In this document: in pieces, positions 1-59,586 of the stretch
Numbering within the stretch: the first letter of the stretch is position 1
Layout: every line of letters starts with the position of its first letter
NCBI RefSeq assembly: GCF_004138165.1
Contig: NZ_RYFF01000020.1
Location: forward strand, 33,982 to 93,567
Reading direction: 5' to 3'
DNA from: Candidatus Chloroploca sp. Khr17
GTDB lineage: Bacteria; Chloroflexota; Chloroflexia; Chloroflexales; Chloroflexaceae
Length of the DNA stretch: 59,586 nucleotides
Notes under the pieces: generated by a model
What the model saw: the letters and a program-made list of their open reading frames with translations, nothing else
What the model was told of the DNA's origin: nothing
Database searches by the model: none
Translations under genes and position numbers: made by a program

Positions 1-3000
1 CCGGCGGCGGGGAACTGGGTCTGGATTCGCTTCATGCCGGAGAGTGCGGGGAGTCATCTGCGGTATGTGCGGGTGAGTTATGGCGGGAATACCTACGGGC
101 GCAGTCTGGACGTGCAGACAAGCGCCCTGCTGGTCGAAGACAGTACGATTGTTCGGTCGAATGGTAGCGGTATCTATAACGAAGGCGGCACCGTCACGGT
201 GCGCAACAGCGCTCTGCTCGACAGCACCAGTGGGGCGCAGGTCAGCGGGGGCCAGTTGCTGATCGAAAATAGCTTGATCAGCGGCAACAGTGAGGGTGTT
301 GCGGTCAGTGGCTCGCCTGCGGTGACGATTACCAACAGTTCGCTGGCTGACAACAGCAGTTATGGAGTCAACAATAGCAGTACGACCGTGATGGTGCAGG
401 CGGGGAATAACTGGTGGGGCGCGGCTTCGGGGCCGTACCACCCTACGCTCAATGCCGCTGGTCAGGGCGCCCGCGTGAGTGACCGGGTTGTCTTTAGCCC
501 GTGGCTTGGCGCGCCGCCCGCAGGCGTCGAACGACGCTATACCGTTGGTGGGCGGGTGACTTTCGACGGAGTTGGGCTGGCGGGCGTAACCGTCTCGGAC
601 GGTACGCGCAGTGCGGCGACCGATGCGAGTGGAGTCTACCTGCTGAATGCGGTGCCGGTGGGCGACTATACCCTAACCCCGGCCCGCGCTGGCTACAGCT
701 TTACCCCGGCAACCCGGGCGATCAGTGTCACGAATGACCTGAGTGGTCAGGACTTCAGTGCGACGACGACGAGTGGGCCGTCGCCAACGCCGACCGCGAC
801 AGCAACGAGTGTGCCGCCAACGGCGACATCTACCTCTACGGCAACGAGTGTGCCGCCGACGGCAACATCTACCTCCACGGCAACGCCGACGACAACCAGT
901 GTGCCGCCAACCCCAACTGCGACGGCAACTGGTGGCCCGTCGGCGACGCCGACACCAACGATTGTCGCTGCGCCAATCTGTGGCGCAACGGTGCAGGAAG
1001 TCAACGGGACGATCAATGGAGTGGTCACCTGGACGGCGGGCACGGTCTATGTGCTCAACGATGTCTATGTCAACAGCACGGCCACGCTGATCATTCAGCC
1101 GGGTACCGTGATCAAGGGGCGGGCCAACTCGCGCCTGCGGGTTGATGGACGCCTGTTCGCCGATGGAACGGTTGCCAATCCGATCTATTTCACTTCGTAC
1201 TACGATGATAGCCTGTGTGGTGACACTGATGGCAATGGAGCTTTGCCTCCGCCGGCAGCGCAGGACTGGGGCTTCATCCAGTTCAACTCGATCAGCAACG
1301 ATACGAGCAGTTTGACGCGGGCGGTGTTGCGTTATGGTGGCAAGGGTCAGGACACGGCGGCAAGTGGCGTTGTTCGGCTGGTTGATGCCGGGCCGAACCT
1401 GGCGAATCTGAGTATGAGCCAGAACTATCGCAATGGGGCTGAGTTGGTTTATACCGGGTCGGGTTGGAATACCACCACGCTCAACAGTCCCAGTGTCGTC
1501 TACTGGCTGAGCAGTGCGCTGGTGGTGAATGCCAACCAGACCTTGACGCTTGGGCCGGGGGTGAAGGTCAAGGGGGCGGCTCTGTCACGCCTGATCGTGA
1601 ATGGCACGCTCACGGCTGATGGTACCGTGCAAGCACCGCTGGTCTTTAGCTCGGAGAAGGATGACACCGTCTGTGGCGTTGGCGCGTCCGATGAGCCGGT
1701 CTGCGACATGGACAATGCCGTAGCGACACCGACGGCCCAGAACTGGGGCTACATCCAGTTTGGCGCGGGCAGCAACGATATCAGCAGTCTGACGCGGGCG
1801 GTGCTGCGTTATGGCGGGCTGGGCCAAGACACGGCGGCAAGCGGGGTGGTGCGGCTGGTGGATGCCGGGCCGAACCTGGCGAATCTCAGCATGAGCCAGA
1901 ACTACCGCAACGGGGCCGAGTTGTCCTACACCGGGGCGGGCTGGAATACCGCCACGCTCAACAGCCCCAGTGTCGTCTACTGGTTGAGCAGTGCGCTGGT
2001 GGTGAATGCCAACCAGACCTTGACGCTCGGGCCGGGGGTGAAGGTCAAGGGGGCGGCCCTGTCACGCCTGATCGTGAATGGCACGCTCACGGCGGATGGC
2101 ACGGCCCAGGCACCGCTGGTCTTCACCTCTGAGAAGGACGATACCGTCTGCGGCGTTGGCGCGGCTGATGAGCCGGTCTGCGATATGGACAATGCCGTGG
2201 CGACCCCGGCAACCCAGGACTGGGGCTTCATCCAGTTTAGCGCGGGCAGCAACGATACGAGCAGCCTGACGCGGGCGGTGCTGCGTTATGGCGGCAAGGG
2301 TCAGGATACGGCAGTGGGTGGGGTCGTGCGGCTGCTTGATGCTGCCCCGACCTTGAGTTACAACCTGCTGCGCACAAACTATGGTGGCGTCGAGTTGCTC
2401 AACGGTGCGTTGCCAGCACTTACCTGCAACGACTTCGAGCAGAACCAGCAGTTTGGCATGCGGAACGCGCTGCCGGCCACGGCGGTGACCGCCGAGAACC
2501 AGTGGTGGGGCCGTGCGACCGGGCCTACCCACGCCGGCAATGCGGGCGGCAATGGCGATGTGGTGTCGGATGGTGTGGACTACAACCCGTGGCGGAGTAT
2601 GCCGTGTACCTATACCGGTGAGCCAACCCCGACGCCGACCGTGACCACGACGAGCCAGCCAACCGCGACGGCGACGGCAACGAGTGTGCCGCCAACCGCG
2701 ACAGCGACGGCGACGAGTGTACCGCCAACCGCTACCGCGACGAGCGTGCCACCGACGCCAACATCCACGGCAACCTCGACCACTGTGCCTCCGACGCCGA
2801 CGGGCACAGCGACCGCCACCGCGACGAGCGTGCCACCGACTGCGACGGCGACCGCTACCGCGACGAGCGTGCCGCCAACCCCGACAACAACACCGATGCC
2901 AACGGTCGAGCCGGGTACCTGGCAGGCAACGGGCAGCATGCAGACCGGACGGGCCTGGCATACGGCTACGCGCCTGGCCGATGGTCGCGTGCTCGTTGCT

Positions 3001-5646
3001 GGTGGAAGTGCCGGTGCGTGGGGCACAGGGCTGCAGAGCGCCGAGATCTATGATCCGGCCACAGGAACCTGGACGCCCACGGGCAATATGAGCCAGGCTC
3101 GTTTTGCCCATACAGCGAACCTGCTGCCCAATGGCAAAGTGCTGGTTGCTGGTGGTGAAGGTGCTGGTTGGCTTGCCAGCGCCGAGATCTATGATCCGGC
3201 GACGGGCACTTGGAGTAGAACCGGTAATTTGCAGCGTGGACGGTCAATGCATACGGCAACGCTGTTGCCCAATGGCAAGGTGCTGGTTGCTGGTGGGTAC
3301 GGCGGCGGCGATCTTGCTAGTGCCGAACTCTATGACCCGGTCACTGGTCAGTGGAGCACCACCGGGAGCATGAAGACGGCGCGGATGCGCTATCCGGCGG
3401 TGCTGTTGACGAACGGCAAGGTGCTGGTTGCTAGTGGCTCGCAGTTTGGCGGGGGCACCTATCCAACGACGACTGGCGCCGAGATCTATGATCCCGCAAC
3501 TGGTCAGTGGAGTGACACCGGCAGCCTGAATATCTCGCGCCACCATCATCAGGCAGTGGTGTTGCCCAATGGCAACGTGCTGGTCGCCGGCGGCCAGAAT
3601 CTTCCGAATGCGAATAACGTGTTGAGCGCCGAGTTGTATGATCTGGCGAGCGGTCAGTGGAGCATGACCGCCTCGATGCAAGAGCCTCATACCAATATTG
3701 GTCCGATGGCGGTGCTCTTGTCAAATGGTCAGGCGCTGATGAGTGGCGGTGGGGCTCAGGAGTTGGGCAACGCGATTGTGCTGAGTGAACTCTACAATGC
3801 GACGACAGGTACCTGGAGTCGTACTGGTGATCTGCGTGAGGGTCGAAGTTCGCATGCGGTGGTGGTGCTGAACAATGGCTTGGTACTTGCTTCTGGTGGC
3901 TTCACAACCTATGGCGTTGGCCTGGCTACGGCCGAACTCTATGCGGTTGCGCAGAACCCTGGGGCGATCACGGTTGATGCCATCACACCACGCGAAGGTT
4001 CCGCCGGTCAGACGATCCGCGTGACGGTGCAGGGCACTGGTTTTGCCACGACACCGCCACCGACGGCGCGGCTCGTTGGGGTGGCAGGCTCATTTGCGCT
4101 GACCGAGGTCACGGCGCAAGGTGCGACCAGTTTCGCGGCAACGGTGCCGGCGACGGTGCCGCCTGGTGCATATGATCTGGTGGTGGACACAAATGGGCAG
4201 ACCGCGACCTTGCCCAACGCCTTCACGGTGCTGGCCGCCGCCCCGGCGGTGACCAGTGTCTTGCCACCGTCGGCGCTGAATGATGTTGAGACCGAGATGC
4301 TGGTGCAGGGGCGCAACTTTGCGGCAGGCGTTGGCGTGCGCCTCGGCACGACCAATCTTGAGACGACGCGCATTGATGGTGCAACGCTGCTCGCGGTGGT
4401 ACCGGCGGGTCTTGCGCCGGCAATCTACGACGTGGTCGTGACGAATCTCGGTGGTGGCGAGGCGCAACTTGCGCAAGCCTTCACCGTGGTTGATGCGACT
4501 GATGCAACCTTCGATGACCTCTTTAGCAGCAGCGATCAGCTTTGGATCAACCCGGTCTTGCCACGGGCGAATGAGCCTTTTGAGGTGGGTCTGGTGGTGC
4601 AACGCAGTGGGGGCAAGACGACCCTCACTGATATACCGGTCACCTTCCGCCGTGACTCGGTGACTGGCCCAGTCTTGGGCACGGCGACGGTGCCGTTCCT
4701 CGATCCACCGGCGAGCAGCGAGAGTACCACGCCGCTGAGCATCACGCTGCCAAACGCTGGGATCGTGACGCTCTATGCGATCATTGATCCCGAGGGCACG
4801 CTCACCGAAAGCACGACGACCAACAATGTGATCAGCCGGACGATGCTGGTGGCGGTGGCCGCCCGTGACCAGACGCCACCAGTCGTCACTGGCATTGGCA
4901 TCAATGGGGGTGCCGCGACGACCGTCGTGACCCGCGGCATAACGATCAATATCAGCGCTCTTGACCCATCGCCAAATGCCAGCGGGGTGCGGTCAGTCCA
5001 TGTGATCGAGTATGTCTACAACGAAGGCGCGCAGCGCTGGGTGCCGATGGCGAGTTCGGGCTGGTTGCCCTACAACCAGACGCCCGAAAGCTACCGCTGG
5101 ACCCTGGCACCGTTGCCAGGCATGCACTACCTGCAGGTACGGGCGCGAGACATGGCGAACAACATCTCGATCGGCCAGGCGCGTCGCTTGATCACCTACG
5201 AACCAGCAACTGACCGGATCAGGCGACGCCAGACGCGCATCTACCGCTATGAGGTCGGGGCGGGCCAGGAATTCCGGGTCAACCTGGATGTACTCTCGGG
5301 CGATGCGGATCTCTATGTCTGGTCATCTGATCCGCAGCAATCGGCCTGGGTGAGCAACCTGCCAGGCAGCGCCGACGAGCAGGTGAGCATCCCGGCTAGC
5401 CAGGTGGTACCGGGAGTGTACCAGGTCGAGGTCTACGGCTACACGGCGGCAGAATACCTGCTGACCACCTCGCTTGGCGGTACTCCGGCGTCGGCGCAGA
5501 TGTTGGGTGGTGGACTGGCCCAAGCGAAAGATTTGCCTGTAGCACCGTTGTTGCCAGTGAATGCGCAGCCGGATGCGCTGGTAGGCGATGTACCGCCAAT
5601 CGAAGCCGAGGTCTATCGGGTGTACTTGCCGTTGAGCTTGCGGTAA
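1..5646 (+). CDS. Giant secreted multidomain surface protein, 5' end cut by the window edge. Domains: beta-helix repeats, CarboxypepD_reg-like, PT linkers, 3x ~159-aa repeat, 7-blade Kelch propeller, IPT/TIG-like, PPC-like.
   Basis: The frame is open from nt 1, and the residues before the first Met at 34 (PAAGNWVWIRF) continue the repeat pattern. Motifs seen: 'YTVGGRVTFDGVGLAGVTVSDG..GDYTLTP'; PT-rich linkers (ATSVPPTATSTST); seven blades of type 'GRxxHTATLLPNGKVLVAGG'; 'ITPREGSAGQTIRVTVQGTGF'; 'SGDADLYVWS'. The protein ends ...RVYLPLSLR*. Confidence 0.8.
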   Translation, partial: PAAGNWVWIRFMPESAGSHLRYVRVSYGGNTYGRSLDVQTSALLVEDSTIVRSNGSGIYNEGGTVTVRNSALLDSTSGAQVSGGQLLIENSLISGNSEGVAVSGSPAVTITNSSLADNSSYGVNNSSTTVMVQAGNNWWGAASGPYHPTLNAAGQGARVSDRVVFSPWLGAPPAGVERRYTVGGRVTFDGVGLAGVTVSDGTRSAATDASGVYLLNAVPVGDYTLTPARAGYSFTPATRAISVTNDLSGQDFSATTTSGPSPTPTATATSVPPTATSTSTATSVPPTATSTSTATPTTTSVPPTPTATATGGPSATPTPTIVAAPICGATVQEVNGTINGVVTWTAGTVYVLNDVYVNSTATLIIQPGTVIKGRANSRLRVDGRLFADGTVANPIYFTSYYDDSLCGDTDGNGALPPPAAQDWGFIQFNSISNDTSSLTRAVLRYGGKGQDTAASGVVRLVDAGPNLANLSMSQNYRNGAELVYTGSGWNTTTLNSPSVVYWLSSALVVNANQTLTLGPGVKVKGAALSRLIVNGTLTADGTVQAPLVFSSEKDDTVCGVGASDEPVCDMDNAVATPTAQNWGYIQFGAGSNDISSLTRAVLRYGGLGQDTAASGVVRLVDAGPNLANLSMSQNYRNGAELSYTGAGWNTATLNSPSVVYWLSSALVVNANQTLTLGPGVKVKGAALSRLIVNGTLTADGTAQAPLVFTSEKDDTVCGVGAADEPVCDMDNAVATPATQDWGFIQFSAGSNDTSSLTRAVLRYGGKGQDTAVGGVVRLLDAAPTLSYNLLRTNYGGVELLNGALPALTCNDFEQNQQFGMRNALPATAVTAENQWWGRATGPTHAGNAGGNGDVVSDGVDYNPWRSMPCTYTGEPTPTPTVTTTSQPTATATATSVPPTATATATSVPPTATATSVPPTPTSTATSTTVPPTPTGTATATATSVPPTATATATATSVPPTPTTTPMPTVEPGTWQATGSMQTGRAWHTATRLADGRVLVAGGSAGAWGTGLQSAEIYDPATGTWTPTGNMSQARFAHTANLLPNGKVLVAGGEGAGWLASAEIYDPATGTWSRTGNLQRGRSMHTATLLPNGKVLVAGGYGGGDLASAELYDPVTGQWSTTGSMKTARMRYPAVLLTNGKVLVASGSQFGGGTYPTTTGAEIYDPATGQWSDTGSLNISRHHHQAVVLPNGNVLVAGGQNLPNANNVLSAELYDLASGQWSMTASMQEPHTNIGPMAVLLSNGQALMSGGGAQELGNAIVLSELYNATTGTWSRTGDLREGRSSHAVVVLNNGLVLASGGFTTYGVGLATAELYAVAQNPGAITVDAITPREGSAGQTIRVTVQGTGFATTPPPTARLVGVAGSFALTEVTAQGATSFAATVPATVPPGAYDLVVDTNGQTATLPNAFTVLAAAPAVTSVLPPSALNDVETEMLVQGRNFAAGVGVRLGTTNLETTRIDGATLLAVVPAGLAPAIYDVVVTNLGGGEAQLAQAFTVVDATDATFDDLFSSSDQLWINPVLPRANEPFEVGLVVQRSGGKTTLTDIPVTFRRDSVTGPVLGTATVPFLDPPASSESTTPLSITLPNAGIVTLYAIIDPEGTLTESTTTNNVISRTMLVAVAARDQTPPVVTGIGINGGAATTVVTRGITINISALDPSPNASGVRSVHVIEYVYNEGAQRWVPMASSGWLPYNQTPESYRWTLAPLPGMHYLQVRARDMANNISIGQARRLITYEPATDRIRRRQTRIYRYEVGAGQEFRVNLDVLSGDADLYVWSSDPQQSAWVSNLPGSADEQVSIPASQVVPGVYQVEVYGYTAAEYLLTTSLGGTPASAQMLGGGLAQAKDLPVAPLLPVNAQPDALVGDVPPIEAEVYRVYLPLSLR
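1495..2448 (+). repeat. Near-identical in-frame 477-nt (159-aa) tandem duplication inside the giant CDS. A more diverged third copy lies at ~1018-1494.
   Basis: 'gtcgtctactgg' followed by 'gagcagtgcgctggtggtgaatgccaaccagaccttgacgct' occurs at 1495 and again at 1972 (offset 477). The protein units 'VVYWLSSALVVNANQTLTLGPGVKVKGAALSRLIVNGTLTADGT...' are almost identical. Confidence 0.9.
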
Positions 5647-5662
5647 GAGTGCGTTTGGATGC

Positions 5663-5703
5663 CGTGCGTACGGAGGCCAGGGTAACTGGCCTCCGTACGT
5701 ACG
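5663..5703 (+). terminator. GC-rich hairpin 17 nt after the stop of the giant CDS; likely an intrinsic terminator without a U-tract.
   Basis: Arm 'cgtacggaggccag' (5667-5680), loop 'ggtaa', and arm 'ctggcctccgtacg' (5686-5699) are perfect complements. The stem is extendable by a few pairs. Confidence 0.5.
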
Positions 5704-5770
5704 AGGGCAACGGCATTATACGAAACCGGATACAACGGGGCACCCGCAAGGGGTACCCGTACCGGGGTGG

Positions 5771-5840
5771 GGCACCCGCCAGGGGTGCCCCTACAGGGCC
5801 GGGGGGCGGGCCCGGTGTAGGGGCACCCCTGGCGGGTGCC
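5771..5840. repeat. 25-bp perfect inverted repeat with a 20-nt GC loop.
   Basis: 'ggcacccgccaggggtgcccctaca' (5771-5795) is the exact reverse complement of 'tgtaggggcacccctggcgggtgcc' (5816-5840). The right arm runs straight into the 12-nt tandem array. Confidence 0.9.
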
Positions 5841-5960
5841 CTGGCGGGTGCCTTGGCGGGTGCCTTGGCGGGTGCCTTGGCGGGTGCCCTGGCGGGTGCC
5901 TTGGCGGGGTGCCCTGGCGGGTGCCCTGGCGGGTGCCCTGGCGGGTGCCCTGGCGGGGTG
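5827..5960. repeat. Tandem array of about 11 units of a 12-13-nt G-rich repeat (ccc/cct-tggcgggtg).
   Basis: Read directly: 'ccctggcgggtg ccttggcgggtg ccttggcgggtg ...', with two 13-nt variants (ggcggggtg). It is intergenic between two + strand genes. Confidence 0.95.
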
Positions 5961-6005
5961 CATACACGGAAGATGCAATCGCCCTGCGTACGATGTGAGC
6001 TATCA

Positions 6006-6035
6006 TTGACACGAGAACTATAATAAAGATATGAT
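6006..6035 (+). promoter_or_regulatory. Candidate sigma70-type promoter for the 6185 gene.
   Basis: TTGACA at 6006-6011, an 18-nt spacer, then TATGAT at 6030-6035, in the only AT-rich stretch upstream of the gene. Hexamer match only. Confidence 0.35.
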
Positions 6036-6184
6036 GGCTCATCAGGTGATGAAAGGAGACACAACGCACTCAAATCCAGTTGGTTGTAACACACTCACAT
6101 GCATTTATATATCTTTCTCGCTGATGTGAGGTCAGTGATACCTGTTTCTGGGCAGATACCACGGCCACAAACAAGGTGAATATC

Positions 6185-9100
6185 ATGCAAGCCTCGTCGC
6201 GCCCTTCTCTTTCACCACGTTCATTGATCTTTTTGGGTCTGCTTGTTGTTGGTCTTGTGCTTGTTGGCTTTGCGCCCTTTGCCAGAGCCGCGCCGGGCTT
6301 CCCTACGGCCCCCGAGACGTTTGATGGTACCAGTCTTCCTTCTGGCTGGACTGTCGTCAATGTCCGCACTGATGCCCCCTATCCGATTGATGACCCCTAT
6401 CCCTTGCCCAATGATAGCCATGGATGGCGCTTTGATAACCCCGGAGCACGCCGGAATGTGACTGGTGGCACGGGTAATTTTGCCATTGCTGATAGCGACC
6501 ATGCTGGTCGTGGCAAAACGATGGATACGCAGTTACGCACGCCAACGTTCAGCCTCGAGGGCGTTGCTGCGGCCCGTCTCCAGTTCAATACCACCTTTCG
6601 TGCCTATGATCAGTCGACCGGCGATGTCGATCTGAGCATTGATGGTGGGCAAACCTGGACGACGATCTGGCGTACGACGAGGACGGTGCATGGGCAAGTC
6701 AAGGTCACCCTGCCCGCCAGTGCGCTCAATCAAACCAAGGTCAAGGTACGCTTCCGCTACTATAATGCCACCTGGGACTGGTACTGGGCCATTGATAATG
6801 TTGCCATTGTTATGGTTAATCTCCCCAATCCACCCGATGGCTTGCAGGCGACGCTCAAGGGTAGCGAGATTCAGTTGAACTGGAATGCCGCGCCCAATGT
6901 AAGCCGCTATGTCATCGAGCGTTCGCCTGATGGCACGAACTGGGCGACGATCGCTGAGGTTTTTGGTTCCCAGACACGGTTCACCGATACGCAGGGCTTG
7001 GTCTGTGGCCTCCCTTATCGCTATCGCCTGCTGGCGCGCAATGTGGCCGGCCTGTCACAGCCAAGCGCACCCGTAACCGCGACGACCGCCTCGTGTGATC
7101 GCCCGACGACGCTCAATGAGACTTTTACGGCCACCACGCTGCCTAATGGCTGGACAGTCGCGCCATCCTCGGGGGCGACCTGGTCGTTCAATAATCCGGG
7201 TGGACGCTTGAATTGGACCGGGGGGACAGGCAATTTTGCGGGTGTCGATAGCAACCGCGCTGGTGGTGCGTCGGTGGATGCCTCACTTGTCTCGCCTTCC
7301 CTCAACCTGAGCGATCAACCCAGTGTTGTCTTGCAATTCAAGACTTTTTTCTGGGCTTATCGACGGGCGACCGCTGGGGTTGATGTCAGTACCGATGGCG
7401 GAGAAACCTGGGTCAATGTCTGGCGACGAACCGGGTTGTTTTGGGGTCCCGTCACGCTCGATCTCTCTTCACGGCTGGCCGGCAAGAGCGTAGCGATGGT
7501 GCGCTTCAGCTACTCCACTCATGCGTACAATAATTCGTACTGGCAGGTTGACGATGTGCAGTTGCTGGCGATGAGCCCACCTGTCGCGCCGACCAATTTG
7601 CGTGGTTCCCTCCTGACTTCAGGTGACATAAGTCTCACCTGGGATGGCCGTGGGAGCCAGACCTTTGAACTGGAACGGGCGCTCGGCAGCAGTGGCAGTT
7701 TCCAGAAGATTGCCGAACTTGATCACGGCGTCACGAGCTTTATTGATACGACGGTTGCCTCGGAAACGCTCTATCGCTACCGTGTTCGTTCACGCAACGC
7801 GGTCGGCGTCTCGGCTTATAGCAATCTTGTTTCGCTCACCAGTGGCAATCGCAATGTACGAATGATTGACATAACAATTTCGTATTACGCGAATAGTGCG
7901 ACGGCACAGGCTCGCCGCCAGGCGATCGAAGCGAACGTGCGCTACTTTGCCGATAGCATCTACGAGATGTCCAACGGGGCGAATAAACTTCGTCGGGTGA
8001 CGATCTATACGGGTGGTGCCTTTGCCAATCAGGCGGATATTGTCTGGGTCGCGAATTGCTGGCCCAACGCCCATCTTTCAGGCTATGGCACGCCAGGGTT
8101 GCGCATTCAGCACTGTGATACGTTCCATGCGGCCAATTTCATGAACAGTGAGGTTGGCTATCGTCAAGGTGGCTATGTCCTTGGTCATGAAATGGGCCAC
8201 TACTTCTACTCGGTCTACGATGAATATCGGGGCAGCAGCCCGTCGACAGCCTGGATTGGTTTTCCGCGCTTGACTGATACCCCGGTGAATAACTCAGTAA
8301 TGAATAGTCAGTGGTATGCTGTGGACGGCAATCTCAACTGGCTCAACTTCTCGACTCTACGCAACAATACCGGCAATACGGCGCAGCACCGGGTCTATGC
8401 TGCCAGTGCCTGGCAAACCCTTGCCCGCCCCTTGTACCAGGATCCACGCAATGGTACACGGATGACGGCACCGGTGCGCCTCTTCCATCCTGAACTGGCG
8501 GCGGTTGCGCCGGCATTAGGGCAGGCGCCACGGATCGATCTGACCAGTCCCACTGCCCAGGCCAATGCACGCAACGCATTGAATTTCGTCTGGGTTGGCC
8601 AGTCAGGGAGCCCGCGCCTGCAGCAAGCCAATGCTGAAATGGCACTGCAGTTTGTGGTGGACACCTCGACGCAGATGAGCGAGGCGCAACTGGCTTCGAT
8701 CAAGGCGAATCTGAAGAATCTGGTTGACCAGGCGGCTGACACGACGATGATCGGCCTGCTGACCTATGCCGATACGGTGACGGTTGTGCAGCAGCCGGTG
8801 CTGCTCGACAGCGAGGCGAGCCGTACCGCGCTCAAGGCAACGCTTGATGGTCTGATGCTGAGCAATAGCGCTGCCGTGTTGACCGGCGAAGCGTTGGAAG
8901 CCGCGCTGGGGGTTGAGGGTGCTGCCGGTATTCCCGACAACGCGGTGCGTGCGGTCTATCTCTTTAGCGCCGGGATGTATACGGGCGCAAGCCATCCTTT
9001 TGCGCAGGTTGGCGCGTATCAAGATGCCGCCGTTACGCTAGAGACCTTTGATCTGGGACGCGATCCGCAACTTGCGGCAGAACTCTTCCAGATCGCGACG

Positions 9101-10432
9101 GCAACTGGCGGCGACTACTTTAGTGTCGCCGATACGACCGCCCTGCAGATGGGCTTGCGTGACGTGACCCATCGTGTATCACCCGTCGTTGACGTAGGCA
9201 TCGCCACCGGCTCGGGTGAGATGACGAATGGCACGCCGTATGAGGCGACCTTCTATGTTGATGCCAGCCTTGGCACCCTTGATCTCGATGTGATCTTCAG
9301 TGGCCTGCCCGCTGAGGCTACGCTCACGCTCACGCGACCTGATGGCACTGCGAGTGGAGCCATCTTTGCAACCTCTGGTGTTGATGATGGTTTTGGTGGT
9401 CAGTTTACGCTGGCCAGCACGCGCATCACTAATCCCGCCCTTGGTACCTGGACAGTGCGGGTGACCACAACGAGTGCCCGCAGCCGTGTCGCCTTCTGGG
9501 CTGACGGTGCGCCGCAAGCCGATGAAGGCACGTTCTTTGCCCACGTTCGTTCGCTGACGGGCAAGACAATCGCCGCCCCTGAGGCGCTCTTGATCGATGC
9601 GATGGTTGCCCAAGACTTCCCGATCACTGGTGGTGGTATCCGTGGCGAAATCACGCTGCCTGACGGCACGACCGTGCCGGTGGTCTTTACCGATGATGGC
9701 GTGGCCCCCGACTTCCTGGCGAATGATGGGCACTACAGTGCACTGATTGATTACCGGGGTGACGGTGCCTATTCCATTGCGGCCTTTTTCGATAACGACA
9801 ACGGGCAAGCCGTCTTTACCGAAGAGGCGGTTGCCCCATCCACGGCGCCCGATGGCTCCGTCCGGGAAGCTCAGACCTACCCGGTCGAAGGCAACTTCCA
9901 GCGGTACGCCACCACGAAGGTCTTTGTGACGGGATGGCAACCTGACGATCACGCGGATGATATGTTCGCGGCAACGCAGGTGTCGCCCGATAACACCCCG
10001 TTTGATGGGCGCATTGATCGTGCCGGCGACGTTGACATCTTCAAGGTTGACGTACCGGCTGATTACAGCGACGCGCTGGTACTGCGCATCGCGCAACTGG
10101 CCTTGGGCATGGATCCGGTTCTGACCGCCTTTGACACCGATGAGACCTGGTCAATCGACCGCTCGCTCGCCGATGCCACGGGTGACATGATCAGTGTCAG
10201 CCTGCCGAATAGTGCAGGGACAACGGTCTATATTGCGGTCAAGCATCACAACGCCGCCGCAACCACTGGCCTCTACGAGCTATCGGTGGGGCCACTGCTC
10301 GCCAATGAAGTGCCGGGTAACCTTGATCCAAAAGGTGCAGAGAATGCAATCTTCCTGCCCATGCTCCGGGTACCGGCACAAGGTATCCCGAATGCAGTGC
10401 ATGCGGTCTATCTGCCGCTTACGCTCCGGTGA
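6185..10432 (+). CDS. Giant secreted zinc metallopeptidase-like protein. Domains: 2x lectin/MAM-like module plus FN3, HEXXH, vWA-like, PPC-like.
   Basis: ATG 6185 lies 7 nt after 'aaggtga'. Signal peptide 'LIFLGLLVVGLVLVGFAPFARAAP'. Duplicated 'GWTV...F(D/N)NPG...TGGTGNFA..DS' modules are each followed by an FN3-like segment ('LNWNAAPNVSRYVIERSPDGTNW'). 'HEMGH' at 8185-8199. 'LQFVVDTSTQM' is vWA/MIDAS-like. 'RAGDVDIFKV'. Ends ...AVYLPLTLR*. Confidence 0.8.
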   Translation: MQASSRPSLSPRSLIFLGLLVVGLVLVGFAPFARAAPGFPTAPETFDGTSLPSGWTVVNVRTDAPYPIDDPYPLPNDSHGWRFDNPGARRNVTGGTGNFAIADSDHAGRGKTMDTQLRTPTFSLEGVAAARLQFNTTFRAYDQSTGDVDLSIDGGQTWTTIWRTTRTVHGQVKVTLPASALNQTKVKVRFRYYNATWDWYWAIDNVAIVMVNLPNPPDGLQATLKGSEIQLNWNAAPNVSRYVIERSPDGTNWATIAEVFGSQTRFTDTQGLVCGLPYRYRLLARNVAGLSQPSAPVTATTASCDRPTTLNETFTATTLPNGWTVAPSSGATWSFNNPGGRLNWTGGTGNFAGVDSNRAGGASVDASLVSPSLNLSDQPSVVLQFKTFFWAYRRATAGVDVSTDGGETWVNVWRRTGLFWGPVTLDLSSRLAGKSVAMVRFSYSTHAYNNSYWQVDDVQLLAMSPPVAPTNLRGSLLTSGDISLTWDGRGSQTFELERALGSSGSFQKIAELDHGVTSFIDTTVASETLYRYRVRSRNAVGVSAYSNLVSLTSGNRNVRMIDITISYYANSATAQARRQAIEANVRYFADSIYEMSNGANKLRRVTIYTGGAFANQADIVWVANCWPNAHLSGYGTPGLRIQHCDTFHAANFMNSEVGYRQGGYVLGHEMGHYFYSVYDEYRGSSPSTAWIGFPRLTDTPVNNSVMNSQWYAVDGNLNWLNFSTLRNNTGNTAQHRVYAASAWQTLARPLYQDPRNGTRMTAPVRLFHPELAAVAPALGQAPRIDLTSPTAQANARNALNFVWVGQSGSPRLQQANAEMALQFVVDTSTQMSEAQLASIKANLKNLVDQAADTTMIGLLTYADTVTVVQQPVLLDSEASRTALKATLDGLMLSNSAAVLTGEALEAALGVEGAAGIPDNAVRAVYLFSAGMYTGASHPFAQVGAYQDAAVTLETFDLGRDPQLAAELFQIATATGGDYFSVADTTALQMGLRDVTHRVSPVVDVGIATGSGEMTNGTPYEATFYVDASLGTLDLDVIFSGLPAEATLTLTRPDGTASGAIFATSGVDDGFGGQFTLASTRITNPALGTWTVRVTTTSARSRVAFWADGAPQADEGTFFAHVRSLTGKTIAAPEALLIDAMVAQDFPITGGGIRGEITLPDGTTVPVVFTDDGVAPDFLANDGHYSALIDYRGDGAYSIAAFFDNDNGQAVFTEEAVAPSTAPDGSVREAQTYPVEGNFQRYATTKVFVTGWQPDDHADDMFAATQVSPDNTPFDGRIDRAGDVDIFKVDVPADYSDALVLRIAQLALGMDPVLTAFDTDETWSIDRSLADATGDMISVSLPNSAGTTVYIAVKHHNAAATTGLYELSVGPLLANEVPGNLDPKGAENAIFLPMLRVPAQGIPNAVHAVYLPLTLR

Positions 10433-10455
10433 AAGATGGGCGCTGCGTTAGATCC

Positions 10456-10510
10456 ATAATGAATGGGTGGAGACGAGGGGCGTAGCTCCTCGTCTCCACC
10501 CATTCATTAT
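10456..10510 (+). terminator. 23-bp perfect hairpin downstream of the 6185-10432 gene.
   Basis: 'ataatgaatgggtggagacgagg' (10456-10478) and 'cctcgtctccacccattcattat' (10488-10510) are exact reverse complements. No U-tract follows. Confidence 0.5.
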
Positions 10511-10637
10511 AGGCTCATGGTACAATACGAGCCAGCAAGAATTGTGCAAGAAAGATCCACCGAAACGCGCCAATGATCAGCATACGGGCCGGCCAGATGA
10601 GCGGAACAGCGGTGGAACGTGAGAAACAGAGAAGCGT

Positions 10638-13433
10638 ATGAGCGAATGGCTGCAGTTTCATGGCCCCAATGCGGGCTACTTGATGGAGTTGTACGAACGC
10701 TATCAGGCCGATCCTGCGTCGGTTGATGCGGCAACCCGCGACTTTTTTGCGGCGTGGACGCCTCCCGGGGCCGAGGTGCGCGATAGCGAGCACGGGGCCG
10801 GGCTTGATGTGACGCGCATTGTTGGCGCGGCACGCCTGATCCGCTATTTGCGTGAATTGGGTCACGTGGCGGCCCGCATCGATCCGTTGGGGAGTGACCC
10901 GCCCGGCGATCCGGGGTTGGAATTGATCTCGCATGGGGTGACCCAGGCTGACCTCGCGATGTTGCCCGCCCATATTATCCGCGGGCCTGTGGCGACCCAT
11001 GTCCGCAATGCCGCCGAAGGGGTCGAGCGTTTGCGCCAAATCTATTCGGGGGCGATTGGCTATGAGACCGATCAGATCCAGAACTGGGAAGAACGGAACT
11101 GGATCCGTGAGTCGGCTGAGAGTGGTCGCTTTGGCTTTGATCTCGATACCGACCGCCAGCGTGAGTTGCTCGACCGCCTGACTGAGGTCGAGACCTTCGA
11201 GCGCTTTTTGCATAAAACCTTCCCCGGCCAAAAGCGGTTTTCGATCGAGGGCACCGATATGCTGGTGCCCGTGATTGATGCGATTATTCGCAATGCCGCT
11301 GCTGGTGGTACCCGTGAGGTCGTGATCGGCATGGCTCACCGTGGCCGGATCAATGTGCTTGCCCATATTCTTGGCAAACCATATTCGTCAATTCTGAGTG
11401 AATTTCATACGCCAGATTATACAAAAGATACCTATCTGGGCTGGACGGGTGATGTCAAGTATCACCTTGGCGCACGCAAGGCCTATCGTGAGAGTGGTGT
11501 CTCTGAGATGCCGATTACCCTCGCGCCCAATCCGAGCCACCTGGAGTATGTGAATCCGGTGATTGTCGGGCGTGCCCGCGCTGCCCAAGAGAAACGTACG
11601 CGCCCTGGCTATCCCGAGGAGGACGAGAAGGAGTCACTCGCCATCCTGATTCACGGCGATGCGGCCTTCCCCGGGCAGGGGATCGTCGCCGAGACCCTCA
11701 ATATGTCGCGGCTGGAAGGCTATCACGTTGGCGGAACAATCCATATTATTTTAAATAATCAGATCGGTTTTACCACCGATTATCAAGAATCACGCTCAAC
11801 GCTCTATGCTTCTGATCTTGCCCGCGGCTTCGAGATGCCGGTCGTGCATGTCAATGCGGATGACCCCGAGGCGTGCATTTCGGTCGCTCGGATGGCCTGG
11901 GCGTACCGCGATAAGTTCCAGAAGGATATCTTGATTGACCTGGTCGGCTACCGGCGTTGGGGCCACAACGAGGGTGATGAGCCGGAATTTACTCAGCCCC
12001 GGATGTATGAGAAGATCCGCAATCACCCGACAGTACGTGAGATCTGGGCCCGTGAGTTAGAGCGCCGTGGTGTGATTACCCACGAAGAGGCCCAGGCCCG
12101 CGTCGAGGCCGTGATGCAGCGGCTGCAACAAGCATTTGATACGGTGCGTGAGCGTCAGCGCCTCGCGGCCAGCCTGCCACCGACCGAGGAGTTGCCGCCT
12201 GCCCCTCTCGCCAACCCCTTGCGTGAAACGATCTTTGCCAAGCCGATCTCGGCGCAGAAGTTGCTTGAGTTGAATGAGGCGTTGCTCGATCGCCCCGAAG
12301 AGTTTATTGCGCACCCCAAGCTTGAACGGATGTTGCAGCGGCGGCGTCAGACGATCCATGACCACGCTGGGATTGAGTGGGCGCATGCCGAGGCGCTCGC
12401 TTTTGCGGCGATTCTGGCCGATGGTACGCCGATCCGTATGACTGGACAGGATAGTGAGCGTGGTACTTTTAGTCAGCGCCATCTGGTGCTGCACGATTCG
12501 CTGACAGGCGAACGCTTTGTTCCGTTGCACCATATGCCCCAGGCCCGCGCTGCGTTCGCGCTCTACAATAGTCCGCTCTCAGAGGCGGCGGTGCTTGCCT
12601 TTGAGTATGGCTATAGCACCCATGCCCCCGGTACGATGGTGCTGTGGGAGGCGCAGTTTGGCGATTTTGCCAATGGGGCGCAGGTGATCATTGATCAGTT
12701 CATTGTCGCCGGGCGCTCGAAGTGGGCCGTTGATCCTGCTCTGGTGCTCTTGTTGCCGCATGGCTACGAGGGTCAGGGCCCCGAGCATTCGTCGGCACGT
12801 CTCGAACGCTTTTTGCAACTCGCCGCCACGGATAATATCCGGGTGGCGAATCCGACCACGGCGGCGCAGTATTTCCACTTGTTGCGCTACCAGGCGTCGG
12901 CGCTGGCGCTGCATCCGCGCCCGCTGATTGTGATGACGCCCAAGAGCCTGTTGCGCAATCCGCGCTCGAATTCGTCACTTAGCGACCTGACGGCTGGCCC
13001 TTTCAAGCCGGTGCTCGATCGCGGGGCCGATGCGCCTCCTCCCGAAGATGTGACCAGGCTCATTCTCTGTAGTGGCAAGGTCGCAATTGACATGTTGGCC
13101 TCGGGCGAACTCGAACGGGCCGGGGGCAGCGTTGATCTTGTGCGCGTCGAGATGCTCTATCCGTTCCCCGAGCACGATCTGCGGACGACGCTTGAACGCT
13201 ATCCCAATCTGCTCGAGGTGATCTGGATGCAGGAAGAGCCACAAAATATGGGCGCATGGTCGTATATCGCCCCACGGTTGCAGGCGATCCTCGACCCTGA
13301 CCTGACGTTCCGTTATGTCGGCAGAGGTGAGTCGGCTTCAACCGCCGAGGGTATGCATAGTCTCCATGCCCGCGAGCAGCAGCGTATCTTGCGTGAAGCT
13401 GTCGCCGGGGTTGTGGTCAGTACGATAAGGTAA
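10638..13433 (+). CDS. sucA: 2-oxoglutarate dehydrogenase E1 component.
   Basis: 931 aa. The N-terminus 'MSEWLQFHGPNAGYLMELYERYQADP', together with 'RFSIEGTDMLVP', 'MAHRGRINVLAHILGKPY' and 'GDVKYHLG', are hallmark OGDH-E1 segments. It is followed by the E2 gene. Confidence 0.93.
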   Translation: MSEWLQFHGPNAGYLMELYERYQADPASVDAATRDFFAAWTPPGAEVRDSEHGAGLDVTRIVGAARLIRYLRELGHVAARIDPLGSDPPGDPGLELISHGVTQADLAMLPAHIIRGPVATHVRNAAEGVERLRQIYSGAIGYETDQIQNWEERNWIRESAESGRFGFDLDTDRQRELLDRLTEVETFERFLHKTFPGQKRFSIEGTDMLVPVIDAIIRNAAAGGTREVVIGMAHRGRINVLAHILGKPYSSILSEFHTPDYTKDTYLGWTGDVKYHLGARKAYRESGVSEMPITLAPNPSHLEYVNPVIVGRARAAQEKRTRPGYPEEDEKESLAILIHGDAAFPGQGIVAETLNMSRLEGYHVGGTIHIILNNQIGFTTDYQESRSTLYASDLARGFEMPVVHVNADDPEACISVARMAWAYRDKFQKDILIDLVGYRRWGHNEGDEPEFTQPRMYEKIRNHPTVREIWARELERRGVITHEEAQARVEAVMQRLQQAFDTVRERQRLAASLPPTEELPPAPLANPLRETIFAKPISAQKLLELNEALLDRPEEFIAHPKLERMLQRRRQTIHDHAGIEWAHAEALAFAAILADGTPIRMTGQDSERGTFSQRHLVLHDSLTGERFVPLHHMPQARAAFALYNSPLSEAAVLAFEYGYSTHAPGTMVLWEAQFGDFANGAQVIIDQFIVAGRSKWAVDPALVLLLPHGYEGQGPEHSSARLERFLQLAATDNIRVANPTTAAQYFHLLRYQASALALHPRPLIVMTPKSLLRNPRSNSSLSDLTAGPFKPVLDRGADAPPPEDVTRLILCSGKVAIDMLASGELERAGGSVDLVRVEMLYPFPEHDLRTTLERYPNLLEVIWMQEEPQNMGAWSYIAPRLQAILDPDLTFRYVGRGESASTAEGMHSLHAREQQRILREAVAGVVVSTIR

Positions 13434-13480
13434 GCCGTCTCCAAGCTAAACTACTCACCGGTGTGGACAGTTTAGCCCCC

Positions 13481-13534
13481 GGGAGCGCGGGCGGCTCGCC
13501 CGCAAGTGCTTGCGGGCAAGTCGCCCGCGCTCCC
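13481..13534. repeat. Imperfect 26-bp inverted repeat in the sucA-sucB spacer (REP-like element or attenuator/terminator).
   Basis: 'gggagcgcgggcggctcgcccgcaag' / 'cttgcgggcaagtcgcccgcgctccc', with 2-3 mismatches. Confidence 0.6.
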
Positions 13535-13599
13535 AGGCGAAGGGTGAACAGTTACGCTTCAAATAGGGTGTTTTGTGAGTGACTTTGCGGAGCAAGCAT

Positions 13600-14928
13600 A
13601 TGGCATATGAGATCAAAGTTCCAGCGCTTGGTGAGTCGATTGTGGAAGCGATTGTGGCACGCTGGTTGAAGCAAGCGGGTGAAGCGGTTGCCGCTGGTGA
13701 GCCAGTCGTTGAACTTGAAACCGATAAGGTGAATCTTGAAGTTGCGGCTGATCATGCCGGGGTGATCGGGGCGCTGCTGGTGCAAGAGGGGGCGACGGTC
13801 GGCATTGGCGATGTCCTGACGACGATTATCCCCGGTGCTGCCACGACGATCGTGCCCCCGCCGCCTGCCGCTATCGCGCCCCATAGCGAGAATGGTGCGC
13901 ACGCCACGCAAGAAGAAGCGGTGAGTATGCCCGGTGGGGTTGTCGCTACCCCAACGGCCCAGAAAGTGGCCGCGCAGCATGGCATTGACCTGCGTACGCT
14001 CAGCGGAACTGGTCCTGATGGGCGCATTACGAAAGAGGATGTCCTGCGGAGCGTGGAGGCGCCTGCGACCAGTACCATTGCGGTACCTGTGGCACCTGCG
14101 CGCCCCCAACCAGTTGCCCCCCCACGAGCGGCACCGGTAGCACCTGTTCCTCCCATTGCTGCCCCGGCCCCGACCCCTATCGAGTATGCACCAACGCCAG
14201 CCCCAGTGGTCGCGTCGGGGGGCGATGGTCGCCGTGAGGAACGGCAACGCCTGACCCGGCGCCGCCAGACGATTGCCCGTCGCCTGGTCGAAGCGCAGCA
14301 GACCGCTGCGATGCTCACAACCTTTAATGAGGTTGATATGAGCAGCGTGATGGAGTTGCGCAAGCGCCATAAGGATGGCTTCAAAGAGCGCCACGGGGTC
14401 AACCTCGGGTTTATGTCGTTCTTTACCAAAGCCGTAGTCGGGGCACTCAAGGCCTTTCCGACAGTCAATGCCGAAATTCAGGGCGAAGAGGTGGTGATTA
14501 AGTACTACTACGATATCGGGATGGCGGTTGGCGTTGAAGAGGGCCTGGTGGTGCCGGTGGTGCGCGATGCTGACCGCAAGAGCTTTGCGCAGATCGAGCA
14601 AGAGATTGGCGTGCTGGCGGGCAAAGCTCGCAATGGTACGCTGAGTCTCGCTGAATTGATGGGGGGCACGTTCACCATTACCAATGGTGGCGTCTATGGC
14701 TCACTGATGTCCACGCCTATTCTCAATGCGCCGCAAGTTGGCATTCTCGGTCTCCACAAAATCGAAGAGCGCCCGATTGTGCGCGAGGGTCAGATTGTGA
14801 TCCGCCCGATGATGTACCTGGCACTTAGTTATGACCATCGTCTGATTGATGGGAGTACGGCGGTGCGCTTCCTCGTGCGACTCAAAGAATTGATGGAAGA
14901 TCCTGAAGCCTTGCTGCTTGAGGGATAA
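13600..14928 (+). CDS. sucB: Dihydrolipoyllysine-residue succinyltransferase (OGDH E2).
   Basis: Start taken at ATG 13600 ('[17 protein letters not shown]'). Lipoyl-attachment motif 'ELETDKV'. E3-binding segment '[33 protein letters not shown]'. Catalytic '[10 protein letters not shown]'. Confidence 0.93.
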
Positions 14929-14935
14929 TCCGTTT

Positions 14936-14981
14936 GTGCGTCGTGCGCGGTGCCAGCAAGCTGGCACCGCGCACGACGCAC
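14936..14981 (+). terminator. 22-bp perfect hairpin 8 nt after the sucB stop.
   Basis: 'gtgcgtcgtgcgcggtgccagc' - aa - 'gctggcaccgcgcacgacgcac'. Confidence 0.55.
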
Positions 14982-15021
14982 AGGGTAGTCGAAGCGATCG
15001 GCCTATTGAGGAGCAACACTG

Positions 15022-16323
15022 ATGTACGTGTGGCCCGAGACGGTTGCGGTGGGTGATGGGCGGCTCGCGGTTGGGGGATGCGATCTGGTTGCGCTGGCTG
15101 AACAGTATGGGACGCCGCTCTATGTCTTTGATGAGGTGACGCTGCGCGGCGCGATGCGCACCTATCGGGCGGCGTTTGCCGAAGCCTACCCGGCGCAGCA
15201 TCGCGTCCACTATGCAAGCAAGGCGTTGCTCAATACGGCGCTGGCCCAGATTGTTGCCGAGGAGGGCCTCGGCTTGGATGTGGTCTCGGCGGCTGAGTTG
15301 TGCGTGGCCCAGCGAGCCGGGGTGCCGATGGGGCACGTGCATCTGCATGGCAATGCGAAAAGTGAAGCCGAATTGGTGCGTGCGATGACATGGGGCGTCG
15401 GGGCGATCGTCGTTGATAATCTCGATGAGCTTGGCTTGCTCGAGGCGTTGACCAGGCAGTGCGAAGAACCGCAAGGGGTGTTGCTGCGCCTCGCCCCCGA
15501 TATTGCCGCCCAGACGCATGCCCATATTGCGACCGGTAGCAGTGACGCCAAATTCGGTTTACCACGTGAGGCGCTTGACACCGCCGTTAGGCGCATCCTG
15601 GCGGCCCCTGGACTGCATTTGCTTGGTCTGCATGCCCATATTGGCTCGCAGCTCTTTCGGCTTGATCAGTTGCAGGCGACGGTGCAGGTTCTGGTCGAAG
15701 CGGCGGTACAGGTGCGTGATCAGTATGGGTATACTGTGACCGAGTTGAGCCCCGGTGGTGGCCTGGGGGTTCCGTATACGACCGAGCAACCGCCGACGGA
15801 CCTTTGTGGCTACGCGACGATGCTTGCCGCGACCCTGACAGATGCGTGTACGCGGGCGAACTTCCCCCTACCCAGGTTGACGATCGAGCCGGGGCGTTCC
15901 ATTATTGCGCGGGCGGGCGTTGCGCTCTATCGAGTCATCGGACGCAAATATGCGCCCGATGGACGGCTGCTCTACCTGCACGTTGACGGCGGTATGGCCG
16001 ACAATTTACGCCCGGCGCTCTATGGGGCGCAGTATAGTGCGCTGCTGGCCAATCGTGCCGACGAGCCAGCGGATACGGTCGTGGCGGTCGCAGGCCGGTA
16101 CTGCGAATCTGGTGATATTCTGTTGCGTGAGATAGCCCTGCCATCCGGCGCACCTGGCGACATCGTAGCGATTGCTACCGCAGGTGCGTATACGTTGAGC
16201 ATGGCGAGCAACTACAATCTTGTTCCACGCCCCGCCGTGCTCTTGCTCGATGCTGGAACAGTTCGGCTGATCCAGCGCCGCGAGACCGAAGAGGAGTTAC
16301 TTGCGCGTGACATCGTGCTGTAG
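15022..16323 (+). CDS. lysA: Diaminopimelate decarboxylase (PLP-dependent, Orn/DAP/Arg decarboxylase fold).
   Basis: SD 'gaggag' before the ATG. Motifs 'HYASKALLNTALAQIVAEEGLGLDVVSAAEL', 'HAHIGSQ', 'SPGGGLGVPY', 'GRYCESGD'. Confidence 0.9.
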   Translation: MYVWPETVAVGDGRLAVGGCDLVALAEQYGTPLYVFDEVTLRGAMRTYRAAFAEAYPAQHRVHYASKALLNTALAQIVAEEGLGLDVVSAAELCVAQRAGVPMGHVHLHGNAKSEAELVRAMTWGVGAIVVDNLDELGLLEALTRQCEEPQGVLLRLAPDIAAQTHAHIATGSSDAKFGLPREALDTAVRRILAAPGLHLLGLHAHIGSQLFRLDQLQATVQVLVEAAVQVRDQYGYTVTELSPGGGLGVPYTTEQPPTDLCGYATMLAATLTDACTRANFPLPRLTIEPGRSIIARAGVALYRVIGRKYAPDGRLLYLHVDGGMADNLRPALYGAQYSALLANRADEPADTVVAVAGRYCESGDILLREIALPSGAPGDIVAIATAGAYTLSMASNYNLVPRPAVLLLDAGTVRLIQRRETEEELLARDIVL

Positions 16324-16334
16324 CGGGGTAGGTG

Positions 16335-17681
16335 ATGCAAAATCATTTCTTTTATCGTGGCCCGATCCGTGATCGGCGCTACCTCTATGGGCGCGAGCCG
16401 CTGCTCGAGCGTGCGCTCGCCTTCATTACCTCTGGACAGAGTGTGGCGCTGATTGGCCCGCGACGCATTGGCAAGACCTCGCTGCTACTTCAGCTTGGTG
16501 ATCCAGCGTTATATGCGCAGATCGGGCATGAGGTCAGCAGGCTCCATTGTGTCTACCTCGACTGCCAGAGTCTCATTCAGGCTAGCCCTGAGATGATCTA
16601 TGGGCGGCTACTTGCCGCGATCGGCGAAGGATCGGAGGCTGCTTCAGCGGGGTGCCGTGCGGATGGCAGCGAAGGCGTAGCGTTTGCCCAGTTCGAAGCA
16701 GCCATTGAGTACGCCAGCTCCAACGGCTATGCGTTGATTTTTTTGCTCGACGAGTTTGAGAGTTTGCTTGCGAATACGCAGCTTGATCATGCTTTCTACA
16801 CGAGTCTGCGGGCACTAGCTACAACGCAGAGGGTCGTCTATGTGCTTGCTTCGTCGTGCCCCTTGCTTGAACTCGACCATGTGCATCTTGAGGCGTGGAA
16901 CGTCGCGTTGCTCAACGACTTTGCAGTTATTCACCTGGGGTTACTCTCGGTTGAAGCGAGTCGTCTGCTGTTGCAAGAGTTGTCAGCGCGAAGTGGTTTT
17001 GCCTTTGATGAACCGTTGATCGAACAGTTGCTTGAACTGGCCGGCTGCCATCCTCTCTTGCTCCAGATCGCCGGTTACCATGCGATCGATTTGCTGAAGA
17101 CCGATGAGCTCCAGCATTCTTGTGATGTGCAGATGCTCGAGCGTGCCTTTCTGAGCGAAGCCGCCGCACAATGGAGTGCCATGTGGCATCGGTTGAACCT
17201 TGAGAGTAAACAGATGCTGGCCCTCTTTGCGCTGCTCGCCCCGACCTATCCAGCTGCGGTGCGTCGCCTCGAAGCCTGTGGTCTTGTGATGCAGGGGGCC
17301 GATGGGCAACCAACGCTGCTCTCGGTAGCCTTTCGTCGTTTTGTCGCGGAACAAGAGGTTCCCGGCGTGATCCAAGTGCCACCGGTGACGCTTGTGCCGT
17401 CACTCAAGACAGCCCTGTTGCGCGGTGAGCCATTGCCCTTGCCGCCGCAGCAGTTTGAGCTCTTGAGCTATCTGGTCGAGCATCGCCAGCGCATCGTCTC
17501 ACGTGAAGAATTGACCGCGGCGCTCTGGGGGCGTTACGATGCAGCGAGCCTTGAGAGTCTGCGTACCGCGTTGCGCAGTCTGCGCGAGGCGCTGGGCGAA
17601 GACCAGGGCTGTATCCAGATTCTCCGCGGGCACGGCTGCCAGTTTGTTGCGCTCGATCTTCCGGTTTTGCTCCTCCAATGA
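16335..17681 (+). CDS. AAA/P-loop ATPase fused to a C-terminal OmpR/PhoB-type winged-helix DNA-binding domain (transcriptional regulator).
   Basis: Walker A 'GPRRIGKTS' and Walker B 'FLLDEFES'. C-terminus 'LPPQQFELLSYLVEHRQRIVSREELTAALWG...LRTALRSLREAL' is trans_reg_C-like. The start lies 9-12 nt after the lysA stop. Confidence 0.7.
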   Translation: MQNHFFYRGPIRDRRYLYGREPLLERALAFITSGQSVALIGPRRIGKTSLLLQLGDPALYAQIGHEVSRLHCVYLDCQSLIQASPEMIYGRLLAAIGEGSEAASAGCRADGSEGVAFAQFEAAIEYASSNGYALIFLLDEFESLLANTQLDHAFYTSLRALATTQRVVYVLASSCPLLELDHVHLEAWNVALLNDFAVIHLGLLSVEASRLLLQELSARSGFAFDEPLIEQLLELAGCHPLLLQIAGYHAIDLLKTDELQHSCDVQMLERAFLSEAAAQWSAMWHRLNLESKQMLALFALLAPTYPAAVRRLEACGLVMQGADGQPTLLSVAFRRFVAEQEVPGVIQVPPVTLVPSLKTALLRGEPLPLPPQQFELLSYLVEHRQRIVSREELTAALWGRYDAASLESLRTALRSLREALGEDQGCIQILRGHGCQFVALDLPVLLLQ

Positions 17682-17950
17682 TCCGCCAAACTTCCCTGTT
17701 TGCTCCCTCCACAAACTGAGCGGCGATGGGCTATCATAGACTCAATCCCAGCAAAACATTGCTTCCAGATCGCTCCTTGTTCGTGTTTTGGACACTCTTA
17801 TGCTCAGCGAGCCTCCCTGGTTGAGGTGCAACTGCCGCGCCTTCTGCCACTCCCCCTCCGTTGCCCAGGTGCCCCCTTGACAGGGCTTGCAGTTGCCCCA
17901 AACGCCAGCAGCAAGGCCCTGATGAGTACAGCGCAAAGGAATGGGTCAGC

Positions 17951-20134
17951 ATGGGAAGGGAGCAACCCCGTCGGTTCTCTGGTCGCACGTCGGGTCGTTT
18001 GATCGGGTTATGGCTGCTTGTGGTGCTGCTTGGGGGCGCGTTGGCCTTGCCCTCGCTCTTGGCTGCAGCGTCACGTCAGGCGAGTCTCGCCAGTTGTGCC
18101 CAGGTTCCCGTGGTCGAAGCGGGTACCGAGTTGGCGCAGTCTTTCGCCCAGACGGCCTCAGGGGCAGCCTGGGTTCGTTTGATGGTCGAACAGGATCAGC
18201 GCTATCGGCTCGAGGTGAGTGAGGCTGCCGCGCTGCAACTGAGTCTCTATGACCATTGTAGCCGTGGTGGCGCATCGTTTGCATTATCGAATGGCACGCT
18301 TGAGTTTACCGCGCTGCGTGATGGACCACTCTTTTTGCTTGCCGAGCGCAACGGGCGTGCTGTGGCGAGTGAGGCGAGTTTTGCCGTCAGTCTGGCCCCC
18401 GCCGCGCCGCATCGCCCGAACCTCGCCCAGAGTCAAGAGGTGCCCGAGGCGGTGCAACGCCGGGCGATTGAGTTTCTCGAAGAGTTGCGCGGCAGCGACC
18501 TTGCCCCGGAATGGGTCGAGGCTCGCCTGAGCCGCGATGTGCGCATCATCTATCGCCCTGATCTGCAAACTCCAGCCTATTACGAATTTAGTGTTGAAAA
18601 ACCAGGGCCAAATGGCTATGATCCGGCTGGGTTTATTCAGCTTGCCGCCGGCGAGCATGATTATCCGGTAGCGCACTGGGATGTCTCGGGCATGTCGCCG
18701 ACCCAGGAGTTGGCCGAAATTGCGCCGCTCGGGGCGAGACTGACCGAGTTTTACAAGCTCGATGCGCTCTCGTATGCCTCGGAGTATGAAGCGATCACGC
18801 CGGTGGGGATCAGCGCCGTGGTCGATGATGTCGTGAACCTTGGCGATCTGCCGCAACGCATTCCGGGTCTGAGCGATCTGCCGCAGGAAGAAGCCGAACT
18901 GGTGACCGAAGGCGTCGACTCGGAGGGCAATGTGGAGCGTGAAGGCCCCGAAGAATTGCCGCTGAGCGAACAGGAAGAGTGGCCTTCATGGGAAGCGTTG
19001 AAGAAGGAGTATGAGACCGCCTACGCACCGTTGCTTGCCGCCCAGACGCAACGGGTCGAAGAGACCTGGAAACTGGATCAGAACCTGCGCACCAACGGCG
19101 AGACGTTGATTCGTGGGGATCTCCGTGAGGTCTTTGGTTTGCCGAATCAGCCGATTACCGCGATCAATGTGACGGGCGACGGTACCACAGCGCAGTATCT
19201 CCAGCAGGAGCAACTGACCGAAGAGACGCAGTTGCGCGGTGTTCGGCTGGTGGTGCTTGATGAGCCCACCGATCCCGCAACGCTGCTGCCGGTCAATGTT
19301 GAAATTACTTATGGAAGCGGTCTTTCCGAGACAGTCAAGTATGCGATTGCCAACAGTCAGGCCCTTGGTCTGACGGGAAGCAATGTCGTCTATTTGCCGG
19401 TCGTCACGCAGGGTGGTGCTGGTACCGCTGAAGTTGCGCTGAGCCAGACCGGGGCAGAGCTCAACGGATGGGGCCCGTGGCAATACTGGTGGGCCGACGG
19501 CAATGCTGGCGGCATTCGCTACGGCCAGTTTACTACCGGCGGTTGTGCCAGCGGCTGTGGTGCCACGGCCTGGTCGATCCTCTTTGCTTGGGTTGACCGA
19601 CGGGCAGCCGAGAATCACCCGCTCTGGCGCAATCACTGGGGGCTCTACCGCGAAAATGGTGGCCTCGGCAGCAATGCTGTTGCACCGTTGAGCCAGGATA
19701 CCGGTGTGCGCAATATGACGAGCGAGATCCGTGGGCAGATAGGCACCTTCTGTATTGCCGGCAGTGGGGCGACCTGGCCGTGGCGGATGATTGATGCGTC
19801 CAAGTATGTGCGGCCACGGGCAAGCACCTCGTGGCGCATGAATACGCGCTATGATCCGACGGGGCTCTGCTGGTTTGGGGCATGTGACCGCAACCGCAAC
19901 CTTGCCCGTGATCAGATCATCAATCGGCGTGCGCCAGCCGTGGTTGGGACCGGCTGGTTGCAACATTACCCGGTCGCCTATGGCTACGCCCAGCGCCGCA
20001 AGCGCTCATGCTTCCTCTTTATCTGCAATACGAGCTATCAGCGTAGCTTCTATGTCAACAACGGCTGGTATGGCAACAATAACGGCTGGACAAGTGCCGA
20101 TGTCTGGTTTGCTGGGGTCTATAATAATCCGTGA
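17951..20134 (+). CDS. Secreted protein with a C-terminal papain-fold, streptopain (C10)-like cysteine peptidase domain (tentative).
   Basis: Start at ATG 17951 gives a signal/anchor 'LIGLWLLVVLLGGALALPSLLAAAS'. 'GCGATAWSILFAW' (Cys at ~19556) resembles the C10 catalytic 'GCVATA' motif. 'WLQHYPVAYGY' is the candidate catalytic His. 'NNGWYGNNNGW' resembles the C10 'NWGWGG' segment. The protein contains an internal 'VVYLPVVT'. Confidence 0.5.
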   Translation: MGREQPRRFSGRTSGRLIGLWLLVVLLGGALALPSLLAAASRQASLASCAQVPVVEAGTELAQSFAQTASGAAWVRLMVEQDQRYRLEVSEAAALQLSLYDHCSRGGASFALSNGTLEFTALRDGPLFLLAERNGRAVASEASFAVSLAPAAPHRPNLAQSQEVPEAVQRRAIEFLEELRGSDLAPEWVEARLSRDVRIIYRPDLQTPAYYEFSVEKPGPNGYDPAGFIQLAAGEHDYPVAHWDVSGMSPTQELAEIAPLGARLTEFYKLDALSYASEYEAITPVGISAVVDDVVNLGDLPQRIPGLSDLPQEEAELVTEGVDSEGNVEREGPEELPLSEQEEWPSWEALKKEYETAYAPLLAAQTQRVEETWKLDQNLRTNGETLIRGDLREVFGLPNQPITAINVTGDGTTAQYLQQEQLTEETQLRGVRLVVLDEPTDPATLLPVNVEITYGSGLSETVKYAIANSQALGLTGSNVVYLPVVTQGGAGTAEVALSQTGAELNGWGPWQYWWADGNAGGIRYGQFTTGGCASGCGATAWSILFAWVDRRAAENHPLWRNHWGLYRENGGLGSNAVAPLSQDTGVRNMTSEIRGQIGTFCIAGSGATWPWRMIDASKYVRPRASTSWRMNTRYDPTGLCWFGACDRNRNLARDQIINRRAPAVVGTGWLQHYPVAYGYAQRRKRSCFLFICNTSYQRSFYVNNGWYGNNNGWTSADVWFAGVYNNP

Positions 20135-20207
20135 GACAAGGGGGCCATAGGCCCCCTTGTCTCACGTTCAGCCTTCGGCTAGGGAGGTGGGGGCCTACGG
20201 CCCCCAC
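20131..20207 (+). terminator. Two consecutive GC hairpins. The first overlaps the stop codon of the 17951-20134 gene.
   Basis: 'gtgagacaagggggcc ata ggcccccttgtctcac' (20131-20165) and 'gtgggggcc tac ggcccccac' (20187-20207). Confidence 0.55.
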
Positions 20208-20240
20208 GCCCTGCTGGGATAGCGCAGGAGAAGCAGCATC

Positions 20241-23200
20241 ATGACACGGATGACCTCGTATGCGCTTGGGATCACGATGGTGGGCTTGATCGGCCTGCTG
20301 GTAAGCCTGGGAACCGCACTTGGGGCGGCATCGAGTCGTAGCGGGACTCAAGCCTTTGCGCTAGCCTCAGGTATACGAGCGCCCCTCTCTCCTGCCCCTA
20401 TCGGGACGCCCATCGCTGTATCGCACGGTGTGGCGGATACGACGTTGCCGGATCTGGTGATTACGGCGCTTAATCTGACGCCATCCGACCCTGGCGAGGG
20501 AGGTACTGCCGATATTGAGGTGGTGGTCAAAAATCAGGGCACCGCCGCAACGTCGGGCCGCTTCACTATCTATCTCTATGTTGAACCGACCGATGAACCG
20601 CCAACTGAGCAGACTGAGTATACGACCTTTGCTGGCTATGCGCTGACGTTGCCCCCCGGGGGGACGTTTAGCTTTACCCGGTTTGACCAGCAATTTACGC
20701 GCACACCGCCGACGGTCTATGCCTGGGTTGATCCGCCATGGGAAAATTTCATTACCGAGTTAAATGAAGCAAATAATCTCTTTCCACAGGTTGCTACTGG
20801 GGTTGATACCTTTGAAGATGATGATACGTGTGTTCAGGCGAAACCCATTCTAACCGATGGGACGCCACAGAGTCGCAATTTCTTTCCGAATTCGGGGCGT
20901 GAACGTGATGTTGATTGGGTGACGTTCAATGCGGTCGGTGGTGTCACCTATGCGGTCGAAGCGAGTCCGACCGGCGTTGATGCTGATCCAATTATTGAAC
21001 TCTACAGTACCTGTACAGGGGCACCGAGTTTTAGCAATAAAGTCATTACCGAATTCACTGCCCCTGCCGATGGCCCGATCTTTTTGCGGGTTCTTAATAA
21101 CAAGACCGACGCTGGGCCTGATCATCCTTACACGCTTCAGGTAACGAACGATAGCGCCTGCCCGAATTATTTCGAGCCAAATAATAGTGCCGCTACCGCT
21201 GGCGATTTGCCGCTTGCGACCGTGCAAACTCACAGCTTTTGCAAGCCTGCCGATCACGACTGGGTACGCCTGGCGGTTGAGGCGGGGGCCAGTTATCGTG
21301 TGGTTGCGACGAACGTCGGGCCACGAGCGAACGCGATCCTTGAACTCTATCGTACGCTTGAGGCGGCAACGAGTGCGGCAAGCGGGGCTACCATCGAGTT
21401 TATTGCGGCAGAAACCGGCCATGTCTATCTCAAAGCGGCCCAGGTTGAGCCTGAGGTTGCTGGTAGTGGCACTGAATATACCCTGCGCGCCGAGCGTCTG
21501 AGTGCCTCGGGGTGTACGCCGGATAGCTTTGAAGATGACGATACGCTTGAACAGGCCGGTTCAATTGCGGCTGATGGAACCACCCAGACGCGCAATGTCT
21601 GCCCTGAAGGCGATCTGGATTGGATCAGTTTTACGGCCAATGCGGGAACGACCTATACCATCGAGACGCTGAATCTGGGTGAAGCGGCTGATACCGTGAT
21701 GTGTCTGCATACCAGCACTGGTGAACAGATCGCGTGTGATGATGATGGCGGCACCGGCAAAGCCTCGCGCCTGAGCTTTGAACCGCCCGTGAATGGCAGC
21801 TATCTGTTGCAGATCAAGGATTTCTCGCCAACTGTTGCGGGTGATCTGACCAACTACGATCTCAAGGTGACACAACGCATTTGTCAGCCCGATGTCTTTG
21901 AGGATGATAATAGCCGTGATAGTGCGCGGGTCGTTGTTGTTGGAAGCGCAGCAACCAACCGCAACTTCTGCCCGGCAGGTGATGAAGACTGGATCGCCTT
22001 TGTCGCTGACGAAGGCAAAAATTATCTGGTCGATGCGATTGCGCTCGGTGCCGAAGCCGATACGCTCGTTGAGTTGTACGACGCCAACCAGGTCTTGCTC
22101 GCGCTCAATGACGATTTTACCCCCGGTACCAGTTCGCAGGTGAGTCTGGCCGAGGCTCGTGCAGGCAACTATTTTGTCCGGGTACGCCAGTATAATCCGA
22201 GCTACCAGGGCATCGGCACCGAATATTCGTTGCGTGTCCGCGAAGGTACTGCGGTACCTCCGCCGACGCCTTCCCCTGGCCCAACCCAGGGACCCTCGCA
22301 ACCCCCAGGGGAGACCGACGTGCGGACGTTGATCCTCTTCAACGAGACGCGTTTTGGGCAGATCCATAGTGTCGTCGAGGCCACTGAAGTTTTGACGCGC
22401 CTTCAGGCTTTAGCGCAACATCCGCAGGTGAGCGGCGAGCTTGTTTTGCTTGACGATAATGCCCAGGTTCAGGCTGCTTATGCCGCCTGGACGGCCGATC
22501 TTGGCAATGTCGAAAAAGCGAATCAGGTGACGGCCGCCATTCGTGCGGTTGTTCTGACCTATCAGCAACAGCGGAGTGGCCTCGCATATCTGGTGCTGGT
22601 TGGCGATGATCGGGCGCTTCCGATGCGGCGCATCTTCGATACCACCCCACGCTCATCAGAACGAACCTATCCGCATGTCAGTACGAACAATCCCGCCGGA
22701 GTGGCCCTCAAGGAGAACCACTATCTCACCGACGACTACTTTTCAGATCGCGAGCCAGCCGAGGTTAACGGGCGCGAGCTCTTCATCCCTGATCTCGCCA
22801 CCGGACGCCTAGTTGAAACGCCTGCCGAGATCATCGCTCAGCTCGACGCCTTTCTCGCACGCCAGCGCACCACAGTGACCAATACCTTGATCACTGGTTA
22901 CGATTTTGTGCAGGATCTTGCCGCGGCCGATTGCGACGACTGGCGAGCCGATCTGGGCATTCCCCGCATTGATTGCACGCTGATCGGCGATACCTGGACG
23001 GGCGATCAACTGCGTGCGTTGCAACCACGCACAACGTCGCCGTTTAATATTCAAATCTTCAATGGTCACGGAACCCACTATGCCCACGGGGTACCGGTGG
23101 GCAATGCGTTGCGCGCCAACGAGGTTGCCGAGGGCACCGCCGATCTACGTGGTGGCCTGATCTATTCGCCCGCCTGTCATGCTGGACTCAATTTGCCCCC

Positions 23201-24395
23201 GGCCAATGAAACGAACCCGCTTGATCTGCCGCAGGCCTTTGCCGGTCGCGGGGCCAGTTATATTGGCAATACCGGCTATGGCTGGGGTATGCGCAGTGCC
23301 GTCGGTCTCTCGGAACGCATGATCCGGCTCTATACGCAAGAACTGCTCAAAGGCACGCGGGCGAGCATGGGCCAGGCGCTGGCGACAGCAAAAAGCCTCT
23401 ATTTTCAGCAGGGCCAGTCTTTTTCCAGTTATGACGAAAAGGTGATGCAGCAACTGGTCTTTTATGGCTTGCCGATGTATGAAATCGAGACCGGGGCGGT
23501 GCTCTCGGGCCCGGGCAATGAATTCCCCGGGGTCGGGTTCACCCCGATCCTGCCGGGTGGCGGCGCCGCACTGATGAGCAATGGCTCAGTCTTGACCGGC
23601 TCGGTGGCGATTGACTTTCGCAACGCCGAGAATCTTGCGCTGTCAGAGACCGACGATGGCGGCTATTATGCGTTGAATGGTTCGGTGCAGACGGTACCGG
23701 GCTTGCCAGTGCAGCCGTTGCACTTTGGCAACGTGACGGCCCCCAACCTGGAGGCTCGCGGAGTCTTGTTGCTCGAGGCGACCTATCAGGAAGCCGAGCC
23801 GTTCGATCCGCTCATTGCGGCCCCCTTCAACGAATATCAACCCGATAATGAGCCTGGCGAGCTGGCCCAGGCCCGTGGGCTCTTCCCGCTTGTCCCAGTC
23901 TCGATCCAGCGCCATAACCAAACGTCGAGCCTGGTAACGCAACTTGGCCAGTATGATGCGGATCTGGGATCTTTGCGCCTGCTGAACGACGTCAATGCCG
24001 AAATCTACTACAGCCTCTCAGAGGAGCAGTTTTCACGCGAAACGACCGTCATTGACGGCATTACCCGTGTTGGCACTCCTCAGGTCGAAATTAAAGTTGG
24101 TACTGTTGAAGTTGCCGGGATCGAACGAGTTGTCTTGTCGTATATTCAAGACATCAACCAGGCCGCCCGCCAACTGCAATCAATGGATCTCACCTACGAT
24201 CCACGCTCACAAAAATGGGTTGGCTCGTTCCAGGGTGACACCAACTCGCGCTATCTCGTTCAGATCGTTGACAAGGCGGGCAAGATCACCGTTGCCGCCA
24301 ACAAAGGCCAGTATTACACTCCGGGCCTCGTGACTGCCGCACCGGATACGTCGTGTACCGGCCGTTGTGTGTTCCTCCCGCTGGTGAGTCGTTGA
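20241..24395 (+). CDS. Giant secreted clan-CD, gingipain (C25)-like cysteine peptidase with a CARDB-like domain and about five PPC-type domains.
   Basis: SD 'aggaga'. 'LPDLVITALNLTPSDPGEGGTADIEVVVKNQG' is CARDB-like. A repeated 'FEDDDT/N...DxDW(V/I)xF' module occurs five times. His 'FNGHGTHY' (~23064) and Cys 'SPACHAG' (~23175) form a His/Cys dyad in C25 order. Ends ...CVFLPLVSR*. Confidence 0.7.
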   Translation: MTRMTSYALGITMVGLIGLLVSLGTALGAASSRSGTQAFALASGIRAPLSPAPIGTPIAVSHGVADTTLPDLVITALNLTPSDPGEGGTADIEVVVKNQGTAATSGRFTIYLYVEPTDEPPTEQTEYTTFAGYALTLPPGGTFSFTRFDQQFTRTPPTVYAWVDPPWENFITELNEANNLFPQVATGVDTFEDDDTCVQAKPILTDGTPQSRNFFPNSGRERDVDWVTFNAVGGVTYAVEASPTGVDADPIIELYSTCTGAPSFSNKVITEFTAPADGPIFLRVLNNKTDAGPDHPYTLQVTNDSACPNYFEPNNSAATAGDLPLATVQTHSFCKPADHDWVRLAVEAGASYRVVATNVGPRANAILELYRTLEAATSAASGATIEFIAAETGHVYLKAAQVEPEVAGSGTEYTLRAERLSASGCTPDSFEDDDTLEQAGSIAADGTTQTRNVCPEGDLDWISFTANAGTTYTIETLNLGEAADTVMCLHTSTGEQIACDDDGGTGKASRLSFEPPVNGSYLLQIKDFSPTVAGDLTNYDLKVTQRICQPDVFEDDNSRDSARVVVVGSAATNRNFCPAGDEDWIAFVADEGKNYLVDAIALGAEADTLVELYDANQVLLALNDDFTPGTSSQVSLAEARAGNYFVRVRQYNPSYQGIGTEYSLRVREGTAVPPPTPSPGPTQGPSQPPGETDVRTLILFNETRFGQIHSVVEATEVLTRLQALAQHPQVSGELVLLDDNAQVQAAYAAWTADLGNVEKANQVTAAIRAVVLTYQQQRSGLAYLVLVGDDRALPMRRIFDTTPRSSERTYPHVSTNNPAGVALKENHYLTDDYFSDREPAEVNGRELFIPDLATGRLVETPAEIIAQLDAFLARQRTTVTNTLITGYDFVQDLAAADCDDWRADLGIPRIDCTLIGDTWTGDQLRALQPRTTSPFNIQIFNGHGTHYAHGVPVGNALRANEVAEGTADLRGGLIYSPACHAGLNLPPANETNPLDLPQAFAGRGASYIGNTGYGWGMRSAVGLSERMIRLYTQELLKGTRASMGQALATAKSLYFQQGQSFSSYDEKVMQQLVFYGLPMYEIETGAVLSGPGNEFPGVGFTPILPGGGAALMSNGSVLTGSVAIDFRNAENLALSETDDGGYYALNGSVQTVPGLPVQPLHFGNVTAPNLEARGVLLLEATYQEAEPFDPLIAAPFNEYQPDNEPGELAQARGLFPLVPVSIQRHNQTSSLVTQLGQYDADLGSLRLLNDVNAEIYYSLSEEQFSRETTVIDGITRVGTPQVEIKVGTVEVAGIERVVLSYIQDINQAARQLQSMDLTYDPRSQKWVGSFQGDTNSRYLVQIVDKAGKITVAANKGQYYTPGLVTAAPDTSCTGRCVFLPLVSR

Positions 24396-24424
24396 CCTAA
24401 GCTTTGTGACAAAGGGTGACTGTT

Positions 24425-25918
24425 ATGCGTATGTTATTCACGGCCGTGCTGGTCTTTGCCGTCGTTGTGCTCGTTGCGACGACGCGCTATCCAGCCGAAG
24501 CTCAGGGAACCTTGAGCGCCAGTACCAGTTTCAACTACCAGGGTGTGCTGACGACTGATGGAGCACCAGCCAGTGGAAGCTTCGATCTGCGCTTCATTCT
24601 CTACACTGCTGCCACCGGCGGCTCGCAAGTTGGTGCGAGTCTTTTGCGCGAGGATGTCACGGTCAACCGTGGGCTCTTTGTGGTAGCGCTTGATTTTGGA
24701 GATGTCTTTGATGGCGACCCGCGTTTTCTCGAAATTGCGGTGCGCCAGGGTGGTTCCACGGGTGAGTTTACGATCCTTTCGCCCCGCCAGGAACTGACCA
24801 GCGTGCCGATGGCGATCTTTAGCCAGAATAGCGTCAACAGCCAGAATAGCGTCAACAGCCAGAATAGTGTCACGAGCGAAAGCACCAATGCTTTGCGTGA
24901 GCAACCCATCGCCGAGACTGCGCCAACCAGCGGCCAGGTCTTGAAGTGGAACGGGACAGCCTGGTCACCGGCGGCTGACAATAATACAACCTACAGCGCT
25001 AGTACCGGGTTATCGCTTGCAGGCACCACCTTTAGTGTCAACTTTGGTGGCAATGGCAGCTCGAGCCTCATAGCCCGGGCGGATCACACCCATCTTGGCT
25101 CATTGTGGCGCGGTGATGTTGGGTTCACCGCGCTGTGGGTCGAAAACCAGTCGACGGTGAGTGGCGCTTCGGGGGTGGTCGGCATCAGTGTCGCGGCGAA
25201 CGGCTTGAGTGGGCGGAGCACGTCGGGCAACGGCGTGAATGCGGTCAGCACGTCGGGGAATGGGGTGAATGCCAGCAGTTCCACAGGTACCGGTGTGCGT
25301 GGCGTCAGTTCGGCTGACAATAGCGTCGGGGTCTGGGGTCGCAATAGTTCCGGGGGATGGGGTGGCTATTTCGAGGGTCGTGTCACCGTGGTGGGCACCT
25401 TGAGCAAGTCGGGCGGCTCGTTCTTGATTGATCATCCGCTCGATCCGGCCAATCGCTATTTGAGTCACTCGTTTGTCGAGTCGCCCGATATGATGAATGT
25501 CTACAATGGCAATGTCGTGCTTGATGCCAACGGACGCGCCGAGGTCACGTTGCCCGACTATTTCGAGGCGCTCAATATCGAGTACCGCTATCAGTTGACG
25601 CCGATTGGCGGCGCGGCCCCCAATCTGCATATTGCCGAAGAGATCGTTGACAACCACTTTGTGATTGCCGGGGGTTCAGCGGGGCTCAAGGTCTCGTGGC
25701 AGGTGACGGGCATTCGCAATGACCCGTGGGCACGCGACAACCGGATCATTGTTGAGCAGGAAAAGATCCCGGCCGAACAGGGCACCTTCCTCTATCCAGG
25801 GGCGAATCCTGACGTGACAGTACAGCCGCAAACAACGCCTGGCGAGCCAGGGCCAATGGTCCCGGCTTCATCTGGTACGACGGTAGATGTCCCTGCGCCT
25901 GCTGATGTGTCCCGCTAG
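24425..25918 (+). CDS. Secreted tail-fibre-like / repetitive adhesin-like protein with a conserved C-terminal 'IDHPLDP' domain.
   Basis: N-terminal TM/signal sequence. 'FNYQGVLTTDGAPASGSFDLRFILY' and 'GQVLKWNGTAWSPAAD' are motifs I associate with tail-fibre-domain proteins. Gly/Ser/Asn-rich repeats 'TSGNGVNAVSTSGNGVNAS'. C-terminus 'GGSFLIDHPLDPANRYLSHSFVESPDMMNVYNG'. The start is ambiguous (GTG 24416, ATG 24425 or ATG 24431). Confidence 0.6.
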   Translation: MRMLFTAVLVFAVVVLVATTRYPAEAQGTLSASTSFNYQGVLTTDGAPASGSFDLRFILYTAATGGSQVGASLLREDVTVNRGLFVVALDFGDVFDGDPRFLEIAVRQGGSTGEFTILSPRQELTSVPMAIFSQNSVNSQNSVNSQNSVTSESTNALREQPIAETAPTSGQVLKWNGTAWSPAADNNTTYSASTGLSLAGTTFSVNFGGNGSSSLIARADHTHLGSLWRGDVGFTALWVENQSTVSGASGVVGISVAANGLSGRSTSGNGVNAVSTSGNGVNASSSTGTGVRGVSSADNSVGVWGRNSSGGWGGYFEGRVTVVGTLSKSGGSFLIDHPLDPANRYLSHSFVESPDMMNVYNGNVVLDANGRAEVTLPDYFEALNIEYRYQLTPIGGAAPNLHIAEEIVDNHFVIAGGSAGLKVSWQVTGIRNDPWARDNRIIVEQEKIPAEQGTFLYPGANPDVTVQPQTTPGEPGPMVPASSGTTVDVPAPADVSR

Positions 25919-25937
25919 CGATGGAAAGGCAAGCCTC

Positions 25938-28157
25938 ATGCAACGCACATCGCTTTTCGGGGTGATTATTGGTGGCTTGTTGCTCGTGCTGACGATCACG
26001 ATGGTGGCGGCCCAGGCCGGTTTTGGCTTGCCGTGGGTAGCGGTCAGTGGTGGCGGCGGCACGAGTAGCAGCGGCTCGTTTGCGGTTCAAGGTTCGGTTG
26101 CATATGACAGTAGCCCACCCCTGAGCAGTGGCGTCTACACGCTGACCGGCGGTTTCTGGCCCGGCCTCAATGACGAGGCCCCGATGTTGAGTGCCGTCGA
26201 GCCCACGGCAGCGCGCAGTGTGGTGCCAGTTGCGTTGGCGCTGACGGGCAACTATTTTCAAGTTGGGGCGACCGTGACGCTCGGCACGACGGCGCTGGAA
26301 AATGTGACGACGATCAGCGCCTCGCGCATCGAAGCGGTGATCCCCGCCGGGGTAGCTGCCGGGGTCTACGCGCTTGAGGTGCGCAACCCCGACGGGCAGA
26401 GTGTCACGCTTGATGATGCCTTTACCGTCGAATTGCCCAACCTGCGCATTTTGCAAGTCCAACCTGATCAGGGTGCCAATCAGCAACCCGTCGAGATTGT
26501 CATTGCCGGCGAGGATTTCTCGCCAGCGGCTGAGGTTCGGCTTGGTGAAACGCCGCTGACCGTCATCCACGATAGCACGACCCGCATGCGCGCAACGGTG
26601 CCGGCTGGACTTGACCCGCAGGCCTATCCATTGACCGTGATCACGCCCGGGGTCGCTCAGGCAACGCTTGAGAATGCCTATACCGTCGTGGTACAGGCTT
26701 CAGCGGGGGCCGACAATTTTGAGCCAGACAATACCTGTGCGACCGCAAAAACGATTAGCATTGACGGCGTCGCCCAGGCGCGCACGTTTCATCGTACCGA
26801 AGATGTTGACTGGGTCGCCTTCAGCGCCGAAGCAGGACGGCGCTATCTACTGGTAGCTCGCCCACCCGCAGGTTCCCCCGCCAGTCTTGCGGTCGAACTG
26901 TATGATCGGTGCGAGAGCGACCCAACAGGTGGGCAGAATAACACCTTTAGCAACGGCGTCAGCATCTCGTTTGATGCTGCAATCACAGGCACGATCTACC
27001 TCAAGGTGATCAACCGCGATCCAAGCATCTTCGGATCAGAGGTCGCGTACGACCTCTCGGTGCGCGATCTCACGACGATCACCACCGCTGAGGCGCGAGG
27101 TGCAGTGATCATTGTTGCTGGCAAGTTGCGCGACAATGATGATGTGCAACAGCAGATCCACGGGGTCGCACGCAATGCCTATCAACTCTTCCGCGCCAGC
27201 GGGTATGACGACGATCATATTCAGGTACTGGCGACTGATCCAACGCTGGATGGGTACGATGCCCCGGCCACGCTCACGAACCTGCGCAACGCGATCACCA
27301 GCTGGGCGCGTGAACGGGTCGTCTCGAGTAGCCCCCTGACCATCTACATGGTTGGCCATGGTGACGAAAATCGTTTCTATGTTGATGAGACTGCGGGGCA
27401 GCAGCGTCTCGAACCCGAGCAACTCAACGAGTGGCTGAATCAACTCGAAACAGCCCGCCCCGGACTCAAGGTCAATCTGATCATCGAAGCCTGTTTCGCC
27501 GGCAGCTTCATTCTCGACCCGGGCAGCCTCAGCAAAGTCGGGCGGGTGGTCATCGCCTCATCGCCTGCCGACAACGTGGCCTATGCCTCGCCCGAGGGGG
27601 CCTATTTCTCGGATACCTTCCTTGCGTCACTCGCCTCATACAGTCTCTACGAGAGCTTTCTTGACGGCAAAGCGATTGCCCGTGCGACCTATCCCGACCA
27701 GATCGCCTGGCTGGACGATAACGGGAATCGGGTGCCGAACGAAGCCGCCGACGGGCAAGAAGCGCAGCAGCGGAGTTTTGCGCTTGCAACCCTGAGTGAC
27801 GATCTCAACTTCCGCCCGCTCATTGTCGAAGCGACCTTTGTGCGCACCGAGGGCAGCAATGGTACCATCAGTGCGGTGGTACGCGACGATCATGGCGTCG
27901 AAGAGGTCTTTGCCCAGATCTTCCCACCCTCATACCAACCACCCGATCCACAGTCAGGGCTGGTCACGGTAGCCGTACCCTTTGTCACCCTGACCCCGCT
28001 GGGCAATGATCGGTACAGCGTAAGCTACGACGGCTTCACCGAAGAAGGTGACTATCGCCTTGTCATCCAGGCCCGCGACAATGACGGATCCAATGCCTTG
28101 CCCGCTATTGCCACCACGGGCGGGCAGCGGGTCTATTTGCCATTGACGATCAGGTAG
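25938..28157 (+). CDS. Secreted clan-CD, legumain (C13)-like cysteine peptidase with IPT/TIG-like and PPC-like domains.
   Basis: ATG 25938 gives the signal peptide 'LFGVIIGGLLLVLTITMVAAQA'. Two 'P..A.....V.V.LTG..F' IPT-like units. 'FEPDNTCATAKTISIDG...DVDWVAFSA' is PPC-like. 'YMVGHGD' (~27354) and 'IIEACFAGSF' (~27486) match the C13 His/Cys motifs. Ends ...RVYLPLTIR*. Confidence 0.7.
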   Translation: MQRTSLFGVIIGGLLLVLTITMVAAQAGFGLPWVAVSGGGGTSSSGSFAVQGSVAYDSSPPLSSGVYTLTGGFWPGLNDEAPMLSAVEPTAARSVVPVALALTGNYFQVGATVTLGTTALENVTTISASRIEAVIPAGVAAGVYALEVRNPDGQSVTLDDAFTVELPNLRILQVQPDQGANQQPVEIVIAGEDFSPAAEVRLGETPLTVIHDSTTRMRATVPAGLDPQAYPLTVITPGVAQATLENAYTVVVQASAGADNFEPDNTCATAKTISIDGVAQARTFHRTEDVDWVAFSAEAGRRYLLVARPPAGSPASLAVELYDRCESDPTGGQNNTFSNGVSISFDAAITGTIYLKVINRDPSIFGSEVAYDLSVRDLTTITTAEARGAVIIVAGKLRDNDDVQQQIHGVARNAYQLFRASGYDDDHIQVLATDPTLDGYDAPATLTNLRNAITSWARERVVSSSPLTIYMVGHGDENRFYVDETAGQQRLEPEQLNEWLNQLETARPGLKVNLIIEACFAGSFILDPGSLSKVGRVVIASSPADNVAYASPEGAYFSDTFLASLASYSLYESFLDGKAIARATYPDQIAWLDDNGNRVPNEAADGQEAQQRSFALATLSDDLNFRPLIVEATFVRTEGSNGTISAVVRDDHGVEEVFAQIFPPSYQPPDPQSGLVTVAVPFVTLTPLGNDRYSVSYDGFTEEGDYRLVIQARDNDGSNALPAIATTGGQRVYLPLTIR

Positions 28158-28190
28158 GGGCACGGCGGTGCCATGACCCAACGGAAGAAT

Positions 28191-28199
28191 TGGTATAAT
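28191..28199 (+). promoter_or_regulatory. Extended -10 element (TGgTATAAT) upstream of the membrane-protein gene.
   Basis: 'tggtataat' at 28191-28199, about 100 nt upstream of ATG 28300. It is preceded by a small hairpin 'ggcacggcggtgcc' after the previous stop. No clear -35 element. Confidence 0.35.
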
Positions 28200-28299
28200 A
28201 GAGCCATGGCGTTCGCACCCCTTACGCGGGGATGGAAAAGGTGGTATGTGTGTGCTCGTGGCTCTGCCACGAGCACGCACATACCACCTTCACAATGAT

Positions 28300-30030
28300 A
28301 TGTTCTATGCGATTGGCGTGCTTGTTCGGGCACGTTTGCAGATCACACGCAATAATCTCATCCGAAGCTCGCTCGGCAACAAAATTGGCCTGGCTTTCCT
28401 CTTGGTGTTAGGCAGCCTGGCGATGTTGGGGCTCTATAGTTTCACCCGTTTTACGGTGAGCCTTTTACGCGATCCTGAGTTCGCGGCGCTTTTGCGTGAG
28501 GCCGCCGAGACGACCCCCGGGTTGCCTACGGCGATCGCGCCGTTGCTGGCGGCTGTGCCGAGCATGATTATGCTCATAGCGCTGACCCTGCTGATCTTTT
28601 CCAGTTTTACCAGTCTGCTCAATTCCCTCTATTTGGCGGGTGATCTTGATATGTTGCTGGTCGCGCCGGTGCCGATGCGGGCGGTCTTTGTGGTGAAGTT
28701 TTTTGGTGGTTTGCTCACGCAGTATCTCATCCTCTTTGTGCTGCTCGCCCCCGTGCTCGTTGGCTATGGGCATGGGATGGCCTACGGGTTTTTCTATCTC
28801 GTCAGTGTCTTGGTAGCCTTGCTCGTGGTGCCTTTTTTGCCGGCGGGGTTGGGGGCGATGCTGGTGATGGGTGTGGTTCGCATCATCCCCGCCCGTCGCG
28901 CCCGCGAGTTGGTGAGCATCCTGGGCGGGCTCATCGGGGTGACGTTCTTTCTCTTGTCGCAGTTCAGTCGACAATTCATCGCTTCAGTTGCTGGCCCCGA
29001 TACACTTGCCCTGCTGTTGCTCCTTGATATGCCGCTGTTGCCCTCGACCTGGGCAGGCCGTGCGCTCGTGGCGTCCGGCGAAGGTCAGTGGCTGACTCTG
29101 CTCGGGTATGGTTCGCTCTTTCTGGGCACGTCGCTGGCTGTTTTTGCCGCCTGTCTGGTGCTGGCTGAACGACTCTACTATGATGGCTGGAGCAACCTCG
29201 CCAATCAGGGGGGCAAGCTACGGGCGCGCAAGGCGATCGAGCGGAACGCCTGGCTGCCGGGGCGCACCCTGGTCGCGCGGCTCCTCCCGAGTGAAGCCCG
29301 GGCGCTGCTCGCCAAAGATCTGCGGCTCTTTTTTCGCGATTTGCGCAATCTACAGGCGCTCATCTTTCCGCTTGCGCTCGCCGGGATCTGGACGTTCCAG
29401 GCGCTGACCACGCCAAATACGCTTGAGTCCCCCGCCGTCGCGTGGGCGCTCCCATTTGTGCAACTGCTCAGTGCTGGCATTGCTTTTTTCATCTGTCTCA
29501 GCATTTCAAGCGTGCTTGCCGGTACCGGGATCAGCCGCGAGGGCAAGGCCTTCTGGCTCCTCAAACTTGCCCCGATCAGCGCCAGCAGGCTCTTGCTTGG
29601 CAAGATGACCCTGGCCTTCCTGCCCTTTCCGGTGATCGGGACGGCCTTTCTGTTGATTCTGGCGCTGGTTGGGCATCAATCGCCTGGCATCTTCGTGCAG
29701 CAGTGGGTTCTCTTGATGCTCGTAGGGCTCGGCTGCGCCGCCTTTGGCATCGGCCTCGGCGCGGCGTTCCCCCGGCTCGACTGGGAAAATCCACAGCAAC
29801 AGGCGACCTGGCAGAGCGGGTGCCTCAGCACGATCTTCTACCCGCTCTACCTCGGGTTGATGCTGCTGCTCGTCGCGGGTAGCGGGTCGCTCGGTGTGGT
29901 GCTTGGCGGCGGCGTCGCCGGCTTTGGCATCCAGCTCACTGGCTGGTCGGCTGCCGCGATCGTTACGCTGGGTGTGATCTGGAGTGGTCTGAAGATCGGG
30001 GTAAAAGGGTTAGACCGGATCGAATTGTAG
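28300..30030 (+). CDS. Polytopic integral membrane protein (10 or more predicted TM helices), ABC-2/exporter-permease-like, function unknown.
   Basis: Start taken at ATG 28300 ('MFYAIGVLVRARLQITRNNL'), downstream of an imperfect hairpin that covers the earlier ATG 28246. The protein has long hydrophobic segments throughout. No adjacent ATPase gene. Confidence 0.6.
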   Translation: MFYAIGVLVRARLQITRNNLIRSSLGNKIGLAFLLVLGSLAMLGLYSFTRFTVSLLRDPEFAALLREAAETTPGLPTAIAPLLAAVPSMIMLIALTLLIFSSFTSLLNSLYLAGDLDMLLVAPVPMRAVFVVKFFGGLLTQYLILFVLLAPVLVGYGHGMAYGFFYLVSVLVALLVVPFLPAGLGAMLVMGVVRIIPARRARELVSILGGLIGVTFFLLSQFSRQFIASVAGPDTLALLLLLDMPLLPSTWAGRALVASGEGQWLTLLGYGSLFLGTSLAVFAACLVLAERLYYDGWSNLANQGGKLRARKAIERNAWLPGRTLVARLLPSEARALLAKDLRLFFRDLRNLQALIFPLALAGIWTFQALTTPNTLESPAVAWALPFVQLLSAGIAFFICLSISSVLAGTGISREGKAFWLLKLAPISASRLLLGKMTLAFLPFPVIGTAFLLILALVGHQSPGIFVQQWVLLMLVGLGCAAFGIGLGAAFPRLDWENPQQQATWQSGCLSTIFYPLYLGLMLLLVAGSGSLGVVLGGGVAGFGIQLTGWSAAAIVTLGVIWSGLKIGVKGLDRIEL

Positions 30031-30091
30031 CGTCGCATTTCGCATGGCCCACAAGCCAGTGACGCCGCGAGCAACCGGGCGGGCACCCGTC

Positions 30092-30319
30092 AGACCTCAC
30101 AGGTCTTGCAGACCTGTGAGGTCTCGCCCGTGTTACCCATACCGGATTATGTACTGAAAACCATAAGTAGTTTGGAACTAAATCTCCCGGTAGCGCCGCC
30201 GACCACGAAGAACCCTCACGAATATACGAAGCCAGGCTTTGTGACGCAATTATTCGTTGTTTCGTGGCCCCAATTCGTGGACGGCAACACCCTTTGCGCC
30301 TTTGCGCCTTTGCGTCAAA
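30092..30319. repeat. Composite interspersed repeat with three modules: a palindrome, an inverted-repeat 'ccgaccacgaa ... ttcgtgg.cgg' element, and a 'gcgcctttgcgtcaaa' module.
   Basis: The palindrome is 'agacctcacaggtct tgc agacctgtgaggtct' (30092-30124). 'gcgccgccgaccacgaagaaccctcacgaata...attcgttgtttcgtggccccaattcgtggacggc' spans 30193-30285. 'ccctttgcgcctttgcgcctttgcgtcaaat' spans 30290-30319. Each module recurs elsewhere in the window. Confidence 0.85.
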
Positions 30320-30324
30320 TCATC

Positions 30325-31791
30325 TCAGAGACTCGTCACCAAGCCGGGTCGTACGATCACATTCTGCCAGACTTGCTGGCGATCATTCTGCGTTACGACG
30401 ACCGTGTAGCTCCCTGGGGGCAATTCAACGGCCCCAAACCAGCCATCGGCGCTGGCGGTAAGATCGCGCAGCCAGGTGCCTTCGTGGATGAGCGTAACCC
30501 GCGCATCGGGCGTGAGCACGCCGTCAATGGCGGCCATGCCTTGCAGATGGCCGGCGGTCGGGGCGACGATCCAGGGCCAGTCGGGGGCGCGGGCTGGTTG
30601 GGCAAAGACGGTGGCGCGCAGTTGATCCATAAAAGCCCGGCGCGACTCGTCATTGCTGCCGGCAAAGGCCCCTGCATACGAAAAGAAGGCGACCCCAGAG
30701 AGCACGCGCCCTTGCTCATCAGGCGTCAATGCACGGGCAACCTGGCTGATATTCTGCTCGGGCGTATTAAGCCACGAGCCGATCCCAGCGACAATCGTGC
30801 GCCGTCCAGTATTGGCGCGATCAAAAGCCAGCCAGCCATCGTACCACTCACGTGAACGCGGCACGCCTTCGGCAAAATAGTGCATCGGGATCGCCACGTC
30901 AATGATGCCCTCGGCCAACCAGGCAGGCCAATCTTGAAAAACTGTGCTATAGGCCGACGAACGCCCCCAGTTGCCATCGTTGCCCAGGCTCCCCCAGGTA
31001 ATCGTGGCTGCACTCACCTCGATGGATGGCTTGATCGCCTTGGCCCGTAGATAGAGCCGTCGCGCCAGTTCGGTGACACGATCCCGCCGCCACTGGCTCC
31101 ACGCCGGATCACTCGGCTCTGGCCGGCTGTTGAGCGGGCGGCCCGTCGCCCGGTTGAAGCGCTCGACGCTCACCTGATTGTAGCCATAGCTTTGCCCCCC
31201 AAAACGAATATAATCCCAGTGGAGGCCATCGAGCGTAGGGTACGCCCGCAGCAGATGTTCGACCACCCGCTCGGTATGGATAATCGCCTCGGGATGCCCA
31301 AAATCAAAATCGCCGATCTGCTGCCCCGCATACGTCGCCGTCGTCCAGCGGGCCGTGCCCTGCGCCCGTGGGCCGTGGGCAGTACAGACATGATCCGGAT
31401 GGCCCCAGAGCCGATCCGAGGTACGACAGACAACCGAAACGACCAGCCATGCATGAACGCGCAACCCCTCTTCGTGGGCGCGAGCCAGCAAATAGCCAAG
31501 CGGATCAAACTCGGCGGCAGGGGCGAGGCGCGGATCGGCCGCCCGGGGTTCGATGGCATTGTTATACCAGGCGTCCCCGTGGCGACGCACCTGCACAATG
31601 ATCGTATTGGCCCCGGCCCGCTTCACATTCGCCACCAACTCATCGACCTGCGGATGATTATGGAAACCGGGATTGAGACTATCAACCCAAAAGGCCCGCA
31701 TCTGCTGCACCGGCTCTTGTGCCTGTACCCCCGGGGTGGGCAACGCCGTGATCAGCAGCACGAACACGAGCAACGAAAGAATGAATCGCAT
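30325..31791 (-). CDS. Secreted GHL10-type (glycoside hydrolase-like family 10, DUF187/YngK-like) protein with a C-terminal CarboxypepD_reg-like domain.
   Basis: ATG 31791 gives the signal peptide 'MRFILSLLVFVLLITALPTPGVQAQ'. 'MRAFWVDSLNPGFHN..QVDELVANVKRAGANTIIVQVRRHGDAWY' and 'GLRVHAW' are typical of the family as I remember it. Confidence 0.7.
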   Translation of the reverse strand: MRFILSLLVFVLLITALPTPGVQAQEPVQQMRAFWVDSLNPGFHNHPQVDELVANVKRAGANTIIVQVRRHGDAWYNNAIEPRAADPRLAPAAEFDPLGYLLARAHEEGLRVHAWLVVSVVCRTSDRLWGHPDHVCTAHGPRAQGTARWTTATYAGQQIGDFDFGHPEAIIHTERVVEHLLRAYPTLDGLHWDYIRFGGQSYGYNQVSVERFNRATGRPLNSRPEPSDPAWSQWRRDRVTELARRLYLRAKAIKPSIEVSAATITWGSLGNDGNWGRSSAYSTVFQDWPAWLAEGIIDVAIPMHYFAEGVPRSREWYDGWLAFDRANTGRRTIVAGIGSWLNTPEQNISQVARALTPDEQGRVLSGVAFFSYAGAFAGSNDESRRAFMDQLRATVFAQPARAPDWPWIVAPTAGHLQGMAAIDGVLTPDARVTLIHEGTWLRDLTASADGWFGAVELPPGSYTVVVTQNDRQQVWQNVIVRPGLVTSL

Positions 31792-31870
31792 AGAGATTAG
31801 CCTTTGCGCCAAATCATTACAAAACGTACGTTACAGGCTACTTACTGGTCTGTCAACAGAGTTTTCCGAT

Positions 31871-31964
31871 AGCACCGCCGACCACGAATACTGATCACGA
31901 AGAAACGAATATGGGCGTTGCGGTGCGGTATTCGTTTCTTCGTGCCCCCAATTCGTGGACGGCT
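31871..31964. repeat. Second copy of the 'caccgccgaccacgaat ... attcgtggacggc' inverted-repeat element.
   Basis: 'agcaccgccgaccacgaatactgatcacgaagaaacgaatatgggcg...ttcgtgcccccaattcgtggacggc'. It is closely similar to 59219-59307 and 30193-30285. Confidence 0.85.
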
Positions 31965-32000
31965 GAGGACGCCAGAAAACTTAATTCACAAACTACGTAC

Positions 32001-34742
32001 CTACCCGGTTGAACCGAGCCCATCCGCAATCGCGTTGACCGTCAGCAACAGCCGGGTGAGCAAGGTGGCGTCGACTTCAGTGCCTGTGGCCCGCTTGGTG
32101 CGCCACTCACCGAGCAACGTGACTTGCTGACGGTGCAACAGGCGTAGCCCCGGCGTACGAACCTGGATCATGGCATGGACGTTGGGCCGTCGCTGGTCCA
32201 GCGGTGCGCCATAGATCTCTTCCAGAAGCGTGACGGTGCGGTCGTACTCGGTCAAAATGATCTTCTCCAAGCGTTCGCGTAGTGCGCGCTCTTCGACAAG
32301 ATCGCTGTACCAGCCCATAACTTCAGTATCGGCGGTAGCGACGCTGGTAGCTGCGTTGCTGAGGATGTAGTGCAGGGGTGCCCAGGTAATCAGGTGTTCG
32401 CTCAGCGCCGCAAAAGCCGCTTGATCTTCACTTTTCAACCGTTCGAGGGCGCTTCCAACTCCATACCACCCAGGCAGAAAAAAGCGCGCCTGGCTCCAAC
32501 TAAAGACCCACGGGATCGCGCGCAAGTCAGCCAGGGTAGCCTGACCAGACCGACGGGCCGGGCGCGAGCCAATCCGGCTCTCTTCCAACACATCGACGGG
32601 CGTGGCCTGACGATAAAAGCGCAGGAATCCGTCACTACTCAGCAGCGTCGTATAGGCCTCACGACTCCAAGCGGCTAGGCGATCCATCGCCGGTTCGAGC
32701 GGATGGGTTGTCGCCGTACCGAACCGCTCACGCATTGTGGTACGGGTGACACCAGCCAGAAACAGCTCAAGGTTGTAGCTTGCCGTGACGGGGTTGGCAT
32801 ATTTTTGCGCAATCGTCTCACCCTGTTCGGTAATGCGCACATCGCCACCAACTGATCCGGCGGGTAGCGCCTTGAGGAAGCGATGCGTCGGCCCGGCCCC
32901 TCGACTGATCGTGCCACCGCGCCCGTGGAAAAAGCGAATCCGCACGCCCCGCGCCAGGCCGACGGCAGCGAGGGCCGCCTGAGCACGATAGAGCGCCCAC
33001 AGGCTCGCGATCAGGCCCCCATCTTTGTTACTGTCACTATAGCCAATCATCACCTGCTGGATAAGATCCGCCGCGCCGGTCTGGCGCCGTTGCTCTTCCA
33101 GACTGCGCTGGGTCATTGGATGATCGAGAAAGGCTGCAAGAATGCTCGGGCTGCGCTCGAGATCTTCAATCGTCTCGAAGAGGGGCACCACCGACAGCGG
33201 GCAGGCAAGACCATCCGGGGTCGCAACGAGCAAGCCGGTCTCACGCGCAAAGAGATAGACGGTGAGCAAGTCAGCGACATTGCGGGTCATGCTGACGATA
33301 AGCCCGCCCAGACCCGCCGCGCCATAGGTGTGCAAGGCAATCCGGATCGCCCGATAACTACTGAGGATCATATCGGCTTCGGTGCCGACGCCTGCTCGCG
33401 CACGGGTAAAAGGCCGTGGCGAAACGAGTTCGCGGGTCAACAGATCCATCCGACGTGCGACATCCCAGGTTGTCACATCATGATCAGCAAAACCGGCGGC
33501 AGCGAGCAATTGCGCAAGCGCACGGTCGTGAACCGCACTATTCTGGCGAATGTCGAGCCGCGCGAGGTGGAAGCCAAAGGTATGAACATTACGGATAACT
33601 GGTGTCACCAGATGCGCCACGAGGCTCCCTGCCCCGATCATCTCCAGGGACTGCGCGAGGATCTGCAGGTCGCGCACCAGTTCCTCGGCGCGCTGATAGA
33701 CGTGCGCCGCAGGAGCATCAGGGAGGCGTGCGAGCATCAGATTGATCCACTGACGCCACGGCTCATTGGGATTACGGGCAAGCGCGTGCGCCCCTCGTTC
33801 GCCCAATTGGGAGGCGGCGATCGTCATCTGATCGACCAAGAGCTGCGGGGCAGCCTGCAACTGATCAGAGAGACTCAAGTAGCTCGCCAGATCGCTCAAC
33901 TGGTCGTGGAGCAGACCAAGCGCCTGGCGGCGGAGCTCTGCAAGTGTCTCGGTTGTCACCTCGGCGGTCACCAGCGGATGCCCATCACGGTCGCCACCGA
34001 CCCAGGTACCAAACTGGAGCGACGGAAGGGCCTCGGGAGCCTGGAGCAGCGTCGGATTGAAACCAGCTGCTTGCCAAGCCTGGCGCACCCGTGCATCGAG
34101 CATAGGAAGAACGGAGGGAAAAACCGTCCGCAGATAATGAATAATATTGCGTCGCTCTGAAGCAACATCCGGCTTCGCGAGAAAGATCTCGCCGGTACGC
34201 CAGAGCGCAATCAGACGAATCACCGCCTCGTCACGGATCGCCTGCTGCTCATAGGGGGTCCAGTGCGGATTAGCGCGCTTGAGCAACAGCAGATAGAGAG
34301 CACGGTGATGTTCAAGCACCGTCGCACGTTTCGCCTCAGTCGGATGCGCCGTCAGCACAATCTCAACGCGCATCGTTGGCAACGCCGCAGCCAGCGCCGC
34401 CTCATCGAGGCCGTGGGCCTGTAACTGCGCCAACGCCTCACCCCAAAGCGCAGGCACCGCCGCGAGACCAGCGCGGGTCTCGGTCGTACGGCGATACTGT
34501 ACAGCAGCGCGTTGTTCAACCATACTCAACAACTGAAACGCGATCGAAAGCGCCTGCACCAACCGCTCGGGCGGCAAATCGGCGCGAGGAGGATCATCCT
34601 GCGGCGGCGTAATCCAGGGCAACACCCTAGCAAGATCCGGCTCACCAGAGTCAAGCAACGCCTCACGCAGACAATCCATCAGAAAAGAAAGCTCGTCGGA
34701 AAACGTCGCCGGATCAACGGTCGACAAATTCACCAGGGTCAT
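32001..34742 (-). CDS. ppc: Phosphoenolpyruvate carboxylase.
   Basis: ATG 34742 lies 8 nt after 'gggagga'. Motifs 'VLTAHPTE', 'GYSDSNKDGG', 'FHGRGGTISRGAGPTH', and C-terminus '...ADGLGSTG'. Confidence 0.93.
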   Translation of the reverse strand: MTLVNLSTVDPATFSDELSFLMDCLREALLDSGEPDLARVLPWITPPQDDPPRADLPPERLVQALSIAFQLLSMVEQRAAVQYRRTTETRAGLAAVPALWGEALAQLQAHGLDEAALAAALPTMRVEIVLTAHPTEAKRATVLEHHRALYLLLLKRANPHWTPYEQQAIRDEAVIRLIALWRTGEIFLAKPDVASERRNIIHYLRTVFPSVLPMLDARVRQAWQAAGFNPTLLQAPEALPSLQFGTWVGGDRDGHPLVTAEVTTETLAELRRQALGLLHDQLSDLASYLSLSDQLQAAPQLLVDQMTIAASQLGERGAHALARNPNEPWRQWINLMLARLPDAPAAHVYQRAEELVRDLQILAQSLEMIGAGSLVAHLVTPVIRNVHTFGFHLARLDIRQNSAVHDRALAQLLAAAGFADHDVTTWDVARRMDLLTRELVSPRPFTRARAGVGTEADMILSSYRAIRIALHTYGAAGLGGLIVSMTRNVADLLTVYLFARETGLLVATPDGLACPLSVVPLFETIEDLERSPSILAAFLDHPMTQRSLEEQRRQTGAADLIQQVMIGYSDSNKDGGLIASLWALYRAQAALAAVGLARGVRIRFFHGRGGTISRGAGPTHRFLKALPAGSVGGDVRITEQGETIAQKYANPVTASYNLELFLAGVTRTTMRERFGTATTHPLEPAMDRLAAWSREAYTTLLSSDGFLRFYRQATPVDVLEESRIGSRPARRSGQATLADLRAIPWVFSWSQARFFLPGWYGVGSALERLKSEDQAAFAALSEHLITWAPLHYILSNAATSVATADTEVMGWYSDLVEERALRERLEKIILTEYDRTVTLLEEIYGAPLDQRRPNVHAMIQVRTPGLRLLHRQQVTLLGEWRTKRATGTEVDATLLTRLLLTVNAIADGLGSTG

Positions 34743-34981
34743 AGGCACATCCTCCCGCAGTCAAACCGAGCGCAAAGGCACATCTCTCACGCTATGATGC
34801 CACATTCTGGTAGTTCATGCCAGGGGCATTTGCCTGGTGGGAGGGGCGGCAGGCACGAACAGAAGCTGACATCGCTGAGGTTGGAAGAGACCTGTTTCGT
34901 CGATTCGGCGCTGCACGAGAGTGAGTTGGATCTGGGACGAGTCATTCAAAGCCGAGCCAACGCAACAGTTGTTACGCTCCA

Positions 34982-35455
34982 TTATCCCGATGATCTTCTA
35001 TAAGGGGCGCAGTGCCTGGACGTATTCGCTGCAGTGACCGCCAGCGTCATGCCGATCAAACCAGCGGCGAGCAGCATCGCCGCTGGTTCCGGCAAAAAGA
35101 TCCAGGGGATCCCGCTCGCTGACAAGAAAAAGACCAGGATGAGCGGGATGCTGAGGATCACCAGGGCTGCAAAGGCGATCAACGCGATGGTCGCCAGGCT
35201 GTAGAGCGTTGGATCAACCGTTGCAATGACCAGCGCCGAACGCCATTGCGCACGCGAGGAGATATAGCTGAAGCCCAGGGCTACCAGGATGACCGCCATG
35301 AAGAGCCCGTGTGCCAGGGCGGTCGGCAAAAGTACCAAAATACCGAGACTTTCGTGGCCTCCGGGTTCGCCATCCGTAGAGAGCCCATAAATGCAATGCC
35401 TAATCCGGGGTGTGGCATCTTTATTGATGATGCCACACCCTCTCTGGATCGTCAT
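34982..35455 (-). CDS. Small hypothetical membrane protein (3-4 TM). The start is uncertain.
   Basis: Hydrophobic stretches 'LGILVLLPTALAHGLFMAVILVALGF', 'LYSLATIALIAFAALVILSIPLILVFFL' and 'AAMLLAAGLIGMTLAV'. No recognisable motif. Confidence 0.35.
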   Translation of the reverse strand: MTIQRGCGIINKDATPRIRHCIYGLSTDGEPGGHESLGILVLLPTALAHGLFMAVILVALGFSYISSRAQWRSALVIATVDPTLYSLATIALIAFAALVILSIPLILVFFLSASGIPWIFLPEPAAMLLAAGLIGMTLAVTAANTSRHCAPYRRSSG

Positions 35456-35600
35456 CGGCCCATTGCAACAACAAACTAGAGATAAGCTAACGGTAGCGTA
35501 ATGAGGACGTGTGCGTGTCTTTCACCATTCAGCAATCTCATTCGTGATGATCTTCTGCTTGTGGCGGTGGCCGACAACCAGAATTTTCTCTAGTCTCATG

Positions 35601-36859
35601 CTATCGCCAATCGGCGATCATAATAGCGCTACCTCTGGAAGGAATGCCTCCTCCGCCAGCAACTCTTCGGCCATTGCCGTCGAGAACAGTAATAGTCACT
35701 TCTTGACCTACTTGCAAACCACATAAACGAGCATTCCCACCAGTATCAAAGCGACCACTTAGACCAATTCCATCCACCACGAAGTACCAACCTGCAGGAG
35801 TAATACCATTAATTTTAACCGAGATGCAACGAGGATCGTCATTGTAATTCACTACTCTGAACCGAAGCCTCTTAGCTTCAGGTTGAGGTGCTGGTACGGG
35901 TGTTGGTGGAGGTCTGAGACGATCTAAGGCTGCTTGCGCAACTGATGTATTTGAAATAGGGAGAGCGACAGCTTTGGCATAGATGCGTCGAGCATCACTA
36001 AGATTACCTTGCCGTTCGAGTTGTTCGCCATATGCAATGTATGCATCATAGAGCAGAGCATTGCTATCAAGAAAATTCGCTTGTATTGCAGCTAACTCCT
36101 CGAACTTAATTGCTGCATCACGCCATTGACGCTTCTTGTTCAATGCTACTCCATCAAGGTAGAGTACTAAGATTTGCTGCTGAGCAAGAGCCAACTGATG
36201 TGACGGATCAACGGCAAGCGCTGCATTGAATTTATCAAGTGCATCAACTGGCTGCTCTCCCCTAATGAGTTGAATTCCCCAATTGTAGTAGGTAGAACTC
36301 AACTTTTCGGTTACATCTAGATAGTTTCTGTCACTCTGGTAAATGGACTGAAAAGCATCGGCTGCATCACGCCATCGCTCTTTGGTGTAAGCATCGACTC
36401 CTTTCCTATAGTTTAGTGCGTTTACCGTTCGGGTATCTGGGGTTGGAGATCGTGCCGCGATAGAGGTTCTGGACGGAGAAGTTCTGGGTGTAGCTGAGGG
36501 CCTTTGTTGCTCTGGTCTAGAGGTCGGTTGAGTGCGCACCGGTGTAGCGGTATCAGCGCTGGCTACTACTACAGCAGCTGGCTCACGATTAGGCGACTGG
36601 CTAACCTCGGGAGGAGGTGTGCCATTACGCCCAATGATTACACCAATCAGCACCCCCACAATGAGCAAGACACCAACCCCGATTGCGATCACAATTGGTG
36701 GAAAAGTTCGTTGTGCTATGCCTCGTGTAGGCGGTGTTGACCGTTGAACCTGCTTTTCAGGAACATCAATCGGCCCCACCTCTTTCTGCTGGAGATACTG
36801 TTGATACTCTTCATCATTAGCATCGATCTCACCGTGTTTGTTAAATGTGGGCATAAACA
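35601..36859 (-). CDS. Island operon gene 14: single-pass membrane protein with TPR-like helical repeats and a C-terminal beta-rich domain.
   Basis: Start at ATG 36859/36853 ('MFMPTF'). TM 'FPPIVIAIGVGVLLIVGVLIGVIIG'. Repeats carry a W-x2-A-x3-[FL] signature ('WRDAADAFQSIY', 'WRDAAIKFEELA'). The layout matches the ectodomains of 47366-49150 and 50021-52735. Confidence 0.7.
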
Positions 36860-36931
36860 TCCTCGCCTGGCAAAAACGTGCGGTTAATTCCACCACAACT
36901 GACTACAGATAAGAATACATAAGCGTACAAA

Positions 36932-37735
36932 TCAACGTGTTAAAGCGCGTTGAACCATTGCCGAAGGGCGCAGAGCTTGATCACTCTCGAGAAACGCCCG
37001 CGCCATCCGCATGGGTTGGTAGCGGCGCGAACCTACCACCACGACACTATCCTCAAGCGGATCCGCTAGATCCCAACGCCCCAGTCCATGACGTACCAGT
37101 ACCTCGCCGATGTAAGCACCAAATGTACGTACATTGGCTGTAAGCAGATCTTCATCCCGTAGGAATGTACGATGTTCATTGTCTACATTGAACTCGAAAC
37201 GTTCCAGGCTCTCGACGGAGTAGTCGAGAGCAAGATCTTCATAGAGTGCCGTACGAAAACGTTCAGCTAGGGTAGCCGGTTCGAGCTCTTCCGCATCCGT
37301 GTCTTCATCATACGTATCACCATTGAAGGCACGGTAGATGAGCTCAATGGTAGCTTGGAGGTGCGCTATCGTCTGAGTCACTGTTGCGGCCGTGAACGTT
37401 GGTAGTGGACGATCACAGATCAAGCAGAGGTCACGATCATGATCGAAAGATAGACATGCATCCACTAAGTCATTGTTCATTTGGCTCATTATCAATGCAA
37501 GGGGACTGATATCTTCCCCTTCCTCAGCCGCATACAAGGGCGTTATGCAAAAACGCACATACTCATCGCCAAGTGGCCCTATCTGGGGATATGCCATAAG
37601 ACGGAATGTGCCGCTCGTAGTAGGCCCAATCGGACACTCGATGTCGAAATAGATAATAGGTTGATCGCTATCAGGATCTTCAACGTCGTAGACAAGCCCT
37701 GCTGTGGTGAAAGCAGTCGTAAAAGATATAGACAC
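36932..37735 (-). CDS. Island operon gene 13: strongly acidic cytoplasmic protein, possibly a chaperone/immunity-like partner of the basic proteins.
   Basis: GTG 37735 is preceded by AGGAG ('taggagtaagcctGTG'), immediately after the stop of the upstream gene. Asp/Glu-rich runs include 'DVEDPDSD' and 'YDEDTDAEELEP'. The N-terminal half looks YbjN/chaperone-like by eye only. Confidence 0.65.
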   Translation of the reverse strand: MSISFTTAFTTAGLVYDVEDPDSDQPIIYFDIECPIGPTTSGTFRLMAYPQIGPLGDEYVRFCITPLYAAEEGEDISPLALIMSQMNNDLVDACLSFDHDRDLCLICDRPLPTFTAATVTQTIAHLQATIELIYRAFNGDTYDEDTDAEELEPATLAERFRTALYEDLALDYSVESLERFEFNVDNEHRTFLRDEDLLTANVRTFGAYIGEVLVRHGLGRWDLADPLEDSVVVVGSRRYQPMRMARAFLESDQALRPSAMVQRALTR

Positions 37736-37748
37736 AGGCTTACTCCTA

Positions 37749-38390
37749 TTACGGTATCTGACGAATTTCCACATTTTTACGCTTCGCGGCTGTAATACGC
37801 TGCTTGATTATCGCATTTTGTTCAGGTGTGGTGTTCTTTGGCTTTGGAACCGCGACAACAAGATTGCTATTCTTGCTGGATAAAGCGTTTAATTCGGGAT
37901 TTTTATTTGATTTAAACTTCTTGTCCTTATAAGATTTGACTTGTGATATCTTTCTGTTGAGATTTTTTTGATCAACACCAGCGATACCCTTTACCGGTCG
38001 ATAATTTTCAATCAATTCAAATTTAAATTTTTTCGGATCAGTACTCCGCTTTAGCACCCTAAGTGTGTCAACACGTTTTCTATTCTCAAGTGCTACTTCA
38101 GAGAAAACATCTCCGCGCTTAATTTGCTTATAGTTTGGCGGTGTTTTTCCCTGCAAAGTAGTTGCAGACTTCGGTTTGCGATTGTGTAATTTTGCATGGT
38201 AATTTGTGGAGATTTTGTTGAATTTATGTCCATTAGCTGTATTTCGCCGCAGTTGTGTTCGCTTAAGCTCATTTGACGAAGAGACATTGCGTGCGGCAGC
38301 TTTCATTTTTGTTTTGGAGATCGGAACGGAGATGCTACTTCTATTTACTTTGGGTGTGCCATGCGTAGATTTGCTGCCAACTTTTTTCAT
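37749..38390 (-). CDS. Island operon gene 12: extremely basic Lys/Asn/Arg-rich protein of unknown function. It is the lowest-GC gene in the window.
   Basis: SD 'aggggtg' before ATG 38390. 213 aa dominated by K/N/R/S/T ('KKFKFELIENYRPVKG', 'KSYKDKKFKSNKNPE'). In the 60-nt line starting at 37861 I count 18 G+C. Confidence 0.7.
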   Translation of the reverse strand: MKKVGSKSTHGTPKVNRSSISVPISKTKMKAAARNVSSSNELKRTQLRRNTANGHKFNKISTNYHAKLHNRKPKSATTLQGKTPPNYKQIKRGDVFSEVALENRKRVDTLRVLKRSTDPKKFKFELIENYRPVKGIAGVDQKNLNRKISQVKSYKDKKFKSNKNPELNALSSKNSNLVVAVPKPKNTTPEQNAIIKQRITAAKRKNVEIRQIP

Positions 38391-38410
38391 TTCACACCCC
38401 TATACATTCA

Positions 38411-38977
38411 TTACTTCTTACGCACAATCTTTGGTCTGCCCTGGAAACGTCCGAGCCGCCGCGCCTGTTCGATATGCTGTTCGTTGCGCTCTTGCATCTG
38501 TGCAGCTTCAAAATCGCGCAGGATCTCGTCGGGTTTCTGTAGTGGTTCGGCATGGGGCATAAACATGCTGCTGAGTGCTGCCAACCCCACGAGACCATCA
38601 ACTGTCTTCACCGCAGTGTAGGCTTTGGCCTGATTGAACTTGCCTTTGAACCAATTTAGTTTAGATATTTGATTCGGTGTGGGGGATTTTGGCTGATTCG
38701 AGCCACGAACAGTAGGGTGCTGCAGACCTCCTCGCACGTTGCGTGTTGGCAACGTACTGCTTGGCTTCGCCTTAACTTGTTTTAGTGGTGGCGTCCGAAC
38801 CTTTGATGTTGGGTGCTTCGCCAGTTTGCGTGTCGCTTGCTGCAACTTGACTGGTGTAACCCGCTGCCGGGCGGTTGTTGAAGCAACTGGTTGTAGAGCA
38901 CGTACTGGCGGCGTAGGCTTTGGGGTATTGGGGTTGCTCACACCTGCCCCACTTTTAGTACTCCGATTAACCTTCAT
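38411..38977 (-). CDS. Island operon gene 11: basic Pro/Thr/Lys/Arg-rich protein of unknown function.
   Basis: ATG 38977-38975 overlaps the TGA 38976-38974 of the upstream ATPase gene (ATGA coupling). The N-terminal ~110 aa are low-complexity and basic ('KPTPPVRALQ...KHPTSKVRTPPLKQVKAKP'). The C-terminus is helical ('DEILRDFEAAQMQERNEQHIEQARRLG'). Confidence 0.65.
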   Translation of the reverse strand: MKVNRSTKSGAGVSNPNTPKPTPPVRALQPVASTTARQRVTPVKLQQATRKLAKHPTSKVRTPPLKQVKAKPSSTLPTRNVRGGLQHPTVRGSNQPKSPTPNQISKLNWFKGKFNQAKAYTAVKTVDGLVGLAALSSMFMPHAEPLQKPDEILRDFEAAQMQERNEQHIEQARRLGRFQGRPKIVRKK

Positions 38978-41787
38978 GCGCCTGCTCCAATCAACATTTG
39001 CAGCACCTGGGCATCTACGGGTAAGCCCGAGTTGCGCATCCAATCAGCAGCCAAACGCAGGTAGACCCGTCGCACTTCGGCGTAGCGCGGGTGCGCACCA
39101 AATCGTGCCGTACAGATCTGCTCAATCTGGGTATGGTCCAGGGCACGATCTCCATAGCCCCCCAGAACATCTTCAATCGTTTCAGGCAAGCTATACCCAT
39201 CTTGTGCAAGCACCCACTTAGCTGCGGCATGGGGATCGTCCGGTAGGATGCTAACGGTCTGCACTTGGTTTGGCATCGGTGGCTGCCAGAGCGCCGCTGG
39301 CGGCATCTGCAACGGGCGGCGGGCCATCATCGCCTTCACGGCCTCATCGGAGTCATCAAAGATCGGGCGATCATCGGGCGTCTGAAAACGATCCAGGTAG
39401 TTGCCAACCTGCACGAAGATCGGGCGACTATCGGGGCCTCGTACAATCACTTGGCCCTGCCCGAGTGAGCGTACGTATTCGCGCTGACGCTCATTCAGGT
39501 TCATCACCTCACAGAAGAGCTTAAAGCTCTCCTGATCTTCGAGCCGATGCATGATTTTGAGGTTCGTATTGCCTAGCGCACCATTGACCAGTTGGGTTGG
39601 GATCTGCTCAGCGATCAAGATCCCTTCCCCAAACCCGCGCACCTCAGCCAAAATATTGGCGAAATCCTCTCCACCACGACTCCGTGCGTCAGCAAGATCT
39701 TCGCTACCCTTGTGTCCAGCCGACATAAGCCGATGGGCTTCTTCGATCAGAGTCATGTGCAGTTGTTTGCCGCGTTGTTCGGGTGGGAGGCGTTTGTAGC
39801 GGCTCTGCAATTCTTGGGTCAGTTGTACCAACAAAAAGGCCATAATCAGGGCGCTATCTTCGGGGGAGCCAACCCTTCCTAATTCCATGACGGTTGGCCG
39901 TGAGAGCACTACACTGAGCGGGGCTGGAGCCGTGGTATTGACAATTGTCCCTGCATTGAGCAGAAGATCACGCATGCGAATTTCGGCTGATTGGCGTACC
40001 CGGTCTTTGGCCTCCTCATCAAAGCCCGCCGTCATCAACTCGCTCACCGCAACGAGCGTCGTGTAGAACGCAGCCAAGGTGGGGGTGCCTACCCCCGGAT
40101 CGCCCCCCTTGCCCTGTTCGAGATTCCAACCTGCATCGGTATAGACCTGACGCAGGGCTGCGCGATAAATCGCTGGCAGAGGATCCCACATCGAGAAGGC
40201 GGCCATAAAACAGCGCATCAACAAACTGAGATGGGTCTTAAGCAAGATCCCCTCTGCCACGTAGAAGGGGTTGAAGCGGAAAGGCGTGGTGGTTTCATCA
40301 CCCAGCGTAAAAATTAGCAGATCGTCGGCCATTTGTGGGTCGGCCATGAGTAGCCGATAGTCCGGTTTGTCAATTGGGTACATCACCAGGAATGGTACCT
40401 GGTGGTCGGCCCAAAGTTGGGCCAGCATGTGCAGGCATGTGTTAGTTTTACCGCTTCCCGTAGCCCCTGCGATGAGACCGTGGCGGTTAAGGTCACGGAT
40501 CGGAATTTGCATATACTGGCCAGTACGCGTGCCACGATGGATGATCTCACCGAGGTTCAAACAGGGCACGTTGGTGAGCAGGCGATCGGTTGGCAAAACG
40601 AATGGCTCGTCGCGTACCTCAAGCCCGGGTAGATAACCACTCTCGGGGGGGATCGGCAGACGGAAGGCCCCCGCCGCTTGGTCGGTACTGACGAGATAGC
40701 GCAAGCGTACTGTCGCCTGATCAACGCGTGTTGGCCCCCAGGCTCCGTACTCAAGAAACGCAAAGTTATAACGTGCAATCGCCAGATCTTGATCATCCTT
40801 AGGGCTTTCGCTGGCCCATTGACGTGGCTCCGGCGTATTGTTTTGAATCAACTCGGAACCCAGCGCTTCCATTACATCATTAGGTGCATAATCCGATCCT
40901 ATCACTTGGATTTTTATGCGGAATAAATGATTTCTTTTGTTGATCAGAGGCATAAAGGTACGGGAAATATCATCAAAGCGTTCACGGCGATACAAATCAA
41001 ACCATGATTTGGACTCAACTTCTGCTGTGAGATTGCGATAACGTGAGAGCAGTAAGTTAATCTGGAGTAGCTCTTCGTGGAAGAGCACTGTTGGTCGCAA
41101 GCAGATGCTTGCGACACAGGTTTGCTCTTGTTGCACCAGCGTTTCTAAGAAGCGGCCAAAAGCAGAAGCATCAAAAACTGGACTAAAGGGATGTGGGAAG
41201 TAGCCAATGGCATCAGTACCTGCGTATGGATCAAAATCCTCAAACTTGCGAATCTCGACCAATTGGTTCATGCCTACCTGTTCAATGGGAATAGGTAACA
41301 TTGAACGCATGAAGTCGTCTTCGCCTAACGGCTCTAATGGGTAGTTGAAAGGATCTTCGAGAGGGTAGTGACTACGAAACTTGCACCAGAGCTGCCAGCA
41401 CAGATTTTTGGCGCGATTGCGGTTGGGATGGAAAGCCTTGCCAAGAAAGACAATCTCAATGGTTGGGCGATGTCCTGTCACTTGACTTGGTCGAGCAATA
41501 AACCGCAGATCGAAGGCGGCACTACCCTCGGCAATCATCCGAGCGTTGATCAAATCATTCAGGAAGCGGATTTGACGCAGCGTAATCAACCGAATACGAC
41601 TCAGTTCACCTCCACTGAGCGTACGCGTGAAATCGCTGGTTAAAAAACTAGGAATGAACGGCACCCGTGCTGCAAAGATAGCGTGCGCCCCCTGCTGGCG
41701 AGTGACTTGCACCCCACTACCCCCCCAACTCTCGGCATAGTGGAACTCATCGGGATTGCTGACGTAGATGAACGGCTCTTGCAACAT
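38974..41787 (-). CDS. Island operon gene 10: HerA/FtsK-superfamily (DUF87-like) P-loop ATPase with a ~430-aa N-terminal domain of unknown function.
   Basis: SD 'aggaagg' lies 8 nt before ATG 41787. Walker A 'GLIAGATGSGKTN' at 40444-40467. Walker B/sensor 'LHMTLIEEAHRL'. 'ILIAEQIPTQL...NTNLKIMHRL' is typical of HerA-like NTPases. Confidence 0.75.
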   Translation of the reverse strand: MLQEPFIYVSNPDEFHYAESWGGSGVQVTRQQGAHAIFAARVPFIPSFLTSDFTRTLSGGELSRIRLITLRQIRFLNDLINARMIAEGSAAFDLRFIARPSQVTGHRPTIEIVFLGKAFHPNRNRAKNLCWQLWCKFRSHYPLEDPFNYPLEPLGEDDFMRSMLPIPIEQVGMNQLVEIRKFEDFDPYAGTDAIGYFPHPFSPVFDASAFGRFLETLVQQEQTCVASICLRPTVLFHEELLQINLLLSRYRNLTAEVESKSWFDLYRRERFDDISRTFMPLINKRNHLFRIKIQVIGSDYAPNDVMEALGSELIQNNTPEPRQWASESPKDDQDLAIARYNFAFLEYGAWGPTRVDQATVRLRYLVSTDQAAGAFRLPIPPESGYLPGLEVRDEPFVLPTDRLLTNVPCLNLGEIIHRGTRTGQYMQIPIRDLNRHGLIAGATGSGKTNTCLHMLAQLWADHQVPFLVMYPIDKPDYRLLMADPQMADDLLIFTLGDETTTPFRFNPFYVAEGILLKTHLSLLMRCFMAAFSMWDPLPAIYRAALRQVYTDAGWNLEQGKGGDPGVGTPTLAAFYTTLVAVSELMTAGFDEEAKDRVRQSAEIRMRDLLLNAGTIVNTTAPAPLSVVLSRPTVMELGRVGSPEDSALIMAFLLVQLTQELQSRYKRLPPEQRGKQLHMTLIEEAHRLMSAGHKGSEDLADARSRGGEDFANILAEVRGFGEGILIAEQIPTQLVNGALGNTNLKIMHRLEDQESFKLFCEVMNLNERQREYVRSLGQGQVIVRGPDSRPIFVQVGNYLDRFQTPDDRPIFDDSDEAVKAMMARRPLQMPPAALWQPPMPNQVQTVSILPDDPHAAAKWVLAQDGYSLPETIEDVLGGYGDRALDHTQIEQICTARFGAHPRYAEVRRVYLRLAADWMRNSGLPVDAQVLQMLIGAGA

Positions 41788-41806
41788 ACGGGTGCCTTCC
41801 TGATCA

Positions 41807-43195
41807 CTAAGCGTAAGCGGTCATAACGGCTTCGACCAGCACAAGTAGATCGCACTGGGGCGTCCAGTTAGCGAGCGGTTCAGGCATGAAGCGCTGCTCT
41901 TGTCCATCGAACTCTACAAACATAGTTGGAGCCTCTTGGGGATACCGAGCCGTACAACTAAAATAGATGCCGAGGGTGTGCCCAAGCTGATCACGCAGGC
42001 TGACACTGACCAGGAAGACGTTCGCATCTTCGTGTAGGGCGGCGTTTAGTCCCTGTGCTAGCATTGCGCCTATCTCGTTGCGCAGGCGTTCGCCAGCACC
42101 TGCGCCGCTGAAGCGTGCGACGGGTGACGGTAAAGCGGGAACAGTCACACCATACATCCCTCCGAGAGTAGCTGTAGGTGGGGCTACGGCCTGTCCGGTG
42201 AGCGCCCCAAGCAACACCTGTTGAAGGTCATTGCTACCTGCCGCCGATGTCCCCATCGGCAGCATCCCCGCCTTCGCCATCTCGGTCAGGGCCAGTAAGC
42301 GTTGTCCATCTGTTTGCGCTTTATCACCAAAGACACGCGTGTACATGTCTGGATTGGTCAGCAAGAGATATTGCGGTGTCAATTCAATCATGCGCGAGAT
42401 ATTCATCTGTGTGAGCGCCTGTGCCATCGCAATCTCGGCCTGCGAGTTCGCCTGGATCTTCGCGACCTCGGCATCAGTTTGCGCCTCGCGGGTACGCATA
42501 TAAACGTCACGTAATTTCTTGTCCAGTTCTTCAGCACCCGCAATACGCGTGATCTGGACGTTCGAGACTCGTATTCCCAAGTTGTCTTCAATGCCGCGTT
42601 GCTGCAATTGCTGTGCAACCATGTAACCTGCATGACCGCCCGCCTGGAAATCCTGGTATTTAGCAATTGATGCAGTGATCGAACGAATTGATTCCATCAC
42701 CGTATCATAGAGCCTCGTGAGCGGCTGTTCGACGACAAGCGCAACGTGTTCAGGATGAATTATCTGATAACTGACTGCAACATCGAGATCAACTGGCAAT
42801 GCAATCTTCTCACCCTGGGGCGGCTGATAGAAAATCGTAAACTCCTTCGTCGTTGTTATATCCAGCGTGCGCTCACGCGTATTGACCACGTAGAGATCAA
42901 TGCGATTCATCACGGGAAACGAGAGCGCGTGATAACTCCCTTCTTGCAGCACTTCGAGCACTCTGCCATCCCCGGTCACAACGACGGTAGTGCCAGCCAT
43001 AACCCGAAAGATACGAAAGATACTGGTGAAGACATTGTTATGAACACGTACTGGACCAAAGACAAGGGGTGAATTACTTAGATCAGCAAACGGTTCACGC
43101 AGGAAGTCATCAAGCGAGCCCTGTCTGCTCGCTGCTTCCTTATCGTTAACGTGACGACGGTTTAGGGGCATGGTCTGGTCACGGTTAGTTCCCAT
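41807..43195 (-). CDS. Island operon gene 9: SPFH/Band-7 (flotillin/prohibitin-like) domain fused to a C-terminal UEV/RWD-like (non-catalytic E2-fold) domain.
   Basis: ATG 43195 follows 'ggaaggag'. The SPFH-like core runs from 'VVVTGDGRVLEVLQEGSYHA...' through 'VDLDVAVSYQIIHPEHVALVV' and 'GIRVSNVQITRI' to a coiled-coil 'AQTDAEVAKIQANSQAEIAMAQA'. C-terminus 'LGIYFSCTARYPQEAPTMFVEF...NWTPQCDLLVLVEAV'. Confidence 0.7.
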   Translation of the reverse strand: MGTNRDQTMPLNRRHVNDKEAASRQGSLDDFLREPFADLSNSPLVFGPVRVHNNVFTSIFRIFRVMAGTTVVVTGDGRVLEVLQEGSYHALSFPVMNRIDLYVVNTRERTLDITTTKEFTIFYQPPQGEKIALPVDLDVAVSYQIIHPEHVALVVEQPLTRLYDTVMESIRSITASIAKYQDFQAGGHAGYMVAQQLQQRGIEDNLGIRVSNVQITRIAGAEELDKKLRDVYMRTREAQTDAEVAKIQANSQAEIAMAQALTQMNISRMIELTPQYLLLTNPDMYTRVFGDKAQTDGQRLLALTEMAKAGMLPMGTSAAGSNDLQQVLLGALTGQAVAPPTATLGGMYGVTVPALPSPVARFSGAGAGERLRNEIGAMLAQGLNAALHEDANVFLVSVSLRDQLGHTLGIYFSCTARYPQEAPTMFVEFDGQEQRFMPEPLANWTPQCDLLVLVEAVMTAYA

Positions 43196-43229
43196 ACGAG
43201 CCAACTCCTTCCTGAGGCGCACAAGGTTG

Positions 43230-44453
43230 TTAGGTTTGATTGGGTAATATGCTAAGCTGAATGACCGGAAGATCAGCCAAGATGTCCGAAGCTTCGGCGG
43301 CTGCTTCTTGTTCACTCATCTTGAGGCTTTCGGCTACGAAAGCTGAATAGTTGCACACCGGACATTGAGCATTCTTCGGCACATCAATGAAGAGGCTCTC
43401 TAACGGCTGTTGAAAGATCCACTCCGCACGATTACCGAAGAGGAGCCAGTTCGTCGGCAGATCCGGTAGCGTGTTCTGCTTATCGCGCAGAAGCGTTAGT
43501 AACGCCATACGCGCCATTAACAGCGCAATCATACCCACATCAACCCCTAGACCTGGCTGAGCCAGTAATTCTTCCATACGTGCGGGATCTTCGTAACCCA
43601 GCGAGAAATCCTGTGTAGCGGCAGGGGGAGGGCCAAAAAAATCGGCAATGACGGTCTGAAAACAGGCGTAGCAAGCACCCTCGGAGGGAATTGCACGGAA
43701 GATATCACCCCCAAAGGCGCGATTGTAGGCTGCGGCATAGATAGCCGGGATCCCTCTTGGCCAGCACACGGTATTGACCGCCAACTTTGAGTCTTCATGA
43801 TCAGTAGCGACCACAACCAGATCACACCCGGTAACAATGGTAGCTAGTTGATCCTCATGGCCTAACACGTTCAACTCGTAGGTCTCGACGGTAATTGCGG
43901 GCGAGATGTCGTAGAGCAGATCGCGCAGGGCACGGGTCTTATAGCGCCCGATATCGTGGAGGCCACACGCATGACGTGCAATATTGTGAACTTTGAGCCG
44001 ATCAAAATCCACCAACCGCATCTGCCCTACTCCGCAACGAGCAAGCTGGCTCGCCACCACTGAACCACCTGAGCCGAGGCCAATCACGGCAATGCACGTA
44101 TTGGCGAGGCTGCTCACTTCAAAGATGCCGTGCATACGTGAGGCATAGTCAGTATGCAAACGGATGACGTTGCAGGAAATCGTTTCCCATCCAGTAGCCT
44201 TGCTTTGCCAACCAGCAACCTGATCTGGCAACTCATCGTCAATGTTGAGGACTATTTCTTCCGGGGCCAGTTCTGTTGTTGGCGGTACAGGGCTGCGATA
44301 CCAGCGACCTAGGTACGCACCGGACGCCTCAAGGATTCCCCTGATTTGCACGACATCGCCATCGTCATAACGGTAGCCGTAGAGCTTGCCCTCTGTCTGT
44401 GCAGCAGTACCAAGCAACTGGTTAATCAAGCTATCAGGAACGGTAAGAAACAT
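43230..44453 (-). CDS. Island operon gene 8: ThiF/MoeB/E1-like adenylyltransferase with an N-terminal degenerate JAB-like segment.
   Basis: SD 'ggag' lies between the upstream TAG and ATG 44453. Rossmann motif 'IAVIGLGSGGS' at 44061-44081. 'RLVDFDRLKVHNIARH' is the E1 Arg-finger/Asp region. 'GACYACF'. The N-terminal 115 aa align by eye to the two JAB proteins, but with HKH replaced by YRS. Confidence 0.8.
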   Translation of the reverse strand: MFLTVPDSLINQLLGTAAQTEGKLYGYRYDDGDVVQIRGILEASGAYLGRWYRSPVPPTTELAPEEIVLNIDDELPDQVAGWQSKATGWETISCNVIRLHTDYASRMHGIFEVSSLANTCIAVIGLGSGGSVVASQLARCGVGQMRLVDFDRLKVHNIARHACGLHDIGRYKTRALRDLLYDISPAITVETYELNVLGHEDQLATIVTGCDLVVVATDHEDSKLAVNTVCWPRGIPAIYAAAYNRAFGGDIFRAIPSEGACYACFQTVIADFFGPPPAATQDFSLGYEDPARMEELLAQPGLGVDVGMIALLMARMALLTLLRDKQNTLPDLPTNWLLFGNRAEWIFQQPLESLFIDVPKNAQCPVCNYSAFVAESLKMSEQEAAAEASDILADLPVIQLSILPNQT

Positions 44454-44464
44454 CGGCAGACTCC

Positions 44465-45865
44465 CTATTGCAGTGGCTTCCCTTGATCTGGTTGAACCGA
44501 TGTTGGAAATACATAGCTGCGGTTGAACTCAGCGCAGAGGTCAGCCGCACTACGACAGGCCAGTTCAACTTGACGTACGATCAGACGACCTTGAAATTCG
44601 AGCAACTCACCAATGCGCTGGGATGGACGTGGTTGGGTCAAGGTTTCAAGCACATTGCGCACTACATCACGTAGGCGTATATGGGTACGCCAACCACCAG
44701 GAAAGAGTTGTTCAGTCACAATACGTACTACGTTATCATCACTCAACACGACTTGGACTTCAGGCGCTTGCTGCGGAAACTGTGAACCAGGATCAAGCTT
44801 AATAGCTTTGATCTGTAGCGGCTCTGTTTGCGCAACTGGCGCGACATTTACCATCCCCTCCGGCGTTTGCTGGGGTGCTGGGATTATCTCAGGGATATTC
44901 AGGGTCATTAGGGGCGGATGCGTAAAGGTAATCGTATACCAAACTCCGTTATCATCGCGCGTATGTACCTCCAGATGCGCCCCAGATCGCAAGGTCTGGC
45001 AGTACTGTTCCAGATCCTGTTGTTCGCGTGCAAAGCGGCCAGGAAGGGGAGGGATTGGCGGAATGCTTGCATCAGGTGGTGAACCTGAGAAAGGTGGTAT
45101 TTCAGGCGGCACGAAATCAGTCGCTGAACGACGAGTGTAAGAGGAACTTTCTAGATCGATGACCTCCAGGGTATCAGGAGGTTCCACATCTAGTGTGTAA
45201 GGTGAGGTATGTGGCTGCACCGGAGGATGGGAATGCAGATTGGCCCGGGCAGCACGGAGATCGGCCGGGTTGACTCCCCAGCGATCAGCAGTTCCTGATG
45301 TTGCGTGAGGAGGTTTTGGCGCAACTGTCTGTTGTTCTAGCGCAACCAGACCATCCAACAAGACGCGAAGGTCGCCTTCGACAAGCTCACATGGCACAGG
45401 CGTCGCACTCATCGTCTCACGGGGATAGTAGTGCCCATGGAGCAGAAATGTACCATCTTCAATGGTTACAAGTGGGGTGAAGATACCGTGGGGCAAATGA
45501 TAGGACTCATCGCTCAAGATATCGACCACCTGAAGCGTATCACCCGAACTTGGCCGATGCAAACCTGGCGGATGCTTATGCCACTCACCAACATAATCAA
45601 CGTGGTAGGTGGCGTAGTGCTGACGCCACGTTTCCAGGTCGCGTTGGCGAGCAAGTGCATCTGGAGCATAGGTATGCGCCCGTCGGTCGGCATTGCTACC
45701 AGGACCAGAGGCTGCCACAACGACGAGGTGGAGTCCATCGGGGAGTTGGAACATACGTCCAACCAGGATGCCGCCGGTCTCACGTCCAGGGCTCGTACAT
45801 GCCTCGTCGTACATCCGCTGATAGACATCTTGTTGGGCCAGATAGACGGTATTTGGTACTGGCAT
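44465..45865 (-). CDS. Island operon gene 7: JAB/MPN+ (JAMM) metallopeptidase fused to a C-terminal UEV/RWD-like domain.
   Basis: ATG 45865 lies one nt after the E2 stop codon (TAA 45869-45867). 'ETGGILVG'. An intact JAMM motif 'HKHPPGLHRPSSGD' (H-x-H-x7-S-x2-D) at 45539-45580. C-terminus 'IKAIKLDPGSQFPQQAPEVQVVL...GGWRTHIRLRDVVRNVL'. Confidence 0.85.
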   Translation of the reverse strand: MPVPNTVYLAQQDVYQRMYDEACTSPGRETGGILVGRMFQLPDGLHLVVVAASGPGSNADRRAHTYAPDALARQRDLETWRQHYATYHVDYVGEWHKHPPGLHRPSSGDTLQVVDILSDESYHLPHGIFTPLVTIEDGTFLLHGHYYPRETMSATPVPCELVEGDLRVLLDGLVALEQQTVAPKPPHATSGTADRWGVNPADLRAARANLHSHPPVQPHTSPYTLDVEPPDTLEVIDLESSSYTRRSATDFVPPEIPPFSGSPPDASIPPIPPLPGRFAREQQDLEQYCQTLRSGAHLEVHTRDDNGVWYTITFTHPPLMTLNIPEIIPAPQQTPEGMVNVAPVAQTEPLQIKAIKLDPGSQFPQQAPEVQVVLSDDNVVRIVTEQLFPGGWRTHIRLRDVVRNVLETLTQPRPSQRIGELLEFQGRLIVRQVELACRSAADLCAEFNRSYVFPTSVQPDQGKPLQ

Positions 45866-45866
45866 G

Positions 45867-46322
45867 TTAGTCTGCCTCAATTCCAGGCCAATAGGTTTTC
45901 CCTGACTCAAGCCAGGTTTCGTAGGCAAAGAACCAAGCGGCGGCTACCGCGATCACGGTTGCTGCCGTGGTTTGCTGGGCAAACGAACGATCACCAGGGT
46001 AGTAGAGGCATAGGTGTCCATCGTTATACTGGTGCTTGAGGCGGCCTGCTTGCTCGTCCTTCCAGACGGTAATCGCTGGGTTAATGGGATAAACTTTAGG
46101 CGGATCATCGGGAAAGTTGTCAGGATAGTAGAGTGCAATCTCATAGCGCCTTTCGCGATTACTCTCTAAGGTGCCGATCCAGACCAACTGGTTACTATCA
46201 CGCACGAGCTGAAACTGGGGAAAGCGCGTTTCCATAGCTCTCTTTTCCAGTACGAGTCGTGCGGGATTAAGGTCATACCACGCTGCATACCAGCGCATCG
46301 GACGGAGAATAGTTTGGCCCAT
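45867..46322 (-). CDS. Island operon gene 6: E2/UBC-like ubiquitin-conjugating-type enzyme with a candidate catalytic Cys.
   Basis: 'YEIALYYPDNFPDDPPKVYPINP' is the E2 flap motif (46098-46115). 'KHQYNDGHLCLYYPG' has the Cys codon at 46008-46010 (H..N..G.lC, as in E2 HPN...C). A C-terminal helix 'TVIAVAAAWFFAY' follows. Confidence 0.8.
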   Translation of the reverse strand: MGQTILRPMRWYAAWYDLNPARLVLEKRAMETRFPQFQLVRDSNQLVWIGTLESNRERRYEIALYYPDNFPDDPPKVYPINPAITVWKDEQAGRLKHQYNDGHLCLYYPGDRSFAQQTTAATVIAVAAAWFFAYETWLESGKTYWPGIEAD

Positions 46323-46387
46323 CGTAACTACCCTTATTCGTTGCTGCTTAACAGTGCTTTAGATGTCTATGTCCACAAGTGGATCGT

Positions 46388-46588
46388 TTATGCTCGTGTA
46401 AATAGGGCAAACCAGCGCTGCGGTTTAAGCACTGTCTTGCTCTGTGGATCGGTCTGCGCGACCTTGGGATCTTCTGGGACGTGCATCTTGCCATCCGGAC
46501 TGACGACAACTTCCTGTGCGGTGGCAAGACGCTTCTTAAGTTCTTCCAGGCTGGATTGTGGGCTACGAGGGGGTTGTGGCGTGCTCAT
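46388..46588 (-). CDS. Island operon gene 5: 66-aa hypothetical protein, probably disordered, occupying the position where a Ubl gene would be expected.
   Basis: ATG 46588 is preceded by a strong SD ('caggaggtacaccaccATG'). Sequence: MSTPQPPRSPQSSLEELKKRLATAQEVVVSPDGKMHVPEDPKVAQTDPQSKTVLKPQRWFALFTRA. There is no C-terminal Gly and no obvious beta-grasp pattern. Confidence 0.55.
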   Translation of the reverse strand: MSTPQPPRSPQSSLEELKKRLATAQEVVVSPDGKMHVPEDPKVAQTDPQSKTVLKPQRWFALFTRA

Positions 46589-46640
46589 GGTGGTGTACCT
46601 CCTGGGATTTGCTGACACGACTGGTATACGTACAAGGGAA

Positions 46641-47357
46641 TTAGATAATACGTTCGGTATATTGTGCCCAAACCGACTGTTGCGTCGGTGGCTGGTTCGT
46701 GACTTGAGCATAAGAAATGAGGCCCAAAAGGTTGTTGACCACTGCCAGCAGTGAACTATTGCCATTCCAACTGCGCAGAACAGACGAATCAAGTGCGAGG
46801 TGATGTTCGGCTAGTTCACCACAGGCATCAAACCCGAGCATGGTGGCAATGAGCTGCGGTGCGATAATTGGATAGTCATCCGTACAAATGAGATGGATCG
46901 AGACATTCTCCCCATCACTCCGTGCCACCCGGATCTGAACACAGTACTCTTCGACATCCGGGCGCCCGGCGAGGCTCACCGCCTCGTAACCATTACTGCG
47001 TAACTTCGCTACTTCTTGCGTCAAACGTTGCACCACATTTATTGGGGTAACATCAATCACTTGGCGACTTGCAACTGGGGTTCCGGCTGGTGTAAAACCA
47101 CCCGCGCCGGAACTCCAGGTTGGTACCTGCGATGAAAGCGTCGAAGTGTCTTCATGGATTGGCATTGGAGGCGGGCGCATGGTGGGACTAGCCGGTGGGA
47201 GAATGAACGCTTTACCCTGTTTTGATGTTACTTCTGATTGGCTCGTTGTGGCGCGTCGCCCACTCCCGCCTCGTTGGAGTACGAAGACAACGAGGATCAG
47301 GACGACGAGAACGAGGACGCCCCCACCAGCAATGATCAGCAGAATTGATGTATCCAA
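46641..47357 (-). CDS. Island operon gene 4: N-terminal TM anchor, Pro-rich linker and UEV/RWD-like domain.
   Basis: TTG start at 47357 follows GGAGG, which overlaps the upstream TAG ('TAGGAGGcgtcTTG'). TM 'ILLIIAGGGVLVLVVLILVVFVL'. 'VSIHLICTDDYPIIAPQLIATM...SWNGNSSLLAVVNNLL'. Confidence 0.7.
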   Translation of the reverse strand: MDTSILLIIAGGGVLVLVVLILVVFVLQRGGSGRRATTSQSEVTSKQGKAFILPPASPTMRPPPMPIHEDTSTLSSQVPTWSSGAGGFTPAGTPVASRQVIDVTPINVVQRLTQEVAKLRSNGYEAVSLAGRPDVEEYCVQIRVARSDGENVSIHLICTDDYPIIAPQLIATMLGFDACGELAEHHLALDSSVLRSWNGNSSLLAVVNNLLGLISYAQVTNQPPTQQSVWAQYTERII

Positions 47358-47365
47358 GACGCCTC

Positions 47366-49150
47366 CTAGCGGGGTATGATGCGTACCAGATAAGTCGCAC
47401 TGGTACTCAGATCCAGGTTCGCTTCGCCTACCATCGGCAATTCCGCCAGGCTCAGCAAGTAACGTCCACTGGGTAGGGCCGCACTCGCGACACCTGTCTG
47501 ATCAGTCACGATCTGGCGATTGCCGCTCGATCCCACAAGGTTGAGTACCAGATTAGAGGTAGGTGCAATAATCAGCAGATTGACCGGATCGCCATTGATC
47601 TGCGTTGCGAGACGACGATCCGTAAGCAAACGCGTCCATTCAGATGCATCGAGTCGGGTTGTAATGATTTGATAGGCACTCGTGCTTGCAAGCAAAGCTT
47701 CGGCTTCGCGCTTGAGTTGGCGCGCACTTTCCCCACGATCCTCTGCAACCTGAGCAAGGCTAAGTGCGGCGTTGGCCTGAGCGAGCGCGTCGGTGCCAAC
47801 TGTCCCGCCGCGTTCGAGCAAGGCTAGACCGTAACCGACATAAGAATCGTAGAGCCACTGCTCGACGGTGCGTACCGCAGGGTCGCTTGTGTTAGGCCTT
47901 AATTGCACGGCCTGTTCAAGTTCGCTGATCAGGGCGGGCCATGTAGCGACACTTGCATCGCGGAATTGTGTCGCCCGTGCAATCCACTTCAAACGATCAG
48001 CTAGTCCTTCAAGATCTTGCTCCAGAGTTGCAGCAAGTACATAATGCTCGTGAGACTCAATGACATCCGTGGCAAAGAGGAGGTCACCCCATGCCAGCTG
48101 GGCTTGTGCCAAGCGGGTCTTGACGCCTATCGCTGCTTCAGGACTCTGCGCTTCAGGGTGGAGAACATGGATCTGTTCAAGCAGGGCTACTACTTGTGCC
48201 CAACTTGCCGTGGTATTCACTGCCCATAGTTGCTCGGCCTCAGTCCAGAGCGTCTTCGTCCGGGCTTCGATAACAGCAACTAGTCCAGCCTGAGCATCAG
48301 AGGAGGCTGGATCAAGCGCGAGAGCCTGGCGAAACATGGCTTCCGCCTGATCAAGTTGGTTCGCTTCGAGGAGTGCGGACGCATAACGCTCATAGGCGGT
48401 GATGAGCGGGATTGGATTGGCAACCAGGCTACCGCAACTACCACCCACCCCGCTCTGACCACGGTTGTGCATTGCTTCGAGGGTATGGGTTACTTGCGCG
48501 AGGGATTCGCGATCACCGACTGCATAGGCTTGAGCCACGAACTGCTGCTCGGAAGCGCACGGATCGTAGAGCAAGGTATAGTAGAGTAGCAACCCCCCGG
48601 CAATGAGCAGGGTGACACCTCCACCTACCACGGCTAAGATCTTCCCTGTGGCGGAACGACGCGTTGGGGTAGGAAGGGGACGTTCTTCACGAGGTGGCAA
48701 CTCCTTAGGGAATGGCACATCAAGTGGTGGCATGGGGGCCACCGGTTCAGCAATGCGTGCAAGCCGTAGATTGGAACTCTGTACGCTGTCCTGGACTTCC
48801 AGAACGATTTCGTAGAGCATCTGGCGACTCGACCAACTGAGACGGGTTTTTGACTCGACATCAATCGGGAGTTCTTGTAACTCGCCGTAGCTTGTTGTGC
48901 CGGGTGTGGTCACGGTGACCACAAGATTGGGCGCCGTAGCTGGAAAATTTGCATCAAGCTGGAAGTAGAGATGCACCGGCTGTGGCCCTTCGTGCGTGTC
49001 ACGAACCAACTCTACTGTTAAGTAGTAGCGCTGAGCACTCGCGTCCTGCTGGAGGTCGCAAGCATAGCCCATATCACGGATGGCCTTGACCTCTTGACCA
49101 ATGCGCTCAGCGTGACTTTGGTCAGCGGCCATGGGGGGGAGGGATGACAT
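47366..49150 (-). CDS. Island operon gene 3: UEV/RWD-like domain, TM, helical (TPR-like) repeats and a C-terminal CarboxypepD_reg-like beta-sandwich.
   Basis: 'PVHLYFQLDANFPATAPNLVVTV...SWSSRQMLYEIVLEV'. TM 'ILAVVGGGVTLLIAGGLLLYYTLLY'. Repeats 'SWAQVVALLEQIHVLHP' and 'TWPALISELEQAVQLRP'. C-terminus 'DQTGVASAALPSGRYLLSL'. Confidence 0.75.
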   Translation of the reverse strand: MSSLPPMAADQSHAERIGQEVKAIRDMGYACDLQQDASAQRYYLTVELVRDTHEGPQPVHLYFQLDANFPATAPNLVVTVTTPGTTSYGELQELPIDVESKTRLSWSSRQMLYEIVLEVQDSVQSSNLRLARIAEPVAPMPPLDVPFPKELPPREERPLPTPTRRSATGKILAVVGGGVTLLIAGGLLLYYTLLYDPCASEQQFVAQAYAVGDRESLAQVTHTLEAMHNRGQSGVGGSCGSLVANPIPLITAYERYASALLEANQLDQAEAMFRQALALDPASSDAQAGLVAVIEARTKTLWTEAEQLWAVNTTASWAQVVALLEQIHVLHPEAQSPEAAIGVKTRLAQAQLAWGDLLFATDVIESHEHYVLAATLEQDLEGLADRLKWIARATQFRDASVATWPALISELEQAVQLRPNTSDPAVRTVEQWLYDSYVGYGLALLERGGTVGTDALAQANAALSLAQVAEDRGESARQLKREAEALLASTSAYQIITTRLDASEWTRLLTDRRLATQINGDPVNLLIIAPTSNLVLNLVGSSGNRQIVTDQTGVASAALPSGRYLLSLAELPMVGEANLDLSTSATYLVRIIPR

Positions 49151-49207
49151 AGCAACTACTCTCTTGTAAGCGACGCGAATGCCCAGCGTTGACGAGCCTT
49201 ACGAAAC

Positions 49208-50017
49208 TCAGATCCGGCCATAGAGATCAGTAACAATCGTTGCCAGACGACACGAACCGTCCCAGGGGAAGAAGATTCCGGAACCAATATTGAGCGAGGT
49301 GCCATGGCGCTCGACAACCACGGAAGGTGGTTGCTGAGGGTAAGTTGGCTCACACACCATATAGATCGTCGTCCCATCCTGTGGTCGGGTAACGGTTACG
49401 CAGCACGTGCCGTCTTGGAGGGTATTGATCTGGACGGTGCCAAATTGGGCCAGTGCTATGCGCTCACCAGCGATACGCTCGGCGAGATCCAAACTAGGAC
49501 GAGGTGTGGCTCCCCCTACCGTCTGGTGCGGGCTAGGTGGTGGATCAGGTGGTAGTAATGGCCCCGAACTACGTAGCCCAGCAGTAGGGGAGGCGTTCGT
49601 TCTAGCTATGAGTCCGCTCGTCCGGAGATTGCCGTCCGACCTAGAGGCTATAGTAGGCCCGCGGCCCATTGAACTGCCAAGCACGAGGCCAAGCAGTAGG
49701 CCGGGAGCTGTCCCAAGCAGCATTGCCACACTGTACATACGCAAACTCCCAAGGGCTAGTCCTAGATTATCGCTCAGCAGCATATTTAGGACACCACAAA
49801 GCAGCACAAAGACGAGCGCACTAGCTGCGGGGCCAACGAAGATCGCCCAGTGGTAACCTTGTGCGACACGCCCGCGTAAGAGTAGACCTCCACCCAGGCC
49901 CCCGATGATCAGCCCGATCATTGCCAGAGCTAGAACCACCAGCGGGTTCGTGCTGATCAATAGGCCCATGCCCAGGAAGAAGAGACAACTGACGATGATA
50001 ACCATTGCTGCAAGCAT
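49208..50017 (-). CDS. Island operon gene 2: 4-TM Gly-zipper membrane domain, Pro-rich linker and UEV/RWD-like domain.
   Basis: ATG 50017 lies 3 nt after the upstream TAA, with GGAGGA inside the last codons of the upstream gene. TM segments include 'GLIIGGLGGGLLL'. 'TTIYMVCEPTYPQQPPSVVVER...PWDGSCRLATIVTDLY'. Confidence 0.75.
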   Translation of the reverse strand: MLAAMVIIVSCLFFLGMGLLISTNPLVVLALAMIGLIIGGLGGGLLLRGRVAQGYHWAIFVGPAASALVFVLLCGVLNMLLSDNLGLALGSLRMYSVAMLLGTAPGLLLGLVLGSSMGRGPTIASRSDGNLRTSGLIARTNASPTAGLRSSGPLLPPDPPPSPHQTVGGATPRPSLDLAERIAGERIALAQFGTVQINTLQDGTCCVTVTRPQDGTTIYMVCEPTYPQQPPSVVVERHGTSLNIGSGIFFPWDGSCRLATIVTDLYGRI

Positions 50018-50020
50018 GGG

Positions 50021-52735
50021 TTATTCCTCCAGGCTAACAGTAATTTTGTAGTATTTCGATTTCTCGAAGCTAAACTCAATTGCTGTTGATCGAATTTTTG
50101 TTTCACCACCTACTGATTCCACTGTCAGTCTATTGCGGCCATCAATATTCATAAACTTAAAGCTTACACGAATTTCAGAATCTCCTCCTCTTAAAATTGC
50201 ATCACTAGGCCCTACGAGAAGTACATTAACATTTGGAGGCGGCGTTCCACCATTGGCTTCGGTCATCTCATTCTCTGAAATTTCACTAATTGCGATTCTA
50301 TATAGGGGCCATGTAGCTTCCTCAGCCGTTTGGGTTTGGGTTTGGGCTTGCGCCAGAGCCTCCGCTTGTGCGGTAGCAGCAACAGCAGAGGCTGTGGCTT
50401 CAGCATTAGCGGTGGCACTAGCAGCAGCAGCAGCAGCAGCAGTAGCGCTGGCCTGGGCCACAGCCGTGGTCGTTTGCGCCTGTGCGGTTGCGGCGGGGTT
50501 AGGTGTGGGGCGGGGTGTAGAGACATCAGCAGCCAAGGCACGATTAGCACTTTCCTTTAGCTTGGCAACTGTCTCTGCTGTCTCTGCTGTCTCTGCTGAG
50601 CTCGGCCTGACGGCTTCACTACCAAAGTCGTCGAGTTGCTCCAGCAAGCTTAATGCGTCTAAGACCGCACGCCAATCAGTACGATTGAGCGCCTCTTCAA
50701 CTTCAGACCATAACTCATCGGCCTGCGTCTGGGTAGTATTGGCATCATCAATGGACTGATCTAATGCATCATCACCACGCTCATTCGTACGCAAAAAATC
50801 TGCATTTACCCTGGCTTCATTGATCTGAGCCTGTGCATCGTCAAGCTTCCCATCCCGCCAGAGAGCACGGGCATATTTTAGGCGGGTCTCAGACTGGATT
50901 TTAGCCACGTCTGATATGCGTGGATCACCTCCTTGAAATGCAACAGGATCCGGTAAAAGGCCAGTAGTTGCTACAATTTCGTCAAGGATCCTCACCGCCT
51001 GTTGCCAATTACCATCGTCTACTGCTTTATCGTAGCTGGCCCACTCGGCCTCTAACCGCTGCACGTCACCAAGAGCATCAACAGCTTGACGGATCTCAGT
51101 ACGTAGTGCGCTGAGTTCCTCCTGTAAGGAGCGCGAGATTTGGCTGTCATTGCCTTCCGGCCAATTAGTAGATAACAGCGTTCGTGCCTCTACCAGTTTC
51201 TGTGCTTCCACGTTTTCAGTATCAATCTTTGTACGCACCTCGGCCATGAGCACTTTCACGAACCAATCGTTAGCTCGTTGCTTCGCTTCGTCATCCATAC
51301 TCAAAGCAGCACGCTGAGCCTGCTTCGCTACCTCGCGTGCGAGGTCGAACTCAGGTGGCTCAGCAGCAAGATAATCGTTGATTAACAGTAGGCGCGCATC
51401 ATGGATCAATTGCGTGATGTCGCGTCCTCGTGGGTCCGTAGTTTCACCTTCTTTAAGTCGTTCCTGTAACTTAGCAATGCGCTCTGAAAGCGAGAGGTTA
51501 GGATTATCTATTTCGATCCACATAGCGATGGCGGTCTGGGTTTGGGTAGCCTGAAGAGCAGCAGTCGCCGTTGCGTCGCTCGCTGTCTGATCCAGAGTTA
51601 AAGTTGCGCTAGGTGTCTGTTCGATCCCAGTCAATGGTTCCTGGCCCTGTGGTTGACCAACCTGCTCACCACTGGACCAGATCTGCCAACCGACAAAGCC
51701 AAATAAACCAAGCGCTACGAGTGATAAGGCCGCAACGAGAACAACAAAGCCTCCATTCTGGCGTTTCCTTGCCGCAGTTCTCGATGGCGGCGAAACCGGG
51801 CTAGGCGTTGATGGATGCACGACAGGAGCAATGGGCAGTGCAGCGGCGACGGGCATCGCACGAAGAACGCCCTCGACTACATCAACCAAGTGTGAATTGC
51901 CGTTATGATAGGTCCACTGGTTAATCACACCATCATCGTTCTGTGGCAACGCAGTGCCAGCCCGTTCAATGGCTACCAGGGCCGGTGGTACTCGTGGGAA
52001 GTCATTCGGGGCCATCAGATAGATCGTGAGATCAGGATGCTGGTTCGTGCGGACTTCAAAGAAGAAATTCGTATCTTGGCTCTTCAGCGTCACCTGATAG
52101 CCCCGCTCACGAAGCAAACGATGCTCTTCGCCAATACGATCATTGATCGGTGGGCTGCTTGCACCATCAGCTCGCTCGCGCTGGATCAGAGGATGCTCAT
52201 CATCAATTTCATGCACACGTGAAGCCTGAATTTCTACAAAAGGCTCACGCCGTTGCGCCATTTGGCGACTCATGTAGTAGTAACGGATGGTAAACTCACC
52301 GCGATCAACCCAGACAATCGGGTTAATGATCTCATTGATTTTATAGGCCGGATCGCGAAAGACGGCATGGGCAGTGGCGACATCACCCGCACTAAATGTC
52401 TGGTAACGTGCAGGATGTTTATGCCATGTGCCGATATAATCTGTTTTCGGGTAGCGGGCGTGATATTCTTGTAACTTACCGTTAACATAGTCAATGTCGG
52501 GATTAAATTCCACCGGATGGTGATACGCATTTTCACCCGGCCCAGTGGCTGCAATGATCAATAGCTGAACGATCTCTTCCCCATCAAGACGTCGTCCAAC
52601 CAGGATGCCCCCAGTCTCATTTTCCAAACTCGTTGTACTACCTCGCCGGGCTTCCTCTTCAATCAGGCGGCGGGCTGAACGCGTGATATAAATCTTACCA
52701 GGGAGCGGTGACTTCTGGGTACTGAGCTGTGACAT
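50021..52735 (-). CDS. Island operon gene 1: JAB/MPN+ metallopeptidase, UEV/RWD-like domain, TM, ~550-aa helical-repeat region and a C-terminal beta domain.
   Basis: SD 'ggagga' lies 5 nt before ATG 52735. 'ETGGILVG'. Intact JAMM 'HKHPARYQTFSAGD' at 52382-52423. 'LTIYLMAPNDFPRVPPALVAIE' with FPRVPP at 51983-52000. TM 'GGFVVLVAALSLVALGLFGFVGW'. Helical repeats ('NWQQAVRILDEIV', 'DWRAVLDALSLLEQL'), an Ala/Thr/Gln low-complexity stretch, and a beta-rich C-terminus. Confidence 0.8.
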   Translation of the reverse strand: MSQLSTQKSPLPGKIYITRSARRLIEEEARRGSTTSLENETGGILVGRRLDGEEIVQLLIIAATGPGENAYHHPVEFNPDIDYVNGKLQEYHARYPKTDYIGTWHKHPARYQTFSAGDVATAHAVFRDPAYKINEIINPIVWVDRGEFTIRYYYMSRQMAQRREPFVEIQASRVHEIDDEHPLIQRERADGASSPPINDRIGEEHRLLRERGYQVTLKSQDTNFFFEVRTNQHPDLTIYLMAPNDFPRVPPALVAIERAGTALPQNDDGVINQWTYHNGNSHLVDVVEGVLRAMPVAAALPIAPVVHPSTPSPVSPPSRTAARKRQNGGFVVLVAALSLVALGLFGFVGWQIWSSGEQVGQPQGQEPLTGIEQTPSATLTLDQTASDATATAALQATQTQTAIAMWIEIDNPNLSLSERIAKLQERLKEGETTDPRGRDITQLIHDARLLLINDYLAAEPPEFDLAREVAKQAQRAALSMDDEAKQRANDWFVKVLMAEVRTKIDTENVEAQKLVEARTLLSTNWPEGNDSQISRSLQEELSALRTEIRQAVDALGDVQRLEAEWASYDKAVDDGNWQQAVRILDEIVATTGLLPDPVAFQGGDPRISDVAKIQSETRLKYARALWRDGKLDDAQAQINEARVNADFLRTNERGDDALDQSIDDANTTQTQADELWSEVEEALNRTDWRAVLDALSLLEQLDDFGSEAVRPSSAETAETAETVAKLKESANRALAADVSTPRPTPNPAATAQAQTTTAVAQASATAAAAAAASATANAEATASAVAATAQAEALAQAQTQTQTAEEATWPLYRIAISEISENEMTEANGGTPPPNVNVLLVGPSDAILRGGDSEIRVSFKFMNIDGRNRLTVESVGGETKIRSTAIEFSFEKSKYYKITVSLEE

Positions 52736-52900
52736 GCATCCTCCGAGACGACATGGGGTGCGAACGTTAGGACATCACTTTCTGATGAACATAATCTTGA
52801 TTCTTGAATAAGGTTCAGCGTCTTAATCTTGGTGAGCGATCTCTCTCTATAATCTTAGTAACAATCTTTGGAGGTTTGCGCTTGTGTTTTTTGCTCTGGT
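52736..52900 (-). promoter_or_regulatory. AT-rich leader/promoter zone of the island operon (exact elements not resolved).
   Basis: It lies immediately upstream of the first gene and is noticeably AT-rich ('cataatcttgattcttgaataagg', 'tctctctataatcttagtaacaatc'). No convincing -35/-10 pair at canonical spacing was found. Confidence 0.25.
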
Positions 52901-53189
52901 TGATCAAGGTGGTCAGGCTTGAACGCAGGGAAGCAGCGCACGCGGGCATGGTGACCGTGGTCGCTCGGTGAACGAACGAGATTCTTCAGTTCTTGGTTCG
53001 CATATGTACCGCAATTGCAGCTTCGGGCCGTGAACCGCGCGGCTTGTGGGCAGCGAAGGCTACCTGCGTGGCCTGATCCAGCCGACGAAGGTCGGCTTTG
53101 CCATGCGTCGCCGCCGCGTTGACGCCGACGGTCTGGGCGGATGGGTGCGTTCTGCCGGTTGGGGAATTTGCGCGCCTGGCTTTAGTGTC

Positions 53190-53201
53190 GTATCATGATA
53201 C
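53190..53201 (+). promoter_or_regulatory. 12-bp perfect palindrome abutting the hicA start codon (candidate HicB operator).
   Basis: 'gtatcatgatac' at 53190-53201, with the ATG at 53203. Confidence 0.3.
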
Positions 53202-53202
53202 T

Positions 53203-53469
53203 ATGGAGCTAAGCAGTCGCCACCGCAAGATGCTACGGGCCGTTTTTGCTGATCCCGTTCGCGCTGACGTGAAGTGGGCGGACGTTGAGACGCTGCTGCA
53301 TGCGCTTGGTGTCGACATTGGCGAAGGAAGAGGGTTACGCGTCCGGATCCAACTCAACGGTGTGCGCGCCGTCTTTCATCGACCGCATCCTATCCCGGAT
53401 ACCGACAAAGGTGCGCTTAGGTCATTACGACGGTTCCTAATAGAAGCAGGTGTGAAGCCGGAGGAATGA
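53203..53469 (+). CDS. hicA: Type II toxin-antitoxin system toxin, HicA family.
   Basis: 88 aa from ATG 53203. 'HRKMLRAVFADPVRADVKWADVETLLHALG...FHRPHP' matches the HicA-family pattern as I remember it. It lies directly upstream of the hicB-like gene. Confidence 0.75.
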   Translation: MELSSRHRKMLRAVFADPVRADVKWADVETLLHALGVDIGEGRGLRVRIQLNGVRAVFHRPHPIPDTDKGALRSLRRFLIEAGVKPEE

Positions 53470-53472
53470 GCC

Positions 53473-53793
53473 ATGCTGCAGTATAAGGGCTATACGGGTC
53501 GCGTTGAGCTTGATGATGAGGCTGGCATTTTCCATGGAGAGGTGCTCGACCTCCGTGATGTGGTCACCTTCCAGGGAAGGAGTGTGGACGAGTTAGTCCA
53601 AGCCTTTCGTGACTCGATCGATGACTATCTCGACTTCTGCAAAGAACGTGGCGAGGAACCGGATAAGCCTTTCACGGGACGGTTGATGCTTCGCCTGCCG
53701 CCTGAATTGCATCGGAAGGCCTATGTTCGGGCGCAGCGTGAGGGCAAGAGTTTGAACCAGTGGATTAGTGATAAGCTGGCGGAGGTCAGCTAA
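53473..53793 (+). CDS. hicB: Type II toxin-antitoxin system antitoxin, HicB family (with a C-terminal RHH-like DNA-binding tail).
   Basis: SD GGAGGA sits within the hicA 3' end. 'MLQYKGYTGRVELDDEAGIFHGEV...FQGRSVDELVQAFRDSIDDYLDFCKERGEEP' and 'GRLMLRLPPELHRKAYVRAQREGKSLNQWI'. Confidence 0.85.
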   Translation: MLQYKGYTGRVELDDEAGIFHGEVLDLRDVVTFQGRSVDELVQAFRDSIDDYLDFCKERGEEPDKPFTGRLMLRLPPELHRKAYVRAQREGKSLNQWISDKLAEVS

Positions 53794-53920
53794 CCCTGCT
53801 TGAAAGCTGAGTGCGAAACGGTTCTCGGCTGCGCAAACACGTATAATGCAGTGCTAGGGGACTTGTTTGGGGGCCGCGCCCAAGCGACAATCACAAATCT
53901 GCAATCTACAATCCCCCTGC

Positions 53921-53964
53921 CCCTATTCGCTTATTCGTGAGGGTTCTTCGTGGTCGGCGGTGCT
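53921..53964. repeat. Solo arm of the 'ttcgtggtcggcgg' inverted-repeat element.
   Basis: 'ccctattcgcttattcgtgagggttcttcgtggtcggcggtgct' is nearly the reverse complement of 30193-30230. Confidence 0.75.
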
Positions 53965-54152
53965 CCCAGAAAACTTTTGTTACGCACTACTACCTTGTCC
54001 CGCCTAAGCATAGTGTCTAATTCTTAACGGAATCTGCCCCTCTGCTGATGCGTTTCTGCTGTATACTTGCAGGGTAGAAAAGCACGTCTTGCCCTGCCCT
54101 TCGGCAGGGTGCTTCTCACTTCTGGCTCCGGTGTTGAGCGTCGCTTCCCAGT

Positions 54153-54956
54153 ATGAAGAGTGCACCTATGGACTATCAGCATCCCTCCGTCGATCAGATG
54201 ACGTTGCACAAGATAATTGCCCAGTGCAATGCTGAATTTGGGTGGGGGCTCAGTGCAAGTGAGCTTGAGTCTTATGCGCAGTCGCTTGTGCGCTGTCTGC
54301 CTGAGCATGTCGATCAGGTGAAGCTTACGCAGATGGTGCTGTATTATCATCAGGATCATCAGCAGGTTGCGGCGCTGCAAAATAGATCCCATCCAGACCA
54401 TGATCAGTTCTGGACGATCTGGTTGCATGACGTGGCGCAGGTGATTAACCGGGGTAAGATGGCGTCACTTGGCGATCATGCGCTTGATGCTGATGATCTT
54501 GCCCAGACGGCGCTCGATGAAATGTCACGCTCGCTCAAGAATTTCAAATACCAGAGCAGCCTGAAGACTTGGGTGTATAGATTAGTTGTGCAGACTTCCC
54601 GCCGGATGCTGCGCGATCTTCGTGCGAAGAAGCGTCCGCGTGGGGTTGCGTCGTTAGATGAGTTGCCTGAGGAGGCGTTGGCGCTCTGTGATGCTTGTGA
54701 GCCCGATGAAGAAGCATGTGGCGAGATGTTGATTGGGTTGACGTGCGCGTTGCTTGAGCGGATCAAAGATCAACGTATGGCTCAGATCTTCTATCTTGCC
54801 GCCGTTGATGACCTCTCGACTGCGCAGATCGGCAACATCGTGCATCTCCATCCGTCACGGGTGCGGGCGTTGTTGCAGCAGGCTCGCACGTTGTTGCAAG
54901 AACGCCCGGAAATTCAGGCGTGGCTCGCGGATCACGAAGCTTCCCCGTTCGTCTAA
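54153..54956 (+). CDS. ECF-type RNA polymerase sigma-70 family factor with a ~100-aa N-terminal extension.
   Basis: Region 2-like 'LAQTALDEMSRSLKNFKYQSSLKTWVYRLVVQTSRRMLRD'. Region 4 HTH 'LSTAQIGNIVHLHPSRVRALLQQARTLLQ'. The start is uncertain (ATG 54153 or 54168, no clear SD). Confidence 0.75.
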   Translation: MKSAPMDYQHPSVDQMTLHKIIAQCNAEFGWGLSASELESYAQSLVRCLPEHVDQVKLTQMVLYYHQDHQQVAALQNRSHPDHDQFWTIWLHDVAQVINRGKMASLGDHALDADDLAQTALDEMSRSLKNFKYQSSLKTWVYRLVVQTSRRMLRDLRAKKRPRGVASLDELPEEALALCDACEPDEEACGEMLIGLTCALLERIKDQRMAQIFYLAAVDDLSTAQIGNIVHLHPSRVRALLQQARTLLQERPEIQAWLADHEASPFV

Positions 54957-54984
54957 GCCCAATGCGCTGTAACAAAGATGTTTT

Positions 54985-55061
54985 TTTGACGCAAAGGCGC
55001 GAAGGCTTGATGTATCTCCAGTTAAGAGCTCACAGGTCTGCCAGACCTGTGAGCTCTTAAC
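54985..55061. repeat. 'tttgacgcaaaggcgcgaagg' module followed by a 20-bp perfect palindrome. Both are related to modules of the 30092-30319 composite repeat.
   Basis: 'gttaagagctcacaggtctg c cagacctgtgagctcttaac' (55021-55061) shares its core 'cacaggtct...agacctgtg' with 30092-30124. 54985-55005 is the reverse complement of the 'ccttcgcgcctttgcgtcaaa' module. Confidence 0.8.
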
Positions 55062-55280
55062 GCTATGCCTTGCAAACCCGTCTTCGGATCTGTTTTTCTG
55101 TGCTGATTGATTCATATTACTTTGTGACCCTGAATTTCTCATGTTACTCTACGTTCAGGTTTGCAAGCGCTTTTCTGAATAAATTGTTACAAAGAAGGTA
55201 GCGAAGTAGGGTTAGTTGATGCAGCGCATGACATGTGCTATGCTACTCTACCGTTTGAGAAATGAAGATAGAGTGATCCT

Positions 55281-56084
55281 ATGAGTCTTGTAAACGATAT
55301 ATGTACGGACATTCTTGAGTGGCTCGCTGGGCGTCAAGATCCGTCTTCACTGGAATTACCCTCACAAGCGTGGTGTGACCACGTTGCTGTCTGCCCTCGC
55401 TGCCGTGCCGCGTTGCTGTTGCTGATGACGGATCTGCTTGAGGTGCCTCGCGATATAGCCGCGACGTCGTGTGATCAGTGTCAGGATGATCTGGCGGCGT
55501 ATATTGATCTGGAGCGCTACAAAGGGACGCAACAGGCCATCCGTTCCTATCCCCATGTCTGGTGGCATCTCTGGGTTTGCCGTGATTGTTCTGAAACCTA
55601 TCGGATGGTGCTCGCCCTGCAAGAGGCAGAGGCTTCGGGTTTGTTGCCACCGATGCCGCTGGATAAGATGGTTCAACCCGTGACGCCGCAGCCGACGACG
55701 CCCGTGCCTCCACCGGCGACCCAGTTACAACCAACGCTCCGCCATATTACACTGCCCCGCATCTGGTTTGCCCGCATGTTGGCGCCGCAGCTTGGGGTTG
55801 CCTGGGGAAGCGATGATGCTGAGGACGAGACGATTCTGCACGAGGCTGAAGATGCGGGGTACCAGTTCTATGTGGGTATTCACCGTACTGATGACCATTG
55901 GTTCATCGCGGTGACGATTCAACCGCCGCTTAGTGGTGATGCGCTGGTGACGTTTGGTTCAGAGCGTTTTCGTGCGCCGTTTGATCTGCGAGGTGTGGCC
56001 AAGGTTGGGCCGATTCCTCCCGCCTTGCTGACGAGCCCAATTGGCCCGGATATGGCGATTGCACTGGAGGTGGGTGGGGTCTGA
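55281..56084 (+). CDS. Putative soluble zinc-binding anti-sigma factor with two H-x3-C-x2-C (ZAS) motifs.
   Basis: 'CDHVAVCPRC' and 'WWHLWVCRDC' both fit HxxxCxxC. No TM segment is seen. It lies 325 nt downstream of the ECF sigma gene. Confidence 0.6.
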   Translation: MSLVNDICTDILEWLAGRQDPSSLELPSQAWCDHVAVCPRCRAALLLLMTDLLEVPRDIAATSCDQCQDDLAAYIDLERYKGTQQAIRSYPHVWWHLWVCRDCSETYRMVLALQEAEASGLLPPMPLDKMVQPVTPQPTTPVPPPATQLQPTLRHITLPRIWFARMLAPQLGVAWGSDDAEDETILHEAEDAGYQFYVGIHRTDDHWFIAVTIQPPLSGDALVTFGSERFRAPFDLRGVAKVGPIPPALLTSPIGPDMAIALEVGGV

Positions 56085-56217
56085 GGGGGTTTTTAACGCA
56101 GAGGCGGTGAGGTGGGGAGGCGCAGGGATGGGGCGCTTTTTTGAACGCAGAGGCGCATCTGCCGGCGGTGACGGTTGACTCGTGTTGGCGCGAAGTTGCG
56201 CATACAGCTCCATCAAA

Positions 56218-56247
56218 CCTTCGCGCCCTTGCGCCTTTGCGTCAAAT
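56218..56247. repeat. Third copy of the 'ccttcgcgcc(c)ttgcgcctttgcgtcaaat' module, directly upstream of the acetyltransferase gene.
   Basis: Read directly. Degenerate relatives occur at ~56095-56155 ('ttaacgcagaggcgg', 'ttgaacgcagaggcgc'). Confidence 0.75.
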
Positions 56248-56261
56248 AAGGATAAGATGCG

Positions 56262-56726
56262 ATGAATATTCACTACCTCACGGCGGAGGATCTCCCGCTG
56301 ATGGATGGTCTGCTCACCATGTTTGGTGAGGCGTTCGATGATCTGGCAACCTACACCGCGCACTGTCCCGATGCAGCCTATCTGCAACGGTTGCTGAGCG
56401 ACGACACGTTTATCGCCCTGGCTGCGGTGAAGAACGGCACGGTGATCGGCGGGCTTGTCGCGTACGAATTGCGCAAATTCGAGCAAGCGCGGAGCGAACT
56501 CTATATCTATGATCTCGCGGTTGCCGCTGCACATCGCCGCGCCGGCGTTGCGACCGCCTTGATTCGGGCCTTGCAAGCGATCGCGGCCGCACGCGGCATC
56601 ACCGTCATCTTCGTGCAGGCTGACACTACCCCCGACGACGAAGCGGCGCTGGCACTCTATAGCAAGCTCGGCACGCGGGAGGATGTCGTGCATTTTGATC
56701 TGGGGGTTGAAGCAGAGGCCCAGTGA
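56262..56726 (+). CDS. aac(3): GNAT-family aminoglycoside 3-N-acetyltransferase, AAC(3)-I-like.
   Basis: 154 aa. 'FGEAFDDLATYTAHCPDAAYLQRLLSDDTFIALAA', 'KFEQARSELYIYDLAVAAAHRRAGVATALI', and 'VIFVQADTTPDDEAALALYSKLGTREDVVHFD' run parallel to the AacC1/AAC(3)-Ia sequence as I recall it ('[30 protein letters not shown]', '[28 protein letters not shown]'). Confidence 0.85.
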   Translation: MNIHYLTAEDLPLMDGLLTMFGEAFDDLATYTAHCPDAAYLQRLLSDDTFIALAAVKNGTVIGGLVAYELRKFEQARSELYIYDLAVAAAHRRAGVATALIRALQAIAAARGITVIFVQADTTPDDEAALALYSKLGTREDVVHFDLGVEAEAQ

Positions 56727-56754
56727 GATAACCCCCTACAACTGTAGTATTAGG

Positions 56755-56860
56755 GGCTGTCTGAAAAGGGTGGCAGCATCGTTCGCCACCACGTGGTGTA
56801 CCCTTGGAGGGCCGGCTAAAGCCGGCCCTCCGAAGCAAACCGGCGACTTTTCAGACAGCC
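56755..56860. terminator. Nested multi-hairpin element between the convergent aac(3) gene and the peptide gene (bidirectional terminator or structured repeat).
   Basis: Outer arms 'ggctgtctgaaaag' (56755-56768) and 'cttttcagacagcc' (56847-56860). Inner hairpins 'ggtggc...gccacc' and 'ggagggccggc taaa gccggccctcc' (56806-56831). Confidence 0.5.
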
Positions 56861-56932
56861 TTTTAGGGGCGCAGTACCTAGATCTATGAAAGGGAACTGC
56901 TCGACCCTCTCAGAACCCACCAACTCGGCCAA

Positions 56933-57145
56933 CTATGCGTGCATACACACCGCAATGTTGATCACAGCCGGTTCGTTTTCGAGGGTGCCATCGTCGGCGA
57001 CTCGGTGGCGCTCACACCCCCCGCCCTTGAAGAATTTGTCATGCATCGTTGAGACGATGATGCCATCCTCGTCGGGGCAAGCTTGCTGGTCTAACTCACG
57101 CAGAACCGCTTCGAGGCTATACGTGATCGTTGTCGCTACATGCAT
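56933..57145 (-). CDS. 70-aa candidate RiPP precursor peptide downstream of the radical-SAM gene.
   Basis: A strong SD ('agaggaggatgcgATG') 24 nt after the rSAM stop. Sequence: MHVATTITYSLEAVLRELDQQACPDEDGIIVSTMHDKFFKGGGCERHRVADDGTLENEPAVINIAVCMHA. It has a helical leader-like N-terminus, a GGG stretch, and a Cys-containing C-terminal 27 aa. Confidence 0.5.
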   Translation of the reverse strand: MHVATTITYSLEAVLRELDQQACPDEDGIIVSTMHDKFFKGGGCERHRVADDGTLENEPAVINIAVCMHA

Positions 57146-57169
57146 CGCATCCTCCTCTTGAATGAAAGC

Positions 57170-58324
57170 TCAGATGGCAAGCTCGCACAGATCACACGCG
57201 TCGAGTTGGTGATTGATCTGCTCACGCAGCATAAGTACTGCTTGCGATTCCTGCCAGATCTCGCGGAACGAACGCTCGGTCAGCCGACCGAGCGGATAAC
57301 GCGACAGCCGCTTCATCTTCAAGCAGGGCAGCAGGCGACCATCTTCGCAGATCGAAAAAAATGAGAACCCCGCTCGGCAGAGCTTCGGCCTGGGTGGTGC
57401 GGCGTTCGGTCGCGCCTGCGCACGCAGATACTCCTGCAACTGCGACGCATCAAGCCGTTCAACGAGATTGTCCGTCCCGCCGTCATCCCGGGGAAAGATC
57501 TCGGCATCAAAGTGAACCGGTATCCCCATGGGATCACCGATCTCGTCGCGCACCTTGTGGTACGTCGCATAATTCGCCTTCATCACCGAACAATTGATGC
57601 GTAAATCGAAGCCTGCTGCGCGCAAGAGATGCAGCGCGTGCAGGGTTTTGTAATAAGATCCCGGCGCATTGGTGATTTGATCGTGGATCTCTGGCTCGGA
57701 ACTGTAGAGGCTGAGATGAATCCGGTAGATATTGTTCAGTTCCTGTAGGGCACGCACGACCGTTTCGTCGATCAGGGTGCCATTCGAATTGATCCGCACC
57801 ACAAACTTCTGCGCATCCAAGTAACGCAGCAACTCAAGGATATCCTTGCGAAAGAAGAGTTCCCCCCCAGTCAGCACCAAGCCTAGCGTCCCACTGTCGC
57901 GCAGGTCATCAAGAATACGGCACACCTGTTCTGTGCTGAGCGTATCCTGTTTGGTCTCGAAAAGACCGTAACAATGGCGACAGCGCAGATTGCAGCGCGA
58001 GGTCAGTTCGAAGTGGCCGCTCAGCGGAATATGGTTCTTGAACGCCCAGAGATGCAAGGCACCGATATCAATGGTGTGCGCTTGCTCGTCGCGTGCGTTG
58101 GGGTGCGGCCTTGACGGAGGGAGTTCGGCAGGCTCGTCGAGCATACCAAGGTGTTGCAGGCGGGCATAGAGGGGATGGCGACGATCCGGCTCGTCGGCCT
58201 GGACGCACTCCTTCCAGAATTGGAGGGACGGCCCCTGGAGCATGGCGACTTGCCTGGTCTTGACATTCATCAGGACAGCAAGCGCCTCACCATAGATGCG
58301 GTAGACAACGGCTTTCGCAATCAT
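57170..58324 (-). CDS. Radical SAM / SPASM-type peptide-modifying enzyme with an N-terminal PqqD-like (RRE) segment.
   Basis: Start taken at ATG 58324 ('MIAKAVVYRIYGEALAVLMNVKTRQVAMLQGPSLQFWKEC' is PqqD-like). 'ELTSRCNLRCRHCYG' (CxxxCxxC, 57969-58010). 'LVLTGGELF'. C-terminal Cys cluster 'CRAGFSFFSICEDGRLLPC...CDLCE'. Confidence 0.8.
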   Translation of the reverse strand: MIAKAVVYRIYGEALAVLMNVKTRQVAMLQGPSLQFWKECVQADEPDRRHPLYARLQHLGMLDEPAELPPSRPHPNARDEQAHTIDIGALHLWAFKNHIPLSGHFELTSRCNLRCRHCYGLFETKQDTLSTEQVCRILDDLRDSGTLGLVLTGGELFFRKDILELLRYLDAQKFVVRINSNGTLIDETVVRALQELNNIYRIHLSLYSSEPEIHDQITNAPGSYYKTLHALHLLRAAGFDLRINCSVMKANYATYHKVRDEIGDPMGIPVHFDAEIFPRDDGGTDNLVERLDASQLQEYLRAQARPNAAPPRPKLCRAGFSFFSICEDGRLLPCLKMKRLSRYPLGRLTERSFREIWQESQAVLMLREQINHQLDACDLCELAI

Positions 58325-58630
58325 AAGCCCCCCACACGCACTAAAGAACCTGAGAAGGAACGCTGCGCGTCCATCTTGCTGGCACATGCCGCCAGCGTGC
58401 GGCGGTGTGCTGCCGTAGGTGACAGGATGGTGCGTACACAAACCTGTTGTACCAGGATGCGTAACCAGGATGAGGGCCAGAAAATCTGCTTCAAAATTGA
58501 AGACAGATTTCATGATGATTTTATCCTACTACGCTCCGTAGCTCTTGTCAAGTAGTGCGAACACAGAGCTAGGGCTGTTGCAAAGTCATTTCGATCGTTC
58601 GCAGATTACGCAGATTAGGTTTCTACCTTA

Positions 58631-59100
58631 TTGTCGCAATCTGGCTCACCTTGGCCGATGATGAGCAACCCGACAGATACCATCTACGTCAACCGTGGTG
58701 GGCCATACTTCTTTCCAGGAACCGAAGATGCCATCCAGAACTCCTGGAATATGTGGTGGACGGCGTTTGCTGTGCGCAATGGCTTGAATCCCTTTGAAAC
58801 ACCCCTGCTTTACTACCCCGAGGGCGTAGAGCTCTATCTACAAACAGTCAATTACGCGACAACGGTGCTCGTTTTACCCTTATGCGTGCGGAGCATCCGT
58901 CGCTGCTCAATCAGATCGCCCATCAGCAGCCAATCCTCGCTGGCTATGTCGCCAGGGCGCCTCAGCGTTATGATGCGATGAACTATGTCCCACTGATCAA
59001 TGGTTTGGGGCGTATGAAAGCCTGGCCTGACACTAACATTGTGGCAATGGATCAGGCAAGTTATCAAGCACAACAATGCTTTTATCGCCTACGCCACGTT
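58631..59100 (+). pseudogene. Probable remnant of a large membrane-protein gene (N-terminal piece and C-terminal piece in different frames).
   Basis: Frame 2 (58631-58880) reads '...DAIQNSWNMWWTAFAVRNGLNPFETPLLYYPEGVELYLQT'. The text then degenerates. Frame 1 from ~58882 reads 'RAEHPSLLNQIAHQQPILAGYVARAPQRYDAMNYVPLINGL...'. Both look protein-like, but together they are far too short and are frame-shifted. Confidence 0.3.
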
Positions 59101-59586
59101 GTTATAGCCGAACATCTGGTGATAGCAGACGAACGAGCCCAGGTGATGGAGGAGCACCACAGCCTTGTCGGAGGAGCGCCGCGAAGCATCGCTACCGTCG
59201 AGACGCCCGAGACTCGGTCGCACCGCCGACCACGAATACTGATCACGAATAAACGAATAGGGGCGGTGCGCTCTTCGTTGCTTCGTGGCCCCATTCGTGG
59301 TCGGCGGCGCGTTCATCGCCACGTCCAGGGTCACGCTCGCCCCGGCGGTGAGGTTCGGCACGACCTGCTGTGCCCGGATCACCGAGTGACTGGGACGCGG
59401 TTCGGCGGGTGAGGGGTCCGCCGCCCCCGCCTCGTCGAAGTGCTTGGCGAGCAGCGAGAAGTCGCGCAGGTTGATCACCCCATCGCCGCTGAAGTCGGCC
59501 CGCCCATCGTAGCCCGTACTGCCGCTGCTCCGCCCGAAGGTGCTCGCGAGCACCGAGAAGTCGGGCAACGAGACGCGATTGTCATT
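59089..59586 (-). CDS. 3' part of a CDS that continues beyond the window. It has a dockerin-like Ca-binding repeat. The C-terminal tail runs through the interspersed repeat, so the 3' end is uncertain.
   Basis: The frame is open to the window edge. 'LPDFSVLASTFG' and 'DFSGDGVINLRDFSLLAKHF' are dockerin/EF-hand-like repeats. The residues encoded by 59219-59307 ('PPTTNGATKQRRAHRPYSFIRDQYSWSA') are repeat-derived. Confidence 0.45.
   Translation of the reverse strand, partial: NDNRVSLPDFSVLASTFGRSSGSTGYDGRADFSGDGVINLRDFSLLAKHFDEAGAADPSPAEPRPSHSVIRAQQVVPNLTAGASVTLDVAMNAPPTTNGATKQRRAHRPYSFIRDQYSWSAVRPSLGRLDGSDASRRSSDKAVVLLHHLGSFVCYHQMFGYNNVA
59219..59307. repeat. Fourth copy of the 'caccgccgaccacgaat ... 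attcgtggtcggcgg' inverted-repeat element.
   Basis: 'cgcaccgccgaccacgaatactgatcacgaataaacgaataggggcggtgcg...cttcgtggccccattcgtggtcggcgg', nearly identical in its left half to 31871-31910. Confidence 0.85.

Follow-up and report, generated by a model that had tools for sequence, protein, structure and literature searches.

A small protein encoded beside E2, JAB, and E1 genes in Candidatus Chloroploca sp. Khr17 is a candidate conjugatable tag without a beta-grasp fold

In type II CBASS, Cap2 adenylates and conjugates the C-terminus of the cyclase, and Cap3 cuts after that C-terminus (Ledvina et al., 10.1101/2022.03.31.486616); replacement of the terminal Gly of V. cholerae cGAS by Glu abolishes function. 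In E2-CBASS, a C-terminal tag of the cyclase (CdnG), composed of an alpha-helix together with a beta-sheet of three strands, recruits the E2 (Xiao et al. 2026, PMC12948482), which forms a covalent 1:1 adduct with the tag and also cleaves off a C-terminal GFP fusion (PMC12948482). In the BilABCD systems, the C-terminus of the modifier is pre-processed by JAB (PMC10557695), and release by JAB has been described for prokaryotic Ubl-E2 fusions (Kaur et al. 2020, PMC7159879).

We analyzed a 59.6-kb stretch of the Candidatus Chloroploca sp. Khr17 genome (hereafter the window). A preliminary description of this DNA had reported the order small ORF, E2, JAB, and E1 on the minus strand; all four ORFs were located where it had placed them, and their domain identities were confirmed by Pfam and PADLOC. 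The order is correct, but the operon is much larger than four genes. It extends over ~35.6-52.7 kb of the window and includes a second JAB protein, six RWD/inactive-E2-like domains, an SPFH protein, and a HerA/FtsK ATPase (Table 1).

Table 1. Operon genes and sequence features, with positions in the window
Feature	Position	Strand	Remarks
Second JAB protein, 904 aa	50021..52735	-	JAB, RWD-like domain, TM segment, long helical/low-complexity region
Membrane protein, 269 aa	49208..50017	-	C-terminal RWD/inactive-E2-like domain
594-aa protein	47366..49150	-	N-terminal RWD-like domain, TM segment, TPR repeats
238-aa protein	46641..47357	-	TM segment, C-terminal RWD/inactive-E2-like domain
AGGAGG ribosome-binding site	46598..46603	-	9 nt 5' of the ATG at 46588, read from the sequence
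Small ORF, precursor of the proposed tag ("unit")	46388..46588	-	66 aa + stop, from ATG
Helix + beta-hairpin, residues 13-37 (SLEELKKRLATAQEVVVSPDGKMHV)	46478..46552	-	Conserved; proposed E2-docking module
C-terminal heptapeptide LKPQRWF, residues 54-60	46409..46429	-	Invariant; Phe60 is the proposed mature C-terminus
Tail ALFTRA, residues 61-66	46391..46408	-	Non-conserved; proposed to be removed, cf. ubiquitin precursor tail
E2, 151 aa, UBC fold	45867..46322	-	Pfam PF26395 E2-CBASS (homologs); PADLOC E2 2e-24
RPMRWY at the E2 N-terminus	46287..46304	-	Decaying relic of the unit tail motif, left from an ancestral unit-E2 fusion
JAB/JAMM peptidase	44465..45928	-	Likely true start ATG 45865
E1, 407 aa	43230..44453	-	ThiF 5e-35 (Pfam); PADLOC Cap2-type E1-E2 6e-41
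SPFH/Band-7 protein	41807..43315	-	Band_7 2.5e-8; C-terminal RWD-like domain; likely start Met41, ~43195
HerA/FtsK-type P-loop ATPase, 937 aa	38974..41787	-	
Four downstream genes, 210, 213, 280, and 431 aa	35601..39043	-	431-aa protein with TPR repeats

Judged from their sequences, the E1, E2, and JAB are relatives of Cap2, Cap3, and the E2 of E2-CBASS that retain an intact E2 Cys and intact JAMM motifs. The catalytic Cys105 of the E2 lies within HLCLYYP (nt 46008-46010), and this residue and H97 are invariant among the E2 homologs. Foldseek recovered a UBC fold for the model of an E2 homolog, and among solved structures, the E2-CBASS E2 (8hsb_B) comes closest, the Cys residues being aligned. 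The JAB protein is composed of a peptidase domain (residues ~25-170), a Pro-rich linker, and a C-terminal RWD/inactive-E2-like domain; it matches Prok-JAB in Pfam (2.5e-8), the JAB model of PADLOC (2e-15), and Cap3 in NCBIfam, and its GEWHKHP...SSGD motif aligns with PDB 9ild. The E1 comprises an N-terminal domain of ~100 aa, a single ThiF-type adenylation domain (~105-365), and two CxxC pairs, and its sequence matches in the PDB are UBA5, MoeB, MccB (3h5n family), and Cap2. Because the alignment of the E1 family contains no Cys in the crossover segment, the site of the reactive Cys in UBA5 and MoeB, the E1 thioester step is uncertain. The label "Bil-like" given to the gene order earlier fits that order but not the enzymes, which belong to the CBASS Cap2/Cap3/E2-CBASS lineage and include an E1 with a single adenylation domain. 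Since the homologs of these enzymes conjugate a non-Ubl protein via its C-terminal tail, they count in favor of the small protein being a tag.

The small ORF is a real gene under purifying selection. Its 66-aa product, which ends in ...KPQRWFALFTRA, is identical (100%) to an NCBI entry (P0064) annotated as a hypothetical protein of Candidatus Chloroploca sp. Khr17. Comparison with Oscillochloris gave a pN/pS of 0.148 and a pS of 0.75, the synonymous sites being near saturation. Of 23 related loci in genomes of Chloroflexota and Acidobacteriota and in a cyanobacterial MAG, ~20 have the small gene directly 5' of E2, and in complete loci it is always accompanied by E1 and JAB; an Asgard MAG locus has a divergent 47-aa version ending in ...VWY. 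A profile search for this family of small proteins (here called the unit) against 1.84 billion (1.84e9) representative proteins yielded 49 matches at E<=1e-3, including 18 at <=1e-10 and a best value of 4e-27. Three of them were set aside, namely two large repeat proteins without the motif (P0130 and P0137) and a truncated fragment (P0096), resulting in ~46 clusters. The product of the ORF is small, with many Pro, Gln, and Ser residues, and no family in Pfam, PADLOC, or NCBIfam covers it, which would be consistent with a chance ORF in an intergenic spacer. The ribosome-binding site, the low pN/pS, and above all the conservation across phyla leave that reading practically no probability; the conservation already refutes it. 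We found no earlier description of such a mini-protein tag in the literature.

With regard to a canonical modifier, a terminal Gly or Gly-Gly is absent from all nine operon products, and no ubiquitin-like family was detected in the operon proteins by Pfam (E<=0.1), PADLOC, or NCBIfam, in agreement with the preliminary description, which had noted neither a Gly-Gly end nor a recognizable beta-grasp. A search of the window in all six frames found no GG-ending ORF of 50-140 aa. The real modifier might nevertheless be a beta-grasp Ubl encoded elsewhere in the genome or within a large operon protein, such as the 904-aa JAB protein, the N-terminal 400 aa of the ATPase, or the N-terminal 100 aa of the E1, the small ORF being an unrelated accessory gene; the window spans only 59.6 kb, and bacteria usually have ThiS and MoaD. 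Besides the negative searches, the minimal relatives, whose loci consist of unit-E2-E1 plus one JAB, leave no room for a Ubl, and it is the unit, not any Ubl, that co-varies in architecture with E2. We therefore consider this explanation very improbable. There is no need to invoke a modifier from another part of the genome, given that the small gene accompanies E2 and E1 across phyla.

Members of the unit family have a common three-part layout, consisting of an N-terminal helix with short strands, a hypervariable linker, and a C-terminal [VIL]-K-P-x-R-W-[F/Y]. The invariant alignment columns of the N-terminal part are L14, L17, K18, L21, A24, V27, V29, and G33. For the small protein, one helix and three short strands were predicted by AF2 (helix 10-23; strands 27-29 and 35-36), and in a model of the unit fused to E2, the homologous region reached a pLDDT of ~94 for residues 11-30, with a pTM of 0.81. 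This high-confidence docking on E2 fits a purely non-covalent subunit equally well. The protein had been called probably disordered and, in one of the options, loosely Pup-like; this suits the variable linker, whereas folding and docking on E2 are predicted for the N-terminal third. At the other end, 86 of the 94 motif copies counted have the strict form (KP.RW[FY]), and a six-frame search of the whole window found only two occurrences of this type of motif. The ending ...WFALFTRA was correctly read before, but the conserved end is ...KPQRWF, so that the relevant C-terminus is Phe60 and not Ala66. In close relatives, the position of ALFTRA is occupied by SA, AR, VR, AF, VG, or nothing.

The architectures of 90 non-redundant unit members were compared. 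More than half (52) end exactly at RW[F/Y], 29 have unconserved C-terminal tails of 1-25 aa, and nine continue into another protein (seven into E2, one into a TM protein, and one into a CHAT protease). Three members (P0097, P0138, and P0136) are head-to-tail repeats, and the di-unit P0097, seen on 12 contigs, takes the exact slot of the window's small ORF (JAB-x-x-[di-unit]-E2-JAB-E1). The tandem repeat of P0136 is 97% identical in DNA and may represent a very recent duplication or an assembly artifact. P0127 is a 1547-aa AAA_16 NTPase that has the unit at its extreme C-terminus and whose gene lies immediately 5' of E2-E1, an arrangement that follows the same logic as the CBASS cyclase tail. 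The unit was also found internally, flanked by SPFH and CHAT domains. Across phyla, the unit keeps its linkage to E2, E1, and JAB; its end is invariant, and it occurs with tails, in tandem repeats, and in fusions. Removable tails, tandem copies, and fusions resemble the genetics of ubiquitin precursors, which suggests a ubiquitin-style tag. Natural unit-E2 fusions have the junction ...KPxRWF-xx-WYE..., and among 58 stand-alone E2s, the tail motif at the N-terminus is strict in four, degenerate in 13, and absent from 41. Since the motif is nearly invariant in the unit but decays in stand-alone E2s, selection acts on the end of the unit.

On balance, the small ORF probably encodes the operon's own conjugatable, non-beta-grasp tag, trimmed by JAB and activated by E1 and E2. 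This blends two of the three options of the preliminary description, an unconventional E1-activated tag and a trimmed precursor, and is favored because of the invariant KPxRW[F/Y], the 52 of 90 exact ends, the tails, the repeats, and the E2 fusions. Gene architecture and homology together make conjugation of the unit the most likely outcome. In the proposed mechanism, the unit would be a mini-protein of ~55-60 residues, whose helix and small beta-sheet may dock non-covalently on E2, whose linker would be flexible and of variable length, and whose invariant tail would offer its free carboxylate as the reactive end. The window's copy would be a precursor from which the six-residue ALFTRA is clipped after Phe60, probably by one of the two JAMM/JAB peptidases (cf. 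Cap3) and possibly by the E2 itself, as reported in E2-CBASS. The ThiF-type E1 could then adenylate Phe60, and the tag would be passed to Cys105 of E2 as a thioester and thence to an amino group of the target, JAB reversing the tag-target linkage. The operon's membrane-anchored RWD/inactive-E2 proteins, its SPFH protein, and its HerA/FtsK ATPase are the likely partners or targets.

The same architectures bear on a different explanation, in which the small protein is a non-covalent E2 subunit, a docking or regulatory domain split off by gene fission, with RWF as the old domain boundary; it would bind E2, and perhaps E1 or the RWD proteins, and would never be ligated. Natural single-chain unit-E2 proteins occur in several lineages, AF2 places the unit helix and hairpin on E2 (pLDDT ~94), some stand-alone E2s retain the motif at their own N-terminus, and N-terminal extensions by which an E2 docks on E1 have been described (e.g., UBC12), all of which speak for such a subunit. 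However, conservation is highest in the last seven residues, and these are the exact end of 52 of the 90 members; once the unit is encoded separately, the motif copy in E2 itself decays; and E1 and JAB are strictly linked although no other substrate is encoded. The head-to-tail repeats (P0097, P0138, and P0136), the unit at the extreme C-terminus of the 1547-aa NTPase, and its internal position between SPFH and CHAT would also be left unexplained. We regard a never-ligated subunit as fairly unlikely.

In the 904-aa JAB protein, an HKHP...S..D motif can be read from the sequence, and the RWD-like segment 197-287 cross-matches other operon proteins. The 594-aa protein has TPR matches plus a sub-cut-off Pfam RWD match (E=0.003), and the Oscillochloris ortholog of the 238-aa protein has a weak Pfam RWD match. 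The boundaries of the SPFH protein were taken from orthologs; this gene and the HerA/FtsK ATPase occur together in a subset of the related loci (L006, L008, L010, and L012). The four downstream genes, located in a region of low GC (47-48%), are possible accessory or effector genes, since Oscillochloris shows partial conservation of them along with the operon and since TPR relatives come after E1 elsewhere. Neither a CD-NTase nor a cyclic-nucleotide effector was found in the operon by Pfam and PADLOC, and no PafA-like gene was found in it. The whole operon is probably a conflict or defence module.

The six RWD-like domains of the operon suggest further partners, which argues against a more restricted version of ligation, in which the C-terminus of the unit is linked only to E2 (as a Cys thioester or a Lys isopeptide), forming an on/off switch set and reset by E1 and JAB. 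Such a switch would agree with the closest solved E2 being the E2-CBASS enzyme (8hsb), with the 1:1 adduct that this enzyme makes with the cyclase tag (PMC12948482), and with the predicted secondary-structure layout of the unit, which matches the E2-CBASS tag. On the other hand, E2-CBASS has neither E1 nor JAB (PMC12948482), whereas the unit family always has both, and Cap2/Cap3 systems, which possess E1 and JAB, conjugate onward to targets. The Lys159 region of SmE2 also has no counterpart here, because the operon E2 ends a few residues past the aligned region. An E2-only linkage is thus distinctly unlikely, and onward conjugation of the unit to targets remains the reading that we prefer.

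Among known systems, type II CBASS (Cap2, an E2-E1 fusion, and Cap3, a JAB; 10.1101/2022.03.31.486616; Jenson et al., PMC10097602) has E1, E2, and JAB homologous to those of the operon, whose best PADLOC matches are the CBASS E1-E2, E2, and JAB models, and its substrate, too, is not a beta-grasp protein. Close to their ends, the tails of two CD-NTases (L027, ...PKRPGKFA; L028, ...PKKPGGYA) have Pro together with a basic and an aromatic residue, like the unit. The operon differs in lacking a CD-NTase, in encoding E1 and E2 as separate genes, and in adding multiple RWD-like proteins, SPFH, and a HerA/FtsK ATPase; the proposed tagged entity is a free protein of ~55 aa (or its tandem copies or fusions) instead of an enzyme, and the terminal residue is Phe/Tyr instead of the Gly/Ala of cyclase tails. 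The E2 of E2-CBASS falls into the same Pfam family (PF26395), the unit is predicted to have the same elements as the CdnG tag and to dock on E2, and the CD-NTase-E2 fusion genes of E2-CBASS have a parallel in the unit-E2 fusions. In E2-CBASS, however, the tag resides within the cyclase, has a terminal Gly, and functions with neither E1 nor JAB, whereas the unit stands alone, ends in Trp-Phe, and always accompanies both. Homology of the unit and the CdnG tags is unproven, since no sequence similarity between the unit and the solved CdnG tails is detectable. BilABCD types I/II (Chambers et al., PMC10557695) share the gene order of modifier, E2, JAB, and E1, but BilA is a beta-grasp Ubl with a Gly end, which the unit is not, and the BilD E1 is multidomain (adenylation domains, both inactive and active, as well as a CYS domain), in contrast to the one adenylation domain and the CBASS-type E2 found here.

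Pup ends in GGQ/GGE and is ligated via a side-chain carboxylate by the glutamine-synthetase-like ligase PafA, with no E1, E2, or JAB. Pup and the unit are both small, largely non-globular tags that would fold upon partner binding, but the unit adjoins E1, E2, and JAB genes and not a PafA-like ligase. In the case of microcin C7, MccB is a ThiF-type E1 acting on MccA, a short non-Ubl peptide whose last residue is not Gly and whose C-terminal carboxylate it adenylates; the product of MccB is an antibiotic nucleotide-peptide, and neither E2 nor JAB is present and no protein is conjugated. To our knowledge, a bulky aromatic C-terminal residue is unprecedented among E1-activated protein modifiers, the characterized ones ending in Gly (CBASS tails in Gly or Ala); this speaks against the proposed tag, as does the loss of function in V. 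cholerae cGAS when Glu replaces its terminal Gly. Ubiquitin differs from the unit, which has no beta-grasp, is ~55 aa in length, and has a disordered linker and an aromatic C-terminus instead of Gly-Gly. Ubiquitin genes are nevertheless organized as polyubiquitin, as ubiquitin fusion proteins, and with one-residue tails, and the units likewise occur with a short C-terminal tail that is not conserved, in repeats arranged head to tail, and as fusions ahead of other proteins, including E2.

The operon reaches beyond the four genes named in the preliminary description, with four more genes upstream and six downstream, and the same 17-kb arrangement was also found in Oscillochloris trichoides DG-6, a named strain whose genome assembly is public.

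Features of the operon, with window positions and the basis of each assignment
Feature	Position	Strand	Basis or remark
Second JAB protein, 904 aa	50021-52735	minus	upstream of the small ORF; JAMM motif intact
Membrane protein, 269 aa	upstream of the small ORF	minus	
RWD-TM-TPR protein, 594 aa	upstream of the small ORF	minus	
TM protein, 238 aa	upstream of the small ORF	minus	
Small ORF, 66 codons	ATG at 46588 to stop at 46388	minus	ORF reading
E2, 151 aa	45867-46322	minus	PADLOC E2 2e-24
Relic tail motif RPMRWY (MGQTILRPMRWY) at the E2 start	46287-46304	minus	motif scan
JAB protein	44465-45928 (likelier start, ATG at 45865)	minus	Pfam Prok-JAB 2.5e-8; PADLOC JAB 2e-15
E1, 407 aa	43230-44453	minus	ThiF 5e-35; PADLOC Cap2-type 'E1-E2' 6e-41
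SPFH/Band-7 protein	downstream of E1	minus	
HerA/FtsK ATPase, 937 aa	downstream of E1	minus	
Four further genes	downstream part of the operon, after the ATPase	minus	

Cross-matching and alignment revealed six RWD/inactive-E2-like domains within 41807-52735, located in both JAB proteins, three membrane proteins and the SPFH protein; weak Pfam RWD matches were obtained for the 594-aa protein and for the Oscillochloris orthologue of the 238-aa protein. These RWD-like proteins, most of them membrane-anchored, could be adaptors or acceptors, or E2 cofactors. The SPFH and HerA/FtsK pair, together with the CHAT proteases present in relatives, suggests a conflict system, and the operon as a whole probably encodes a membrane-associated, conflict-related multi-gene system occurring in filamentous Chloroflexota. 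A promoter and terminator scan of the operon gave fewer matches than shuffled sequence did.

Several other features of the window were also recorded. The GC content drops to 47-48% at 36000-39000, compared with 51-67% elsewhere, over the genes just downstream of the ATPase. The 213-aa gene at 37749-38390 has a weak match, below the cut-off (E=0.0015), to a CDI-toxin restriction-endonuclease-like domain and is unmatched in Oscillochloris, whereas the 210-aa, 280-aa and TPR genes are matched at the equivalent position there. Just past the operon lies a HicA-toxin-like ORF (Pfam 3.9e-7) at 53098-53469 on the plus strand, and an ECF-type sigma factor (54153-54956) and a radical-SAM/SPASM protein (57170-58513) are also encoded. 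Moreover, the AT skew is strongly negative (-0.28, -0.31) at 28000-30000, unlike the remainder of the window, and this stretch is underlain by a plus-strand ORF of 594 aa at 28246-30030.

The small ORF is a genuine gene. Its ATG is preceded by an AGGAGG at a distance of 9 nt, and comparison with the Oscillochloris copy gave a pN/pS of 0.148 at a pS of 0.75, which is close to saturation of the synonymous sites. Fusion of the small ORF with E2 by read-through or frameshift was rejected, since the two frames differ and the 65-nt spacer contains stops in all three frames. The database entry for the exact 66-aa protein reads hypothetical protein, Candidatus Chloroploca sp. Khr17. Among the related loci in species-representative genomes, about 20 of 23 carry an ORF of like design directly 5' of E2 (many Chloroflexota, one cyanobacterial MAG and two Acidobacteriota), and every complete related locus contains E1 and at least one JAB. 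A profile built from 12 members of the family (each referred to below as a unit) was searched against 1.84 billion cluster representatives, resulting in 49 proteins at E<=1e-3 and 18 at <=1e-10; three of the 49 were set aside, namely the large repeat proteins P0130 and P0137, which lack the motif, and the truncated fragment P0096, leaving about 46. The unit is covered by no NCBIfam, Pfam or PADLOC model. A search of the full-text literature, whose coverage of older comparative genomics is incomplete so that an earlier mention is possible, yielded no account of either the small protein or operons of this type.

All members have in common an N-terminal segment, L-x-x-L-K-x-x-L-x-x-A-x-x-V-x-V-x-x-x-G-x-L, and a C-terminal heptapeptide, [VIL]-[KR]-P-[QTS]-R-W-[FY], separated by a linker whose sequence and length (10 to about 55 residues) vary freely. 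A census of 90 non-redundant members was then assembled. The exact end of the protein is W-F/Y in 52 of them, including each of the 25 full-length members from a single Chloroflexota clade and the 1547-aa protein P0127, an AAA_16 NTPase that has the unit at its extreme C-terminus and is encoded directly 5' of E2-E1. Short tails of 1-25 residues follow the motif in a further 29 members; these tails are unlike even among close relatives (ALFTRA in the window protein; SA, AR, VR, AF, VG or none in its nearest relatives). The remaining 9 run on into another polypeptide, which is an E2 domain in seven cases, with the junction ...KPxRWF-xx-WYE..., and a coiled-coil and TM protein or a CHAT protease in one case each.

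Tandem repeats were detected in three of the 90 members. P0097 and P0138 each have two diverged units; P0097, observed on 12 contigs, stands exactly where the small ORF stands in the window, in an operon that is identical in other respects. P0136, with 2.3 units followed by E2, is a weaker case because the DNA of its copies is 97% identical; the surroundings of its gene (L030:163-5454), where a WXG100-like gene and an FtsK/SpoIIIE ATPase adjoin it, recall a type VII secretion neighbourhood. The C-terminal extensions, tandems and fusions known from ubiquitin-type precursor genes are all present in the unit family. In locus L031, a free 59-aa gene, a putative unit by its position, occupies the unit's slot directly 5' of E2, and a second unit is embedded between SPFH and CHAT domains, where a JAB cut after the internal RWY would split the SPFH-unit part from the CHAT protease. 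Two CHAT (caspase-like) proteases, one of them this unit-bearing protein, are present in the same operon (L031:4570-14171), along with a Pepco-family gene and a second Band_7 gene. In addition, a Jordarchaeia (Asgard) MAG contains a divergent 47-aa ORF ending ...FKHQVWY (L025:318-461) directly 5' of E2-E1-JAB genes with 34-37% identity to those of the window; this could be an archaeal occurrence, a transfer or binning contamination.

The tail motif, almost invariant in the units, has only one other occurrence in the window in any frame, at the N-terminus of E2. Of 58 stand-alone E2s, 4 carry a strict copy, 13 a degenerate one and 41 none. Most simply read, the unit and E2 formed a single gene in the past, as remains the case in some lineages, and the relic marks the ancestral fusion; after the split, on the same reading, selection would have retained the motif on the unit and let the E2 copy decay.

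The preliminary description had noted that the small protein lacks a terminal Gly and that no other operon product ends in Gly-Gly. None of the operon products ends in Gly, and no ORF of 50-140 aa in the window ends in GG. Its statement that no recognisable beta-grasp is present also stands for the Pfam, PADLOC and NCBIfam models, which find no ubiquitin-like family among the operon proteins; a canonical Ubl in the window was rejected on the same results. A modifier encoded elsewhere in the genome is unnecessary, and we found no support for it. The suggestion that the small protein is probably disordered holds for its variable linker, but not for the remainder, for which a helix and three short strands are predicted. 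The AF2 model of the 66-aa protein alone has a helix at 10-23 and strands at 27-29, 35-36 and 52-54 (pLDDT 66), and this low-confidence model gave nothing below E=1.9 and no beta-grasp match in a Foldseek search of the PDB. With its predicted helix and short strands and no PDB neighbour, the unit would be neither a beta-grasp nor simply disordered; it appears to be a small module that acquires its fold when bound to the partner. When the unit profile was compared with PDB sequences, the only hit was the NEMO coiled coil (LEDLKQQLQQAEEAL, against the unit helix SLEDLKKQLQTAQ) at E about 0.01, which was judged to be a chance match.

A more confident model was obtained for the natural unit-E2 fusion P0025 (AF2, alignment of 69 sequences; pLDDT 87.6, pTM 0.81). 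Its E2 part has the UBC fold according to Foldseek, and its unit part comprises a helix at 3-19 followed by two-residue strands at 21-22, 24-25 and 31-32. The pLDDT of about 94 for the unit part implies that the unit is predicted to hold a fixed position on E2, while the linker and motif score 68-81. Such docking, as well as the unit-E2 fusions, would be accounted for if the unit were a purely non-covalent subunit of E2. We regard this explanation as unlikely; it does not account for proteins that stop exactly at RWF, for tails and tandem units, for a 1547-aa protein with the unit at its end, or for the strict linkage to E1 and JAB.

All 63 E2 homologues belong to PF26395 ('E2-CBASS'). His97 and Cys105 (HLCLYYP) of E2 are invariant, and this Cys aligns with the catalytic Cys of 8hsb_B, the E2 of an E2-CBASS system and the closest structure solved. 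The JAMM signature H-K-H-P...S-x-x-D is kept in both JAB proteins. E1 has a single ThiF domain (residues 115-328) preceded by an N-terminal domain of about 100 aa; the idea that this domain is a degenerate JAB/MPN domain was dropped, as hhalign aligned only 15 columns at 35% probability. E1 carries the motifs GLGxGG and D-x-D-R...N...R-H, a conserved Asp and two CxxC pairs, and among PDB sequences it best matches UBA5, MoeB, MccB and Cap2. In the E1 family (the window and L002-L025), there is no Cys between the first CxxC and P-x-L-x-x-D-V, where UBA5 and MoeB carry the reactive Cys; a nearly invariant Cys occurs in R-H-x-C-G, beside the nucleotide site. Since the crossover Cys is also missing in two classical Cap2 proteins (L027, L028), its absence from E1 is uninformative.

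From gene architecture and homology, we infer a conjugation system, its covalent chemistry included, of the Cap2/Cap3 type (Cap2 being the E1-E2 fusion and Cap3 the JAB of type II CBASS) with a dedicated mini-modifier that is not a beta-grasp. In the proposed mechanism, the unit would dock on E2 via its helix and sheet, as the AF2 model supports, and the variable linker would let its tail reach the active sites. JAB, or E2, would remove the precursor tail or downstream fusion partner after Trp-Phe, E1 would adenylate the Phe carboxylate, Cys105 of E2 would take over the unit and deliver it to a target amine, and JAB would reverse the linkage. The main objection is chemical and concerns the bulky aromatic end of the unit; we know of no E1-dependent protein modifier that ends in such a residue, although the ThiF-type enzyme MccB can adenylate a peptide end other than Gly.

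We give an even chance to the view that these units are a new class of E1/E2-conjugated modifier without the ubiquitin fold. They would be 'dock-and-reach' mini-proteins, about 55 aa long, whose activation takes place at a C-terminal Trp-Phe, made as tailed precursors, polyproteins and fusions as ubiquitin is, and distributed over Chloroflexota, Acidobacteriota, cyanobacteria and an Asgard MAG. The unit would then correspond, in free-living form, to the tail with which CBASS cyclases recruit E2, and would be a candidate intermediate in the gain of dedicated modifiers by E1-E2 systems. To our knowledge, every E1-E2 cascade characterised so far transfers either a beta-grasp protein or, in CBASS, an entire enzyme, always via a small C-terminal residue. 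If this view is true, E1 chemistry is wider than thought, and ubiquitin-style genetics (precursor tails, polyproteins, fusions and a deconjugating JAB) can evolve around another fold. It would also give tangible form to the way in which a substrate tail, for example an E2-recruiting cyclase tag, turns into an independent modifier, and would offer a compact, natural, enzyme-ligatable tag. The operon also defines an uncharacterised multi-gene system.

Compared with known systems, Bub (6E/DUF6527) reportedly has a poly-beta-grasp Ubl, a Ser-based (oxyester) E1/E2 and a Ser-His peptidase, whereas the window E2 has an invariant Cys, the peptidases are JAMM/JAB proteins and no beta-grasp was found. 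Pup is attached by the PafA/Dop ligase family and ends in GGQ or GGE; the unit ends in RWF, and the operon proteins contain no PafA/Dop domains. The preliminary description had called the gene order Bil-like; BilABCD is the bacterial ISG15-like conjugation system. The term is apt for the order modifier-E2-JAB-E1, which is repeated in L001/L006, L007, L008, L010, L012 and L033, but not for the enzymes, whose matches are of the Cap2/Cap3 type. In BilABCD, the multidomain E1 (BilD) combines inactive and active adenylation domains with a mobile CYS domain, and the modifier (BilA) is a beta-grasp Ubl with a C-terminal Gly that the DUB exposes (PMC10557695). In contrast, the E1 of the operon has one ThiF domain and no Cys in the crossover segment, and the unit is a predicted helix, three short strands and coil ending in Trp-Phe or Trp-Tyr.

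The enzymes are homologous to those of type II CBASS (PADLOC E1-E2 6e-41, E2 2e-24 and JAB 2e-15; NCBIfam Cap3 2e-7, below the cut-off). However, E1 and E2 are separate genes, so the architecture differs from Cap2, and no model for a CD-NTase cyclase or a nucleotide-activated effector matches any of the 15 proteins scanned; therefore, the operon is not CBASS. In type II CBASS, the C-terminus of the cyclase is disordered and conserved; Cap2 adenylates and conjugates it, and Cap3 cleaves behind its final residue (10.1101/2022.03.31.486616). The unit has a conserved tail after a variable linker, but this tail ends in Phe or Tyr. Two classical type II CBASS loci with CD-NTase, Cap2 and Cap3 (L027:8838-12092 and L028:3023-6247) were included as outgroups; their cyclases end ...PKRPGKFA and ...PKKPGGYA, a basic-Pro...aromatic pattern that loosely recalls KPxRWF.

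On predicted structure, the most telling comparison appears to be that with E2-CBASS, whose E2 is also a PF26395 protein with the catalytic Cys present. There, the tag is a helix and three-stranded sheet at the C-terminus of the CdnG cyclase, its terminal Gly is covalently linked to E2, E2 can remove a C-terminal GFP fusion, and cyclase-E2 fusion genes occur (PMC12948482). A covalent switch acting on E2 only, as in that system, would fit the shared E2 family and the matching predicted layout; we consider it improbable, even more so than a non-covalent subunit. E2-CBASS operates without E1 or JAB (PMC12948482), whereas both are present in all complete loci of the unit family. The mini-modifier proposed here would share with the E2-CBASS tag its predicted layout and the occurrence of fusion partners, and would differ from it in lacking a cyclase, a terminal Gly and sequence similarity, and in being encoded by a gene of its own.

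Follow-up and report, generated by a model that had tools for sequence, protein, structure and literature searches.

The E1 gene of this locus raises the question of what the protein carries in front of its adenylation domain. In the open reading frame list of the window, the whole 59,586-nucleotide stretch of DNA analyzed here, the gene lies at 43230-44453 on the minus strand and encodes 407 aa. Its product is 100% identical to a protein of Candidatus Chloroploca sp. Khr17 (order Chloroflexales) named "ThiF family adenylyltransferase". A Pfam search of E1 returned ThiF at residues 115-328 (5.3e-35) and no match for the first ~100 residues. The initial annotation proposed that the region encoding residues 1-115 (44109-44453, minus strand) contains the relic of a JAB domain whose metal ligands were replaced. 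In this study, we found that E1 appears to consist of a dead N-terminal MPN domain followed by a Cap2-type ThiF adenylation domain. The MPN fold prediction, the profile-profile comparison with shuffle controls, and the conservation in the family all uphold the proposed relic. A fold and a probable role can now be assigned to about 100 residues whose only annotation had been that of the whole "ThiF family adenylyltransferase".

The start of E1 is real: its ATG is located 11 nt downstream of the stop codon of the preceding JAB gene, behind a GGGAG, and 90% of the E1 homologues have a M-[FLY]-[VLI]-T start at the same place. The N-terminal domain of ~98 residues was kept in about 70 Chloroflexota E1 homologues with lengths of 390-430 aa.

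Predicted fold of the E1 N-terminal domain and loss of the catalytic residues

Structure prediction had been suggested as a check of the relic claim, and an MPN fold was predicted for the E1 N-terminus by AlphaFold2 and Foldseek. AlphaFold2, run with the 69-sequence alignment, modeled residues 1-100 with confidence (mean pLDDT 92.3, pTM 0.83) as one helix and seven strands. The full-length E1 model had a pLDDT of 89.6. The fold matches of the domain were exclusively MPN: all of the top 50 Foldseek matches belonged to this fold (probability 0.93-1.00, query TM-score up to 0.73). The best match was the inactive MPN protein Rpn8, and other inactive MPN partners, CSN6, eIF3f, and Abraxas, were also placed high in the ranking.

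The domain spans residues 1-98 (44160-44453, minus strand). Its predicted order of elements, b1-a1-b2-b3-b4-loop-b5-b6-b7, follows the MPN order b1-a1-b2-b3-(a2)-b4-(a3)-b5-b6-b7, with alpha2 and alpha3 missing. Residues 53-66 were modeled as a loop with lower confidence at the place where the S-x-x-D helix alpha3 would be. Insertions at the places of alpha2 and alpha3 are still present in a few divergent homologues (P0102, P0182, and P0189), which fits a complete MPN domain having been trimmed gradually.

Two blocks of the domain, both on the minus strand, correspond to parts of a JAB. Block 1, residues 19-45 (44319-44399), corresponds to the strand E-x-x-G-x-L-x-G of a JAB together with the b2-b3 hairpin. 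It includes TEGKLYGYRY (44367-44396), and here the E1 family has a conserved motif of its own, G22-x-L-Y-G26-R-x-x-D30-x-G-D33-V-x-Q36. Block 2, residues 46-55 (AYLGRWYRSP, 44289-44318), is the equivalent of strand b4, [IV]-G-x-W-H-x-H-P. In this block G49 and W51 are retained, and the two His positions are occupied by Y52 and S54 in this E1. The near-invariant residues among the ~70 homologues were G22, G26, D30, Q36, G49, W51, and R98.

The JAMM motif E...H-x-H...S-x-x-D is absent from the E1 N-terminal domain, in which the Glu, His, and His positions hold Q19, Y52, and S54. Position 19 was gapped in 36% of the 69 homologues, and no residue exceeded 17% at positions 52 and 54. The loss of H-x-H and S-x-x-D described in the initial annotation was therefore confirmed, as the His positions are variable and the S-x-x-D helix has become a loop. 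With the Glu, the H-x-H, and the S-x-x-D all missing, and with variable residues at their positions in the family, residues 1-98 are predicted to be a catalytically dead pseudo-enzyme. Zinc-dependent isopeptidase activity would not be expected, because the zinc ligands are absent.

Profile match between the N-terminal domain and JAB peptidases

We then considered the link between the N-terminal domain and JAB at the sequence level. The E1 and JAB strings quoted in the initial annotation were all found in the sequence. Pairwise Smith-Waterman alignment of E1 residues 1-100 with each of the two operon JABs gave p = 0.03 and p = 0.016 (2000 shuffles), values that are only marginal and have no decisive value alone. 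Neither the Prok-JAB (PF14464) nor the JAB (PF01398) family HMM matched this E1. When the 69 N-termini were scanned with Pfam as single sequences, a JAB call was almost absent (Prok-JAB in 1/69, E = 0.057), and a profile search of PDB sequences with the N-terminal domain returned none at E <= 10.

A profile of the 69 homologous N-termini was compared by hhalign with a JAB profile built from 54 relatives of the operon JABs. The score was 30.1 (P = 1.6e-4). In the controls, 300 column shuffles scored 11.0 +/- 2.2 with a maximum of 24.5, and the reversed profile scored 11.7. When the JABs were divided by subfamily, the best match was the subfamily of the JAB in the 904-aa protein of the operon, with a score of 36.2, P = 1.2e-5, and a probability of 81%, against column shuffles of 11.8 +/- 2.6 (maximum 24.9). 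Both profile matches thus exceeded all of their column shuffles, with z of about 8.5-9.4, and the shuffle control named in the initial annotation came out in favor of the relic. The JAB-like segments share about 20% identity over about 55 columns, which is too low for a meaningful tree, and the subfamily profile scores were used in place of a tree for the three segments.

The 56 aligned columns of the match to the 904-aa JAB subfamily take in both blocks. The alignment runs through b1-a1-b2-b3 and then places "G..lG.W" on "dYlG.WHKHP", with a gap of ~38 residues in between, at JAB helix alpha2. This agrees with the earlier view that the segment between the two blocks was deleted. Block 2 aligned exactly as had been noted, with Y-L-G-R-W-Y-R-S-P on Y-[IV]-G-x-W-H-K-H-P. 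For block 1, the match to the JABs held, but the ungapped register that had been proposed was off by one. In the better register, Q19 stands at the catalytic Glu, and G22, L24, G26, and Q36 pair with G, L, G, and Q.

A hmmsearch of 1.84 billion representatives with the N-terminal profile gave 20 matches at E <= 1e-3, and no H-x-H-intact N-terminus was found in this search. All of the matches whose sequence was read (14/14) were N-termini of E1s or fragments, and none of them had H-x-H. The matches also included four large repeat proteins (MBG, NHL, Calx-beta, and SdrD), which were judged to be summed weak repeat hits.

Relationship to Cap2 and composition of the operon

By sequence, E1 is a Cap2-type (type II CBASS) E1. 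The PADLOC CBASS E1-E2 (Cap2) model PDLC00855 matched E1 with 5.7e-41, residues 67-364 aligning to profile positions 254-550, so that the match begins inside the N-terminal domain, at residue 67. As a Cap2 reference we used the canonical CBASS operon on the Ruegeria plasmid pSD25 (CD-NTase, Cap2, Cap3, and SAVED). BLASTP of E1 against this Cap2 gave E = 3e-26, and hhalign of the E1 family against 118 Cap2 homologues gave E = 2e-31 over 285 columns, with E1 64-362 on Cap2 249-545. This alignment spans the adenylation domain and, before it, the final three strands of the N-terminal domain. When the N-terminal profile was compared with the Cap2 linker without the E1 domain, the score was 17.2 (shuffles 9.5 +/- 1.4, maximum 12.8), again over the last three strands. 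In the full-length model, 289 residues of E1 aligned to full Cap2 (7TO3) and 202 to the E1-only construct 7TSQ. A direct comparison of the Cap2 linker with the JAB profile was not significant (P = 0.19; reached by 8/100 shuffles).

These results indicate that residues 1-98 are the counterpart of the Cap2 "linker domain" between E2 and E1, and they may also correspond to the N-terminal domain of ATG7, the eukaryotic autophagy E1. The domain stands in front of E1, as the linker does. The ATG7 domain itself is much larger, with an inserted subdomain, and the structural score was in the grey zone. The chain from JAB through the E1 N-terminal domain to the Cap2 linker rests on two half-domain matches and on structure. 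The N-terminal half is JAB-like by sequence in the Chloroploca E1 but not in the Cap2 linker.

The adenylation domain (residues 99-370; 43344-44159, minus strand) has GxGxxG at 125-130 and a four-Cys site formed by C261, C264, C364, and C367, whereas the aligned positions of the Cap2 family have no conserved cysteines. No Cys is present in the crossover loop (about 265-300), where the Cap2 W-C, which includes the catalytic Cys, is replaced by F272-F273, the catalytic Cys aligning to F273.

The genes around E1 are all on the minus strand. The 904-aa protein (50021-52735) has an active JAB at its N-terminus, in about residues 13-165 (Pfam Prok-JAB 5.3e-7; PADLOC JAB 7.6e-18). It is followed by three membrane proteins. 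The one at 49208-50017 was judged RWD/E2-like by eye only, the second (594 aa, 47366-49150) had a weak Pfam RWD match (E = 0.003) below the cutoff, and the third (238 aa, 46641-47357) has a counterpart with a weak RWD match in Oscillochloris trichoides. A separate gene at 45867-46322 encodes a CBASS-type E2 of 151 aa (...GHLCLYYP...), which matched PADLOC E2 PDLC00858 (1.9e-24) and also the N-terminal E2 part of the E1-E2 model PDLC00855 (6.6e-10). The gene directly upstream of E1 (44465-45928) encodes an active JAB peptidase of 487 aa with a C-terminal extension (Pfam Prok-JAB 2.5e-8; PADLOC CBASS JAB models to 2.3e-15). Its JAB lies in about residues 24-165, with E50, H116, H118, S127, and D130. 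Both operon JABs are intact (ETGG...WHKHP...S-x-G-D), and both matched the PADLOC JAB (Cap3) models. Beyond E1 there are an SPFH/Band_7 protein (41807-43315) and a HerA/FtsK-like ATPase of 937 aa (38974-41787). The same gene order was found in O. trichoides DG-6, and the Oscillochloris orthologue of the E2 carries PF26395 E2-CBASS.

The partners are of the same kinds as those of Cap2, the E2 likewise being CBASS-type and the JABs Cap3-type. However, E2 is fused N-terminally in Cap2, whereas in Chloroploca it is encoded separately. Cap2 operons also carry a CD-NTase and a cyclic-nucleotide effector, and the Chloroploca operon is without either: Pfam, PADLOC, and NCBIfam gave no match to a CD-NTase/nucleotidyltransferase, SAVED, or similar among the operon proteins. 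Among the operon proteins, no substrate (Ubl or CD-NTase) could be recognized. The operon can be described as a split Cap2, comprising E2 and a dead JAB-E1, with Cap3-like JABs and no cyclase. This composition points to a conjugation module that derives from CBASS and is put to use in a different setting, alongside transmembrane proteins that have RWD/E2-like domains, an SPFH protein, and a HerA-like ATPase.

Some close relatives have a short E1 from which the N-terminal domain is missing. These relatives still possess separate E2-CBASS, JAB, and HerA genes, and the domain was looked for as a separate gene in them and was absent. The N-terminal domain is therefore an add-on, not indispensable for such an E1/E2 pair.

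Proposed role and origin of the N-terminal domain

It has been reported that Cap2 is a homodimer in which the linker, which shares the fold of ATG7's N-terminal domain, drapes over the partner protomer and positions E2, the E2 domain being next to the adenylation site; in ATG7, free E2s are recruited by the same domain (Ledvina et al., bioRxiv 10.1101/2022.03.31.486616). As the homology of E1 and the position of the domain match those of the Cap2 linker, E2 docking is the most likely function of residues 1-98. Overall, we consider it probable that this dead MPN/JAB domain, as the counterpart of the linker in Cap2 and of the N-terminal domain in ATG7, serves as a non-catalytic platform for E2 docking on E1. 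Residues 1-98 would dock the separate CBASS-type E2 (45867-46322) on a homodimeric E1. The docked E2 would be held over the adenylation site, and the activated C-terminus would pass from E1 to the E2 cysteine. Processing or de-conjugation would be performed by the two intact operon JABs. The hairpin G-x-L-Y-G-R-x-x-D-x-G-D-V-x-Q and the G-x-W are candidate contact surfaces. The suggestion in the initial annotation that the dead JAB may be retained as an E2- or tag-binding module agrees with published accounts of the Cap2 linker and of the N-terminal domain of ATG7.

The dead MPN domain could instead heterodimerize with an active operon JAB and tether or regulate the peptidase on E1, as pseudo-DUB partners do in the pairs of Rpn8 with Rpn11, CSN6 with CSN5, and Abraxas/KIAA0157 with BRCC36. 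The high structural ranking of these inactive proteins, with Rpn8 at the top, speaks for such an arrangement, as does the active JAB gene directly upstream, which also shares contigs with long E1s. However, Rpn8, CSN6, eIF3f/h, and Abraxas are full-size MPN proteins with alpha2, alpha3, and C-terminal helices and have an active MPN subunit as their partner, whereas the Chloroploca domain is trimmed and fused to E1. The alpha2 and C-terminal helices, which contribute to canonical MPN-MPN dimers, are absent from it. Homology and position also favor the Cap2 linker and its published role of E2 positioning, and we regard a peptidase partner as an unlikely role.

Another role was suggested by BubCD, in whose structure the JAB at the N-terminus is held rigidly on E1 and processes the precursor of the Ubl. 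A relic MPN groove might bind the C-terminal tail of a Ubl or substrate and hand it to, or hold it at, the adenylation site, and the G-x-L-x-G strand and G-x-W have been retained. However, the alpha2 segment between b3 and b4 is deleted, and the Ins-1 region of Rpn11, CSN5, and AMSH, with which the ubiquitin tail pairs, belongs to the b3-b4 part of the fold. In addition, Pfam found no Ubl in the operon. BubCD was also tried as the closest architecture to E1 and was rejected. It was absent from the PDB phmmer matches to E1 at 1e-3, which included UBA5, MoeB, MccB, ThiF, and Cap2. The full-length E1 model co-aligned with BubCD over 211 residues only, all in the E1 domain, so the interdomain geometry differs. 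The JAB of BubCD (type I Bub / 6E.1; PDB 9EA5) is an active zinc peptidase of about 164 residues with E28, H91, H93, and D104, whereas the Chloroploca domain is predicted to be dead and has about 98 residues. The BubCD-type operon, with its active N-terminal JAB, Ubl-E2 fusion, and DUF6527 protease, also differs from the Chloroploca operon, in which neither BubE/DUF6527 nor a Ubl-E2 fusion was seen, DUF6527 gave no match among the operon proteins, and the E2 is standalone and CBASS-type. Binding of the tail by the relic groove is accordingly quite doubtful.

The profile match and the fold speak for descent of the N-terminal domain from an active JAB, as does the G-x-W-(H)-x-(H)-P spacing that is the same in the operon JABs. 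The marginal pairwise alignments (p = 0.016-0.03) and the missing calls in the Pfam and PDB sequence searches might speak for a convergent MPN-like beta-sandwich, with no common descent and with two blocks matching by chance. This is very improbable, as the profile-profile scores are 8-9 SD over column shuffles with a reversed control of 11.7, the match is co-linear across five elements of secondary structure and has the G-x-W spacing of the operon JABs, and the fold matches are exclusively MPN. It is scarcely credible that the domain is still a peptidase with a non-canonical active site built on its near-invariant polar residues D30, D33, Q36, R27, and R98, since no conserved His, Cys, Ser, or Glu is present at or near the JAMM site, the b2-b3 hairpin that bears R27, D30, D33, and Q36 is away from that site, with the acidic residues at the far end of b2 from the JAMM Glu, and the operon already encodes two intact JABs.

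Active JAB-E1 fusions are known from bioinformatics (6E operons), and such E1s have long been known to tend to occur next to a JAB or fused to one (Iyer et al. 2006, PMC1779556). The descent from JAB fits this tendency, with an active JAB gene located 11 nt upstream of E1 here. The descent from a JAB-E1 fusion proposed in the initial annotation is consistent with these results but is not demonstrated by them, as the Cap2-type relatives have the order E2-linker-E1 and no H-x-H-intact homologue was found among the 1.84 billion representatives. The ancestor may have been either a two-domain JAB-E1 or a three-domain E2-JAB-E1 protein.

Because the N-terminal half of the domain matches JAB (P = 1.2e-5) and its C-terminal half, together with E1, matches Cap2 (2e-31), this family of Chloroflexota E1s may represent an intermediate that has survived, and the Cap2-type E2-docking domain, and by extension the ATG7 N-terminal domain, may be a fossil JAB/MPN deubiquitinase. 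We regard this reading as evenly balanced. If it is true, the ancestral order E2-JAB-E1, which is still present here, would have given rise to the Cap2 architecture by gene fusion and then by death of the middle enzyme. The E1 family would form a bridge at the sequence level between active JAB peptidases and E2-docking domains of the Cap2-linker/ATG7 N-terminal-domain type, which bears on how non-canonical E1s gained an E2-recruiting module.

Active JAB-E1 fusions (6E operons and BubCD) and the relationship of the Cap2 linker to the N-terminal domain of ATG7 are already known. An inactive JAB beside E2 and E1 domains has also been stated briefly by specialists, a 2026 preprint describing "E2 ... 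fused to an inactive JAB ... sometimes to E1", and the present case lends support to that idea without introducing a principle of its own. Particular to this locus are the standalone dead JAB-E1 with its separate E2 in a cyclase-free operon, and a putative relic that can be detected by sequence as JAB in one half and as Cap2 in the other.

Composition of the operon

The operon occupies positions 35601-52735 of the window on the minus strand. It encodes a Cap2-type E1, a CBASS-type E2, and two Cap3-type JABs. A CD-NTase, a recognisable Ubl, and a cyclic-nucleotide effector were all not found at 35601-52735. Four of the operon proteins have a transmembrane segment together with a region without Cys that by eye resembles an RWD/E2-like domain; among these four, a Pfam RWD match was obtained for the 594-aa protein only, with an E-value of 0.003, which is below the cutoff. 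Among the remaining products is an SPFH/Band_7 protein; another is the 937-aa HerA/FtsK-like ATPase, which matched mad8 in PADLOC (1.1e-18). The gene order is kept in the Oscillochloris trichoides locus.

An ORF downstream of the ATPase (37749-38390) encodes a lysine-rich protein of 213 aa. Its match in Pfam was weak and below the cutoff (CDI toxin restriction-endonuclease-like domain PF21111, E = 0.0015). This protein may be a nuclease effector.

Cysteine residues and homologues of the E1

The 407-aa E1 (43230-44453, minus strand) was compared with Cap2, the E2-linker-E1 fusion of type II CBASS. The catalytic Cys of the Cap2 crossover loop (W-C) aligns to F272-F273 of the E1, where the E1 has no Cys. 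Cys163 of the E1 is invariant, and Cys230 is near-invariant. The E1 also has a four-Cys site formed by Cys261, Cys264, Cys364, and Cys367, whereas the aligned Cap2 family is without conserved cysteines at these positions. The E1 may hand the adenylate straight to the E2, or another residue may be used instead of the crossover-loop Cys.

P0060, a metagenomic homologue of the E1, combines HerA_C and ThiF Pfam matches in one predicted protein of 607 aa, and its N-terminus is unlike that of the E1 family. Either this combination hints at a close functional tie of the E1 to the ATPase, or it may be a gene-calling artefact. With large repeat proteins of the MBG, NHL, Calx-beta, and SdrD kinds (P0181, P0185, P0186, and P0190), the profile of the E1 N-terminal domain, a dead JAB, gave multi-stretch matches with E-values between 7e-7 and 1e-3. 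These were rejected as homologues, since we judged them to be summed weak matches to beta-hairpin repeats.

Genes flanking the E1

The JAB adjoining the E1 (44465-45928) has 487 aa in the window, and its O. trichoides counterpart has 458 aa. Elsewhere, the homologues nearest to it stand alone and are 172-199 aa long; the C-terminal ~300 residues of the JAB protein form an additional region.

The SPFH ORF as listed (41807-43315) has a GTG start and overlaps the E1 by 86 nt. Because the O. trichoides orthologue has 458 aa and starts 19 nt past the E1 stop, the true start in the window is probably the ATG at about 43195 (MGTNRDQ...).

The small ORF directly upstream of the E2 (46388-46792 frame; region 46323-46640) ends in an LKPQRWF(A/S)... 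motif, and the N-terminus of the E2 in the window is similar, LRPMRWYAAWYD. In a relative with a short E1, the E2 (6521-7102 of that locus) has 193 aa, and LKPQRWFSWFDD is internal. The LKPQRWF(A/S) region may be an N-terminal extension of the E2; in the window this extension would be split or mis-called.

Follow-up and report, generated by a model that had tools for sequence, protein, structure and literature searches.

The first gene of a conserved operon in Candidatus Chloroploca sp. Khr17 encodes a 904-aa protein that, on balance, probably serves as the Cap3-like JAB peptidase, anchored in the membrane, of an E1-E2-JAB protein-tagging system devoid of a cyclase. The gene was located at 50021-52735 on the minus strand of the window, i.e. 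the whole 59,586-nucleotide stretch of DNA analysed, and runs from ATG to stop. The reading frame described in an earlier note on this DNA was confirmed by the ORF call and by an NCBI protein of the same organism, which is 100% identical to it and whose sole annotation is 'Mov34/MPN/PAD-1 family protein'. Only 16 homologs were found in a search of 5.8 billion proteins, and the membrane JAB family is so far known mainly from Chloroflexi, with one cyanobacterial MAG. In plasmid collections no close relative was detected, the matches being distant JAB proteins with 29-33% identity, and phage collections gave no match; there is therefore no sign of carriage by known mobile elements. The features of the gene and of its operon are listed in Table 1.

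Table 1. Features of the membrane JAB gene and of the neighbouring operon genes (positions refer to the window; L numbers designate related loci)
Feature	Position	Strand	Basis
Whole gene, JAB / RWD-like / TM / TPR-like / beta-sandwich	50021..52735	(-)	ORF call and ortholog alignment
JAB/JAMM (MPN+) metallopeptidase domain, residues ~12-165	52241..52702	(-)	Pfam PF14464 and PADLOC models
ETGGILVG motif, residues 40-47, catalytic Glu E40	52595..52618	(-)	Translation and alignment
Zinc-binding JAMM motif H105-x-H107-x7-S115-x2-D118	52382..52423	(-)	Translation
Catalytically inactive E2-fold (RWD/UEV-like) domain, residues ~195-295	51851..52153	(-)	YPxxPP-type flap (F/Y-P247-x3-P251), without Cys
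Single transmembrane helix, residues 330-348, RTAARKRQ just before	51692..51748	(-)	Kyte-Doolittle 2.75; 16/16 orthologs
TPR-like helical region, predicted outside, residues ~406-735	50531..51520	(-)	Ortholog profile match to P58IPK/DNAJC3 TPR; acidic
Ala/Thr/Gln-rich low-complexity linker, residues ~736-805	50321..50530	(-)	A 30, T 13, Q 8 of 70 residues
C-terminal beta-sandwich, residues ~806-904, conserved terminal G-x-YY-x-[IV]-T-V	50024..50320	(-)	Predicted fold
Multi-pass membrane protein, C-terminal RWD-like domain	49208..50017	(-)	RWD-like profile 81 bits; syntenic in L001, L003
RWD-like / TM / TPR / beta-domain protein, 594 aa	47366..49150	(-)	Weak Pfam RWD and TPR; RWD-like profile 65 bits; syntenic in L001, L003, L004
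N-terminal TM and cytoplasmic RWD-like domain, 238 aa	46641..47357	(-)	TM, synteny, RWD-like profile
66-aa protein ending KPQRWF-ALFTRA, candidate modifier / JAB substrate	46388..46588	(-)	Conservation and C-terminal motif
Putatively active CBASS-type E2, Cys in HLCLYYP	45867..46322	(-)	PADLOC E2 model 84.5 bits
Soluble JAB paralogue, divergent C-terminal RWD-like domain	44465..45865	(-)	Pfam Prok-JAB 34 bits
ThiF-type E1	43230..44453	(-)	Pfam ThiF 121 bits; PADLOC Cap2 (E1-E2) models 139 bits
SPFH/Band-7 protein, C-terminal RWD-like domain	41807..43315	(-)	Pfam Band_7 34.6 bits; RWD-like profile 75 bits
HerA/FtsK-type P-loop ATPase, 937 aa, accessory	38974..41787	(-)	Pfam HerA_C; PADLOC mad8 66 bits
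TM / TPR / beta-domain protein, last in operon	35601..36896	(-)	Pfam TPR_2 30 bits vs cut-off 27

Peptidase and inactive E2-fold domains

The N-terminal domain matched the Pfam Prok-JAB family (PF14464) over residues 33-124 with 30 bits for a cut-off of 25, as did all 16 orthologs, among which its mean pairwise identity is 55%, and it scored up to 62.5 bits on the PADLOC models of CBASS-type JAB proteins. The earlier note had pointed out the ETGGILVG sequence and an intact H-x-H-x7-S-x2-D motif. Both were recovered, the latter mapping exactly to 52382-52423, and residues E40, T41, G42 and G43 of the former as well as H105, H107, S115 and D118 of the latter are unvaried in the alignment of the 16 orthologs. 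Judging from these intact motifs, the peptidase is probably active. A search of the PDB with the JAB region as a single sequence gave a spurious match only, and a 16-sequence profile was needed. The score on the Cap3 equivalog model of NCBIfam (NF050170) was 18 bits for a cut-off of 200; by sequence, the protein is thus related to Cap3 at the family level only.

The region following the JAB domain, proposed in the earlier note to be an E2-variant-like domain at residues ~200-295, was modelled by AlphaFold2 (residues ~195-295) with a pLDDT of 91.8 and a pTM of 0.83. The model agrees with the UBC-type alpha/beta fold, with an N-terminal helix, a four-stranded meander, the flap and C-terminal helices, and the proposal is thereby upheld. 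Residues 192-296 contain no Cys, which rules out a catalytic E2. The 904-aa protein itself has no direct Pfam RWD match, and 6 of 19 members of the family matched the RWD model, the best at 1.2e-4. However, a profile of the domain run against 1.84 billion representatives retrieved, at E < 1e-3, proteins called by Pfam as RWD (7, best 3e-13), UQ_con (2, best 1e-8) and UEV (1), and it also detected the E2 of the operon. The bacterial RWD-like family forms a small separate clade of 180 representatives, with members fused to JAB, SPFH or TM segments; in one member a YukD domain occurs, a domain also known from type VII secretion.

Ubc13-Mms2/Uev1a and the RWD-domain adaptors function through binding an active E2, the tag or another RWD domain. 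The RWD-like domain resembles these proteins (the adaptors being GCN2, RWDD3 and the kinetochore RWD dimers) in its fold, its missing catalytic Cys and its YPxxxP-type flap, whereas its sequence similarity to PDB sequences is below threshold (E at least 0.1) and its family is a separate clade with fusions of its own. To our knowledge, the pairing of a JAMM domain with a UEV domain is otherwise found in the eukaryotic BRISC. In BRISC and BRCA1-A, which are eukaryotic, soluble and multi-subunit, the JAMM deubiquitinase BRCC36 and the UEV-domain protein BRE/BRCC45 are separate chains, whereas here the two domains are fused on one membrane-anchored chain.

The operon and its partners

Nine other loci, mostly from Chloroflexi, show the same gene order, namely membrane JAB, small protein ending in RWF, E2 and E1, usually with extra membrane proteins interposed and with RWD-like or TM-TPR-beta proteins downstream. 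The membrane JAB gene is the conserved first gene of this operon. The orthologous E2s carry the Pfam E2-CBASS domain (PF26395), and no TM segment is predicted for E1 or E2 in three related loci. The simpler loci L004, L008 and L022 lack a second JAB, so that the membrane JAB is the sole one there. In the window, the JAB part of the soluble paralogue at 44465-45865 that the earlier note had reported is genuine (102 bits with the profile of the membrane-family JAB), but the UEV-like part is marginal (E = 0.004 in the six-frame translation of the window). Orthologs of the protein at 35601-36896 close the operon in L004 and L008, and the counterpart in L021 carries a CarboxypepD_reg domain. The genes at 36932-39043 were rejected as parts of the system, as they were found in no other locus. 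In the operon of L020, a TM protein bears a periplasmic solute-binding domain (SBP_bac). Two genomes have a sigma/anti-sigma-like pair in linkage with the system.

The conserved operon headed by the JAB gene, with its CBASS-type E1 and E2, second JAB and ~60-aa protein ending in RWF, supports the suggestion of the earlier note that a tag is removed or matured at the membrane. Searches of the operon proteins with Pfam, PADLOC and NCBIfam and of the related loci revealed neither a CD-NTase cyclase nor a known nucleotide-activated effector, and an assignment of the operon to CBASS was rejected because of the absent cyclase. No beta-grasp ubiquitin-like protein was detected in the operon.

A HerA/FtsK ATPase and an SPFH protein are further products of the operon, and four to five of its membrane proteins have large TPR regions predicted to lie outside. 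Together with the YukD domain of one RWD-like family member and the restriction of the family mainly to Chloroflexi plus one cyanobacterial MAG, this might point to a trans-envelope machine for protein or DNA translocation or for septal or envelope assembly, in which the 904-aa protein would be a structural subunit alongside the HerA/FtsK-type pump, SPFH and TM-TPR proteins, the E1-E2-JAB part would only regulate assembly and the JAB would mainly mature components. We regard this as quite improbable. The HerA/FtsK-type ATPase is present in some loci only (the ortholog in L007 is 58% identical). No HerA turned up in the simpler loci L004, L008, L021 and L022, and L004 and L021 lack SPFH, while the membrane JAB is retained; both proteins are therefore accessory parts. 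In addition, neither a secretion substrate nor a channel protein could be recognised.

Each accessory protein carries one RWD-like domain, whereas E1, E2 and the small protein carry none. By analogy with Ubc13-Mms2, BRCC36-BRE and RWD dimers, we infer that the domain may serve for docking. The same distribution could be read differently, as eukaryotic E2-fold domains such as those of Mms2 and Tsg101 bind E2s and ubiquitin-like tags: the RWD-like domain might make the 904-aa protein a substrate or decoy and not an adaptor, the E2 tagging the RWD-like proteins and the JAB reversing its own modification in cis or in trans in an autoregulatory loop. This is very improbable, as no conserved Lys stands out in the alignment of the domain, where P, E, P and W are invariant.

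The 66-aa candidate modifier

Together with E2, the small protein is the best-conserved product of the operon: four related loci were scored and gave identities of 74-87%, and a fifth gave 66%. Among 16 sequences, including those of two Halorubrum loci, the C-terminus reads KP[QT]RW[FA], in one case RPQRWF, with a variable tail of 0-6 residues after it; in Halorubrum, a small RWF protein precedes E2-JAB-E1 clusters. The 66-aa protein had no match in Pfam, PADLOC or NCBIfam, and its C-terminal motif is RWF, either terminal or extended by a tail, and not GG. The fixed end followed by a variable tail looks like that of a processed modifier, although the protein might instead be a regulator or an adaptor. 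Two observations call for caution. The proposed mature end is an aromatic residue and not Gly or Ala, which counts against a tag, and a P-x-R-W-[FYH] motif occurs internally, close to the N-terminus, in most of the E2s, where it would fit a docking motif as well as a cleavage site. The role proposed for the small protein is analogous to that of Pup, i.e. a ~60-aa modifier without a beta-grasp fold. However, Pup is ligated by the glutamine-synthetase-like PafA and not by an E1/E2 pair, and it has no sequence similarity to the candidate.

Membrane orientation and outside region

A hydrophobic segment was found at the same place in all orthologs. In 15 of the 16, its Kyte-Doolittle value, taken over 19 residues, lies between 2.1 and 3.4, and in P0010 it is 1.65. 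Positively charged residues (K/R) flank it on the N-terminal rather than on the C-terminal side, with 4 vs 0 in the 904-aa protein and 45 vs 11 when summed over the 16 orthologs. The orthologs align colinearly from residue 1, the JAB domain starting directly at the N-terminus, and no second hydrophobic segment or signal peptide was seen at the N-terminus of the 904-aa protein. From the positive-inside bias, the protein is predicted to be single-pass with the N-terminus inside and the C-terminus outside, and the topology put forward in the earlier note, a single TM helix with a cytoplasmic JAB, holds as a prediction. That the segment is no real TM helix and the entire protein is cytoplasmic has next to no probability, as the hydrophobicity is maintained despite a sequence identity of only 17% within the segment, the charge bias is consistent, the linkers after the segment are rich in Pro, Thr, Ala and Gln, and beta-sandwich folds are typical of surface proteins.

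The region beyond the helix had been described as helical repeats followed by a beta-rich terminus. TPR-like helices and a beta-sandwich are indeed predicted, but the repeat motif W-x2-[AV]-[VIL]-x2-L matches only twice (residues 577 and 688). A Pfam TPR search with the 904-aa protein gave no match, while 3 of the 16 orthologs had sub-threshold matches and one matched TPR_21 at 4.4e-4. The ortholog profile matched the TPR domain of P58IPK/DNAJC3 in the PDB (E = 3.4e-4), with the TPRs of OGT and kinesin light chain below threshold. The linker is Pro/Thr-rich and of variable length at the same position in the orthologs, and the last ~100 aa are predicted as a generic beta-sandwich (pLDDT 81). 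A search of the 5.8-billion-protein database with a profile of the outside region returned no matches, not even the query family, probably because words from the low-complexity linker filled the list of candidates.

The earlier note had also seen the same ectodomain in the proteins at 47366-49150 and 35601-36896. The architecture is indeed shared, but hhalign related the helical region to these TPR-bearing paralogues only distantly (68-75% probability, E about 1e-5) and gave nothing significant for the beta domains. As pairwise BLAST of the three ectodomains of the window was at or below significance, the description as paralogous ectodomains was replaced by that of the same architecture with distant similarity; to judge from their sequences, they are of the same sort, far from close copies.

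The suggestion that this region is an extracytoplasmic sensor controlling the peptidase found no support in any test run. A ligand or an envelope perturbation acting on the TPR or beta-sandwich part would alter the oligomeric state or conformation and thereby switch the cytoplasmic JAB on or off. With a domain outside, a single TM helix and an enzyme inside, the architecture is receptor-like, the outside modules are swapped between orthologs (PKD in P0012, and CarboxypepD_reg in the L021 counterpart of the partner protein), and the SBP_bac-bearing protein and the sigma/anti-sigma-like pair mentioned above would fit as well. Nevertheless, we consider such a sensor rather unlikely, as the outside region evolves faster than the JAB domain (26-30% vs 55% pairwise identity), a single-pass helix offers no obvious route for a signal, and localisation or anchoring would account for the data just as well.

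Proposed mechanism and comparison with known systems

In the tagging system favoured here, the ThiF-type E1 would adenylate the C-terminus of the ~60-aa protein ending in RWF and hand it over to the CBASS-type E2. The membrane JAB would cleave exactly after the RWF motif, trimming the precursor tail of 0-6 residues and/or freeing the tag from its targets, the latter being modelled on the action of Cap3 on cGAS. The RWD-like domain would be the common docking module, binding E2, the tag or other RWD-like domains, and would gather the second JAB, SPFH and several membrane proteins into one membrane-associated complex, while the outside region would position or anchor the peptidase in the cell envelope. 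The model leaves the HerA ATPase and the SPFH protein without a specific function. The physiological role, the weakest step of the model, is most likely in conflict and defence or associated with the envelope.

The JAB, E2 and E1 of the operon score best on the JAB, E2 and E1-E2 models of CBASS (62.5, 84.5 and 139 bits, respectively), which places type II CBASS with Cap2 and Cap3 closest. Cap2 adenylates the disordered C-terminus of a non-ubiquitin-like protein, and Cap3 cuts linear fusions exactly after the last residue of that protein (bioRxiv 10.1101/2022.03.31.486616). An action of this kind, on the disordered C-terminus of a protein without a ubiquitin fold, is what the model envisages for the small protein. 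The operon differs from type II CBASS by the absence of a CD-NTase and of a recognised nucleotide-activated effector and by having E1 and E2 as separate genes where Cap2 is an E1-E2 protein. Furthermore, its JAB shares one chain with an inactive E2-fold domain, a TM helix and an outside region of 550 aa, and its candidate substrate is a 60-aa protein dedicated to that role. Beta-grasp ubiquitin-like proteins and soluble enzymes make up Bil and Bub (6E), whereas in the present system, which is associated with the membrane, six inactive E2-fold domains but no beta-grasp protein were found.

Significance

Recent work has shown that the bacterial E1-E2-JAB systems (CBASS Cap2/Cap3, Bil and Bub) are functioning relatives of ubiquitination. 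All versions found described in the literature searched are soluble and tag a cyclase or a beta-grasp protein. This operon is described neither in Iyer et al. 2006 (PMC1779556) and Kaur et al. 2020 (PMC7159879) nor in the other full-text literature searched, and a ubiquitin-like tagging operon led by a membrane JAB, best documented in Chloroflexi, is thus apparently undescribed. New with respect to that literature are a membrane-anchored JAB that is fused to an inactive E2-fold domain and has a large region outside, the occurrence of this inactive E2-fold domain throughout a set of membrane and scaffold proteins, which suggests a modular docking code, and a highly conserved candidate modifier of ~60 aa with an aromatic C-terminal motif, found also by haloarchaeal E2-JAB-E1 clusters.

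A bolder picture may be drawn, in which a ~60-aa tag of non-ubiquitin fold ending in RW[FA] is attached via a CBASS-type E1/E2 by a set of Chloroflexi, by at least one cyanobacterium and, with a simpler and soluble version, by haloarchaea. The pathway of the Chloroflexi would be built at the membrane by inactive-E2-fold docking, and the 904-aa protein would be a transmembrane receptor-peptidase through which envelope events such as phage attack, damage or neighbour-cell contact gate the maturation or removal of the tag. This picture as a whole is decidedly unlikely; if true, it would represent a new kind of transmembrane signalling via reversible protein tagging. Should the tag hypothesis be true, it would widen the range of E1/E2 conjugation, and the five core genes, for the membrane JAB, the small protein, E2, E1 and the TM-TPR protein, would provide a tractable system for the membrane organisation of tagging.

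A rare membrane JAB protein with an RWD-like domain

The ORF at 50021-52735 (-) comprises 904 codons from ATG to stop. An NCBI protein from Candidatus Chloroploca sp. Khr17, which is a filamentous phototroph of the Chloroflexi, matches the product at 100% identity and is annotated only as 'Mov34/MPN/PAD-1 family protein'. The family is rare, as 16 homologs (E <= 1e-3) were retrieved from 5.8 billion clustered proteins. Over residues ~12-165, the protein scores 30 bits against Pfam Prok-JAB (threshold 25) and up to 62.5 bits against the CBASS-type JAB models of PADLOC. The coordinates given earlier from the sequence were all confirmed, with ETGGILVG at residues 40-47 and H-x-H-x7-S-x2-D at 52382-52423. 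E40, H105, H107, S115 and D118 show no variation in the alignment of the 16 orthologs, in which the JAB domain is the most conserved portion of the protein (mean pairwise identity 55%).

Residues ~195-295 form a distinct domain with an E2/RWD/UEV fold. The alignment of this RWD-like domain with four look-alikes from neighbouring genes contains an invariant Pro in a [YF]-P-x3-P flap, as well as a conserved Glu and Trp. AlphaFold2 yielded a confident model from this alignment (pLDDT 91.8, pTM 0.83), in which a helix is followed by three strands, the flap, two further strands and two helices. Sequence searches agree with this fold, the single matches being weak: E2, FANCL, BRE, UEV2 and IMPACT were among the top matches of the profile to PDB sequences (E 0.1-1.4), and an exhaustive search of 1.84 billion representatives retrieved only 180 proteins, some of which are Pfam RWD (3e-13), UQ_con (1e-8) or UEV proteins. 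As it contains no cysteine, the domain of the membrane JAB protein is an inactive E2 variant. In the six-frame translation of the window, the profile recovered the five domains used to build it; its sole other matches were the true E2 and the C-terminal part of the soluble JAB. Among the 150 matches listed, JAB-RWD-like-TM(-tail) is the commonest architecture (46 proteins), followed by an N-terminal extension with an RWD-like domain (about 27), which appears to be mostly of the SPFH type, to judge from the window protein and 20 Band_7 hits. TM(n)-RWD-like, RWD-like-TM-ectodomain and soluble JAB-RWD-like proteins were also listed.

Topology and outer half

A single TM segment spans residues 330-348 (Kyte-Doolittle 2.75 over 19 residues) and corresponds to the hydrophobic segment reported earlier, at about 51680-51751. 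An equivalent segment is present in all 16 orthologs, with an identity of just 17%. The 15 residues before and after the helix contain 4 versus 0 Lys and Arg in this protein, and 45 versus 11 when summed over the family. The protein begins directly with the JAB domain, no second hydrophobic segment was seen at its N-terminus, and no TM segment was predicted in the partner E1 and E2 of three related loci. On these grounds the N-terminus is predicted to be inside and the C-terminus outside, in agreement with the orientation proposed in the earlier note; a purely cytoplasmic protein is very unlikely.

The outer half contains a Gln/Thr/Ala-rich stretch followed by ~330 residues of helix-type sequence with an acidic character, and then by a 70-residue linker that contains 30 Ala. 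No Pfam TPR match was found in the protein; the ortholog profile matches the TPR domain of P58IPK (E = 3.4e-4), and the TPRs of OGT and kinesin light chain are slightly below threshold. The earlier note had seen the same ectodomain grammar in two other proteins of the operon, the RWD-like/TM/TPR/beta and TM/TPR/beta proteins. Profile-profile comparison links the helical region to both (68-75% probability, E about 1e-5), and the two to each other (94%), whereas the pairwise BLAST matches are marginal; the W-x2-[AV]-[VIL]-x2-L repeat described for this region occurs just twice. The C-terminal ~100 residues form a beta-sandwich (pLDDT 81), which is replaced by a PKD domain in one ortholog.

The earlier note suggested that a putative outside sensor controls the peptidase. 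The swapping of outside modules and the SBP-domain membrane protein of one related operon lend slight support to this proposal, but neither a sensing fold nor a transducing element was found, and no specific ligand-binding fold was recognised in the C-terminal ~100 residues. We consider such control doubtful.

The operon and its counterparts

The membrane JAB gene opens a compact operon on the (-) strand, which extends from 52735 down to about 35601 and is flanked by PEP carboxylase on one side and by a HicAB module and a sigma/anti-sigma-like pair on the other.

Features of the window operon, its flanks and the related loci (L numbers)
Feature	Locus	Position	Strand	Remarks
Membrane JAB protein	window	50021-52735	-	JAB / RWD-like / TM / TPR-like / beta-sandwich
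Multi-pass membrane protein	window	49208-50017	-	RWD-like at C-terminus
RWD-like / TM / TPR / beta protein	window	47366-49150	-	
TM / RWD-like protein	window	46641-47357	-	
Small protein	window	46388-46588	-	66 aa
E2	window	45867-46322	-	PADLOC E2 84.5 bits
E2 N-terminal motif	window	46270-46322	-	same position in L001, L003, L007, L009, L010, L020, L021
Soluble JAB	window	44465-45865	-	divergent RWD-like domain
ThiF-type E1	window	43230-44453	-	Pfam 121 bits; Cap2 models 139 bits
SPFH protein	window	41807-43315	-	C-terminal RWD-like domain
HerA/FtsK-type ATPase	window	38974-41787	-	
Three non-conserved genes	window	36932-39043	-	210, 213, 280 aa; between HerA and last TM-TPR gene
TM / TPR / beta protein	window	35601-36896	-	
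HicA/HicB pair	window	53098-53793	+	HicA 30.5 bits, HicB 76.6 bits
Sigma-70/ECF-like factor; Cys-rich protein	window	54153-54956; 55281-56084	+	
Counterparts of this pair	L001	8712-9446; 7892-8632		
Two CHAT-protease proteins	L001	1376-7819		953 and 651 aa
SBP-domain membrane protein	L020	4450-5799		
Small protein	L001	17890-18078		
Small protein	L003	18509-18697		
Small protein	L004	14341-14529		
Small protein	L007	4924-5103		
Small protein	L008	12466-12660		
Small protein	L020	5841-6023		
Small protein	L021	5213-5395		
Small protein	L022	3921-4139		
Small protein, Halorubrum	L009	9289-9426		45 aa
Small protein, Halorubrum	L010	8560-8718		45 aa

The operon order is repeated in Oscillochloris trichoides DG6, Candidatus Ribeiella danica, Chloroflexales bacterium ZM16-3, an Anaerolineales MAG and four distinct metagenomic operons, one of which (L001/L002) is split over two contigs. 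All nine other loci extending past the membrane JAB gene contain a membrane JAB-RWD-like-TM protein, the small protein, E2 and E1, and eight of the nine have at least one additional RWD-like-domain or TM-TPR-beta protein. The simplest loci are without a soluble JAB, HerA was found in the window and L007 only, and SPFH is absent from L004 and L021. Since the membrane JAB family is found in every locus while soluble JAB, HerA and SPFH vary, it is the system's core predicted peptidase and not an accessory copy. A trans-envelope machine with HerA and SPFH at its centre is another reading of the operon, which we regard as improbable because related loci dispense with these two genes.

In L020, the membrane JAB is followed by a gene for a protein with a short cytoplasmic N-terminus, a single TM helix and a periplasmic SBP_bac_8/11 domain; this domain stands where the TPR ectodomain is otherwise found and is the sole recognisable ligand-binding module in any version of the system seen. 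Directly upstream of the system in L001 lie two CHAT-protease proteins, the longer with faint or weak TPR matches and the shorter with CHAT only; such proteins are characteristic of the conflict systems that multicellular bacteria possess. In the window, the HicA/HicB toxin-antitoxin pair lies directly upstream of the operon and is divergent from it. The Cys-rich (CxxC) soluble partner of the sigma-70/ECF-like factor resembles a zinc anti-sigma factor. Counterparts of both adjoin the system in L001 as well, at only 30% identity (E = 1e-29 and 1e-40), where the remaining flanking genes differ, and the pair may regulate the operon.

The G+C content falls from ~0.60 over 1-34 kb, a region of housekeeping genes (e.g. 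2-oxoglutarate dehydrogenase, PEP carboxylase), to 0.48-0.57 over the operon and its upstream neighbours (36001-56000), a drop consistent with an acquired island. At 0.48, the three non-conserved genes are the lowest in G+C of the whole window, and none of the related loci has counterparts of them. The second of the three is rich in Lys and weakly matches, below threshold, a CDI-toxin restriction-endonuclease-like domain (E = 0.0015); together they may be an inserted toxin/immunity-type cassette. In the E1, residues 1-~100 (MFLTVPDSL...GKLYGYRYDDGDVVQIRGIL...) form an N-terminal extension that is conserved throughout the related loci; judged by eye, it is similar to the opening strands of a JAB/MPN domain but has none of the catalytic residues.

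A small protein with a fixed C-terminal motif

The small protein and E2 are the best-conserved genes of the operon; the former shows 74-87% identity across the four related loci that were scored and 66% in one more (protein P0160). Outside Halorubrum it is 59-72 aa long. In each of the 16 sequences gathered, KP[QT]RW[FA] (RPQRWF in L021) either forms the very C-terminus or precedes a variable tail of 2-6 residues; the tails (AR, VR, AF, VG, SA, AKH, APC, ALFTRA, SPARHP) are mutually unrelated. The small protein has no match in Pfam, PADLOC or NCBIfam. We regard it as a candidate JAB substrate, or as a candidate for a modifier that lacks the beta-grasp fold. The shorter Halorubrum homologs end in KPTRWA*, and in both loci their gene lies directly upstream of an E2 - standalone JAB ... 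E1 cluster; the small protein is therefore part of a wider, soluble E2/JAB/E1 system. No RWD-like membrane proteins were found in the two Halorubrum loci; such proteins may have been added in bacteria.

Modifiers that undergo trimming ahead of their activation show this pattern, an invariant terminus with an expendable tail. From this pattern and the Cap2/Cap3 precedent, we infer that the JABs of the system would cleave after ...RW[FA] and that the E1/E2 pair would activate this end of the small protein. In that precedent, which is the closest characterised system, Cap2 adenylates the disordered C-terminus of cGAS, which is without a ubiquitin fold, and Cap3 cuts linear fusions precisely after the last residue of cGAS (bioRxiv 10.1101/2022.03.31.486616).

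The motif that ends the small protein also occurs in most E2s ([KRQ]-P-x-R-W-[FYH]), where it stands 2-4 residues ahead of the WY[ED]xNPARL start of the core; the E2s of L004, L008 and L022 start with the core itself. In E2s, the motif may serve as a further JAB cleavage site or as a docking peptide, or be the relic of a tag-E2 fusion, and P-x-R-W-[FYH] in E2s cuts both ways for the proposed cleavage site.

Discussion

The enzymes of the operon belong to the Cap2/Cap3 branch, as in CBASS. CBASS itself is ruled out, as the operon has neither a cyclase nor a known effector and the membrane JAB protein scores below the Cap3 equivalog threshold. As searches found no beta-grasp modifier, the operon is not a Bil or Bub system either. 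The pairing of JAMM and UEV in one protein is like eukaryotic BRISC in logic only. On balance, we think that the membrane JAB protein is probably a Cap3-like processing or deconjugating peptidase at the inner face of the membrane. Its inactive E2-fold domain would dock it into a multi-protein assembly, and the TPR/beta-sandwich region outside would position the peptidase.

No prior description of this architecture or operon was found in the searchable literature, which does not extend to the 2008 survey of E2 folds. Specialists would find surprising a membrane-anchored JAB-UEV fusion, a single inactive-E2 docking domain common to many partners, and a candidate tag that ends in ...RWF without a ubiquitin fold.
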